Assembly (NCBI RefSeq): GCF_025273655.1 | Contig: NZ_CP045921.1 | Coordinates: forward strand, 480,001 to 512,000 | Source: Candidatus Saccharimonadota bacterium | GTDB taxonomy: Bacteria > Patescibacteriota > Saccharimonadia > Saccharimonadales > Saccharimonadaceae | Reading direction: 5' to 3' | DNA length: 32,000 bases | Shown: piece by piece, positions 1-32,000 of the stretch | How positions within the stretch are numbered: the first letter of the stretch is position 1 | Layout of the letters: the number at the start of each line of letters is the position of its first letter | Translations under genes and position numbers: made by a program | Notes under the pieces: generated by a model | The model's database searches: none | What the model was told of the DNA's origin: nothing | What the model saw: only the letters and a program-made list of their open reading frames with translations

Positions 1-1088
1 CGCGTACATTTGACTACGGTAAGCCCGAGGTAGCGCATTTTCTCCTCAGCAACGTGCGCTATTGGCTCGACGAATACCATTTCGACGGCTACCGTTTCGA
101 CGGCGTGACAAGCATGCTCTACTATAGTCACGGCCTAGAGAAATCATATAGTAGCTACGATGACTACTTCGATGGCGATGTAGATCTCGATGCACTCACC
201 TATCTCACGCTCGCAAACGCCGTAGTGCACGGGGTAAAGAAGCATGCTATTACTATCGCTGAAGACATGAGTGCGCTGCCTGGTCTCGCCGCTCCTATAG
301 ATGTCGATGGTATTGGGTTCGACTACCGCCTGAGCATGGGGGTGCCTGATCTCTGGATCAAAACACTCAAGGAGAAGAAGGATGAAGATTGGGATCTCAC
401 GCATTTGCTTCACGAGCTCACCGCACATCGGCCAGAGGAGCGGACGATTAGCTACGCCGAGAGTCACGATCAAGCGCTCGTGGGCGACAAAACGCTGATA
501 TTTCGCCTGGCGGACGCCGATATGTACGACCACATGCTGGCGAGCGACACCGATCTAGTAGTGGAGCGCGCGGTCGCCTTGCATAAGCTCATCCGGTTGC
601 TTACTGCTAGTACGCATAGTGGTGGCTATCTCACGTTTATGGGCAACGAATACGGGCATCCGGAGTGGATCGATTTTCCGCGTCCAGGCAACGGGTGGTC
701 ATACCAGTATGCGCGCCGCCAATGGAGCTTGGCAGACGATGCGAACTTGAAGTATTCGCAGCTTGGTAGCTTCGACCAGGCACTCACGACACTCCTGCGC
801 GATGTAGACGGCGAGGTGGATTACCGCTATATCCACCAGGGCGACGGTGTGCTGTCGTATATGCGTGGCAACTATCTGTTTGCCTATAATTTCTCGCCTG
901 CCCAGTCGTATACAGACTACGGAGTGCCTGCACCAAATGGCAAATATACCGCGGTACTCTCGAGCGACAGTAAGGAGTTTGGCGGCCAGGGTCGCGTCGA
1001 TAGCCATGTCGCTTACATGGCCACTTCTGGCCAGCTCATGCTGTACCTGCCTGCACGCACAGCCTTAGTACTACGCCGGGATAAATAG
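1..1088 (+). CDS. glgB: 1,4-alpha-glucan branching enzyme (GH13, eukaryote-like GH13_8 type), C-terminal ~360 aa; 5' end outside window
   Basis: Frame 3 is open from nt 3 (RTFDYGKPEVAHFLLSNVRYW...), so the GTG at 54 is internal. GH13 motifs YHFDGYRFDGVTSMLY, AESHDQALVGDKT, FMGNEYGHPEW. Stop at 1086-1088. Confidence 0.85.
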   Translation, partial: RTFDYGKPEVAHFLLSNVRYWLDEYHFDGYRFDGVTSMLYYSHGLEKSYSSYDDYFDGDVDLDALTYLTLANAVVHGVKKHAITIAEDMSALPGLAAPIDVDGIGFDYRLSMGVPDLWIKTLKEKKDEDWDLTHLLHELTAHRPEERTISYAESHDQALVGDKTLIFRLADADMYDHMLASDTDLVVERAVALHKLIRLLTASTHSGGYLTFMGNEYGHPEWIDFPRPGNGWSYQYARRQWSLADDANLKYSQLGSFDQALTTLLRDVDGEVDYRYIHQGDGVLSYMRGNYLFAYNFSPAQSYTDYGVPAPNGKYTAVLSSDSKEFGGQGRVDSHVAYMATSGQLMLYLPARTALVLRRDK

Positions 1089-1144
1089 GAGTGTGACGAG
1101 TGATGCCGCGATCACTCTTCGCATAAATATTTATCGTGGTTGAG

Positions 1145-1176
1145 TCCGTCACCCGAGCGTACGCTCGGGTGACGGA
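1145..1176. terminator. Perfect 15-bp-arm palindrome between convergent glgB and protease genes (bidirectional terminator candidate, no clear U-tract)
   Basis: tccgtcacccgagcg-ta-cgctcgggtgacgga read directly. A smaller hairpin gagtgat-gccgcg-atcactc followed by a T-rich tail lies at 1098-1117. Confidence 0.5.
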
Positions 1177-1196
1177 GATCACCCAACCTCTTCTCG

Positions 1197-1889
1197 TCAG
1201 CCGACGAGCTCGTAGTCTGCTCGAGTGGCGACACTAGCGCCATCGGGCACAGGTATGCCTAGAGCACGAGCTGCACTGAGGGCTGCGTCGATCAGAGATG
1301 GTGAGCCGCTGATGATGCCGACGACTTCGTCGTTAGCATCAATCACCGGCGAGCCGGAGTCGAATGGCGTGACAGCCATGCCCTTGATGACGATCCCGAA
1401 CTTGGTGATTGCAACGACGGTGCCGCACTGGCGGACCTTGTTGGCAATTCCGTGGCCGTGTTTGCACACAGTGGAACCGTGGCGCGGCTGTCCGACGCCT
1501 TTGACCGGCACCTCGTCGCGTACGATAACGTTCGGCGCCATCTGTACGGTGGCGATGTCGGCGTAATTGGCACTCACACCACTTCCGTCTGGGTAGGTAG
1601 TGCTGCGAATGACTGTGCCGACATACTGGCCGTTGGCATCGGTGATTCTGTCATTGACTTTGCCACAGTGACCTGCGAAATCAAAAGTCCTGCCACTGAC
1701 AGTGGCGACGTTGCAGCCGCCCCCGCCCTGGGGGATGACCTTGACACCGACGCCAATCACAGGTGCAGGTGCGGCACTTGCCTCGCCTGCACCGTGGGAA
1801 ATAGCGCCGATCAGTCCGACGAGAATTGCTGCGCCGATCAGTCCGACGAGCCACGCTCGAATACTTCTGGCACTGACAATGGGAATCAT
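1197..1889 (-). CDS. Secreted or membrane-anchored S1 family serine protease, streptogrisin/alpha-lytic (S1E)-like
   Basis: N-terminal hydrophobic signal/anchor ending ASA/AP. Triad contexts FAGHCG (His), YADIATV (Asp), TPFDSGSPV (Ser). Cys spacing GSTVCKHG...RQCGTVV resembles S1E. SD AAGGAGAAGTC-ATG. Hand GC counts are 62% and 67% on lines 1261 and 1681. Confidence 0.7.
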   Translation of the reverse strand: MIPIVSARSIRAWLVGLIGAAILVGLIGAISHGAGEASAAPAPVIGVGVKVIPQGGGGCNVATVSGRTFDFAGHCGKVNDRITDANGQYVGTVIRSTTYPDGSGVSANYADIATVQMAPNVIVRDEVPVKGVGQPRHGSTVCKHGHGIANKVRQCGTVVAITKFGIVIKGMAVTPFDSGSPVIDANDEVVGIISGSPSLIDAALSAARALGIPVPDGASVATRADYELVG

Positions 1890-1981
1890 GACTTCTCCTT
1901 GAGAGTTGGTTGGGTGATTTGTTAACGAGCAATGGAAGAGGGTAGCTGGCTGCTACTCAACACTCTCTCACTCATGAATTA

Positions 1982-2010
1982 ATTATAGCATAAGTATAAT
2001 AAAAAGTCAA
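1982..2010 (-). promoter_or_regulatory. Sigma-70-type promoter for the protease gene (TTGACT-17-TATAAT)
   Basis: The reverse complement of 1982-2010 reads TTGACT ttttattatacttatgc TATAAT. It sits in an AT-rich spacer 9 nt after the kinase stop codon. Confidence 0.6.
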
Positions 2011-2018
2011 TAATAACA

Positions 2019-3044
2019 CTATTTTTTTACTGGTATGTAAACAGTGAATGTGCTGCCCTGTTCCAGCGTGCTTTCGACGCTGAGTGTGCCATGGTGTGCC
2101 TTGACGAGTCGATGCGCAATAGGTAGTCCAAGGCCGTATCCTTGGGTTTGCGAGCGTGAAGCATCTGCTCGGTAGAAACGGGTGAAAATGTGTGACACGT
2201 CTTGCTCGGCGATGCCAACCCCTTGATCGGCAACGTGAATGTAGGTGCCACCTCTAGCATCATGGGCTGCAGTAAGTGTAATCGTAGTATCATCTGGACT
2301 GTATTTGATAGCGTTGTCGAGTAGGATGGTGATGATTTGCGTAAGTGCACCGTCGTCAGCGTGTAGCGTAATCGTAGGAATCAGATTGTCGACAGAGATG
2401 CGTTTGTCGACGGCTTTTGGCGCTACAGTGGCTAGGGCGGTATCGACCACCTCTGTAAGTTTGACATCCCCCAGTGTGAGTGTGGGCTGATGTGCTGACA
2501 AGCGCAAGAGTCCGTCAGTCAGTTGCTGCAGACGGGCGATTTCATCTAGATTATCCTGAATCGTTTCTCTGGCATCTGTGAGTGTCAGTTTTTTGCGGCG
2601 AAGCGCAACTTCATTGGTGGTGCGTAGGGCTGTCAGGGGTGTGCGAAGCTCGTGGCTTGCATCACTTACAAACTGAGTCTGGGCGTCCATGGCTTCCTCG
2701 ATAGGTTCGAGTGTGCGCCGCGCCAAGTAGTAGCTGAAAATACTGCCACCGGCTAGTACGAGCAGATTGATAACGGCGAGTTTAGCGAATATGTCACGCT
2801 TGCCTTCCTCGATGCGCTGATTGATGAACGAGCGAAAGCCCGATGGTGTTTGCATAGGAAAATCATCGGTTATACCAATAGCGCTACGCGGTGGTCGCTG
2901 ACGCTCCAGCTGGCTGGTAGATGTGGCGTAGAGTACGATACTGAAACTGAGACTCATGATCATGATGATGCTCAGGTACGTCAGCATCAAACGCGCCGTA
3001 TCGGTGCGTAGAAACGAGCGAAATTGGGTGAGCTCGTGGCTCAC
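2019..3044 (-). CDS. Sensor histidine kinase (HisKA + HATPase_c), two TM segments, no HAMP linker
   Basis: H-box SHELRTPL only ~15 aa after TM2. N/G boxes LLDNAIKYSP, DQGVGI, GYGLGL. 4-nt overlap with the upstream response regulator. Confidence 0.9.
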   Translation of the reverse strand: MSHELTQFRSFLRTDTARLMLTYLSIIMIMSLSFSIVLYATSTSQLERQRPPRSAIGITDDFPMQTPSGFRSFINQRIEEGKRDIFAKLAVINLLVLAGGSIFSYYLARRTLEPIEEAMDAQTQFVSDASHELRTPLTALRTTNEVALRRKKLTLTDARETIQDNLDEIARLQQLTDGLLRLSAHQPTLTLGDVKLTEVVDTALATVAPKAVDKRISVDNLIPTITLHADDGALTQIITILLDNAIKYSPDDTTITLTAAHDARGGTYIHVADQGVGIAEQDVSHIFTRFYRADASRSQTQGYGLGLPIAHRLVKAHHGTLSVESTLEQGSTFTVYIPVKK

Positions 3045-3718
3045 CCTTCATCCTTGATGATGTAGCCGAAGCCACGCATAGTCTCGATGAGATTGCGGCC
3101 TTTGTAGGGCTTGTCGACTTTGTTGCGGATGTAGTTGACAAATACTTCGACGTTGTTTGGTAAGATATCGGCGTCGAAATCCCAAACATGTGTCATGATG
3201 TTGGATTTGCTCACGACACGGTTCTTGTTGCGTAGCATGTACTCTAGGATCGAAAACTCTTTCGATGTGAGGGGTACTGTCTTGCCGGCGCGTTTGACTG
3301 AGCGATTGACAGTATCAAGTTCAAGATCTTCTACGGTAAGCACTTCTGCAAGCTTCTCATGAGGGCGCCGCAAGATAGCACGAACTCGAGCTAATAATAC
3401 TTCAAACGAGAATGGCTTGGCAACATAGTCGTCTGCGCCGCTGTCGAGACCTTTGATGATATCTTCTGTCTGGTCTTTGGCTGTGAGAAGGATGATTGGT
3501 GTATGATTGTCATCTGCGCGTAGCTGTTTACATACCTCGATGCCCGTTTTCTTGGGCATCATAACATCCATGAGGATAAGATCATATTCATCTGCACTGG
3601 CGGTATTGTAGCCAGCTTCCCCGTCGTACTCTACGTCGACAGCATAGCCTTCATCCATGAGGCCTTCGCGGATTGCACGAGCAATCCTGTGTTCGTCTTC
3701 TATCAGTAATATCTTCAT
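3041..3718 (-). CDS. OmpR-family response regulator
   Basis: Receiver motifs LLIEDE, LILMDVMMP, VAKPF. Winged-helix C-terminus LTSKEFSILEYM...RGFGY. Confidence 0.9.
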   Translation of the reverse strand: MKILLIEDEHRIARAIREGLMDEGYAVDVEYDGEAGYNTASADEYDLILMDVMMPKKTGIEVCKQLRADDNHTPIILLTAKDQTEDIIKGLDSGADDYVAKPFSFEVLLARVRAILRRPHEKLAEVLTVEDLELDTVNRSVKRAGKTVPLTSKEFSILEYMLRNKNRVVSKSNIMTHVWDFDADILPNNVEVFVNYIRNKVDKPYKGRNLIETMRGFGYIIKDEG

Positions 3719-3725
3719 AGTTCCT

Positions 3726-3752
3726 AGTATAGGACTTAAAACTGAGTCCTAT
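3726..3752 (-). promoter_or_regulatory. Candidate -10 box (TATACT, 7 nt from the regulator ATG) overlapped by an 8-bp inverted repeat (possible operator)
   Basis: Reverse complement of 3726-3731 is TATACT. Inverted repeat ataggact (3729-3736) / agtcctat (3745-3752). No good -35 box and no SD. Confidence 0.3.
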
Positions 3753-3777
3753 CTTAAAGCAATCCCTCAAGTATACC

Positions 3778-3805
3778 AAAAACTCTGCAGGTAGGCAGAG
3801 TTTTT
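3778..3805 (-). terminator. Rho-independent terminator after the ABC ATPase gene (A-tract/T-tract, potentially bidirectional)
   Basis: aaaaactctgc-aggtag-gcagagttttt is a perfect 11-bp stem, 16 nt after the ATPase stop codon. Confidence 0.7.
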
Positions 3806-3820
3806 GGTGAAACTTGGGCG

Positions 3821-4498
3821 CTATTTTTTGACTTCTTTGAGTTTGCCGTCACTTAGACGGAAAGTGCGGTCCGTCTTGCCGGCGATGTCGAGATCGTGTG
3901 TGACCACGATGATAGTGGTTTTCTCGGTCTTGGCCAGCGAATGCAAGAGGTCAAAGACCATTTTTCCGGTTTGCTCGTCCAGGTTGCCTGTCGGCTCGTC
4001 GGCCAAAATGACGCTCGGCTTATTGGCCAGCGCGCGGGCGATACTGACGCGCTGCTGCTGACCGCCAGAGAGCTTGCCGGGTTTGCGTTTCATCTGGTCT
4101 GGCTCGATACCTACCTGTGACAATAGCGCGGCAGCTTTGTCTTTGCGCTCAGCGGGTGCCACTCCGGCGAACTCCATGGGGAGCATGACGTTTTCGAGTG
4201 CAGTCAGGTTTGGTATCAGGTTGTAATTCTGGAACACGAAGCCGATTTTGTGGCAGCGATAGCGGATGAGGCTATGGTCGCTCATTTTGGCAATGTCTTG
4301 CTCGTCAACTTTGATGCTGCCACCAGTCGGCTTGTCAAGGGCGCCGAGCATGCTCAGAAGTGTGCTTTTGCCACTACCTGATTTACCGATGATGGAGACG
4401 AATTCGCCGCGGTCGACGCTAAATTTGAGGTCGTCGACGGCATGCACTTCTTCGCCACCAGATTTGAATGTGCGTGTGAGGTGTTCTACTACTAACAT
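3821..4498 (-). CDS. ABC transporter ATP-binding protein, MacB/LolD/FtsE-like
   Basis: Walker A GKSGSGKST, signature LSGGQQQRVSIARAL, Walker B ILADEPTGNLD, H-loop VTHD. SD AGGAGG upstream. Confidence 0.9.
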   Translation of the reverse strand: MLVVEHLTRTFKSGGEEVHAVDDLKFSVDRGEFVSIIGKSGSGKSTLLSMLGALDKPTGGSIKVDEQDIAKMSDHSLIRYRCHKIGFVFQNYNLIPNLTALENVMLPMEFAGVAPAERKDKAAALLSQVGIEPDQMKRKPGKLSGGQQQRVSIARALANKPSVILADEPTGNLDEQTGKMVFDLLHSLAKTEKTTIIVVTHDLDIAGKTDRTFRLSDGKLKEVKK

Positions 4499-4505
4499 AT
4501 GCCTC

Positions 4506-5885
4506 CTACTCTGCCCGCATCACTTCTGCTGGGCGTACTTTTGATATGAAGATCGACGCGAGTGCACTGCCGATGATGGCGATGATCAGCGCCGCACCGA
4601 TGCCGTAGAGGATGATCTCCCAACCAACAGTGGCAGTGATATTTTCTGCACTTTGCTGGAGAGCTCGTCCGGCGCCACGACCTGGGCCGCTCATCATGCC
4701 GCCAGCCTGCGTAGTTGTGCTAGAGCTTGATACGAGTGCGCTAGTGATAGGCGCTGCAGCTGCGACGCCGATACCAATACCGATAATAGCGCCGAGGAGT
4801 GTCAGTGTGATCGCTTCAGCAATAAACTGACCCATGATGATTACATTGCTACCGCCGATGGCTTTGATGACGCCGATTTCTCGGCGGCGTTCGCGGACGA
4901 TCATGATCATAGTGAGTAAGATGATGATCGCGCCGGCAAAGACTGCCCCAATGAGGCTATAGAGCGAGATGGTCTGAATATTTTCGAGCGGTGCGACAGC
5001 AGACTCGACGGTGCTGGCAGAATCGGTCACATCACCACTATCGCCCATCACCTTCTTTGCTGCGGTGCTGACACTCGAGATGTTATCGACGCTGTCGACA
5101 TTGAGTGTGATACTCGTGAGTTCGTCGACTTGGTCGCTGAGTGTTTGGACGACGGCGAGCGGCATGATTACTTGGTTGTTGGTAAACTGCGTGCCGGTGT
5201 CGTAGATGCCCACGACTTTGAACTCAGTGCCATATGCCGTAAAGGTTGAGCCGACTGCCAAGCTGTTTTTGTCAGCGATCGCTTTGCCGATGATGGCGAC
5301 GTGCTCGGTGGAGTCTGCTGCAAAGCTTGTGCCAGAAGTGAGTTTGAATGTTACGCCGTCCGATGCGAGCGCCTTCTCTGGATTGTTGCTGCCTACAACA
5401 GTGACGGGCGGTGTAAAGGTGCGGGTGACGGTGCCCTGGGAGCTGCTTGAGCTTGACTCACCCTGCCTGCCTTCTCCATTCTGCATTTGTGGCGGCGCTT
5501 GCTGGAACCCGACCCCGGAACGTTCTGAATTACGCTGTCCGAGTGAGCCAGCATCGATGCCAGATTTAAGCGTGGTGTTGTCGGTCGTTAAGCGATCACT
5601 GACTGTCTGGATGGTGCTTGAGACATGATCGATAGCAGTTAGTTTGGCGGCTTGGTCTTTGGTGAGTGGTTCGCCGCCACCTTCGAAACCACGGGCACCC
5701 GCTGGTGCGACGCTGACTGTGTTGCCGACCGATGATTTGATAGTGTCTATTTTGGCTGTGACTGCCTGGCGAGCGACGAGCATGGCAAGAGCCAGTCCGA
5801 TGCTGATGCCGAGGATGATCACGATGGATCCTGTGCGTATGATGTTGCGAAAAGCATTACGTGCCCCCCGGGATATCATATTCAT
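4506..5885 (-). CDS. ABC transporter permease, FtsX/MacB type, with a large extracytoplasmic domain
   Basis: Start moved to the ATG at 5885 (SD AAGGAGAAGTAT-ATG); the track start at 5957 has no SD. TM1, then a ~290-aa external domain with an SSSSSS run, then a C-terminal FtsX helix bundle ending KVRPAEVMRAE. Confidence 0.85.
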   Translation of the reverse strand: MNMISRGARNAFRNIIRTGSIVIILGISIGLALAMLVARQAVTAKIDTIKSSVGNTVSVAPAGARGFEGGGEPLTKDQAAKLTAIDHVSSTIQTVSDRLTTDNTTLKSGIDAGSLGQRNSERSGVGFQQAPPQMQNGEGRQGESSSSSSQGTVTRTFTPPVTVVGSNNPEKALASDGVTFKLTSGTSFAADSTEHVAIIGKAIADKNSLAVGSTFTAYGTEFKVVGIYDTGTQFTNNQVIMPLAVVQTLSDQVDELTSITLNVDSVDNISSVSTAAKKVMGDSGDVTDSASTVESAVAPLENIQTISLYSLIGAVFAGAIIILLTMIMIVRERRREIGVIKAIGGSNVIIMGQFIAEAITLTLLGAIIGIGIGVAAAAPITSALVSSSSTTTQAGGMMSGPGRGAGRALQQSAENITATVGWEIILYGIGAALIIAIIGSALASIFISKVRPAEVMRAE

Positions 5886-5994
5886 ATACTTCTCCTTGGT
5901 TATGGTTTGTTGTCTGTCAAAAGGATATGACCAAGAGATAAATCGAAACTTAAACACATAGGTGTTGCGTATTTTTGTAAATAGTATAAAGATA

Positions 5995-6023
5995 TTGCTT
6001 TTTTATTATTTTTATGTTATAAT
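5995..6023 (+). promoter_or_regulatory. Sigma-70-type promoter for the PE-PPE hydrolase gene (TTGCTT-17-TATAAT, TG-extended)
   Basis: ttgctt ttttattatttttatgt tataat read directly. It would give a ~125-nt 5' UTR. Confidence 0.55.
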
Positions 6024-6156
6024 GCATTTGTCTCGGAAAGTATACAATGTTGTGTAACAAGTACGGGTGTAATCCACTGGTCAACGATGATCAGTTAACA
6101 ATCAGAGTACAACAGAATACAACCCACCCTCACTCTTTAGAAAGCAGGTGATTCAG

Positions 6157-7440
6157 ATGTTTCGTGTTTTCGTGCGCGCTATCGCGCTCGTCACACTGGC
6201 ACTGGGGCTTGTGCTTGGCGGTTCCTCAATCGCTCAGGCAGCCCCGGTCGAGTTCGACTCGTCTTCCATCTATGCCTACGGTGGTACTGGTAACCCCAGT
6301 GCCGCTGGCATGAAGGATTCGGCAGCAGGACGCGTCGCACAGGGCGTCAGCCCTGACGTGCCGGTTTCCGAGATGTACGCTGTGAATGAGTTTCGGTTCG
6401 ATACGGGGCTCTTCGACAAGACCTACTCGGACAGTCGCAATGAAACGGCGGCGAGTATGGTGCAAACTGTCGAGGCAGCGCCGACCCTGGCGAAGAAGAC
6501 CTTGGTGGTTTATAGCCAGACCGGTGACGCCGCGCGTATCGCTGCGCGGGCACTTGTGGCGAAGGGTTTTCCTGCCGATCAATTACTGATTGTCGCTCAG
6601 GGAGACCCGGGCCGACAGGGTTCGACCAAGGGCATCGCCCAGGTACTCCGCGCGTTCAAGATTCCGGTACTCGGCGTTGATTTCGACGAGGATCAGAGCA
6701 CCAGCGGCGTCAAGGTCGTGTCGATCTGCAAGGTCGGCGTGAACGCGGATCCGATCTGCGACATGCCGAGCGACCTCGATCCGATCAAGGGAGCAAACCG
6801 GCTGGCAGGTTTTTTCACGGCGCACGGCAGCTACGGACCCGACCTCAATATGTCGAATGCGACTATTTCGGTGTACGGCAATGAGATCGACGTAGATGTC
6901 CCGACGGACACCCCATCGCTCGTTCTTCTGGCTCGCGGTGCCGGTATTGGTGTGCCCCAGGAGCTGTCTGACGCATTGTCGGATTATCTCTTGACGGACC
7001 ACAGTTTCCCGAAGCTCGAAGAGATCTTCCACGGTGATTTCCTCCCGGAACTCGCCGAGGGTCTGCTTCAGCCCAAGAAGCCCGCGCCGTTGCCTGTGCC
7101 GCAGGTCCCCACCAGCCCGGAGGAGATCCCGGCTGTCGTCGGTGACTTCGCCGGTCAGACCACAGTCTATGTGGCCGAAAATGCAGGTGCAGCTATCGGG
7201 AGTGCCGCTGGTGGTGCTGTTGGATCGAATTTCGGTCCGGCAGGAACCACCCTTGGCACTCAGCTGGGTGAGCGTGTCGGCCAGGCAGTTGGCCGTGAAG
7301 TGGGCGAAGCTGCTGCGCCTGTCGTGGCGGATATCGCCGCTGGTGTGGTGGAGTCGGTGCAAACCGGTAACCCGCAGCCAGCCGTGGATGCCATCAACCG
7401 GGCACTGCCTGCCGGCGTGCCCCCAATCCACCTGCCGTAG
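6157..7440 (+). CDS. Secreted PE-PPE-domain-like serine hydrolase (alpha/beta fold) with a Pro-rich spacer and a Gly/Ala-rich C-terminal tail
   Basis: Start set to the ATG at 6157 (SD AGGTG, 6-nt spacer). Signal peptide ...GGSSIAQA/AP. Blocks GGTGNP, LVVYSQTGDAA, FFTAHGSYG. Hand GC counts are 58-68% on three lines. Confidence 0.6.
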   Translation: MFRVFVRAIALVTLALGLVLGGSSIAQAAPVEFDSSSIYAYGGTGNPSAAGMKDSAAGRVAQGVSPDVPVSEMYAVNEFRFDTGLFDKTYSDSRNETAASMVQTVEAAPTLAKKTLVVYSQTGDAARIAARALVAKGFPADQLLIVAQGDPGRQGSTKGIAQVLRAFKIPVLGVDFDEDQSTSGVKVVSICKVGVNADPICDMPSDLDPIKGANRLAGFFTAHGSYGPDLNMSNATISVYGNEIDVDVPTDTPSLVLLARGAGIGVPQELSDALSDYLLTDHSFPKLEEIFHGDFLPELAEGLLQPKKPAPLPVPQVPTSPEEIPAVVGDFAGQTTVYVAENAGAAIGSAAGGAVGSNFGPAGTTLGTQLGERVGQAVGREVGEAAAPVVADIAAGVVESVQTGNPQPAVDAINRALPAGVPPIHLP

Positions 7441-7476
7441 GAGCGGCTGGTATTCTGTCCTTACTACCCTGGTTGC

Positions 7477-7518
7477 AAGCCCGGATCTTCGTGTGTCATC
7501 ACGATAGATCCGGGCTTC
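7477..7518 (+). terminator. GC-rich hairpin downstream of the hydrolase gene
   Basis: aagcccggatc (7477-7487) / gatccgggctt (7508-7518), 20-nt loop, followed by caactcatttt. Confidence 0.45.
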
Positions 7519-7545
7519 AACTCATTTTGGGGGCTTTGGACTACA

Positions 7546-7583
7546 CTAAAAAAGAAGGTATGCGTACATACCTTCTTTTTTCT
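7546..7583. terminator. Bidirectional Rho-independent terminator
   Basis: aaaaaagaaggtatg-cgta-cataccttctttttt. The core stem is a perfect 11 bp, flanked by an A-run and a T-run. Confidence 0.75.
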
Positions 7584-7604
7584 TGGCTGGGGTGGAGGGA
7601 TTCG
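7575..7604 (-). repeat. Displaced copy of the tRNA-Gln 3' end (T-loop to CCA) plus 9 nt of 3' flank; att-like direct repeat
   Basis: cttttttcTtggctggggtggagggattcg (7575-7604) versus cttttttcAtggctggggtggagggattcg (7765-7794): 29 of 30 identical, 190 bp apart. Confidence 0.8.
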
Positions 7605-7764
7605 GTCACGTCTCGCGACCCCGCGAGTTCACGATTGACGATACATCGTCATCGGAACGTCGCTCTCAAACTGCCACTGGCAGTTTTCGCCCCCTCATGC
7701 CACTCAGGGCTTCGAATCACTATCTCTAGACAAAGAAAAAAGTCCTAGACCTGAAGGCCTACGA
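7605..7764 (-). other. 160-bp segment bracketed by the att-like repeats; three perfect short hairpins, no ORF
   Basis: Hairpins ctcgcg-accc-cgcgag (7612-7627), tgacgat-ac-atcgtca (7636-7651), aaactgcca-c-tggcagttt (7668-7686). An imperfect hairpin with a T-run (7736-7771) follows the tRNA 3' end. Confidence 0.5.
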
Positions 7765-7773
7765 CTTTTTTCA

Positions 7774-7848
7774 TGGCTGGGGTGGAGGGATTCGAACCCC
7801 CGAATGCCGGAACCAAAATCCGGTGCCTTACCACTTGGCGACACCCCA
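7774..7848 (-). tRNA. tRNA-Gln (anticodon UUG), CCA encoded
   Basis: The reverse complement TGGGGTGTCGCCAAGTGGTAAGGCACCGGATTTTGGTTCCGGCATTCGGGGGTTCGAATCCCTCCACCCCAGCCA folds as a cloverleaf. The 7-bp acceptor stem is perfect, the anticodon loop is TTTTGGT, and the sequence closely resembles E. coli tRNA-Gln. Confidence 0.95.
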
Positions 7849-7914
7849 ATGTGTCTGTTCAGCGGTACTTATTTTACCATGCGGGCGCCAGAAGGTCTAG
7901 CTGTCCACTTTAGC

Positions 7915-8472
7915 CTAGTGTTTGAGCGCAAGTGTGGTGATGAGGCTATCGAACGTCGGGTTGTCGGGCGCTATATAAATACCTGCGAGCTGCGAGTTGC
8001 TGTCAAATTTGAGTACGGTACCTGGTTGTGTGACACCAAACTGCTCTGCAATATCCTTATGTGTAGCCAGAGTTATCCGGTAGATATGTAGGTCGTGCGG
8101 GAGTTCGCTTGCACGGGTTCGCAGCTGACTATCGAGTGCAACACTTGGCGCATGAGTGCTATCGTAGAAAAACAAGATGCGTGGTTTGCTGCTGGCGGCA
8201 CGAAATACTGCCTCAGAAAACTCCTCGTAACTCGCACCCGTGCTTGATGCTGCCAGTGACGGATTTTTGCTCGTAGTAGTTGTTTTTTTCGTGCTGGTAC
8301 TGCTGGACGATTTTGGTGTTTGCTCTGCTGGCACCGTGGAGGTGCTAGTAGAAACAGTCGTGCGCTCCTCGGTAGGTTGCGAATCTTGCCGAGTACCTAC
8401 GAGCGCAGTACTGATACCGACTATGACAACGAGCAATACAATGCCTGCGGCTGCTATAAGTTTAATGCTCAT
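7915..8472 (-). CDS. Membrane-anchored thioredoxin-fold protein lacking the CxxC motif, with a Ser/Thr-rich linker
   Basis: Start set to the ATG at 8472 (SD GGAGG), which overlaps the ATPase stop as ATGA. One TM, a linker STSTSTVPAEQTPKSSSSTSTKKTTTTSK, then ILFFYDSTHAPSVAL where Trx proteins carry WCxxC. The mature protein has no Cys. Confidence 0.55.
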   Translation of the reverse strand: MSIKLIAAAGIVLLVVIVGISTALVGTRQDSQPTEERTTVSTSTSTVPAEQTPKSSSSTSTKKTTTTSKNPSLAASSTGASYEEFSEAVFRAASSKPRILFFYDSTHAPSVALDSQLRTRASELPHDLHIYRITLATHKDIAEQFGVTQPGTVLKFDSNSQLAGIYIAPDNPTFDSLITTLALKH

Positions 8473-11006
8473 GCGTAGCTCCTCCCTACGCGACGCACAG
8501 TGTGACGTGAGTGCCATTTGAGTAGCTCGCTAGTGGCGAGCAATAGAGCAGCGCTCACTAGTGAGCTGATGAGCACATCTTGTGGCTGGACAGGCACCAT
8601 GCCAAGCCACGTGCCCGCCGGACTTTGTATAAGTATAAGTTGCAGCAATACTACCGCTACGACACCACCGTATACAAGCGGGCTGAAAGTACGGAATCGT
8701 ACTAGTGTTGAAGTATGGTCGCTGCGGGCCGAGAGTGCACTGACGATCTGCATGACAACAAACATAGTAAAGACAATAGTTTGAGCATACGCGTAGCCGA
8801 ACTGCGATGAATAGTAGATGCTTGCGATAAGACAAACAAGCATCATGATAGTGGAGAGTAGACACATGCGCACGATGAGATATTTGGGCAGTACACTTGC
8901 ACGAGGCGAGACAGGGCGACGGTCCATGATATGGCGACTATGAGGCTCCAAGCCGAGCGGTAACACGAGCGCGAGACTGACTATGAGATTGATCCAGAGG
9001 AGCTGCGAAGGGAGGAGCGCTGGCGCAGTAGCGAGCAGGAGCGAGCCTGCTATCAGCGCCATCTCTGCGATATTGGTAGTGATGACGAACAAAAACATGC
9101 GGCGAATATTGCCCACAATTGTTCTGCTCCATTTGATAGCCTCCAGTGTGGTTGCAAAGTTGTTGTCGAGTAAGATAAGGTCGCTCGCATCGCGCGCAAG
9201 TAGTGAGCTATGCGCTGTAGAAATACCTATGTGTGCCTGAATAAGCGCCGGGATATCATCGGTGCTGTCTCCTGTAGCGGCAACAATATGATGATGACGT
9301 ATGGCACTGAGAAGGCGATGTTTTTGGTCGGGCGCAGTACGGGCGAAGACAGTGACCGTCTGAGCGACACGAGTAAGTTCTGGATCGCTCATGACTGCAA
9401 GTTTGCGTGCGTCGAGCACTTGACTGCGGTTTGTCGCAATTCCAAGCTGGCGTCCGATACTGTAGGCCGTCTCTACATGATCTCCCGTGACCATGCGCAC
9501 ACTTATGCCTGCATGCGTAGCGGTGGCAACAGCGTGTTTAACGGCTGGTTTGAGCACCTGTGCAAATGCGACGAAGCCGACGAAGTGAAGGCGTTGACGT
9601 TTGGCAAGTTGACTGGGTTTGGTAATGGGCTGAGCTAGCTCGCACCATGCAATAGCTAGCACTTGGTGACCATTCGCGGCGAGCCGCTGCAGCTCGAGAT
9701 GCGCGTGTTCATACTCCGCGTCCGATAGATCGGCCATGCGCAAAATTTTTTCCGGTGCTCCTTTGAGCACGAGGCAGTACTTACTTCCATGATGCCAGAG
9801 ATTTCCACTGACGCCACTCTGATGCTCAAACGCAAATGTGTGGGCGGGCTGAATATGGCGTGCGGCCTGGTGTGGGATGTAATTTGCGAGTGCAGTGTCA
9901 TGTTCGTCGCGGACCGATGTGGCAGAAAGTGTCGCCTGCTGGCATCTGTTTAGGAACTCTTTTGTAGCGACAGAGGGTGCACACCATGTGGCTGCAACAG
10001 AGATCGTGTCACGCGTCAGCATGCCTGTTTTGTCGGATACGAGAGCGCTTATGAGGCTGAGCGGTTCAATAGCATGAGTGTGTCGTACTAGCGCGCGATG
10101 CGCGTACAGTGTGCGAAGTCCCTGGGTAGAGACAAATGCTACGGCAAACGCAAGTATTGCGGGTACAGCGGCAACGATGATCGCACTCGCGTATTCGGCG
10201 ATTTCCTCGAAAGGCATACTGTAGGCTGCGCCAAGCGCCAAAATGCCTACGATGATACCGAATAGTATGATGACAACGAGATGTACGAGGCGTGCGATTT
10301 TTTGCTGCAATGAGCTGCGTCTTGATACACGGGCCGCTCGCTGCAGCAGTTTGCCGTACTCTGTACGATTACCCGTGCTAGTGATGACTGCTACCCCGCT
10401 TCCACTCACGACGTAGGTGCCACGGTAGACCATGTTGCTGCGCTGCGGCAGCTGGGTTTCACTATGAAGTGTCTGGGGACGCTTTGCATCGGGTTCAGTT
10501 TCACCTGTAAGTTGGAGTTGGTTAACCATGAGCTGCGCGCTGTGCACGATACGTCCGTCCGCGGGTATTCGATCACCTGGTTGCAATGTCACTATGTCAC
10601 CCGGTACCAGCTCGGCCGTGTCGATATGTACTTCTATACCATCTCGGCGTACGCGTGCTCGTCCAGTTGCCTCCGATTCGAGCGTACGAAGCGTGTGCTC
10701 GTGCGAGAAACTCTGCCAGTATCGCAGCGAGGCATTGAGTACGATAATACTCGCTATCAGGACGCTTTCTGCTGCATTGTTTGCTGTGATACTGATCGCA
10801 AGTGCGATGAGGAGTAGTACCATGAGCGCGCCCCGAAAAGGTTCGCTGGCAATATGCCAAAACGAACGCCGGGAAAGCCTGAGGTGATTTGGGCCGTGTG
10901 TTTTGAGCCTCGCTTCGGCATAAATTTGGTGCAAACCCTTTTCACTCGACTTGAGTTCGTCGAGTACATCGCTGGCGGATTGGCTATGATAAAGCATTAG
11001 CTTCAT
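8469..11006 (-). CDS. P-type cation-transporting ATPase (type II/III-like), divergent signature motifs
   Basis: Cation_ATPase_N-like N-terminus, PGDIVTLQPGDRIPADG, LTGETEP, DKTGMLT, KGAPE, MVTGDH, TGDSTDDIPAL. TM4 reads AAVPAILAF instead of PEGL. About 10 TM helices. Confidence 0.85.
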   Translation of the reverse strand: MKLMLYHSQSASDVLDELKSSEKGLHQIYAEARLKTHGPNHLRLSRRSFWHIASEPFRGALMVLLLIALAISITANNAAESVLIASIIVLNASLRYWQSFSHEHTLRTLESEATGRARVRRDGIEVHIDTAELVPGDIVTLQPGDRIPADGRIVHSAQLMVNQLQLTGETEPDAKRPQTLHSETQLPQRSNMVYRGTYVVSGSGVAVITSTGNRTEYGKLLQRAARVSRRSSLQQKIARLVHLVVIILFGIIVGILALGAAYSMPFEEIAEYASAIIVAAVPAILAFAVAFVSTQGLRTLYAHRALVRHTHAIEPLSLISALVSDKTGMLTRDTISVAATWCAPSVATKEFLNRCQQATLSATSVRDEHDTALANYIPHQAARHIQPAHTFAFEHQSGVSGNLWHHGSKYCLVLKGAPEKILRMADLSDAEYEHAHLELQRLAANGHQVLAIAWCELAQPITKPSQLAKRQRLHFVGFVAFAQVLKPAVKHAVATATHAGISVRMVTGDHVETAYSIGRQLGIATNRSQVLDARKLAVMSDPELTRVAQTVTVFARTAPDQKHRLLSAIRHHHIVAATGDSTDDIPALIQAHIGISTAHSSLLARDASDLILLDNNFATTLEAIKWSRTIVGNIRRMFLFVITTNIAEMALIAGSLLLATAPALLPSQLLWINLIVSLALVLPLGLEPHSRHIMDRRPVSPRASVLPKYLIVRMCLLSTIMMLVCLIASIYYSSQFGYAYAQTIVFTMFVVMQIVSALSARSDHTSTLVRFRTFSPLVYGGVVAVVLLQLILIQSPAGTWLGMVPVQPQDVLISSLVSAALLLATSELLKWHSRHTVRRVGRSYA

Positions 11007-11012
11007 TATATC

Positions 11013-11054
11013 AAAAGCAGCGCGCTCCGAGGGGGTGACTTCGAAGCGCGCTGC
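11013..11054 (-). terminator. Rho-independent terminator after greA, ending 7 nt before the ATPase start codon
   Basis: On the minus strand: gcagcgcgc-(20-nt loop)-gcgcgctgc followed by TTTTGATATA-ATG. Confidence 0.6.
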
Positions 11055-11078
11055 TGGCGGGGTGAATTATAAGGGTTA

Positions 11079-11558
11079 CTAGCTGATGCGAACGAGCTGC
11101 ATACTACTTGTACGCAAGCCGCCTGCCCATTCGATTGTCTCTTTGGCTCTACGACCGAGGAGACTCTGGCCAAGTGGGCTGTTGACTGAAATGCGCCCAT
11201 CGCTCGGATTGGCTTCGAGGCTACTGACGACAGTATAACGCACCATACGTCCATTTGTGTCCATGAGATCGACGACCGAACCAAGAGCTACTTTTAGTGC
11301 GTCGCGTTTACGAGGCAGCTGAACTGCTCGTGCGAGCTGGTCATGCTTTTCCTGGATGTCATTTGCAATCATTTCGATGCGACTTTGAGCTTCGATGCGT
11401 TCGTAGCGATCTTCGCGACTGTCGGTGCGGTCAAGCTCGCGGAGTTCGTGTTGTGCGTGGTGGAGGAGCCGTTCGAGAGAAGCAATTTCTTTCTTGAGCT
11501 CTTTCATGCCTTTTTTGCTCAGATACACAGTTTCTTGTTCTGTTACAATCATGGTCAA
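11079..11558 (-). CDS. greA: GreA/GreB-family transcription elongation factor
   Basis: N-terminal coiled coil with an acidic tip (DSREDRYE). C-terminal domain GSVVDL...ISVNSPLGQSLLGRRAKETIEW. SD AAAGGAG. Confidence 0.8.
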   Translation of the reverse strand: MTMIVTEQETVYLSKKGMKELKKEIASLERLLHHAQHELRELDRTDSREDRYERIEAQSRIEMIANDIQEKHDQLARAVQLPRKRDALKVALGSVVDLMDTNGRMVRYTVVSSLEANPSDGRISVNSPLGQSLLGRRAKETIEWAGGLRTSSMQLVRIS

Positions 11559-11660
11559 TGCTCCTTTTCTTCGTGTTTATGTGATCTCTGCTGATCACTG
11601 ACTGCAGTATGCCAGACGAATCTGAGTGTTTACTGAATTGCTTGAGAATTGTAGCTAATA

Positions 11661-12689
11661 CTACAACGCACGTGTCTGCGACAGAGGTATTCGAACCGTG
11701 AACGTGGTAAAAACGCCCGGCTGACTGCTCGCGGTGAGCTCACCATGGTGGAGCTCTACAATTTTCTTTGCCAGTGGCAGCCCAAGACCATAACTGGCGT
11801 TTTCTTCTAACGTTCGTGATGAGCTAGCTCGATAAAATCTCGTAAAAATATGCGGGAGTTTGTCTGGAGCGATGCCAACTCCGATATTTGTGACGCTGAG
11901 CTCCACGCTTCGAACACGGCGTTTAAGCGAGACAGTTACGCGAGTGTCTGAAGGGCTGTATTTGAGGGCATTGTCGAGCAGCACGACTGCCAGTTCGGTA
12001 ATACTGGTAGGATTTGCTTCTATGTCAGGAAGTTTTTTGACAGCTTCTACATCAATGCGATCGGCCCGTTCTCCGAGTGAACGAATAGCAGTGTCGACTG
12101 TTTCGGTAATATTGAACTTACGCCACTCAAGCTCGCTGTACTCAAGCCGGGCGAGCTTGAGCAACGTTGAAGATAGCTCGCTCAGTCGATCAACTTCCTC
12201 TAGGTTACTCTCGAGAATTTCGCGGTAATCTTGTTTGGTTGCGCCACTATCAGATAAGATGACTTCGAGCTCTGTTTTCATGACGGCAAGTGGTGTTTTG
12301 AGCTCATGGCTTGCGTCACTGGTGAACTTGGTCTGAGCCTCGTGAGCGGCCTCAATCGGTCGGAGGGTACGCTTGGCGAGAATGTAGGACGCGACACTTG
12401 CGATAGCAAGCACGGCAAGATTAGCATATAGGAGCATGCCTACAATATTATGTTCGGCTTCTGCAATTTGACGGTCACGTACTGTTTCAAAATTGAAGTC
12501 AGATTGGGCGAGTACGGTGGTACTTTGCGCCAACCGGGCTTCTATGACTTCAAACCTGGCGTAGAGCTCACCGCTTGCAAAATTGTAGACGAGCACGCTA
12601 AATACGAGACAGACCAGCATGATACCGGCCAAATACCAGATGGTAAGTTTGAGTGTGGCTGATTGAAACATTTTTGGAATGTTTTGCAT
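11661..12689 (-). CDS. Sensor histidine kinase (paralog of 2019-3044), two TM segments, no HAMP
   Basis: H-box SHELKTPL close to TM2. LLDNALKYSP, NIGVGI, SYGLGL. Same architecture and length as the first kinase. Confidence 0.9.
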   Translation of the reverse strand: MQNIPKMFQSATLKLTIWYLAGIMLVCLVFSVLVYNFASGELYARFEVIEARLAQSTTVLAQSDFNFETVRDRQIAEAEHNIVGMLLYANLAVLAIASVASYILAKRTLRPIEAAHEAQTKFTSDASHELKTPLAVMKTELEVILSDSGATKQDYREILESNLEEVDRLSELSSTLLKLARLEYSELEWRKFNITETVDTAIRSLGERADRIDVEAVKKLPDIEANPTSITELAVVLLDNALKYSPSDTRVTVSLKRRVRSVELSVTNIGVGIAPDKLPHIFTRFYRASSSRTLEENASYGLGLPLAKKIVELHHGELTASSQPGVFTTFTVRIPLSQTRAL

Positions 12690-12692
12690 GGA

Positions 12693-13370
12693 CTAGTGTG
12701 CCTCAAATTTGTAGCCGACACCGCGGACGGTTTTGATGTAGTGTACCTTGAACCTGTTATCTATTTTGCCGCGCAGATATTTGATATAGACTTCAACCGT
12801 ATTTGGCAAAATATCTGCATCAAAATCCCAGACGTGGCTGATGATTTGCTCCTTGGAAACCGGACGACCCTCCGATCGCATAAGGTATTCGAGTAGTGCT
12901 TGTTCTTTGACAGTAAGATCGAGTAATTCCCCATCGTAGCTTGTCTCGTGTAGCGTGGTATTGAGGGAGAGCTTGCCTGCGCGCAGCACAGTATCTTGAT
13001 GAATCGTCGGTCGGCGGAGTAGTGCGCGCACACGGGCGAGTAGCTCGTCGACGGAAAAAGGTTTCGTGAGGTAGTCGTCCGCCCCGGCGTCCAGTCCTTC
13101 TGTTTTCTGCTCGGTACTACCAAGCGCCGTGAGGATGAGCGCAGGTGCATCTATATCTTCCTCTCGGAGTTTGCGAAGTAGTGCAACACCATCTGCATAC
13201 TCACCCGGCAGTAACCTGTCAACGATCATGATATCGTATGGCTCGGTACTCGCCATAGCATAACCACCGTCACTGTCATGCTCGACATCGACAGCATAGC
13301 CTTGTCCTCGCAGTGCTCTGGCAAGCGCATTGGCGATTTTGACTTCGTCTTCGATCACCAGGATGCGCAC
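12693..13370 (-). CDS. OmpR-family response regulator (paralog of 3041-3718)
   Basis: Receiver plus winged helix, also 225 aa. Shares the identical stretch HVWDFDADILPN with the first regulator. GTG start. Confidence 0.9.
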   Translation of the reverse strand: MRILVIEDEVKIANALARALRGQGYAVDVEHDSDGGYAMASTEPYDIMIVDRLLPGEYADGVALLRKLREEDIDAPALILTALGSTEQKTEGLDAGADDYLTKPFSVDELLARVRALLRRPTIHQDTVLRAGKLSLNTTLHETSYDGELLDLTVKEQALLEYLMRSEGRPVSKEQIISHVWDFDADILPNTVEVYIKYLRGKIDNRFKVHYIKTVRGVGYKFEAH

Positions 13371-13372
13371 AG

Positions 13373-14608
13373 CTATGCTCGTTTTTTGAGGCTTAGAGTT
13401 TTAAGTGACAGTCTCCCGTCGTACTGCATGGCGCCGTAGCGAAACAGGCGCACCGCAAGCAGGATGATGACAGTGCCAAGCACCATGAGCATGCTGATCA
13501 CAATAGCGGCGTCAACTAGGCCGAGGGAACCAAATGCGTTGCGAAGTAAGGCTGTAACTGGTGCGGTGTATGGGAAGAATGTGAAGACTTGTACCACAAG
13601 TGCGCTCGGGTCGCTGAGGATGAGCATGATGATATAAAACGGTATGAACATGAGGAGGATGGCAATGCCAAAGTATTGGCCTGCTTCTTTGGCTGTTGGC
13701 ATGACAGCACCAACAGCTACAAGTGTACCGGTGAACAACATGAGTCCTCCGATCATAATGAGTGCACCTATCACCATGGCAGTTGGATCGACAACAAGCT
13801 GTGAGATCATGTTCGCGTTTGGAAGATTGACAACTTCCGAGCCAAGTACAAAGTATGCAATGACTGCTGGCGTAATCATTACGGCCGCCTGCACGATACC
13901 TGCCAGAAATGTCGCAAGAAGCTTGCCTACGATAAGAATGGTTGGATTAAGCGTGGTGAGAATCATCTCAGTAACGCGATTTTCTTTTTCTTCGACAGTA
14001 CTATTGAGAAGGTTGTTGCCAAGCATGGCAATTGTAAAATAGAAAAAGAGGAGGAAGAGCAATGGTGGAATGGCTGCAAGCCAGCCGGCAGAGACTTCCC
14101 CATCTTTTTTATAGGTGGTGGTGTCACTCGAGACAGATCCCTGTGTTACGGCTATTAATCTCGGATTTGCAATTGTCGCAGCAGCACTTGTCTTCAGCAT
14201 CTGTTCGGCGACAGCAGAGTATTTGCCATTATTGAACAGTCCCGCGTCTTTGCCGTAGACTTCTACCTGTGCCTTGTCGAGGTTGGCGGGATAGTAGAAA
14301 AATGCGTCAACCTTGCCTGTTTTGACCTCCTCGATCGCAGTCGCTTTGTCGGTGACTGGCTGGGCGTCAAGTTTGTCAGCTACTACTGGTAATACGACGC
14401 TCGAGTCGTCTTTGTATTCGATACTAAACTTCTCCTGGGCAAGTTTTTCACTACTGTCGCTTGAGGTCTTGCTACTGTAATAGACGATACCGATGATAAC
14501 GGCGAACATGAGTGGAAATGCGAGTGTGGCAATCCAAAACGAAGGCTTTTTGACAGTACGCCAAAACTCAAAACTAATAACTGTGCCGAGATTATGTCGA
14601 GATGCCAT
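13373..14608 (-). CDS. ABC-2 type transporter permease, NatB-like topology
   Basis: TM1, a ~130-aa external domain, then 5 C-terminal TM helices. Separated by 2 nt from each neighbouring gene. Confidence 0.75.
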   Translation of the reverse strand: MASRHNLGTVISFEFWRTVKKPSFWIATLAFPLMFAVIIGIVYYSSKTSSDSSEKLAQEKFSIEYKDDSSVVLPVVADKLDAQPVTDKATAIEEVKTGKVDAFFYYPANLDKAQVEVYGKDAGLFNNGKYSAVAEQMLKTSAAATIANPRLIAVTQGSVSSDTTTYKKDGEVSAGWLAAIPPLLFLLFFYFTIAMLGNNLLNSTVEEKENRVTEMILTTLNPTILIVGKLLATFLAGIVQAAVMITPAVIAYFVLGSEVVNLPNANMISQLVVDPTAMVIGALIMIGGLMLFTGTLVAVGAVMPTAKEAGQYFGIAILLMFIPFYIIMLILSDPSALVVQVFTFFPYTAPVTALLRNAFGSLGLVDAAIVISMLMVLGTVIILLAVRLFRYGAMQYDGRLSLKTLSLKKRA

Positions 14609-14610
14609 AT

Positions 14611-15366
14611 CTATTTCTCCTCCCCTTCACTTGCGGCGTCTTCGCCGTACACATGAAGAAATACGTCATCCATGGTTTTCTTTTTGAACTGCTCTAGTAC
14701 TTCGGGCACTGTACCATATGCCGCCTGAGTGCCATCTTTGAGTAAGATTAATCGGTCGCACAGTCGCTCTACCTCGCTCATGTCATGAGTAATGAGGATG
14801 ATAGTCGCACCCTTGGCACGCTGAGCTTCGATAATATCCATAAGTAAACGGCGATTGACTGGGTCGAAGCCTTTGGTTGGCTCGTCGAGAATGAGTACGT
14901 CCGGGTCGTTCATAATCGTCACGCCTAGCTGGACCTTTTGCTGTTGTCCACCAGAAAGTTTATCGACTTTTACTCTTGCTTTGTCTTCGAGCTTGACACG
15001 CTTTAAGTAGTCGAGTGACCACTGTTTTGCTTCTTGTTTAGCGAGGCCTTTGAGCTGACCAAAGTAGGTCATGACATCGAGAACTGACTCTTTTTTGTAG
15101 AGGCCGCGTTCTTCTGGCAGGTAGCCGAGCATACGGCCATCTTCTGGCTCAAATGTCTTGCCGTTGATAGTGAGTGAACCGCTGGTGGGCTGATAGATAC
15201 CAAGGAGCGCACGCATCGTTGTCGTCTTGCCGCTACCATTGCTACCGAGGAAGCCAAACGTTTCGCCCTTTCGAACTTCAAATGATAAGTCGTCGATGAC
15301 TGTTTTGTCGCCAAATTTCATACTAAATTGGTCGACGGTGATGACGGGCGCTGCTGATTTGATCAC
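14611..15366 (-). CDS. ABC transporter ATP-binding protein (ABC-2/NatA/CcmA-like)
   Basis: Walker A GSNGSGKTT, signature LSGGQQQKVQL, Walker B LILDEPTKGFD. SD AAGGAGG 5 nt before the GTG start. Confidence 0.9.
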   Translation of the reverse strand: MIKSAAPVITVDQFSMKFGDKTVIDDLSFEVRKGETFGFLGSNGSGKTTTMRALLGIYQPTSGSLTINGKTFEPEDGRMLGYLPEERGLYKKESVLDVMTYFGQLKGLAKQEAKQWSLDYLKRVKLEDKARVKVDKLSGGQQQKVQLGVTIMNDPDVLILDEPTKGFDPVNRRLLMDIIEAQRAKGATIILITHDMSEVERLCDRLILLKDGTQAAYGTVPEVLEQFKKKTMDDVFLHVYGEDAASEGEEK

Positions 15367-15427
15367 GTGTCCTCCTTTTGGTGCTCTTATTATACTACCG
15401 CACCAGGCGGCCAGAGTGCAACAGATG

Positions 15428-15436
15428 TGGTACTAT
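15428..15436 (+). promoter_or_regulatory. Extended -10 element (TGgTACTAT) 7 nt upstream of the tgt ATG; implies a leaderless mRNA
   Basis: gatgTGgTACTATagtataaATG read directly. No SD. Confidence 0.35.
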
Positions 15437-15443
15437 AGTATAA

Positions 15444-16658
15444 ATGAAAAAAGCTTTGGAGTTTGAAATCCACCACCGGTTGGACGGTGCGCTCGCGCGG
15501 ACAGGTACTATTACGACGCCGCACGGTTTGATCGAGACGCCAGCGTTTATACCCGTAGGGACCAAAGCAACATTGAAGGCATTGACCCCTGAGCAGCTGC
15601 GAGCTGCTGGTGCCCAGGCAGTACTGGTAAACGCTTACCACCTATATCTGCGTCCTGGCCATGAACTAATTGACCGTGCGGGCGGCGTACACGAATTTAT
15701 GCACTGGGATGGGCCAACTTTTAGTGATAGTGGTGGATTCCAGGTGATGAGCCTCGGCGTAGGATTCAAAAAAGTTGTTGACATGGAGGGTGATCCCGAC
15801 CAGAAAACAACCAACAAGAAAGACAAATTGGCATGGATAGACAACGATGGTGTGAACTTTAAATCGCACCTCGATGGTAGCATGCATCGATTTACACCGG
15901 AGCTAAGCATGCAGATCCAGCATGGTGTCGGCGCAGATATCACGTTTGCGTTCGACGAATTGACGACGCTGTTTCATGACTATGATTACCAGGTGGAGAG
16001 CCTGCACGAGCGTACGCATCCGTGGGCAGTGCGGAGTTTAGCGGAGCATAAACGCTTGAACGTAGAGCGTTCACACCGGCCGCCACAGGCGCTCTTTGGT
16101 GTAGTGCAAGGTGCCGACCACGAAGATTTGCGTCGCGAATGCGCGCGATTCCTAGGGGGTATGGATTTCGATGGCTATGGCCTGGGCGGAGCGCTGCGCA
16201 AAAGTAACATTGGCAACAATGTACGCTGGATGTGCGAAGAATTGCCAGAGGATAAGCCGCGCCATATGCTGGGTATATCCGAGCCAGATGACATTTTCGA
16301 CTGTATTGAAAACGGTGCCGACACCTTCGACTGCGTGTCACCTGCTCGCGTGGGACGCAATGGTGCGCTGTATACAAAGCGAGGCCGTGTTAATATTACA
16401 CGCTCGGAGTTCAAAGAAAAACTCGAGCCCTTCGACGCTGACTGTGATTGTTATACTTGCCAGAACTTCACCGCCGCCTATCTCCATCACCTCTTCAAGT
16501 CAGATGAACTGCTGAGTAATACCTTGGCTACAATTCACAACGAGCGCTTCATCGTGCGCTTGGTCGATGATATCCGCGCCAGTATCGCTGACAACTCTTT
16601 CTTTGATTTCAAGCAAGAGTTTCTTGCAGGTTACTACAGTAAGCGCGAATCAGCCTAA
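15444..16658 (+). CDS. tgt: tRNA-guanine transglycosylase (queuine tRNA-ribosyltransferase)
   Basis: TPAFIPVGT, DSGGFQV, GVVQG, Zn site CDCYTCQNFTAAYLHHL. Confidence 0.92.
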   Translation: MKKALEFEIHHRLDGALARTGTITTPHGLIETPAFIPVGTKATLKALTPEQLRAAGAQAVLVNAYHLYLRPGHELIDRAGGVHEFMHWDGPTFSDSGGFQVMSLGVGFKKVVDMEGDPDQKTTNKKDKLAWIDNDGVNFKSHLDGSMHRFTPELSMQIQHGVGADITFAFDELTTLFHDYDYQVESLHERTHPWAVRSLAEHKRLNVERSHRPPQALFGVVQGADHEDLRRECARFLGGMDFDGYGLGGALRKSNIGNNVRWMCEELPEDKPRHMLGISEPDDIFDCIENGADTFDCVSPARVGRNGALYTKRGRVNITRSEFKEKLEPFDADCDCYTCQNFTAAYLHHLFKSDELLSNTLATIHNERFIVRLVDDIRASIADNSFFDFKQEFLAGYYSKRESA

Positions 16659-16707
16659 CTATCGACATAAACTGGTCAACCACAAGCATATTTGCTATGC
16701 TGTGAGC

Positions 16708-17004
16708 ATGCATACTTTTCTTGTCATACTCCACGTTACTACTATGGTCGCTTCGATGACGCTGATGTCTGGTGCTATCGGACTCGGTATATTTGGCAAA
16801 CGGCAAGCTGTGCGAGCGGCATCGTACGGTATGGGCGCAACGCTCGTAGGCTTCGGATCGGGGCTTTTGCTCATGCTGGCGGCACCACTTACGCTGAAAT
16901 GCGCTATGCTTACGAGCTATCTGCTCGCAGTATCGGTCCTCTACTATGCTGGCTACGGTGCTGGCAATGTCGCAAAAGCACGCTTCGTGCGACAAAATAA
17001 CTAG
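16708..17004 (+). CDS. Small membrane protein (3 predicted TM helices), unknown function
   Basis: Start taken at the ATG at 16708, because the upstream part of the track ORF overlaps the tgt 3' end. 98 aa, strongly hydrophobic. Confidence 0.45.
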   Translation: MHTFLVILHVTTMVASMTLMSGAIGLGIFGKRQAVRAASYGMGATLVGFGSGLLLMLAAPLTLKCAMLTSYLLAVSVLYYAGYGAGNVAKARFVRQNN

Positions 17005-17082
17005 CCTTTATCTCTATATAGGAAAGCCCCGCTGGCTGCGGAGATTCCTATGGAGTCTCAACGCGCCAGGCGGGGTATAAAC

Positions 17083-17475
17083 TTAGCTGCAAGACTCGCC
17101 AAATTGCCGGCCAAGCCGCTCCCATAATGACCACCGGTTGCCAAAGAAGTTGCACTGAGCTGCGGCAAACATGAGTTGAGTCGCGCGCACCACATACATG
17201 CCTTGGGACGCGGGAACAGGTTCGATAAGCGTTGTCTGTTCAAGCATGTTCAGGAAGTTGCGCCAATCATATGACACCCCAAGCCTCGGGTGATGGTCGA
17301 GATGGAATTGGGCATGATATCGTATACTCTCGTACGCTTTCAGTATTGCATAGTGTGCACGTGGCGTGTCGAGTTCGAGCCAGGTTGTCATGCCGTAGCT
17401 CAGCTTGGGCGCAGCAGCACCATAGATTAGCCCGCATCCAAATTCTTGCAATGTGATAAGCGGTTCGTCACTCAT
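17083..17475 (-). CDS. Hypothetical cytoplasmic protein, 130 aa, no domain recognised
   Basis: Strong SD AAGGAGGTGGATCC-ATG. Composition is like the rest of the window. Confidence 0.6.
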   Translation of the reverse strand: MSDEPLITLQEFGCGLIYGAAAPKLSYGMTTWLELDTPRAHYAILKAYESIRYHAQFHLDHHPRLGVSYDWRNFLNMLEQTTLIEPVPASQGMYVVRATQLMFAAAQCNFFGNRWSLWERLGRQFGESCS

Positions 17476-17560
17476 GGATCCACCTCCTTGTAGGATGAGT
17501 GATGTCCATAGTATACACCTGCTGTGCTATACTATTGAACATAATACGTGAGGTAATGGT

Positions 17561-18694
17561 ATGAAAGTCCGTATAGAAATAGATACACATACGTTTGTGC
17601 GGTTTTGGCTAGTCGTGATTGGGTTTGGCCTGGCTGGACTGGCAATTTATAGTGCACGAACCGCTCTTGTTATTATTGGCGCAGCAGCTTTTTTGGCACT
17701 TGCGCTGAGTAATCCGGTTGCCAAACTGGCGGATAAGATGCCAGGTAAAAGCCGTATTGGGGCAACTGCCGCAGCATTTGTATTAATTGTCGCGTTTTTG
17801 GGAACATTCATCGCACTCATCGTGCCACCTATTATCGAGCAAACTGCCAAAGTAGCGGACAACGTGCCGACACTTATCGACTCCGCACAAGAGAATTGGC
17901 ACTTGGCTGACGAGTTCGTGAAGCGCTACGGGCTCGAGTCACAGGTAGACTCAGCGCTCAACAGTGCCAAGGAAAATGCCACATCGTGGGCCGCAAATAT
18001 CGGCTCTTCATTTGTCTCGAGTCTGGGCTCTCTGTTTAATACCGTTGCTGCGATCTTCCTGGCGCTTGTACTGACGTTTCTCATGCTAGTAGAAGGACCC
18101 ACTTGGCTCCGTAAACTCTGGGGGGTATATACTGACGAAGACAAGATGGAGTATCACCAACGCCTGGCGCGCCGTATGCACATGGTAGTGACGGGCTACG
18201 TCACTGGTCAGATTGCAGTGTCAGGTATTGGTGCGCTTTGTGCGGGTTTAATGGTATTTATTCTGCACTTCTTCTTCCCTGCTGTACCGATGAACCTGGC
18301 ACTACCTACAGTTGCAATTGCGTTTATCTTCTCGCTTATCCCAATGTTTGGTGCAACCATTGCCGGTGTGCTGATTACCGCACTTCTCGCATTCAATAAC
18401 GTAACAGCTGCAATTGTCTTCGTGGTATTCTTTGTCGTATACCAACAGATTGAAAACAACTTCGTGTCGCCAACGATTCAAGCGAAGACGGTCGAGCTGT
18501 CAGCACTTGCCGTACTAGTTGCAGTGACTATTGGACTCTATGTGTTTGGTCTTGCGGGAGGTATTATCTCGATTCCTATCGCCGGTTGTATCAAAGTGTT
18601 GCTCGAGGATCATTTCCAGCAGACGAAAAAAGCGCGCAAGAAGAGCGACAAGCCACTACATAAGTTGGTGAAGAAGTTGCAAGAAGAGGCTTAG
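17561..18694 (+). CDS. AI-2E family transporter (PerM/UPF0118)
   Basis: Eight hydrophobic helices. Family-typical C-terminal block VVYQQIENNFVSPTIQAK...PIAGCIKVLLE. SD GAGGT. Confidence 0.85.
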   Translation: MKVRIEIDTHTFVRFWLVVIGFGLAGLAIYSARTALVIIGAAAFLALALSNPVAKLADKMPGKSRIGATAAAFVLIVAFLGTFIALIVPPIIEQTAKVADNVPTLIDSAQENWHLADEFVKRYGLESQVDSALNSAKENATSWAANIGSSFVSSLGSLFNTVAAIFLALVLTFLMLVEGPTWLRKLWGVYTDEDKMEYHQRLARRMHMVVTGYVTGQIAVSGIGALCAGLMVFILHFFFPAVPMNLALPTVAIAFIFSLIPMFGATIAGVLITALLAFNNVTAAIVFVVFFVVYQQIENNFVSPTIQAKTVELSALAVLVAVTIGLYVFGLAGGIISIPIAGCIKVLLEDHFQQTKKARKKSDKPLHKLVKKLQEEA

Positions 18695-18702
18695 CAGCAG
18701 TT

Positions 18703-18731
18703 TGTCATTCCAGATCAAGTCTGGAATGACA
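18703..18731. terminator. Perfect 12-bp hairpin between convergent genes (no U-tract)
   Basis: tgtcattccaga-tcaag-tctggaatgaca. Confidence 0.5.
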
Positions 18732-18737
18732 GGCGCG

Positions 18738-20147
18738 CTACTTGTATTCCCAGATCGTATGATGCGCGGTGTCACGCACAGCGATACCGTCTACCGCTAG
18801 CCGATCACGTAGCTCGTCCGATTTCATCCAATCTTTGTTCTGGCGAGCTTGCGTGCGCCCTAGGATAAGTCGCTTCTGATCATCTGTAATATCCGGAGTA
18901 CTCTCTATTAGTTGGAGACCGAGTATATCATCAATCGCTTCAAGTAGCTCAGTAAGCGTGTGATGATTGATATGGTCGAATCCACGTGCTTCGATATCAC
19001 TAAATGTTTCGTCAATGATGCGCAGGGCTTCGGGTGTATTCAAGTCATCGCTAAGTGCTTCACGAATAGCGCCTATGGCCGCTGGCGAAGGATCCATCTC
19101 GTCGTTCTGGTGTAGACTGTCGTGTGTTTGGTGACGCAAGGCAGCCACATTACGCCAATGCGAGAGGCGATTCTGGGCCGCCTCCAGGTTTTCCCAGGTG
19201 AAGTTGCCTTCGCTACGGTAATGTTTGGTGTAGACGAAAAGTTTGAATGCCATAACACTGTAGCCTTTTTCTTCAATATCTGCGAGGGTGTAAATATTAC
19301 CGAGGCTCTTGCTCATTTTGGTGCCGTCTACTTTCATGTGGTTGGCATGTACCCACATGTTGGCAAACGTGGTGCCGGTGAGACTCTCGGTCTGAGCGAT
19401 TTCGTTAGTGTGGTGTACTGGGATGTGGTCGATACCTCCAGTGTGAATGTCGATCTGGTCACCGAGTAGTTCACGCGCCATCACGCTACATTCTAGATGC
19501 CAGCCCGGGAAGCCGGTGCCCCAAGGACTCTCCCATTCCATGTCGCGTTTTTCATCTGCGGGCGAAAACTTCCAAAGCGCGAAGTCTGTCGGATTGCGCT
19601 TACCTGTGTCGGCTACACGCGCACCAAACTCTAGGCCGTCGATATCAAGCCGCGCCAACTTGCCATAGTCGCTGAGTTTGCTGGTGTCGAAATAAACACC
19701 GTCATCGATAGTATATGTATAGCCTTTTTTCTCGAGTTCTTCGACAAACGCGATTTGCTGTGGAATGTAATCCGTGGCACGTGGCAAATGTGTTGGGTGG
19801 ATCAAACCTAGCTGGCCGTAGGCTTCGTGGTCGGCGATATCAATGTATTTTTGTGCCACATCCCAGGCGGTTTTGCCTTCGCGTAGGGCACCTTTTTGCA
19901 TTTTATCCTCGCCTGCGTCGCCGTCATCGGTCAGGTGACCAACATCGGTGATATTTTGCACGCGAGTGACATCGTAGCCCTCTACTTGGAGTATGCGTAC
20001 CAGTAAGTCCCAGTAGATATATGCTACCCAGTTGCCGATGTGAGGCTGGCTGTAGACAGTGAGGCCACAGGTATATATGCTCACCTTGCCTTCTTCGAGC
20101 GGCTTTAGCTCGTCAGTTTGACGGCTCATGGTGTTATAGAGTTTCAT
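18738..20147 (-). CDS. cysS: Cysteine--tRNA ligase
   Basis: Class I signatures PHIGN (HIGH) and KMSKSLGN. Start overlaps the upstream stop as ATGA. Confidence 0.95.
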   Translation of the reverse strand: MKLYNTMSRQTDELKPLEEGKVSIYTCGLTVYSQPHIGNWVAYIYWDLLVRILQVEGYDVTRVQNITDVGHLTDDGDAGEDKMQKGALREGKTAWDVAQKYIDIADHEAYGQLGLIHPTHLPRATDYIPQQIAFVEELEKKGYTYTIDDGVYFDTSKLSDYGKLARLDIDGLEFGARVADTGKRNPTDFALWKFSPADEKRDMEWESPWGTGFPGWHLECSVMARELLGDQIDIHTGGIDHIPVHHTNEIAQTESLTGTTFANMWVHANHMKVDGTKMSKSLGNIYTLADIEEKGYSVMAFKLFVYTKHYRSEGNFTWENLEAAQNRLSHWRNVAALRHQTHDSLHQNDEMDPSPAAIGAIREALSDDLNTPEALRIIDETFSDIEARGFDHINHHTLTELLEAIDDILGLQLIESTPDITDDQKRLILGRTQARQNKDWMKSDELRDRLAVDGIAVRDTAHHTIWEYK

Positions 20148-21127
20148 TGCTGTGTCCCCAAGGCCTTGTCGGTTGCTTCGATAAGCTCACGGATAACCTG
20201 CTCTTCACTTTCGTAGACACGAAACCCAGCAGCGTATTTATGGCCACCACCACCGAAGTAACCCGCTACGTCGGCCGAGATAGGACTGTTGCTACGGAGT
20301 TTGCCTGTCAGTTTGCCGTCTGGATATGTCTTGATCGCCACGGCGAGCTCAACGCCGATAACAAGGCGCATTTCGTCGAGTACGAGCACGCTGGGATTGT
20401 AGGCGTCGCTGTAGGCTTGAATCTCTTCGAACGGGATACGTACTAAGGCGAGCTTACCATCGCAGAAATATTCGACACGTTCGATGAGGCGGCCTTTGTA
20501 GGCTAAGATTTCTTGCGGCTTTTTCATAAACTCGCGGCGGCGCTCTTCGATAGCGGCTACACTGGCACCGAGTGCAGTGAGCTCTCCGGCGATCTTGAAT
20601 GATTCCGGTTGGACATTTGGCGTGGTAAGACCGAGCGTGTCCGATTGTAGCGCAACCATCAAGTTCTCTGCTGCTTGCGAATTAATAGTCCAGCCCGCTT
20701 CTTTTGCGAGATGATAAATGACCTGGCTTGCCGCCGGCGCTTCTTCGATGAGTAGCTCGTACTTGAAGCTGAGATTTGGTGCAGTCTCCGTGTGGTGGTC
20801 GATAACTAGGACGTCGTGCGTCTCTAGGTAGTGGCGTGCACCGCGTGCTTCGAGCACCTTGCTCATGAGTACGTCGGCTGTGGTGTCGACGATGATTGCG
20901 AGGTCTGCCGTAGTGTCGAAATCATTCACAACTCTATCCCACCCCTGGATGTAGCGCATGTATTTTGGAATTTCTATCGGACAATACAGCACGACTTCTT
21001 TGCCGAGATCACCGAGGATTTCTTCGAGCGCTAAGCTACTGCCTAGGCTGTCGCCATCGGGGTTTTCGGCTTGGATGACGATGATTTTGCTAGCTGAAGT
21101 GATGAGTTGAGTGGATTTGTCGAACAT
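20144..21127 (-). CDS. DHH/DHHA1 family phosphoesterase (NrnA-like oligoribonuclease/pAp phosphatase)
   Basis: DGDSLGSSLAL, VIDHHTE, GGGHKYAAG. Confidence 0.85.
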   Translation of the reverse strand: MFDKSTQLITSASKIIVIQAENPDGDSLGSSLALEEILGDLGKEVVLYCPIEIPKYMRYIQGWDRVVNDFDTTADLAIIVDTTADVLMSKVLEARGARHYLETHDVLVIDHHTETAPNLSFKYELLIEEAPAASQVIYHLAKEAGWTINSQAAENLMVALQSDTLGLTTPNVQPESFKIAGELTALGASVAAIEERRREFMKKPQEILAYKGRLIERVEYFCDGKLALVRIPFEEIQAYSDAYNPSVLVLDEMRLVIGVELAVAIKTYPDGKLTGKLRSNSPISADVAGYFGGGGHKYAAGFRVYESEEQVIRELIEATDKALGTQQ

Positions 21128-21135
21128 TACTTACT

Positions 21136-21144
21136 ATTGTAACA
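21136..21144 (-). promoter_or_regulatory. Extended -10 element (TGtTACAAT) 8 nt upstream of the phosphoesterase ATG; leaderless candidate
   Basis: The minus strand reads ctcTGtTACAATagtaagtaATG. No SD. Confidence 0.4.
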
Positions 21145-21166
21145 GAGGTATAGTTCACATAGAATA

Positions 21167-21195
21167 TTGACAAAATACATAAAATTTGCTATAAT
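21167..21195 (+). promoter_or_regulatory. Perfect sigma-70 consensus promoter TTGACA-17-TATAAT
   Basis: ttgaca aaatacataaaatttgc tataat read directly. A palindrome tgacca-aaa-tggtca (21203-21217) sits at about +1 to +15. Confidence 0.75.
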
Positions 21196-21266
21196 ATAAA
21201 CATGACCAAAATGGTCAGTAGATTGATAGATAGACCATTGGCCATTCTCATCTCAAGGAGAGCGAA

Positions 21267-21617
21267 ATGAGTGACAATACCCCCAACATACTCCCGACCA
21301 CCACTGTGCTTACCATGGCTCTGATCGGGGCGGCCTTATCGGATGGGGTCATGTCAGACCTCTTTCGTGTCAGCTCGGCGCTAACGGGCGCTTGGCTCTT
21401 CGGCGTATTTCTCACCATCATCCTCCATTCACTAGTGGAGAGGGATTTCAATGAGAAGAATGCCGCTACGGACGAGAGCGAAACCAAGAAGGCCTTGACC
21501 GACCGCAAGCGCAAGCACCTCGCAAGACGCTCTAAAAAGGCAAACGCCATCCTGCGGCGACACTGTGACTGTTTTTCAATCTACAACCCCTCGCATGTAT
21601 TTGTGAGGGGTTGTTGA
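21267..21617 (+). CDS. Small 2-TM membrane protein with a highly basic C-terminal tail, unknown function
   Basis: SD AAGGAGAG 6 nt before the ATG. Two hydrophobic helices, then KKALTDRKRKHLARRSKKANAILRR. The ORF 3' end runs into the hairpin caacccctc-(12 nt)-gaggggttg (21585-21614). Confidence 0.55.
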   Translation: MSDNTPNILPTTTVLTMALIGAALSDGVMSDLFRVSSALTGAWLFGVFLTIILHSLVERDFNEKNAATDESETKKALTDRKRKHLARRSKKANAILRRHCDCFSIYNPSHVFVRGC

Positions 21618-21620
21618 ATT

Positions 21621-22235
21621 TTATAAGATTCTTCGACCTTCTAGTGCATGTGTAAGCGTAATTTGATCGGCGTACTCGAGGTCAACACCAACAGGTAAGC
21701 CGCGAGCGAGACGACTCATCTTTACCTTCAGTCCGTGATTTTCGATTTGTCGCTGCAAGAAGAGTGCAGTCGACTCGCCCTCTACGCTGGCATTTGTGGC
21801 GATGATAATTTCAACAACCTCGTCGCTTGTGATGCGTTGGATAAGCTCGGGGATATGAAGTTGTTCCGGCCCGATGCCGTCGATTGGGCTGATAGCACCA
21901 CCAAGTACGTGGTACGTGCCGCGGTATTGACCAGTGCGTTCGAGCGCTATGATATCGAGAGGCTCTTCGACCACTGCCACGAGTGTTTTGTCGCGGGCAT
22001 CGTCGCTATAGAGTGGAGAGACATCTTGAGACGCGTCGATGAGCGCGAATGTCACCGGGCAATACTTGACACCGCTATGAAGTGCGGTAATCGCATTCGC
22101 GAGCTTGTCATTTGACGTTTGGTTTGCACGCAAAAGATGGTACGCGTAACGTTCGGCTGTACGCGCACCAACTCCCGGCAGCTTGCCGATTTCGTCTATG
22201 ACAGTGAGAAGTGCCTGAGGCAACAATTGCGCCAC
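21621..22235 (-). CDS. recR: Recombination protein RecR (Cys4 zinc finger degenerate)
   Basis: HhH LPGVGARTAERYAYHLL. Toprim EVIIATNASVEGESTA. Only one Cys (KYCPVTF) lies where CxxC...CxxC is expected. Confidence 0.9.
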   Translation of the reverse strand: MAQLLPQALLTVIDEIGKLPGVGARTAERYAYHLLRANQTSNDKLANAITALHSGVKYCPVTFALIDASQDVSPLYSDDARDKTLVAVVEEPLDIIALERTGQYRGTYHVLGGAISPIDGIGPEQLHIPELIQRITSDEVVEIIIATNASVEGESTALFLQRQIENHGLKVKMSRLARGLPVGVDLEYADQITLTHALEGRRIL

Positions 22236-22243
22236 GACTCGTC

Positions 22244-22552
22244 CTACATGCCTGGTAGATTCATGCCACCCATAAGCGGCTTCATCTTTTCGGCTGCAAC
22301 TTCCTGAGCTTTTGCCATGCCGTCACGAATTGCAGCTTCGAGCCAACCCTCGAGTTCTTCGATGTCTTCGAGATCGACGTATTCTGGGTTGATCTTGATA
22401 TTCTCTACTTTGAGCTCACCGTTGATGGTGACTTCAACTGCTGGATCGTCGGCGTCGTCATCTCCACCGGCTACGGCGATAATCTGCTGCTTCTTGAGCT
22501 CCTTCTGTGCTTTACGTAGGTCGTTGAGCATTTTCATTTGGTCAAATGCCAT
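22244..22552 (-). CDS. ybaB: YbaB/EbfC family nucleoid-associated protein
   Basis: 102 aa. Family-like pattern LRKAQKELKK...VEVTINGELKVENIKINPE...LPGM. SD GGAGG. Confidence 0.85.
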   Translation of the reverse strand: MAFDQMKMLNDLRKAQKELKKQQIIAVAGGDDDADDPAVEVTINGELKVENIKINPEYVDLEDIEELEGWLEAAIRDGMAKAQEVAAEKMKPLMGGMNLPGM

Positions 22553-22593
22553 AGTGAAGTATTCCTCCTCTGAATTACTAGGTCTATTATAGG

Positions 22594-24081
22594 TTATTTT
22601 TCGGTTTTTTTGTAGATGTAGAGCCGGTCGCTACTGCCCTCGTAATTGCTCCAGGCTGTCACGCGACTCGGTAGCAGGGCGCCGCTGGTTGTCAAGTTAC
22701 TGGCTTTGGTAGCGATCACATCGTCTGTCAGGCTACCCGCCTGGAGTAGGCGGTCGGTCGAGTCGGTTAGCGCTACGTTGTCGAGATGGTTGGAATCGAG
22801 GTAGAGTCGGTACCAGGGTTTTTCGCTCGGCGCTACTAGTAGTGTTGCACTTGGATGGTCGCGGAGCTCTTGCTCGACAAGTGATGTGTCGTGCGAGGGA
22901 GCGTTCGCGAGCGGTGCATAGTAGTGAAAGGCGTAAAAATAGCGTGTCACGCCCGACAAGATAATACAGGCAAAAAGAATTGTAACCGGCATGAGCGCGA
23001 AGACGCGAGCATAAGGATTACGTGGGAAGAGCTTGTACCAATATCGCAGGAGATAGTTGCTTCCGGCTGCCACCAGAAATGTGAGAGGCACGATGAGCAG
23101 CGCGAGCGATGTCGGATTGAGGAGTAATATCGGGATGAGCATGAGTGTCCACGAGAACACGATGTAGCTCACGACCGAATGTCGCCAATACGCCAAGCTG
23201 TACACGCCAACTCCAGCAAGTGTCAGTGCACTTAGGCCAAATACTGGCGCCAGTAAGCCTGTGTTGGTGGTGCTGGTCGACGAGAAGTCTACGAGCTGCG
23301 TACCAATCAGGATGGTATTCGCTAGGATATCGAGCGAGAAATGGGACGACCTATATACCAGGTCTGTAAGCAGTGCTATGTCGCGGTAGGCGCCATAGGC
23401 AATCATGCCTAGTGCGGCGGCGATAACTACTGCACCTGTCCAGATTGCTTCGGTAGGAGTTTTGCGAAACAGATAACGAATGTGTGGATGCAAGAGTCCA
23501 CCGATAAAAAGCGCAAGTAGAATATAGATGCTAAACGGCGTGAACAGGCTCAGGGCGGCCACAACACTGCCAATATAGACAGCTGCAGGGTGTAGTTTGC
23601 GACGGTTAACTCCGAAGCTGGCTATAGTCAAGAGAGCTACCGGCCAGAACATCATCATAATCGTCGGTGCGCCAGTGGCGGCAAGTGAGATAAAAAACGC
23701 TGATATGGTGATGATACCACCGGTTAAAATACCCACTGTATGACTGAAGCGGCGACTAATCACCAGTACAATACCAATTGCCGTCAGTAGCCCAAATAGC
23801 AATGACGGAAGCGTGACCGAAAAGCTACTGAGCCCAAACACGCTGATGGAAAGTCGCTGGAGTGCATGGTATGGCAAATCAACCACCAGTAGTGTTTCGG
23901 GGTGTGATAGGCTGAGGCTCGCGCTACGGAGGGCAGATGTCTGCTCATCTGGAGTGAATCCACCGGGCACATAGAGAGCAGCAAATACCAATACACTTGC
24001 CAAGATAATGAGAAGCGCGCCATAGCCGATCCAAAACCGCAGCTTATAGAGCGTGTAGTCTTTGACTGTGTCTTTTGTCAT
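22594..24081 (-). CDS. Polytopic membrane protein, putative GT-C fold glycosyltransferase (GT39/PMT_2/ArnT-like)
   Basis: About 12 TM helices, an acidic first-loop motif (FTPDEQ), and a ~120-aa C-terminal soluble domain. Assigned from architecture only. Confidence 0.4.
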   Translation of the reverse strand: MTKDTVKDYTLYKLRFWIGYGALLIILASVLVFAALYVPGGFTPDEQTSALRSASLSLSHPETLLVVDLPYHALQRLSISVFGLSSFSVTLPSLLFGLLTAIGIVLVISRRFSHTVGILTGGIITISAFFISLAATGAPTIMMMFWPVALLTIASFGVNRRKLHPAAVYIGSVVAALSLFTPFSIYILLALFIGGLLHPHIRYLFRKTPTEAIWTGAVVIAAALGMIAYGAYRDIALLTDLVYRSSHFSLDILANTILIGTQLVDFSSTSTTNTGLLAPVFGLSALTLAGVGVYSLAYWRHSVVSYIVFSWTLMLIPILLLNPTSLALLIVPLTFLVAAGSNYLLRYWYKLFPRNPYARVFALMPVTILFACIILSGVTRYFYAFHYYAPLANAPSHDTSLVEQELRDHPSATLLVAPSEKPWYRLYLDSNHLDNVALTDSTDRLLQAGSLTDDVIATKASNLTTSGALLPSRVTAWSNYEGSSDRLYIYKKTEK

Positions 24082-24101
24082 GAATAGACTTATTATACGT
24101 G

Positions 24102-25457
24102 CTAGTCGTGGCGTTTGTCGAGCGACATGAAGCGCAGACGCTCTGGGTGGAAGAAGAGCTCCACTTGGCCGACGGGACCGTTACGGTGTTTGGCGATGAT
24201 GAGTTTGGTGATATTTGCTACGTCGGGATTGTCCGGCTCGTAGTAGCCGGGCCGGTAAATAAACGACACAATATCGGCATCTTGCTCAATGGAGCCAGAT
24301 TCACGCAGGTCGGACAGCTGCGGGATTGGCGGCGTGCGTGCTTCGACACTACGGCTGAGCTGACTCAGTGCGATAAGTGGTACGTTGAGTTCACGGGCAA
24401 CCAGCTTGAGCCCACGCGAGATCTCACTCACCTCTTGGACACGGTTACCGGCATTGTGTGCGCTACCCTGCATGAGCTGCAGGTAGTCCACGATGATCAG
24501 CCCGAGCTCTTGCTCATGTGCAATACGTCGGGCTTTGGTGCGCATCTCGAGTACCGACAGACCTGGTTTATCGTCGATGTAGATTGGTGCTTCTGCCATC
24601 TCGCCCATGGCGTCGGATAGTTTAGCGAAATCGTCGTCGCTCAAATTGCCGGTGCGGATATTCCAGCTATCGACACCCGATGCATCGGCGAGCATACGAT
24701 CGACCAACTGCTCTTTGCTCATCTCGAGGCTGAAGAAGAGGACGGCTTTTTGCTCGATTGTAGCAACATTGTAGGCGAGATTGGTAACGAGCGTGGTCTT
24801 ACCCATGGCCGGACGGGCAGCTAGGATAATCAGGTCACTACGCTGCAAACCGGCAGTCATATTGTCGAGATCGCGGTAGCCGGTCTTAATACCGCGCAGG
24901 GCACCTTTGTTGCGATGGAGCTCTTCAAGTCGATCGAAACTCTCTGTCAAAACATTTTCAATACTCACGAGGTCTTGTTTGAGCGACTGGTCGCTGACAG
25001 CGAAGAGCTCGGACTCGGCTTTACTGAGCAACTCTTGGGTCTCAAACTCTTCGTCGTAGCCAAGCTCGGTAATTTCGCTGCTGGCGTGGATGAGACGACG
25101 ACGAACGGCTTTTTGCGATACGAGTTCGGCATAGGCTTCGGCATGGGCTGCCGTGGGTACGTAGTTTGTGAGCTCAGACAAGTATGCCGAACCACCTATA
25201 ATCTCTAGCTGATCTCGACGCTTAAGCTCGTCGGTGAGTGTCAGCATGTCGACAGGCTTGTGGCGCTCATACAGGCGCACCATAGCATCAAAGATCATTT
25301 CGTGGGGTTTCTCGTAGAAGTCGATTGGCTTGACGAGCTCGGTAACATCCGGCAAAATTTCTTCGTCAATCAACACAGCGCCCAGTACACTTTTTTCGGC
25401 GTCTAGGTTTTGCGGCGGTATGCGCGCGGCGACCTCTTTGCTGGCTTTAGTTGACAT
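24102..25457 (-). CDS. dnaB: Replicative DNA helicase DnaB
   Basis: PPQNLDAEKSVLGA, Walker A ARPAMGKTT, IIVDYLQLM, RNGPVG. Confidence 0.95.
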   Translation of the reverse strand: MSTKASKEVAARIPPQNLDAEKSVLGAVLIDEEILPDVTELVKPIDFYEKPHEMIFDAMVRLYERHKPVDMLTLTDELKRRDQLEIIGGSAYLSELTNYVPTAAHAEAYAELVSQKAVRRRLIHASSEITELGYDEEFETQELLSKAESELFAVSDQSLKQDLVSIENVLTESFDRLEELHRNKGALRGIKTGYRDLDNMTAGLQRSDLIILAARPAMGKTTLVTNLAYNVATIEQKAVLFFSLEMSKEQLVDRMLADASGVDSWNIRTGNLSDDDFAKLSDAMGEMAEAPIYIDDKPGLSVLEMRTKARRIAHEQELGLIIVDYLQLMQGSAHNAGNRVQEVSEISRGLKLVARELNVPLIALSQLSRSVEARTPPIPQLSDLRESGSIEQDADIVSFIYRPGYYEPDNPDVANITKLIIAKHRNGPVGQVELFFHPERLRFMSLDKRHD

Positions 25458-26889
25458 CCACTTCTTCTCCTCCCCCCATCATAGCAGCTATTCGCGCCGC
25501 TTGGGCGTCTTTGGGCGGGGCGGTAGTCTCTAGGATCTCTACGTAGGCACCGGCACCGACGCCTGTCTGAGCCAGGATCTCCCCGAGCTGCGGACGATAT
25601 TTGGCACTATCGAGTTTGGTTTTGTTGAATTTGCGACCGGCGTAGAGCACAATCTTGTCCCCGTCTACTTCGGCGCTGCATTTCGAAAGTATCGAATACA
25701 CAGCCGTGTAGTGTTCACGCGCGTATGCAACCACCGTGGGCCAGTCAAACTTGGACAGATCGGCTTCTACTGCATTTGGAGCAGCCGCGACAGTGCCTGG
25801 GTCTTCTGGCGGTTCTGGTACTGGTGTGCTGGGTGCTGCGACCGGTTTGATTGGGGCGGTACGTGGTTTTGGTGGCGTGACAACTCGCGAGATGACAGCT
25901 GAGGCTGGAGGTTGCGCACTGAGCGCGATCGTCTTAGGCTTGTCGACTATACTTCCGAGAAGTGTCACCAGGAGTTTGGTGCCGGGATGCGATGACTTCG
26001 GCACATCCATAAGACCTTCGAGTACATGCACGAGCGCAGGTGTGTCTGCCAGCTGTTCGGTGATACGCCCTACAAGCTGTGCGGCGAGTGTACTGGCGCT
26101 CACGCCGCGACTTTCTATTGCAGTGACATGTGCAATCACCTGTTGTGCATTGCTGGACTGTAGTGATGTGACGAGGCTGCCGAGTTCGTCGCCAGTAGCG
26201 AGGCCAAGCGCCTGCTCCACATCGGTTACCGTGATAGTGTTGCCACTTGCTACCGCATGTTGAATTTGATCGAGCAGACTCACGCTGTCACGCATACTGC
26301 CGCCGCCACGACGAGCAAGTATGGCGAGAGCTTCGTCGTCGATAGCGATAGATTCGGTGCTGGCTATGTAGCGCAGTCGAGCGACGACTTCTTCCGCGGA
26401 GATGGTGTGAAAATGATAGCGCTGCGTGCGGCTAACAATTGTGTCGGGAAGCTTGTCAAAATCCGTCGTCGCGAGAATGAATACAACGTGTTCTGGCGGC
26501 TCTTCTAGCGTTTTGAGAAGTGCATTGAAGGCCGGTTTGGATAACATATGGACTTCGTCGATGATATAGATTTTCTTGAGCGCGGAGCTAGGTGCAATCA
26601 GTGCTTTGTCACGTAACTCACGCACATCGTCGACGCCATTGTTGCTAGCTGCGTCGATCTCGATGATATCGAGATGTTCGCTATCGTCGGTATATGGGAG
26701 CTTATTGATCTCATGTGCTAGTATGCGGGCGATAGAGGTTTTGCCTGTGCCGCGTGGGCCTGTCAGTAAGTAGGCATGCGCAATATTGCCCTGTGCGAGG
26801 GCACGACTCAATACGTCGGTCACATGGTCTTGCCCGACGATATCGTCAAGTGATTTACTGCGGTATTTGCGGTAGAGTGCTACCGACAT
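25447..26889 (-). CDS. dnaX: DNA polymerase III subunit gamma/tau
   Basis: Start moved to the ATG at 26889 (SD GAGGG, 7-nt spacer). GPRGTGKTS, IIDEVHMLS, SRTQRY. 11-nt overlap with the dnaB start. Confidence 0.9.
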   Translation of the reverse strand: MSVALYRKYRSKSLDDIVGQDHVTDVLSRALAQGNIAHAYLLTGPRGTGKTSIARILAHEINKLPYTDDSEHLDIIEIDAASNNGVDDVRELRDKALIAPSSALKKIYIIDEVHMLSKPAFNALLKTLEEPPEHVVFILATTDFDKLPDTIVSRTQRYHFHTISAEEVVARLRYIASTESIAIDDEALAILARRGGGSMRDSVSLLDQIQHAVASGNTITVTDVEQALGLATGDELGSLVTSLQSSNAQQVIAHVTAIESRGVSASTLAAQLVGRITEQLADTPALVHVLEGLMDVPKSSHPGTKLLVTLLGSIVDKPKTIALSAQPPASAVISRVVTPPKPRTAPIKPVAAPSTPVPEPPEDPGTVAAAPNAVEADLSKFDWPTVVAYAREHYTAVYSILSKCSAEVDGDKIVLYAGRKFNKTKLDSAKYRPQLGEILAQTGVGAGAYVEILETTAPPKDAQAARIAAMMGGGEEVDVN

Positions 26890-27010
26890 GTTGTTACCCT
26901 CATGCTGAGTACTATTGTACACTGTTGCTTGCCGCCCTGCTGTTGTTGATTTGTAGATATGCGAAGCCCCCGGATATTTCACCGAGGGATCCGACAGTCG
27001 ATAGTGGCCG

Positions 27011-27421
27011 CTACTCTTTTAACGACAGCTTGTGTTCGTTGAGAACTGCGATAATGCGCGTCCTCAGGACAAAGCCAATCCCGTCAAGACTCTCGATATC
27101 TTTGATGGATAATTCGGTCAACTCGACAAGGTGTATGAGCCCATGTTCTTTGAGTTTGCGGAATGCGTTACCTGTCTGCTTAAGGGGTCCGTTCCCGTAC
27201 ACTGGCATACATTCTTTTATGACCTCATCGATTGTTACGGCACAGTCATGTTTCTTGACGAGAGAATCAATCCTCGCTAGTCTTGCACTTGTCATATGCT
27301 TGACGGAGGCAGTGAGCTCATCTAGGACATGTCTTTGTTCTAATAGCTGCATTACATTTTCATCTGTCCAGCCTCTTCGTAGCAGCTCGTCGATAAACAT
27401 TCTGACGATGTGGTACTGCAT
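27011..27421 (-). CDS. Stand-alone RNA polymerase alpha-subunit C-terminal-domain-like (HhH) protein, 136 aa
   Basis: Start at the ATG at 27421 (SD AAGGTGG); the track start is a TTG inside the upstream terminator tail. The C-terminus GNAFRKLKEHGLIHLVELTELSIKDIESLDGIGFVLRTRIIAVLNEHKLSL aligns by eye with the E. coli alpha-CTD pattern RSANCLK..I.y.GDL......eLl...N.GkKSl.EI...L...GLSL. Hand GC counts are 42-45%. Confidence 0.5.
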   Translation of the reverse strand: MQYHIVRMFIDELLRRGWTDENVMQLLEQRHVLDELTASVKHMTSARLARIDSLVKKHDCAVTIDEVIKECMPVYGNGPLKQTGNAFRKLKEHGLIHLVELTELSIKDIESLDGIGFVLRTRIIAVLNEHKLSLKE

Positions 27422-27469
27422 ACCTATCCACCTTCTGTACTGTCGGTTTTTTGTCTCGGAACGAAACAA

Positions 27470-27495
27470 AAACTGTGGCTATAATGCCACAGTTT
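27470..27495 (-). terminator. Rho-independent terminator after the 171-aa gene
   Basis: aaactgtggc-tataat-gccacagttt is a perfect 10-bp stem. The minus strand continues TTTTTGTTTCGTT. Confidence 0.8.
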
Positions 27496-27525
27496 AGATT
27501 GTAAAGCAATAATTGGTGGCTGCTG

Positions 27526-28041
27526 CTACAGTGCTGCTTCGACAGCCGCCCACGTAGCGTCCGGATTGTCTTCTGGCACGATAATAGTGACTTGATCTCC
27601 TACAGCGATACGGAAATATGTGACGCTGGCGAGCAATATACGATACTCTCGCCCATTTGCTTCTACGTAGTAAGCACCGTCATGCTGTTGTAGCATACCG
27701 ATGATTTGCTTACGAGCGGTTGGGCCAATTTGTTTGTAGACGAAGCCACCGTCGTCGGTGATGGTGAGTTTGAGCATGTCGCCTTCGACAAGCTTGGATT
27801 TGCTGGCATAGTTGGCTGGTACGGGATAATTCTTGCCGTCTGGGCCAATCATCATCTGACCGTCAAATACGCCTTCGACAACTTTGCCGGTCACGTCTTC
27901 TTGGCTGCTTCGTGGTGTCACGATCTGGTCGTCTTCACCGAGGATACTAATAAGTAGTTCCTTCGCGGCAGCCAAATTGGTCTCTGCGTCTTGGATCAGA
28001 GATTTCAGTCGTTTGACTTGTTTTTCTGGTAATTCAGACAT
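27526..28041 (-). CDS. Hypothetical protein, N-terminal helix plus two beta-rich (SH3/KOW-like) segments
   Basis: 171 aa. Repeated pattern VEGDMLKLTITDDGGFVY / AVGDQVTIIVPEDNPDATW. Transcribed directly downstream of rplL. Confidence 0.6.
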   Translation of the reverse strand: MSELPEKQVKRLKSLIQDAETNLAAAKELLISILGEDDQIVTPRSSQEDVTGKVVEGVFDGQMMIGPDGKNYPVPANYASKSKLVEGDMLKLTITDDGGFVYKQIGPTARKQIIGMLQQHDGAYYVEANGREYRILLASVTYFRIAVGDQVTIIVPEDNPDATWAAVEAAL

Positions 28042-28086
28042 ATTTTCTCGCAGTTCCTTGTCTGTATTTTTATAGTACTGCCTCTA

Positions 28087-28115
28087 TATATATAGATTGA
28101 CGGGGGTGTTGTCAA
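28087..28115 (-). promoter_or_regulatory. Sigma-70-type promoter for the 171-aa gene (TTGACA-17-TATATA)
   Basis: The reverse complement reads TTGACA acacccccgtcaatcta TATATA. Two further TTGACA boxes lie at 28153-28158 and 28164-28169 (minus strand). Confidence 0.5.
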
Positions 28116-28245
28116 GTTTATCGAGCATATCCACAGCAAAAACAGTAGTCAGTGTCAAAACGTTGTCAATTTTGTGTTTGCAACAAAATACCGCCCTGTG
28201 ATAGAGCGGTGATTCTGTGTGATAATCCGGGCCGATACGAGTGAA

Positions 28246-28626
28246 CTATACGAGTTCGACAGTTGCGCCAGCTTCTTCGAGCTGTTTCTTGGCTGCTTCT
28301 GCGTCGTCTTTTGAAACTTTTTCTTTGATGGCGCTAGGAGCGTCGTCAACGAGGGCTTTTGCTTCACCGAGGCCAAGACCAGTGATCTCTTTGACAGCCT
28401 TGATAACGGCAACTTTCTGTGCACCGGCGTCTTTGAGTTGTACGGTAAATTCAGACTTCTCGTCGTCGCCACCAGCAGCTTCGCCACCAGCAGCAGGACC
28501 AGCAACAGCTACAGCCGCAGCTGCAGGCTCAATGCCGTATTCGTCTTTAAGTACGTTTTTGAGTTCATTTACTTCGAGAACTGTCAGTTTAGTCAGTTCT
28601 TCAGCGAGTTTCTTTACGTCTGCCAT
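28246..28626 (-). CDS. rplL: 50S ribosomal protein L7/L12
   Basis: N-terminal dimerisation helix, an Ala/Gly/Glu hinge, and C-terminal [20 protein letters not shown]. Confidence 0.97.
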
Positions 28627-28677
28627 GAGAGTAAATCCTTTCGGGTTATAGATTCTATATTGAAATTGATTGCCAGA

Positions 28678-29202
28678 TTACGCGGTAGCTTTTTCGCTGA
28701 CACCGTCAAGCAGTGCATGCAAATTGCCAGAAAGCGCGTTTGTGACGTCGTGAACTGGCGAAAGCAGCTGTGCCACCACCTCTGCCACGAGTTGATCGCG
28801 ACTTGGCAGTTTGGCGAGTGCTTTGACGTCGTCGACGCTAATAGCCAGTCCCTCAGCACTGAAACCACCGGCAAACTGCAAGGCTTCGTGAGTTTTCGCA
28901 AACTCGTCGAGTACCTTGGCAGGCGCTACTTCGTCGCTGTCGCTTGTCGCATAGAGCAGCTGACCTACGAGTGCAGACGTATCTGTGTCTTTGTAGGTGT
29001 CGTTGCTAGCGAGCGTCACGCGAACGAGGCGGTTTTTGAGTACTTGGATTTTGACACCCTGAGTACGAGCGGCTGCACGCAGCTCCTGGAGATCAGCTAC
29101 GCTGAGCCCCTGGTACTGAGCGAAGACGGTCAGTTTCGAACTTGCAAGTACGTCACTAAAATCGGCAACCAAAGTTTGTTTTTTATCGCGGGTAATTGCC
29201 AT
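28678..29202 (-). CDS. rplJ: 50S ribosomal protein L10
   Basis: 174 aa, family-like N-terminus MAITRDKKQTLVADFSDVL...YQGLSVADLQELR. SD TAGGAGA. Immediately upstream of rplL. Confidence 0.93.
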   Translation of the reverse strand: MAITRDKKQTLVADFSDVLASSKLTVFAQYQGLSVADLQELRAAARTQGVKIQVLKNRLVRVTLASNDTYKDTDTSALVGQLLYATSDSDEVAPAKVLDEFAKTHEALQFAGGFSAEGLAISVDDVKALAKLPSRDQLVAEVVAQLLSPVHDVTNALSGNLHALLDGVSEKATA

Positions 29203-29431
29203 AAAAATCTCCTATGATTGATTTGTTTCTATGTATCGGCCGGATTGTCAACGTGCGGCATTACATTTGGTCAATAGAGAGACTTCTGCATAAATACACA
29301 AAAAGTCTTTGATTCTCGCATGACCAAAGACTTTTCAGTGATATCTGTATGGTGGTAGATGATCGCCTCGGTAGCGGATTAAGCATGAGTTTCCTCTTCG
29401 CTGCTACTGTCTCTGGTAATGTCTATTTGGC
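29203..29431 (-). promoter_or_regulatory. Long rplJ 5' leader (candidate L10-leader autoregulatory element)
   Basis: About 220 nt lie between the predicted promoter and the rplJ ATG, with no ORF and an internal terminator-like hairpin. Confidence 0.45.
29302..29334 (-). terminator. Intrinsic terminator/attenuator inside the rplJ leader
   Basis: The minus strand reads AAAGTCTTTG-gtcatgcgagaat-CAAAGACTTT followed by TTGTGTATTTAT. No minus-strand gene lies upstream that it could terminate. Confidence 0.55.
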
Positions 29432-29460
29432 ATTGTACAGATGGTGCAGTGTTTTGTCAA
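29432..29460 (-). promoter_or_regulatory. Sigma-70-type promoter for rplJ-rplL (TTGACA-17-TACAAT)
   Basis: The reverse complement reads TTGACA aaacactgcaccatctg TACAAT. Confidence 0.65.
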
Positions 29461-29481
29461 TATATTACAGCAAGGCAGGCA

Positions 29482-29510
29482 TTGACATAATTGGTATATG
29501 CTTGTATATT
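29482..29510 (+). promoter_or_regulatory. Divergent sigma-70-type promoter (TTGACA-17-TATATT) for the 284-aa orphan gene
   Basis: ttgaca taattggtatatgcttg tatatt read directly. It covers the track start codon at 29498, so that start is unlikely. Confidence 0.55.
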
Positions 29511-29521
29511 ATATTTCTAGA

Positions 29522-30376
29522 ATGTCTTCGCGAGAAAAAATGCTGGTAAAAAATCCAAATGCACCGATTGCACTTGATTGCTGGGCTCCGGGTCCGAGCT
29601 CGTATGTGCAGGCACGCGCGGTGATACAAGACGAAGTGAGTAAGTCGTCGCTGCCGGAGCGACTGCGCAAGCCTGCAGAAAACGCGCTCTACGCGCGGAT
29701 TGCCGATCACTCCAACGACAACTATTATCATTTCGACGAGCTAATGCAGTCGCAAGATGAGAAGCTGCAGGCGCGGATTGCCGCGGATGAGACGTTTCGA
29801 GAGCGTACACTTGGGTACGGCACCCACGGCGAACTTGTCACGTTTCTTCGTGACTATCCACTTCTGAGGTCGATAGAAATTGCAAGGCTTACACATGTTA
29901 ATAACTGGGAAACTCGTGCAGATATTGATGATGTGGTGCGCGCGGATCTTGATACGATGTCGGGGCTCGAGACGGTGGAGGCGAGCGACGATTCTCACTA
30001 TAAGATCAAAGGACTTATCCAGGATGACGCGCATATGCCTGTCGTAGAACGTAAACGTATAGTACGTTCACATTTTGGCGGTTCGGTGTTCACCGTGGTG
30101 CGCAACAGTCTGCTGATCGACATGGCCGATGCCGGTCTACCGACTAAGCTGCGTCATTCTATCGAGGAACAACAGCTGCAAGTGAGAAAAGCACGCGATT
30201 ACAATTACGATGCGCACTCAAAAGGTCTCAAAAAACTGCTAGAAGATCATATGATCGAGCGTGATCCGGAAAACAAGCCGACATGGGCGATTCCTCTACT
30301 CGCTACCTACTATTCAGCGCTTGATACGGAGTTTATACAGGGGAATCCGGCACCTGTTGACGCAAATCAGCGATGA
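29522..30376 (+). CDS. Hypothetical cytoplasmic protein (about 284 aa), no domain recognised
   Basis: Start placed at the ATG at 29522, 11 nt after the -10 box; the ATG at 29540 is an alternative. No signal peptide. The 3' end overlaps convergent tmk by 44 nt. Confidence 0.55.
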   Translation: MSSREKMLVKNPNAPIALDCWAPGPSSYVQARAVIQDEVSKSSLPERLRKPAENALYARIADHSNDNYYHFDELMQSQDEKLQARIAADETFRERTLGYGTHGELVTFLRDYPLLRSIEIARLTHVNNWETRADIDDVVRADLDTMSGLETVEASDDSHYKIKGLIQDDAHMPVVERKRIVRSHFGGSVFTVVRNSLLIDMADAGLPTKLRHSIEEQQLQVRKARDYNYDAHSKGLKKLLEDHMIERDPENKPTWAIPLLATYYSALDTEFIQGNPAPVDANQR

Positions 30377-31013
30377 TGAGGTTTTGAACTTCTTGTTTTG
30401 TGCCACCTGCGTCGATCGTGGCAATATGTTGTTGGTTGGCGATTTGACTATACGCGCTACTAACAGCCGCTTGGAACTCTGCACCTCGAGACTCGAATGT
30501 ATCGGGCCTGTCTAAGACTCCACGATTTTGGATGCGTGCCTGGCGGGTAGCTTCACTACCGAGAACTAGTACGGTCTGGAAGTCCGGTCGCATGTATTCT
30601 TCTCCGACTTGCTCAGCGGTATACGTGAGAATGTCATCAAGTGACACACCTTCACCGAAGCCCTGATACGCCAGGGTAGACACGTAGTTCCGAGCCGCCA
30701 CAACCCAGATACCACGCTGCAAGGCGGGTCGCATGACTCGCTCCCAATTCGCCTTTCTTGCAGCCGTATTCCACTCAACGTTTTGCCACGGCGTGCGATC
30801 AATCGTACCATCTTTAATGCGTTGGCGCAGCGCGATCGCTTCATCGACTCGCGGGAGGCCTAGCGTATTGTCACCCGCAAACCCGTCTGGCTCATGAATT
30901 TGGATCGCTTGCACTCCCCGTTCCAAGAGGCTGTGCTGCAGCATGTCAACTTGTGATGATTTACCGGTGCCGTCGGTACCTTCAATAACGATGTATTTGC
31001 CTCGTTCGCTCAT
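30333..31013 (-). CDS. tmk: Thymidylate kinase
   Basis: P-loop IVIEGTDGTGKSSQ. ARNYVSTLAYQGFGEG corresponds to the DRx...AYQG block. Start overlaps the dcd stop (TAATG). Confidence 0.88.
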   Translation of the reverse strand: MSERGKYIVIEGTDGTGKSSQVDMLQHSLLERGVQAIQIHEPDGFAGDNTLGLPRVDEAIALRQRIKDGTIDRTPWQNVEWNTAARKANWERVMRPALQRGIWVVAARNYVSTLAYQGFGEGVSLDDILTYTAEQVGEEYMRPDFQTVLVLGSEATRQARIQNRGVLDRPDTFESRGAEFQAAVSSAYSQIANQQHIATIDAGGTKQEVQNLIIADLRQQVPDSPV

Positions 31014-32000
31014 TATGCAATTCCTTTCTGTAGTCCCTCGACAGGCTCGAGCGGCAAAATTTCGTTTTTGTACGCACGGGGCAGCATATTACTCGGGTGC
31101 CACTGTGATTTGGTGGCGCGCAAGGTTTCCTGCCGCTGCTGCTTGAGGCCATGCGCATACGAAAGATCGACGACGTTCTGCGCTTGATAATTACCAGATG
31201 CTTGTGCGTATTCGGTACCGACACTTCCCGTCATACTGAATACGATCTGGGCCAAGCGAAAACCGACTGGGACAGGCAGGAACTCTTTTTCGTTCAGGTT
31301 ATGAATCTCCATCGTCCACCGGTTGATATAGCCGGGGTCGCCCCAGCCTGCACAGTAGCATGCTGACAGCCCGATCCGACCAGTAGTGCTGCGCGCCTGC
31401 ATGGATGTAGTACCCGGCGGCAGTATACCGATAAATTCGTTGGTGTGTGCGAGAATTCGTTCACCTGGCCGTAGTAAGATCATCGGATGCTCCGCGGGGA
31501 TACGCGAAAGTTGCTCCTCGTTTTCGTAGCGAGCCAGCACACGCTGACCCATTTGTTTTTTGACTTTTGTGAGTACAGCTCCCCAGGGCTCCGCCGTCAA
31601 AAAGTCTGTCTCCGGGTCTTTGATGCCGTAATAACGTAACGTATCTTCGTAATCATACGGGGTGAAAATCGTGTCGGTAGTGTGAGGTTCTCCCGCGGCA
31701 TAGAACTGCTTACCGATTGTGACGTCTACACTCGAACCATTAATACTGCGTGGATATGGATCGCATACGATGTGGCCAAGTTCCAAGCCGACACGTATTT
31801 CACGATCGCTGAGTACTCCGTTGCTGCGAAGGAATGCTTTGTCAGTTGTAAACACAGGTTTGTCGGCTGGATCGGACAGGTGCTCGTGTCGCATGATCTC
31901 ATGAAATAGTTCATCTTGTTCTGCCTGTGTGGCATCGTTGTCGCGCGTGTCGACGTTATACACTTTTTCACCAGCGATTTCTACCAGGCCACTTCTCACT
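31013..32000 (-). CDS. dcd: dCTP deaminase-family protein, unusually long (at least 328 aa); 5' end may lie outside the window
   Basis: LSDREI...INGSSVDVTIG, LRPGERILAHTNEFIGLP, ARSTTGRIGL, AGWGDPGYINRWTMEIHN, GFRLAQIVF. Has N-terminal, internal and C-terminal extensions relative to the ~190-aa canonical enzymes. The track start is a GTG at the window edge. Confidence 0.8.
   Translation of the reverse strand, partial: VRSGLVEIAGEKVYNVDTRDNDATQAEQDELFHEIMRHEHLSDPADKPVFTTDKAFLRSNGVLSDREIRVGLELGHIVCDPYPRSINGSSVDVTIGKQFYAAGEPHTTDTIFTPYDYEDTLRYYGIKDPETDFLTAEPWGAVLTKVKKQMGQRVLARYENEEQLSRIPAEHPMILLRPGERILAHTNEFIGILPPGTTSMQARSTTGRIGLSACYCAGWGDPGYINRWTMEIHNLNEKEFLPVPVGFRLAQIVFSMTGSVGTEYAQASGNYQAQNVVDLSYAHGLKQQRQETLRATKSQWHPSNMLPRAYKNEILPLEPVEGLQKGIA

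Follow-up and report, generated by a model that had tools for sequence, protein, structure and literature searches.

A probable autoregulated sensor-pump module bordered by lineage-specific secreted hydrolases in Candidatus Mycosynbacter amalyticus

The window analysed here is a 32,000-nucleotide stretch of DNA from Candidatus Mycosynbacter amalyticus, a Saccharibacterium and ultrasmall Gordonia-killing parasite, whose host Gordonia amarae is an actinobacterium with mycolic acids. The locus under study comprises three layers: a core transporter/two-component module, two secreted hydrolases and a tRNA-Gln with a duplicated 3′ end. It is probably an ordinary autoregulated sensor-pump module carrying lineage-specific effector cargo at both borders. 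The original prediction was a self-contained host-attack module, with an ordinary module next to unrelated cargo as its fallback; the fallback provides the best fit, with the refinement that the cargo resembles host-directed effectors, not random genes. Two unrelated things would lie side by side, namely a four-gene envelope module passed on vertically in Saccharibacteria and other CPR bacteria, and two secreted serine hydrolases that would have entered the module borders in an ancestor of the Mycosynbacter clade. Re-annotation of the window recovered all features of the predicted gene list where they had been placed. The features discussed below are, in window positions:

1145-1176, no strand: perfect 16+16 nt palindrome, 100% complementary, between the convergent glgB and protease genes
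1197-1889, minus: secreted S1 (chymotrypsin-fold) serine protease GII36_02650, 230 aa, signal peptide ending in ASA and followed by AP
1925-1975, minus: long, 5′-proximal protease leader hairpin, within a ~92-nt leader
1982-2010, minus: protease promoter, TTGACT, 17 nt, TATAAT with a preceding TG (extended -10)
2019-3044, minus: histidine kinase, 341 aa, HisKA and HATPase_c domains, HAMP-less
3041-3718, minus: OmpR/PhoB-family response regulator, 225 aa
3726-3758, minus: regulator-gene promoter, box TTTAAG-N6-CTCAG, 10 nt, -10 TATACT
3775-3808, no strand: terminator-like hairpin, 3′ of the ATPase gene
3821-4498, minus: LolD/MacB/FtsE-like ABC ATPase, 225 aa
4506-5885, minus: MacB/YtrF-type permease (type VII ABC), 459 aa
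5886-6147, no strand: divergent spacer, 33.6% GC
5922-5954, minus: permease promoter, box TTTAAG-N6-TTTAT, 10 nt, -10 TATCCT, no -35 hexamer
5995-6023, plus: PE-PPE promoter, TTGCTT, 17 nt, TATAAT with a preceding TG; ~125-nt leader
6148-7440, plus: secreted PE-PPE/cutinase-like serine hydrolase, 430 aa, signal peptide ending in AQA and followed by AP
7548-7581, no strand: perfect 15-bp hairpin with A and T runs on its flanks, downstream of the PE-PPE gene
7584-7604, no strand: displaced exact duplicate of the 3′-terminal 21 nt of tRNA-Gln, an att-like direct repeat
7774-7848, minus: tRNA-Gln(UUG), the same tRNA as in this region of the clade loci

Gene callers and 120 homologues concur on 5885 as the true start of the permease, giving a protein of 459 aa with four transmembrane helices and matches to the MacB_PCD and FtsX Pfam families. 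The external domain that had been claimed for it is present, although at 273 aa (residues 39-311) it is slightly shorter than the predicted ~290 aa; its length is constant across the phylum and hence reflects no clade-specific adaptation. Neither an FtsX nor a BceB identity was upheld. The permease reaches only 40 bits with the NCBIfam FtsX model, for which the cut-off is 225, and its external domain is of the MacB type, and BceB was rejected on helix number and on the presence of MacB_PCD. The ATPase occurs as an identical protein on 8 metagenome contigs. In the kinase, transmembrane helices at 19-37 and 85-107 enclose a 47-aa outer loop, and His131 lies only 24 residues past the second helix, which leaves no room for a HAMP domain. 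The hairpin at 3775-3808 divides the module into two transcription units.

Searches with the permease returned 3,942 homologues, the best 120 of which are full-length and at least 55% identical. In a comparison set of 80 Saccharibacteria/CPR loci, one genome per species, the permease-ATPase pair was found in 77; where flanks were adequate (60 loci), the two-component system directly adjoined the pair in 34, lay nearby in 9 and was missing from 17. Family profile searches for both hydrolase families gave no match in the 80 loci, and no recurrent neighbour family emerged among 146 immediate neighbours, the largest cluster, with 7 members, being an ABC exporter. As judged from these comparisons, the module is an old one and is not tied to the hydrolases. 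The view of transporter and two-component system as a genuine functional unit was borne out by their joint conservation and by the regulator box ahead of each of the two transcription units.

This box, as comparison of the loci shows, is a direct repeat of TTAAG-like half-sites with 11-bp spacing, which occupies the -35 position 10 nt upstream of a weak -10, with one copy per module transcription unit. The -10 of the regulator gene ends 7 nt before the ATG, so that its mRNA would be leaderless or nearly so. The same layout is repeated before the regulator gene in distant loci and in clade loci, and distant loci also show the box ahead of whichever module gene comes first; the strict pattern is enriched ~40-fold in regulator-first loci and ~16-fold in permease-first loci over a background of 0.011 per 120 nt. 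Within the 32-kb window, the relaxed pattern matches only at 5953, 3757 and 11637, all on the minus strand, and the permease promoter is the only strong weight-matrix match (19.8 bits). Each clade locus likewise has one strong match, always ~70 nt before the permease start, and independent matches to the permease-box matrix were obtained in L220 (18.8) and L221 (16.1). The phosphorylated regulator would activate its own genes and the pump, following the logic common to stress or detoxification pairs like HssRS-HrtBA or BceRS-BceAB.

The haem-sensing HssRS-HrtBA system of Firmicutes and Corynebacteria shares with the module a four-helix FtsX/MacB-type permease whose external domain lies between helices 1 and 2, a separate ATPase, an adjacent OmpR-type regulator and HisKA kinase, and activation of the pump via direct-repeat boxes. 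However, the external domain is larger in the permease described here, at 273 aa, and whereas the sensing domain of HssS is larger and is accompanied by a HAMP domain, the present kinase has its 47-aa loop and no HAMP; a haem signal is not implied here. BceRS-BceAB, a type of module for sensing and detoxifying peptide antibiotics, also combines a HAMP-less two-helix kinase with an adjoining FtsX-family ABC transporter induced by an OmpR-type regulator, but the ten transmembrane helices of BceB, where the external domain lies between 7 and 8, contrast with four and MacB_PCD here, and the 47-aa loop is longer than in classical intramembrane-sensing kinases. The same domain order is found in YtrEF of Bacillus subtilis and Spr0694-0695 of Streptococcus pneumoniae, both solved Gram-positive MacB-like structures, and the best structural relatives of the permease by sequence are 9o9x (YtrF, E 1.7e-10) and 5xu1 (E 1.5e-7). 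YtrBCDEF has been tied to cell-wall stress and wall thickness (PMC8060467, PMC12772383). The ytr genes are controlled by the GntR-type repressor YtrA, in contrast to the two-component system here, and Spr0694-0695 has a MacA-like adaptor from Spr0693, whereas none is encoded here. FtsEX, which acts with PcsB, CwlO, EnvC or RipC, belongs to the same type VII ABC superfamily and supplies the concept that an extracellular enzyme can be driven through an external domain. Nevertheless, the present permease does not pass the FtsX models and its external domain is of the MacB type, neither hydrolase is an amidase or endopeptidase of peptidoglycan with an N-terminal coiled coil, and their association with the transporter is not conserved beyond one clade.

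The two hydrolase genes are separate transcription units, each with a near-consensus promoter that includes an extended -10 and is followed by a long leader. As a single sequence, the protease falls below Pfam cut-offs (Trypsin_2, E 1.8e-3), but a profile of 11 family members matches the S1 structures of Jep, streptogrisin B and alpha-lytic protease, and the triad His74/Asp111/Ser178 is invariant in the family. Its promoter agrees with the consensus at 11 of 12 positions. The outer stem of the leader hairpin (GAGUGA/UCGCUC) is nearly invariant and its inner stem carries compensatory changes; the hairpin gave no convincing Rfam match, and the leader model R1 matches these protease leaders alone. 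The palindrome at 1145-1176 is a likely bidirectional terminator, as is the hairpin at 7548-7581 beyond the PE-PPE gene.

The PE-PPE hydrolase exceeds the Pfam gathering cut-off (23.2 bits versus 21) and has a conserved Ser123/Asp201/His226 triad, followed by a Pro-rich linker leading to a Gly/Ala-rich C-terminal domain (~320-420). Its family profile matches PDB 5w95 (E 4.7e-18) and 3aja (2.5e-14), which we take to be Rv3802c-type lipases, then cutinases, with a faint match to the mycobacteriophage D29 gene 12 protein 3hc7 (E 0.29). The Pfam match and the Ser-Asp-His triad are shared with PE16, Rv3802c/MSMEG_6394 and mycobacteriophage LysB. Unlike these esterases, the protein has a Sec signal peptide and no PE or PPE N-terminal domain, the first glycine of GxSxG is replaced by valine (VYSQT), the C-terminal domain is unique, and identity to anything outside the clade reaches only ~25-37%. 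The C-terminal domain is confined to esterase copies adjoining the permease and was modelled as a long helical hairpin, the sole confident part of a poor model. The promoters of the two hydrolase genes are 81% identical over 36 nt, and the extended pattern of both slots has no other occurrence in the 1.55 Mb of fetched loci; this unique promoter pattern hints at co-regulation of the pair.

The hydrolases had been described as foreign, a label that holds only in part. Their G+C (0.60 and 0.61; z +2.4 and +2.9) is indeed the highest of any gene in the window, but their third-position G+C (0.64 and 0.67) lies within the native range, the ATPase for example having 0.66. A search of 1.84 billion representative proteins gave no close donor. 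They can nonetheless be regarded as lineage-specific additions, confined to the Mycosynbacter clade (permease identity of 69% or more). Of the ten distinct loci that reach this threshold, 8 have a PE-PPE gene in its slot, and the protease slot, with 0, 1 or 2 copies, is occupied in 6 of the 9 loci where it is visible. Two clade or near-clade loci, L096 (permease 71% identical) and L221 (65%), have the module and lack both hydrolases. Locus L217 presents the reverse: a protease 60% identical to that of the window, with the same promoter and leader, and a PE-PPE family gene lie near glgB, with a 6-phosphogluconate dehydrogenase gene between them, where the module would be.

Slot occupants share 22-41% identity, against 69-93% for the corresponding permeases; the hydrolases diverge, duplicate, swap and disappear far faster than the module. 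In L002, the permease and ATPase are 100% identical to those of the window, the regulator 96%, the kinase 88% and glgB 95%, whereas the gene in the protease slot is only 26% identical. Because the catalytic triads are strictly kept at 22-41% identity, hydrolase activity appears to be under selection. The five-gene synteny that had been suggested as a check is kept in close relatives, but carries little weight, as the whole ~20-kb region is collinear there.

The tRNA att scar was confirmed in part. The 3′ end of tRNA-Gln is duplicated (21 nt exact, 30 nt at 97%; chance expectation 0), but the repeats are 190 bp apart and enclose only 169 bp, leaving the PE-PPE gene outside the bounded segment. 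A similar tRNA-end copy lies ~190 nt from the tRNA in L094. The tRNA-Gln region is supported as an integration hot spot by L091, in which a serine-recombinase element follows the same tRNA-Gln immediately downstream. The position of the hydrolases would reflect insertion-tolerant operon borders and this hot spot, not transporter control.

Control of the hydrolases by the transporter or the sensor is unsupported. Read-through from kinase to protease and the common divergent promoter region are possible remaining routes to coupling, and it is conceivable, if rather unlikely, that the enzymes are independent but have their expression partly tied to the sensor in these ways. The protease -35 begins only 8 nt past the kinase stop codon, with no terminator detected between that stop codon (2019) and the protease promoter (2010), and the first terminator past the kinase is the one at 1145-1176, so regulator-driven transcripts may enter the protease gene; however, in most relatives the leader hairpin is followed by UUU(U), which could halt read-through. 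At the other border, the PE-PPE promoter and the permease box stand back-to-back in all eight esterase-bearing clade loci with a conserved gap of 36-42 nt, and a bound regulator, centred ~84 nt upstream of the predicted PE-PPE start, could affect this gene. Yet that range covers half a helical turn, hence the spacing is not phase-locked, and both hydrolase promoters, being near-consensus with a TG motif, need no activator. Moreover, the regulator-binding repeats for which a search of both hydrolase promoters had been suggested are missing: the relaxed pattern placed no box at either promoter in the window, and the weight matrix none at any hydrolase promoter in the clade loci.

It is improbable that the hydrolases serve the parasite itself, in turnover of its own wall, lipids or proteins, with their rapid change reflecting relaxed constraint and not an arms race. 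Housekeeping S1 proteases and cutinase-like esterases do exist in actinobacteria, where Rv3802c is an essential lipase (PMC2625445), and a strain variant (L001, L004 and L005) has an esterase shortened to 406 aa. Against this, both families are missing at the loci of 80 other Saccharibacteria/CPR genomes of the same cell plan, and the triads are kept despite the divergence. Mycolic acid synthesis is not known from Saccharibacteria. The PE-PPE domain is otherwise typical of mycolic-acid bacteria (PMC3037379).

Finally, there is very little likelihood that the locus is one host-attack machine, in which the sensor reads a cue from the envelope or the host and both hydrolases are activated or released by mechanical action of the MacB-type transporter, as in FtsEX. 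Type VII ABC transporters act by mechanotransmission, FtsEX-type partners dock via helical domains, such a domain is specific to the permease-adjoining esterases, and the gene arrangement recurs in close relatives; but the module occurs phylum-wide without these hydrolases or a recurrent hydrolase neighbour, its external domain is equally long in all lineages, the permease is not FtsX, L096 and L221 have the module alone and L217 the hydrolases without it, the hydrolase promoters lack the box, and the protease slot can be empty or hold a paralogue of only 26% identity beside a transporter that is still 93-100% identical, which is hard to reconcile with a specific protein-protein fit.

With an ordinary sensor-pump module bordered by effector cargo as the preferred reading, the hydrolases would be extracellular effectors aimed at Gordonia-type hosts, where they would act on the mycolic-acid envelope and on surface proteins. 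Host mycolic acids are needed for infection, chemical versus physical lysis being still undecided (PMC11880426), and one host-wall enzyme of M. amalyticus, a GH172 arabinofuranosidase, is already proven (PMC10115798). LysB illustrates that an attacker of mycolic-acid bacteria can cut the mycolate layer with the cutinase-like/PE-PPE fold (PMC7022511). Family membership and the lifestyle of the organism make it plausible that the two hydrolases are weapons against the waxy envelope of the host.

Proteins identical to two of those encoded in the window carry NCBI names from Candidatus Mycosynbacter amalyticus, a Saccharibacterium available in culture that causes lysis of Gordonia amarae, an actinobacterium with mycolic acids (PMC11880426). 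By ORF listing, tRNA search and domain scans of the window, every element listed in the original prediction was found to be present, in the following arrangement:

54-1088, plus strand: 3′ part of glgB (ORF listing)
1145-1176: palindromic terminator between glgB and the protease gene
1197-1889, minus strand: secreted protease of 230 aa, GII36_02650 (NCBI name of the identical protein)
2019-3044, minus strand: kinase
3041-3718, minus strand: OmpR-type regulator
3821-4498, minus strand: ABC ATPase
4506-5885, minus strand: permease
Between the permease and PE-PPE genes: spacer of 262 bp with 33.6% G+C
6148-7440, plus strand: PE-PPE protein of 430 aa (NCBI name: PE-PPE domain-containing protein)
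7548-7581: hairpin terminator 3′ of the PE-PPE gene
7584-7604: 21-nt copy of the tRNA 3′ end
7774-7848, minus strand: tRNA-Gln

The four genes from permease to kinase are referred to as the module, and the PE-PPE protein (the esterase) and the protease at its two borders as the hydrolases. Elsewhere in the window, a ribosomal protein L10 leader is recognized at 29290-29434 on the minus strand (Rfam RF00557, 48.4 bits for a threshold of 44). The gene of a membrane-anchored, Ser/Thr-rich protein of 200 aa (7915-8517) shares a 49-nt overlap with the end of a P-type ATPase gene (8469-8517), a pairing also kept in the loci of the Mycosynbacter clade.

The permease matches the Pfam families FtsX (2.9e-15) and MacB_PCD (1.1e-11), both beyond their cut-offs, and its PDB relatives by sequence are B. 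subtilis YtrF, the pneumococcal MacAB-like permease Spr0695, LolE and MacB. Hydropathy predicts four transmembrane helices (20-38, 312-330, ~355-376 and 429-447), the first two being separated by an external domain of 273 aa (residues 39-311). The adjoining ATPase is closest to LolD (1.4e-73) and to the N-terminal domain of MacB (1.1e-65), both matches lying under the equivalog cut-offs. By contrast, the permease scores only 40.1 bits with the NCBIfam model FtsX_Gpos (cut-off 225) and 30.4 with FtsX_actino (cut-off 250), and is 459 aa long whereas solved FtsX chains have ~297 aa. BceB contains ten helices with an external domain between helices 7 and 8, unlike the window permease with its four helices and one FtsX domain. 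With its nearest structures being those of YtrF, the pneumococcal MacAB-like permease, LolE and MacB, the FtsX models missed widely and BceB excluded by the four-helix topology, the transporter belongs to the type VII ABC superfamily as a MacB/YtrF-type member and is neither FtsX nor BceB. Tripartite MacAB pumps are defined by a MacA-like membrane-fusion adaptor; neither the region of the window nor the conserved neighbours of the module include a gene for one.

In the two-component pair, the receiver and winged-helix domains of the regulator and the HisKA and HATPase domains of the kinase all score above the Pfam cut-offs. Hydropathy gives the kinase two transmembrane helices, and an outer loop of 47 aa; His131 follows 24 residues past the second helix, which leaves no space for a HAMP domain, and none is present. 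Kinases of BceRS-type modules have no HAMP or other cytoplasmic input domain and a very short outer loop; the loop of the window kinase exceeds the classical limit of <25 aa.

Permease homologues number in the thousands; the best 120 of them are all at least 55% identical across their full length, and the named ones among these 120 all come from Saccharibacteria. A more distant set was obtained by aligning 22 of these 120 homologues and scanning one genome per species, which yielded 80 loci in Saccharibacteria and other CPR with permease identities of 43-61%. Searches with the window's proteins found the permease-ATPase pair adjacent in 77 of the 80. Where enough flank was available (60 loci), the regulator-kinase pair is contiguous with the transporter in 34, nearby in a further 9 and absent in 17; the contiguous loci have the order regulator-kinase-permease-ATPase in 29 cases and the window's order in 5. 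The length of the external domain is constant throughout the lineages, hence this domain characterizes the family rather than reflecting a local adaptation. The genes directly flanking the distant modules, 146 in all, include no recurrent family. As a set, the four core genes are old and widespread, and the proposed pairing of the transporter with the two-component system is real: they are conserved together and a candidate operator has now been found.

This candidate is a direct repeat with 11-bp spacing, located in the distant loci upstream of the first module gene, at the -35 position and ~10 nt before the -10 element. Depending on the lineage, its sequence is TTTAAG-N5-TTTAAG or TTCTCAG-N4-TTCTCAG. 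A strict pattern was found in the upstream regions of 12 of 28 regulator-first loci and of 9 of 50 permease-first loci, for a background of 0.011 per 120 nt; in the permease-first loci the box invariably lies 62-68 nt before the start codon. A relaxed pattern has three matches in the 32-kb window:

5953, minus strand: TTTAAGTTTCGATTTAT, followed by 10 nt and TATCCT, before the permease gene
3757, minus strand: TTTAAGATAGGACTCAG, followed by 10 nt and TATACT, ending 7 nt before the regulator ATG
11637, minus strand: before greA, beside a second two-component system

In each clade locus, a weight matrix finds a single strong site, which lies at the promoter of the permease gene; the matrix was built without two of the loci (L220 and L221), which still give this site. 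Since a terminator-like hairpin (3775-3808) 3′ of the ATPase gene splits the module, it consists of two box-driven units. The sequence pattern thus defines a candidate operator of the module's own regulator, before both the regulator and permease genes, and the module may be a sensor/pump pair that activates its own expression, like HssRS-HrtBA or BceRS-BceAB. In the window (3719-3731) and in many distant Saccharibacteria, only 6-7 nt separate the end of the regulator gene's -10 element from the start codon, therefore the regulator-kinase mRNA would be leaderless or nearly so.

The greA box (11600-11640, minus strand) reads TTCAG-N6-CTCAG, then 10 nt and CATACT; greA itself spans 11079-11558. 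It directly follows the second two-component system and an ABC-2 transporter (11661-15366) and is conserved in four clade loci (L088:1136, L089:1344, L094:2391 and L095:3134). Because of this conserved box next to a two-component system, the transcription elongation factor GreA may be under two-component control.

The PE-PPE protein carries a Sec signal peptide and a PE-PPE domain (PF08237) with 23.2 bits for a gathering cut-off of 21, and its clade relatives score up to 58.8 bits. Among 14 sequences, Ser123 of the triad is invariant while Asp201 and His226 are at least 90% conserved. Searched against the PDB, the family profile retrieves 5w95 and 3aja, which we take to be Rv3802c-type lipases, then cutinases and, faintly, LysB of mycobacteriophage D29. 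Rv3802c acts as a phospholipase/thioesterase (PMC2625445). PE-PPE domains of mycolic-acid bacteria are serine alpha/beta-hydrolases with a Ser-Asp-His triad and a GxSxG nucleophile motif (PMC3037379), and PE16 is a proven esterase (PMC3562317). The mycobacterial members in the alignment have GYSQS as nucleophile motif, whereas the window protein has VYSQT, which is not canonical GxSxG. These sequence features point to a predicted secreted cutinase-like esterase. An exhaustive HMMER search of 1.84 billion representatives returned 14 matches, 3 of them below E 1e-10, the distant ones including PE-PPE proteins of Mycobacterium and Mycolicibacterium.

The Gly/Ala-rich C-terminal third of the esterase (residues ~320-430; window 7100-7440, plus strand) is better conserved than the catalytic part and exists only in the copies adjoining the permease. 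It is predicted to form a helical hairpin (pLDDT about 80-88) and is the sole confident region of the model. Both hydrolases have almost no relatives, a word-index search finding 2-3 for each; the structure models of the esterase and the protease, from alignments of 2-3 sequences, were poor (pLDDT 47 and 54), and fold identity was taken from the profile searches against the PDB. Among strains, the esterase has 406 aa and is C-terminally shortened in L001 (7121-8341), L004 and L005, and has 427 aa in L003 (7059-8342).

As a single sequence, the protease falls under the Pfam cut-offs (Trypsin_2, 19.4 bits for 27.6; Trypsin, 16.8 for 20.6). A profile of 11 members matches staphylococcal Jep (1.8e-7), streptogrisin B (9e-6) and alpha-lytic protease (3e-3) in the PDB. 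The protein has a signal peptide and a triad in canonical order (GH74C, D111 and DS178G), invariant in the 11 sequences. Within the signal-peptide region (1804-1850, minus strand), an exact 20-nt repeat, 27 nt apart, makes nine residues of the hydrophobic core occur twice (LVGLIGAAI LVGLIGAI). Infection by M. amalyticus depends on host mycolic acids (PMC11880426), and its GH172 enzyme has proven arabinan cleavage (PMC10115798). Given this host, it is plausible that the hydrolases breach its mycolate layer and surface proteins.

To survey the clade (permease at least 69% identical), contigs encoding the closest permease homologues were fetched. The common layout is a divergent PE-PPE gene, then permease, ATPase, regulator and kinase, zero to two protease genes and a convergent glgB.

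Table. Hydrolase slots in the fetched loci (L-numbers). Columns: locus; permease identity; esterase slot; protease slot.
Window (= L001, L003-L005); 99-100%; filled; 1 gene
L002; 100%; filled; 1 gene (26%-identical paralogue)
L089/L090; 93%; filled (383 aa); empty
L091/L092; 82%; replaced by serine-recombinase element; 2 genes
L093; 78%; filled (391 aa); empty
L094; 74%; filled; 2 genes
L095; 72%; filled; 1 gene
L096; 71%; other genes; empty
L088; 69%; filled; contig ends
L220; 69%; filled; 1 gene
L221; 65%; empty; empty

At permease identities of at least 69%, the esterase slot is filled in 8 of 10 loci, and one or more protease genes are present in 6 of the 9 loci in which the protease slot is visible. 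L221 retains the permease-ATPase-regulator-kinase-glgB order with both hydrolases absent. Profiles built from the clade proteins match clade loci only, and none of the 80 distant loci. The slot occupants are 22-41% identical, versus 69-93% for their permeases. The sharpest case is L002 (4300-6900), which compared with window 1197-3718 has a permease and ATPase at 100%, a regulator at 96%, a kinase at 88% and a glgB at 95%, versus 26% for the protease-slot gene. In L002 another paralogue has thus taken the place of the window's protease gene, with the flanks conserved; the graded divergence between two near-identical strains with conserved flanks indicates a recombinational swap of the protease cassette. 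In another relative (L217), a protease 60% identical to the window's, with the same promoter and leader, lies near a PE-PPE family gene (hhalign probability 99.9%); a 6-phosphogluconate dehydrogenase gene separates the two hydrolases, and the transporter and sensor are absent there.

Adjacency in close relatives says little about function because the whole neighbourhood of ~20 kb is collinear in the clade, including the second ABC/two-component set, GreA, the P-type ATPase, glgB and a tRNA methyltransferase. Further lipase- or esterase-like genes are found in the same neighbourhood, among them those of larger PE-PPE-like proteins past glgB and of an Abhydrolase_9 protein, together with a gene for another S1 protease; the neighbourhood looks hydrolase-rich rather than like a specific pairing. 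The large secreted esterase/lipase-like proteins past glgB, off the window's left edge, are encoded at L001:15849-17927, L095:17328-18995, L220:9144-11069 and L220:11258-12973; those of L095 and L220 have PE-PPE matches above the cut-off, with a weak secretory-lipase match in L220, and the M. amalyticus copy has a weak cutinase match only. The hydrolases of the module borders are clade-specific, mobile and fast-evolving, and are probably lineage-specific effectors.

A tRNA-Gln att scar had been proposed beside these captured genes. The duplicated 3′ end is real (21 nt exact, 190 bp apart), but the repeats bound 169 bp, in which no ORF of note or integrase was found, and the esterase gene lies outside. 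With the gene outside and no third copy within 3 mismatches in the 32 kb, the repeat was rejected as the border of an esterase-carrying island. The scar is old, since L094 has a similar displaced tRNA-Gln copy. Directly downstream of tRNA-Gln, at the position of the esterase in other loci, L091 (3500-9700) carries a mobile element with genes for a large serine recombinase, an HNH nuclease, a D12-class methyltransferase and HTH proteins; the tRNA-Gln region is variable in the clade. Base composition is weakly suggestive of a foreign origin of the hydrolases; it was rejected as proof, third-position G+C being unexceptional. Homologue searches identified no donor lineage, the closest non-clade matches being the proteins P0126 and P0128.

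A search of the two hydrolase promoters for shared regulator-binding repeats had been proposed. The two promoters do have a common architecture (TATTG(A/C)(C/T)TTTTTAT..TTATGnTATAAT; 81% identical over 36 nt), in which a good -35 is followed after 17 nt by an extended -10, but the regulator box is absent from both, and the weight matrix finds none at hydrolase promoters in any clade locus. The promoter pattern has 20 matches, all in these two slots of the window and all clade loci, and 0 elsewhere in 1.55 Mb. As a regulon marker it was uninformative: a metagenome scan returned at least 120 stretches, those listed all being from low-G+C organisms (median 38% G+C) and none of them encoding a relative of the locus. 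Taken alone, the pattern is just a strong Gram-positive-type promoter. Because it consists of strong-promoter features and is abundant on unrelated low-G+C metagenome contigs, because another window promoter (21187, plus strand) shares the TATTGAC and TGnTATAAT elements, and because the L217 esterase has a different promoter, the hydrolase promoters are read as strong and activator-independent, and not as targets of the regulator.

Both hydrolase genes have long leaders. That of the protease (~90-105 nt; window 1890-1981, minus strand) precedes the first protease-slot gene, with copies at L002:6058-6157, L091:13942-14041, L094:14064-14153, L095:13984-14083, L217:2453-2544, L219:245-341 and L220:5706-5813; a covariance model found no further ones. 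It stays conserved while the downstream coding sequence falls to 22-41% identity. In every relative it forms a long 5′-proximal hairpin, with a nearly invariant outer stem and compensatory changes at four pairs of the inner stem. No Rfam family matches, two sub-threshold snoRNA hits (eukaryotic and archaeal) being due to chance, and a conserved upstream ORF was discarded as the short frame is not kept between relatives. In the simplest reading, the 5′ hairpin would stabilize the mRNA.

It had been proposed that the module senses a host or envelope cue and controls the hydrolases. Phyletic pattern, operator distribution and family membership lend this no support, and neither do the comparisons made here support a transporter that switches the hydrolases on. 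Limited transcriptional coupling is possible, since no terminator was found in the stretch from the kinase stop codon to the promoter of the protease gene and the permease box lies 36-42 nt from the esterase -35 in all eight esterase-bearing loci. A fuller scheme, to which we give a low probability, is a host-attack locus of the Saccharibacteria clade that parasitizes mycolic-acid bacteria. Two hypervariable secreted hydrolase cassettes, the esterase with its clade-specific helical C-terminal domain and the protease behind its conserved structured leader, would have been acquired on either side of a sensor/pump module for envelope stress. Their output would be tied to the sensor by read-through from regulator-kinase into the protease gene, by the box shared with the divergent esterase promoter and, possibly, by docking of the esterase helical domain on the permease external domain.

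In the literature searched for the module, these hydrolases and PE-PPE proteins of Saccharibacteria, and for the GII36 locus tags, no paper relevant to these genes was found. Whether M. amalyticus lyses its host by physical or chemical means is undecided in the literature, the host mycolic-acid layer being required (PMC11880426). For the question of how Saccharibacteria damage or kill their hosts, the locus offers two concrete and testable enzyme candidates: a predicted secreted cutinase-like esterase, from a family otherwise typical of mycolic-acid bacteria, and a hypervariable secreted protease. In addition, a phylum-wide sensor/ABC module, apparently self-regulated through a recognizable candidate box, would give a first point of entry into how transcription is regulated in such reduced genomes.

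Follow-up and report, generated by a model that had tools for sequence, protein, structure and literature searches.

The gene under study lies on the forward strand of the window, the whole 32,000-nucleotide stretch of contig NZ_CP045921.1 that was analysed, and occupies positions 6157..7440. The open reading frame covers 6148..7440 if counted from a GTG; the ATG at 6157 was chosen from the ORF listing and a reading of the sequence, and a Shine-Dalgarno sequence, AGGTGAT, is located upstream of it at 6146–6152. The 427-residue product is 100% identical to a protein of Candidatus Mycosynbacter amalyticus that NCBI lists as "PE-PPE domain-containing protein"; few other Patescibacteria have been brought into culture. 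The reading frame, this identity, a Pfam match, the predicted model and a family profile together support its description as a predicted secreted serine hydrolase, cutinase-like or of PE-PPE type, that carries a glycine-zipper tail. A long antisense ORF (6583–7431) was taken as an artefact of the GC-rich coding sequence. M. amalyticus is a Saccharibacterium that lyses Gordonia, a cause of foam in wastewater plants; it requires host mycolic acid for infection, and pks13 and pptT mutants are resistant (PMC11880426). Many mycolata are infected by it (PMC12592800). The protein identity and this lifestyle bear out the source proposed in the first-pass annotation, a Saccharibacterium living on mycolic-acid Actinobacteria.

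The gene is preceded by a promoter (5995..6023, + strand) composed of TTGCTT (5995–6000), a 17-nt spacer and an extended −10 element, TGtTATAAT (6015–6023). This promoter had been read from the sequence beforehand and is present as claimed; it was missed by a consensus scanner because its −35 element matches at only three of six positions. The block is kept in gene-bearing related loci of both protein types distinguished below (the window and L008, L001, L004 and L006) but is not conserved in L009, a locus without the gene. DNA homology to L001, L004 and L006 ends at 6026. The 5′ leader of about 130 nt (6024..6156, + strand) ends with the Shine-Dalgarno region; a regulatory RNA in this leader was considered and rejected, as there was no Rfam match, the predicted fold did not surpass that of shuffled sequences (z = 0.19) and no structure was conserved across the loci.

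A GC-rich hairpin (7477..7519, + strand) is found 37 nt past the stop codon. It extends one nucleotide beyond the end first assigned to it and may act as a terminator-like element or a stabilizer; it has no adjacent U-run and was not called in a terminator scan. The region 7441–7540 folds with −42.9 kcal/mol (z = −4.3), and none of 200 shuffled sequences folded as well. A second hairpin (7548–7581) precedes a partial copy of the tRNA-Gln 3′ end plus 9 nt at 7575..7604. This copy is identical to 7765–7794 at 29 of 30 positions, a 30-nt direct repeat for which the chance expectation is none. The tRNA-Gln itself (anticodon TTG; 7774..7848, − strand), identified by tRNA and Rfam searches, forms the far edge of a variable region that begins with the esterase gene; in L001, L002, L006 and L009 the region is likewise bounded by this tRNA. 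The att-like duplication of tRNA-Gln described earlier is therefore real and lies 135 nt past the stop codon, but the repeat does not enclose the gene.

The predicted protein consists of a signal peptide, a catalytic domain, a linker and a helical tail. By inspection, residues 1–28 (6157..6240) form a Sec signal peptide with two Arg residues, a hydrophobic core and A-Q-A followed by AP (IAQA/AP at residues 25–30), so the predicted export is upheld. An equivalent N-terminal hydrophobic segment is present in all aligned homologues. The signal peptide contains no Cys and hence no lipobox. The catalytic α/β-hydrolase domain (residues 29–288; 6241..7020) was delimited from an alignment of 14 sequences, an AlphaFold2 model and an alignment with Rv3802c. 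All three sequence blocks noticed at first reading are in place: GGTGNP at residues 42–47, which includes the aligned G43-T44, LVVYSQTGDAA at residues 116–126 and FFTAHGSYG at residues 219–227. The alignment identifies the nucleophile as S120 in V-Y-S-Q-T-G (nt 6514–6516), D198 (nt 6748–6750) between C191 and C201, and H223 (nt 6823–6825), with Y226 in the same block as the histidine. Across the 14 sequences, S120, H223 and Y226 never vary, and position 198 holds either Asp or Glu. Ser120, Asp198 and His223 thus constitute the predicted catalytic triad. Cys191 and Cys201 (C191…D198-P-I-C201) show no or almost no variation within the family, and this pair, a putative disulfide, brackets Asp198 as in cutinases. 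In the cutinase of Fusarium, the corresponding arrangement is C171-D175-C178.

The AlphaFold2 model has a mean pLDDT of 71, with values of 80–93 across most of the catalytic domain. Residues 114–119 form a strand and residues 122–135 a helix on either side of Ser120, which is the topology of a nucleophile elbow, the feature that had been sought in a predicted structure. The first-pass annotation had likened this block to the GYSQ[GS]A elbow of PE-PPE domains. Indeed, Ser, the Tyr at position 2 and the Gln at position 4 are kept, but the pentapeptide is V-Y-S-Q-T rather than canonical GxSxG/S. The same pentapeptide occurs in P0002 and P0027, which like the window protein are of type A.

The catalytic domain is followed by a Pro-rich linker, KKPAPLPVPQVPTSPEE (residues 307–323; 7075..7125), and by a Gly/Ala-rich tail, both of which were confirmed where they had been noted (residues 307–323 and 344–383). 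The pLDDT falls below 50 for residues 282–307 and averages 43 for the block 301–310. From the helices of the model and the spacing of its glycines, the C-terminal region (residues 321–403; 7117..7365) is predicted to be a two-helix glycine-zipper hairpin: every fourth residue is Gly at 344–360 and 363–383, giving a GxxxG pattern interrupted by a GPAG break, and the model places helices at 321–359 and 361–403 with pLDDT of 50–76 per 10-residue block. The tail matches Pfam Gly-zipper_Omp weakly (E 0.036) and gives weak PHROGs matches to phage tape-measure and unknown families. Homologous tails are present in the type B proteins and in P0004. The second tail helix is polar and charged, so membrane insertion is uncertain.

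A Pfam search places residues 85–234 of the window protein on positions 21–177 of the 228-position PE-PPE profile, PF08237, with 23.2 bits (cut-off 21) and E 5.4e-5. Membership is therefore above threshold but marginal and partial, and the PE-PPE/cutinase-like assignment proposed initially is supported to that extent. Seven of ten relatives scanned match the same profile at 31–64 bits. The window protein has no match to the Cutinase family PF01083 at E ≤ 10; among its relatives, P0014 scores 49.6 bits against PF01083 and P0003 scores 17.8 bits, which is below the cut-off. An NCBIfam search of the window protein yielded nothing useful. A single-sequence phmmer search of the PDB returned only noise (best match, an inorganic pyrophosphatase, E 0.36), and a profile of 11 family members searched against PDB sequences matched Mycobacterium tuberculosis Rv3802c (5w95_A) at E 3.5e-21, MSMEG_6394 (3aja_A) at E 4.1e-18 and fungal cutinase-like enzymes at about 1e-7. 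In the Rv3802c alignment, GFSQGAV and ICaqGDLICaAP fall on the Ser and C..D..C blocks of the window protein.

Searches with the predicted fold gave a consistent picture. All Foldseek matches were α/β hydrolases, and 5w95 and 3aja were the top PDB matches, with a modest TM-score of 0.48 normalized to the target. The top viral matches (BFVD) all came from phages of Mycobacterium, Gordonia and Rhodococcus and carried names such as "hydrolase", "PE-PPE domain-containing protein", "serine hydrolase" and "Lysin B". With the relatives as tblastn queries against 50,697 phage records, 13 of the 14 listed records were phages of mycolic-acid bacteria; the window protein itself had no tblastn match among phages and plasmids. 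The PHROGs family phrog_102, which is named "endolysin" and may correspond to LysB, was matched by the window protein at E 1.2e-3 and by relatives at 1e-8 to 1e-10 (P0003, 1e-10). Homology searches and the literature (PMC3037379) otherwise centre this superfamily on Mycobacteriales and their phages.

Rv3802c (Culp6) of M. tuberculosis and MSMEG_6394 of M. smegmatis (PDB 5W95 and 3AJA), two cutinase-like envelope lipases, are the best solved-structure matches both by fold and by profile. Their xYSQx nucleophile block and C-x-x-G-D-x-I-C block align with the window protein. Both enzymes reside outside the cytoplasm in the mycolate envelope, and the window protein would likewise be extracytoplasmic by its predicted export. 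However, the structural alignment has an identity of only 17–19% (TM-score 0.48), and the window protein differs from the Rv3802c type in its Pro linker, its glycine-zipper tail and the lack of a PF01083 match. Moreover, Rv3802c is the mycolate bacterium's own phospholipase/thioesterase, encoded in a mycolic-acid gene cluster (PMC2625445), whereas the window gene belongs to a parasite. PF08237 is also shared with PE-PPE proteins that lack PE or PPE N-termini, Chp1 (Rv3822) and Chp2 (Rv1184c), and with the esterase PE16 (Rv1430), whose substrates are acyl-trehalose lipids of the outer envelope or esters (PMC3037379, PMC3318749, PMC4183827, PMC3562317). Common to these proteins and the window protein are a Ser/Asp/His triad, the Tyr and Gln of the pentapeptide, and a domain located outside the cytoplasm through a signal peptide or membrane anchoring. 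In contrast to them, the window protein has VYSQT instead of GxSxG/S and an additional glycine-zipper tail, lacks PE and PPE domains as well as a type VII secretion context, and is encoded in Saccharibacteria. The conserved Cys pair of its family is missing from the two mycobacterial PE-PPE proteins in the alignment.

Among phage enzymes, the best viral folds were the hydrolase of Mycobacterium phage Chris (E 1e-8), a "PE-PPE domain-containing protein" of Gordonia phage Avazak (E 1e-6) and Lysin B of Gordonia phage GMA6 (E 2.5e-3). Lysin B, the mycolylarabinogalactan esterase of actinobacteriophages, and the window protein have in common that each is the product of an agent foreign to the mycolata it lyses. 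Yet the window gene is not in a lysis cassette beside lysin A and a holin, its product would leave the cell by a predicted Sec signal whereas lysin B is released through a holin, and the LysB of phage D29 (3HC7) was not reached by the family profile in the PDB at E ≤ 10. M. amalyticus also encodes arabinogalactan-degrading enzymes, the only host-wall enzymes of this organism studied so far: a DUF4185 endo-D-arabinanase and a GH172 arabinofuranosidase, of families shared by Mycobacteriales, their phages and the parasite, for which a role in feeding on the Gordonia wall or in opening it has been suggested (PMC10115798). These are glycoside hydrolases encoded elsewhere in the genome, whereas the window protein is a predicted esterase; no mention of it was found in the literature searched.

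An exhaustive phmmer search against 1.84 billion representative proteins returned only 14 proteins at E ≤ 1e-3. None was a close actinobacterial homologue; P0014, from Prescottella, was the only relative named by one cluster look-up. The nearest relatives that could be placed are in Saccharibacteria or on contigs with low-GC flanks. Related loci were also collected by scanning a genome collection with a three-sequence MacB alignment. In L001/L002, L004/L005, L172 and L171, a homologue occupies the same slot, adjoining the MacB cassette, and L006 has in common with them the promoter and, where its contig ends, the beginning of MacB. Around the gene lie a MacB/ABC/two-component cassette, the tRNA-Gln and a P-type ATPase, and the slot is the MacB-proximal edge of the variable region bordered by the tRNA. 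L009 and L010 lack the gene, and in 158 other loci it was not present in the 10-kb neighbourhood of MacB.

The homologues fall into type A, which includes the window protein, and type B. Identity between loci is 72–96% for flanking proteins but drops to about 25% between type A and type B proteins. Type does not run parallel to MacB identity with the window: L001 (93%) carries type B, L009 (80%) carries no gene, L004 (74%) carries type B and L171 (72%) carries type A. In a neighbour-joining tree, type A groups with a 350-residue protein of L089 (87% bootstrap) and type B forms a separate clade (100%); the deep nodes are not resolved. In L089, a B-like gene stands in tandem with an A-like one, and the flanks of this locus have 42–46% GC, which excludes Mycobacteriales as its source. 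The flanking genes of L089 and of L091 had no match in the loci collected.

Within types, dN/dS is 0.14–0.18 (0.15–0.18 for type A; 0.18 between the window and the type A gene of L008), with 0.03–0.09 for flanking genes, indicating that the gene is under purifying selection. Between the window and L171, which both carry type A, synonymous differences approach saturation (pS 0.57 in the gene and 0.67 in MacB), and type A would thus be about as old as the split between these two loci. Taken together, sequence comparisons indicate that the family is old and inherited in the Mycosynbacter lineage and comprises at least two deeply diverged types.

The base composition of the gene had been taken as a sign of capture from a host. 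The GC counts made by hand at first reading are exact (58.3, 68.3, 60.0, 46.7 and 53.3%). The gene as a whole has 61.2% GC against 51.3% in the rest of the window (z = 3.6 relative to 32 other ORFs), and its codon usage is shifted from A-ending to G-ending codons. As a donor signal, GC3 is borderline: at 0.671 against 0.558 it is high (z = 2.1) but stands at the top of the distribution of the 32 other ORFs, not outside it. Translational selection as the cause of the high GC3 is unsupported, since the only ribosomal-protein gene in the window, that of L10, has a GC3 of 0.54. Another GC-rich gene of the window, a trypsin-like one, is located at 1197–1889. The excess of GC and GC3 is found in every homologue, although flanking genes there have 42–57% GC. 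Because it recurs throughout despite near-saturated synonymous sites, the GC excess is best read as a property of the family and not as a fresh donor signature. A GC-rich gene in a reduced genome of intermediate GC is therefore not necessarily a recent import.

These data bear directly on where the gene came from. A recent capture from a Gordonia-like mycolate host, inserted at tRNA-Gln and still marked by unameliorated donor GC, would account for a 61% GC gene in a 51% GC window, the codon shift, the PF08237 match, the partial tRNA-Gln duplication nearby and the fact that the host is a mycolate actinobacterium (PMC11880426). However, the best named actinobacterial matches among the 1.84 billion proteins reach only E 1.5e-6 to 2.4e-4 with about 30–38% identity over part of the protein, and the window protein has no match in plasmids or phages. 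Same-slot homologues stand behind a conserved promoter in several related Saccharibacteria, type A is common to L171 despite 72% identity in MacB and near-saturated synonymous sites, the GC3 excess is family-wide, and both copies of the 30-nt repeat lie on one side of the gene. Assessed as an island gene, it combines a GC z of 3.6 and a GC3 within range with a repeat that does not enclose it, patchy presence and old age in the clade. The capture still betrayed by GC that the first-pass annotation had inferred is thus not sustained: the closest homologues are largely from Patescibacteria and of the same composition, and this origin is largely refuted and very improbable. Independent capture of types A and B into one hotspot, each from a GC-rich donor of its own and with repeated import keeping GC high, is also unlikely. 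The low identity between the types beside flanking proteins at 74–96%, the location within a tRNA-adjacent variable island, the persistent GC3 excess and a gene tree that places L001 with L004 and the window apart, where flank similarity pairs the window with L001, would all fit such a history. On the other hand, both types share the promoter and the full-length architecture including a homologous tail, the age of type A is close to that of the window–L171 split, and no donor-like actinobacterial sequences were found; the tandem pair in L089 suggests that old paralogy and differential loss account for the pattern of types. Since the superfamily is centred on Mycobacteriales and their phages, an ultimate origin there is plausible. 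The family probably goes back to a gene that was transferred long ago from mycolic-acid Actinobacteria or from phages of these bacteria and was then inherited, or exchanged, within the parasite clade; this view is based on taxonomic distribution and not on a supported phylogeny.

We infer that the protein most likely serves as an esterase whose substrates are ester-linked lipids in the mycolate envelope of the host. In full, the preferred reading is a Sec-exported cutinase-like/PE-PPE esterase with a glycine-zipper tail, belonging to an old Mycosynbacter family of probable ancient transfer and directed at host envelope lipids, to which we assign a probability of roughly 55%. After export, the tail would hold the enzyme in a lipid layer, at the surface of the parasite itself or in the mycomembrane of the host, and the catalytic domain would cleave trehalose mycolates, mycolyl-arabinogalactan or phospholipid. 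The mycomembrane may then be opened as by phage lysin B, exposing arabinogalactan to the known arabinanases of the parasite, and/or lipids may be freed for uptake.

A different role for the same chemistry has a lesser but appreciable chance of being correct, namely a lipid-harvesting or self-envelope enzyme instead of a barrier breaker. Such a phospholipase/thioesterase (Rv3802c-like) or acyltransferase (Chp1/Chp2-like) would release host fatty acids, or transfer them, to the benefit of a parasite unable to make lipids of its own, or remodel the parasite's own surface. The closest solved structures, Rv3802c and MSMEG_6394, lend themselves to this role, Rv3802c being a phospholipase/thioesterase (PMC2625445); Chp1 and Chp2, both PE-PPE-only proteins, act on trehalose lipids as acyltransferases (PMC3318749, PMC4183827), and the enzyme could be anchored to the parasite itself through its tail. 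Lysis-type esterases are instead suggested by the viral fold matches; the data separate neither hydrolysis from transfer nor host from self targets, and restriction to a clade attacking mycolata fits a host target but equally fits lipid harvesting. It is improbable that the protein is a catalytically weakened adhesin that binds mycolate or lipid and merely retains the hydrolase fold. This idea arises from the nucleophile elbow of type A, which has lost its canonical small residues (V-Y-S-Q-T for GxSxG/S in the window protein, P0002 and P0027; PMC3037379), and gains from the dependence of parasite attachment on host mycolic acid (PMC11880426). Nevertheless, Ser120, Asp198, His223 and both Cys residues are kept in all type A copies, the triad in P0002 among them, and across the family; type A evolves at a dN/dS of 0.15–0.18. 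Furthermore, the residue two positions before Ser varies (V/A/G/T/S/D) among relatives that retain the triad, and the type B elbow is canonical (GYSQG or GYSLG). A more far-reaching extension of the esterase reading, which we regard as speculative, holds that these are the clade's own lysin-B-like mycomembrane esterases, that the glycine zipper inserts in the host lipid layer, that two ancient allelic types at one slot help set which hosts can be opened, and that the GC excess stems from recombination (biased gene conversion), not from foreign origin.

Collectively, comparison of the loci indicates that a parasite of mycolata carries a gene for a predicted secreted lipid esterase, of a kind known elsewhere from its hosts and from phages of these, that belongs to an old, inherited family and is not a recent theft. 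If the allelic-type reading is true, the type carried by a strain would help to decide which mycolic-acid hosts it opens, and the two old types at one locus provide a testable handle on host range. The predicted fold is the same as that used on mycolate lipids by mycobacteria and their phages, which may be of practical interest for foam control and for enzymes active against the mycobacterial envelope. For M. amalyticus itself, the predicted secreted esterase is a concrete, clonable candidate for the missing step of mycomembrane passage.

The gene at 6157–7440 (+) encodes a 427-residue protein that is 100% identical to the 'PE-PPE domain-containing protein' of Candidatus Mycosynbacter amalyticus; NCBI already carries this domain annotation. 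Its ATG start codon (6157) is preceded by AGGTGAT (6146–6152). The elements that the first-pass annotation had read from the sequence held up: a signal peptide ending in A-Q-A before AP, the blocks GGTGNP (residues 42–47), LVVYSQTGDAA (116–126), and FFTAHGSYG (219–227), a Pro-rich spacer (307–323), a Gly/Ala tail, the promoter TTGCTT-17-TGtTATAAT (5995–6023), and a GC-rich hairpin (7477–7519) whose stability is far above that of shuffled sequence (z = −4.3). An antisense ORF of 282 amino acids inside the gene (6583–7431 (−)) is treated as a by-product of the GC-rich coding sequence; conservation and dN/dS favor the + strand frame.

The proposed PF08237 (PE-PPE) match was recovered across 150 residues, above the cut-off (23.2 vs. 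21 bits) yet marginal. Judged by its own sequence, the protein's assignment is real but marginal, and it becomes solid through the relatives. Seven of ten homologues scanned match PF08237 at 31–64 bits, one also matching Cutinase, and a profile built from eleven family members detects Rv3802c of M. tuberculosis (E = 3.5e-21) and MSMEG_6394 of M. smegmatis (E = 4e-18). The profile alignment brings two blocks into register with the solved relatives, that of the nucleophile and Cys-x-x-Gly-Asp-x-Ile-Cys. In the family alignment of 14 sequences, S120, H223, and Y226 are invariant, position 198 is Asp or Glu without exception, and C191 and C201 are (nearly) invariant. The AlphaFold2 model (mean pLDDT 71, with 80–93 over most of the domain) has Rv3802c and MSMEG_6394 as its best PDB matches. 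Among viral proteins, the best matches to the model belong without exception to phages of Mycobacterium, Gordonia, and Rhodococcus and bear the annotations hydrolase, PE-PPE domain protein, serine hydrolase, or lysin B. When relatives were searched by tblastn against 50,697 phage genomes, 13 of the 14 records listed were phages of mycolic-acid hosts.

Behind a Pro-rich linker of low model confidence, the model folds residues 321–403 into two long helices, interrupted at G-P-A-G, and Gly recurs at each fourth residue in 344–360 and again in 363–383. The tail weakly matches Pfam Gly-zipper_Omp (E = 0.036) and, among PHROGs, an uncharacterised family (E = 1.6e-6) and tape-measure proteins (about 1e-3). 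Since the same tail occurs in the diverged type B proteins described below and in P0004, a homologue from the protein search, it is part of the family architecture; it may serve in anchoring or membrane insertion.

Homologues occupy the same place as the window gene in the fetchable contigs L001/L002, L004/L005, L171, and L172: divergent from and adjoining the MacB/ABC/response-regulator/histidine-kinase cassette, on the side toward tRNA-Gln, a P-type ATPase, and GreA, with flanking proteins 72–96% identical to those of the window. A further locus, L006, opens with 153 nt homologous to the MacB start and the shared promoter, and its far end reaches the tRNA-Gln 3′ end. The family falls into type A (the window, L008 with 76% identity, and L171 with 79% and an in-frame stop) and type B (L001, L004, L006, and L172), which share only about 25% protein identity although their homology is full-length, tail included. 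The same promoter precedes both types; the block is kept in five of five gene-bearing loci compared and is missing from L009, where the cassette is present and the gene absent. DNA homology between the window and type B loci ends at 6026, three bases past the −10 hexamer, and does not return before tRNA-Gln. The distribution is patchy and does not track flank similarity: MacB is 93% identical to that of the window in L001 and 73–75% in L004 and L172 (type B), 72% in L171 (type A), and 80% and 71% in L009 and L010, which carry neither type. None of 80 GTDB loci, of which about 30 belong to Saccharibacteria or to Patescibacteria of other groups, and none of 78 metagenomic loci had a family member at 10 kb or less from MacB.

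The type A copy of L171 (1237–1998) has TAG in frame at codon 161, where the window reads CAG, and its homology is lost beyond residue 210 or so; this copy is either a pseudogene or a chimeric assembly. A leader hairpin of the window (6075–6095, CTGGTCA-acga-TGATCAG) recurs in L008 (about 178–196, CCGGTCA-acga-TGATCGG) with one pair changed on both sides, the sequences being too few to judge; none was found in type B leaders. In L089 (205–4404) and L091 (489–4576), an HExxH protein of 397–406 residues is divergent beside a tandem PE-PPE-like pair; in L089, these three genes are GC-rich (57–59% GC) and adjoin flanking genes at 42–46%.

The gene is GC-rich (61.2% vs. 51.3% for the rest of the window), and the hand GC counts made earlier were exact. 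Its GC3 is 0.671 against 0.558 (sd 0.053) for the window's other ORFs, the codon usage shift being chiefly from A-ending to G-ending codons. This composition had been taken for a donor signature; however, the GC3 excess recurs in all homologues examined (0.72 vs. flanks of about 0.63 in L001, 0.76 vs. about 0.51 in L004, 0.70 vs. about 0.44 in L006, 0.56–0.60 vs. 0.37–0.46 in L089, and 0.75 vs. about 0.55 in L090). Because synonymous sites have largely turned over since the lineage splits, the excess is maintained rather than left over from a donor. The window's gene for ribosomal protein L10, whose GC3 of 0.54 is unremarkable, speaks against the usual expression-linked codon bias as the source of the excess; one candidate is biased gene conversion at a locus undergoing recombination. 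The window's second most GC-rich gene (59.7%; 1197–1889 (−)) encodes a weak trypsin-like protein of 230 residues, whose L004 homologue (4883–5587) is also a GC3 outlier (0.71 vs. about 0.51); the gene possibly encodes another secreted hydrolase that shares this compositional excess.

Recent capture from a mycolate actinobacterial host, as the first-pass annotation proposed, is very improbable. When 1.84 billion representative proteins were searched exhaustively with phmmer, only 14 matched at E ≤ 1e-3, led by one metagenomic homologue at 77% identity, with the next at 37–38%. No close actinobacterial relative was among these representatives, the best named matches being PE-PPE proteins of Mycobacterium, Mycolicibacterium, and Prescottella at E = 1.5e-6 to 2.4e-4, and the same-slot homologues lie in related Saccharibacteria. 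Between the window and L171, pS is 0.57 for the type A gene and 0.67 for MacB; the gene's presence in the clade therefore goes back about as far as the split of these lineages. The dN/dS values (0.14–0.18 within types vs. 0.03–0.09 for flanking genes) indicate that it is functional and evolves a few-fold faster than its neighbors. Repeated, independent capture of types A and B would fit their identity of about 25% beside flanks at 72–96%, but the shared promoter, the full-length homology including the tail, and the tandem B-like and A-like genes of L089 make it unlikely. In a rough neighbor-joining tree with unresolved deeper nodes, type A joins the 350-residue protein of L089 (87%) and type B forms a separate clade (100%); a second lineage (L090/L173), whose GlgB is 62–67% identical to that of the window clade, has two or three paralogues. 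The simplest reading is that types A and B are two old paralogues that underwent differential loss or within-clade exchange.

The duplication of the tRNA-Gln 3′ end noted earlier is real, a direct repeat (29/30) at 7575–7604 and 7765–7794 comprising 21 nt of the tRNA and 9 nt downstream. It lies between the gene and tRNA-Gln and does not enclose the gene, contrary to an att-type flank of a captured gene. In front of each copy lies a separate hairpin, perfect or nearly so (7548–7581 and 7735–7772), no match was found for the 160 nt between the copies, and the repeat resembles either an att scar or a duplication of the terminator-tRNA end. The stretch to tRNA-Gln varies among relatives: 0.33 kb from the stop codon in the window; 3.3 kb in L001 (9486–12523), with a 104-residue membrane protein, Abhydrolase_9 (512 residues), and a trypsin-like protease; about 9 kb in L006 (1542–10377), with MFS, DUF4385, and an 854-residue Big_1/SpaA-like protein; and 5.3 kb in L009 (4657–9805), with a 602-residue sigma-like and a 591-residue Abhydrolase_9-like protein and without the esterase. 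Thus, the esterase gene lies at the constant border of a variable region next to the tRNA. On its other side, the MacB cassette (2019–5882 (−); compared loci L036–L088) has its nearest relatives outside Patescibacteria in Arthrobacter, Paenarthrobacter, and Pseudarthrobacter (35–40% identity, GTDB scan), which points tentatively to an ancient exchange with Micrococcales. Another histidine-kinase/response-regulator pair (11661–15366 (−)), paralogous and 37–47% identical to the first, lies beside an ABC-2 type transporter, so the window holds two sensor-plus-exporter modules.

Collectively, these analyses show that this mycolata parasite carries a conserved, constrained gene for an exported-type serine hydrolase that belongs with the cutinase/PE-PPE/LysB enzymes. 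The organism, a Saccharibacterium available in culture, attacks Gordonia amarae by attachment and lysis, for which it requires host mycolic acid (PMC11880426); it is reported to infect 27 mycolata species (PMC12592800, citing Batinovic 2021). The enzyme's likeliest role would be to cleave ester-linked lipids in the envelope of the host (trehalose mycolates, mycolyl-arabinogalactan, or phospholipid); its glycine-zipper tail would hold it in a lipid layer, and its activity would add to that of the parasite's arabinanases (PMC10115798). A role in lipid harvesting, or as a transferase in the manner of Rv3802c, Chp1, or Chp2 (PMC2625445, PMC3318749, PMC4183827), seems less probable. The topology of the expected nucleophile elbow is present in the predicted model (strand 114–119, Ser120, helix 122–135), but the canonical pentapeptide is not: GxSxG/S is a defining feature of the PE-PPE domain (PMC3037379), whereas type A reads V-Y-S-Q-T. 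This departure would suit a binding role with weakened catalysis, yet the residue two before the Ser varies widely across the family, and such a role is doubtful. The literature searched contained no mention of this gene, nor of a PE-PPE/cutinase-like enzyme in Saccharibacteria. The kind of enzyme is known and the phylum of its occurrence is new, as are the combination of a Sec signal with a glycine zipper, the slot shared by two types behind a single promoter, and the maintained GC3 excess. The esterase is a good experimental candidate, and an unsurprising one in an organism known to attack mycolata.
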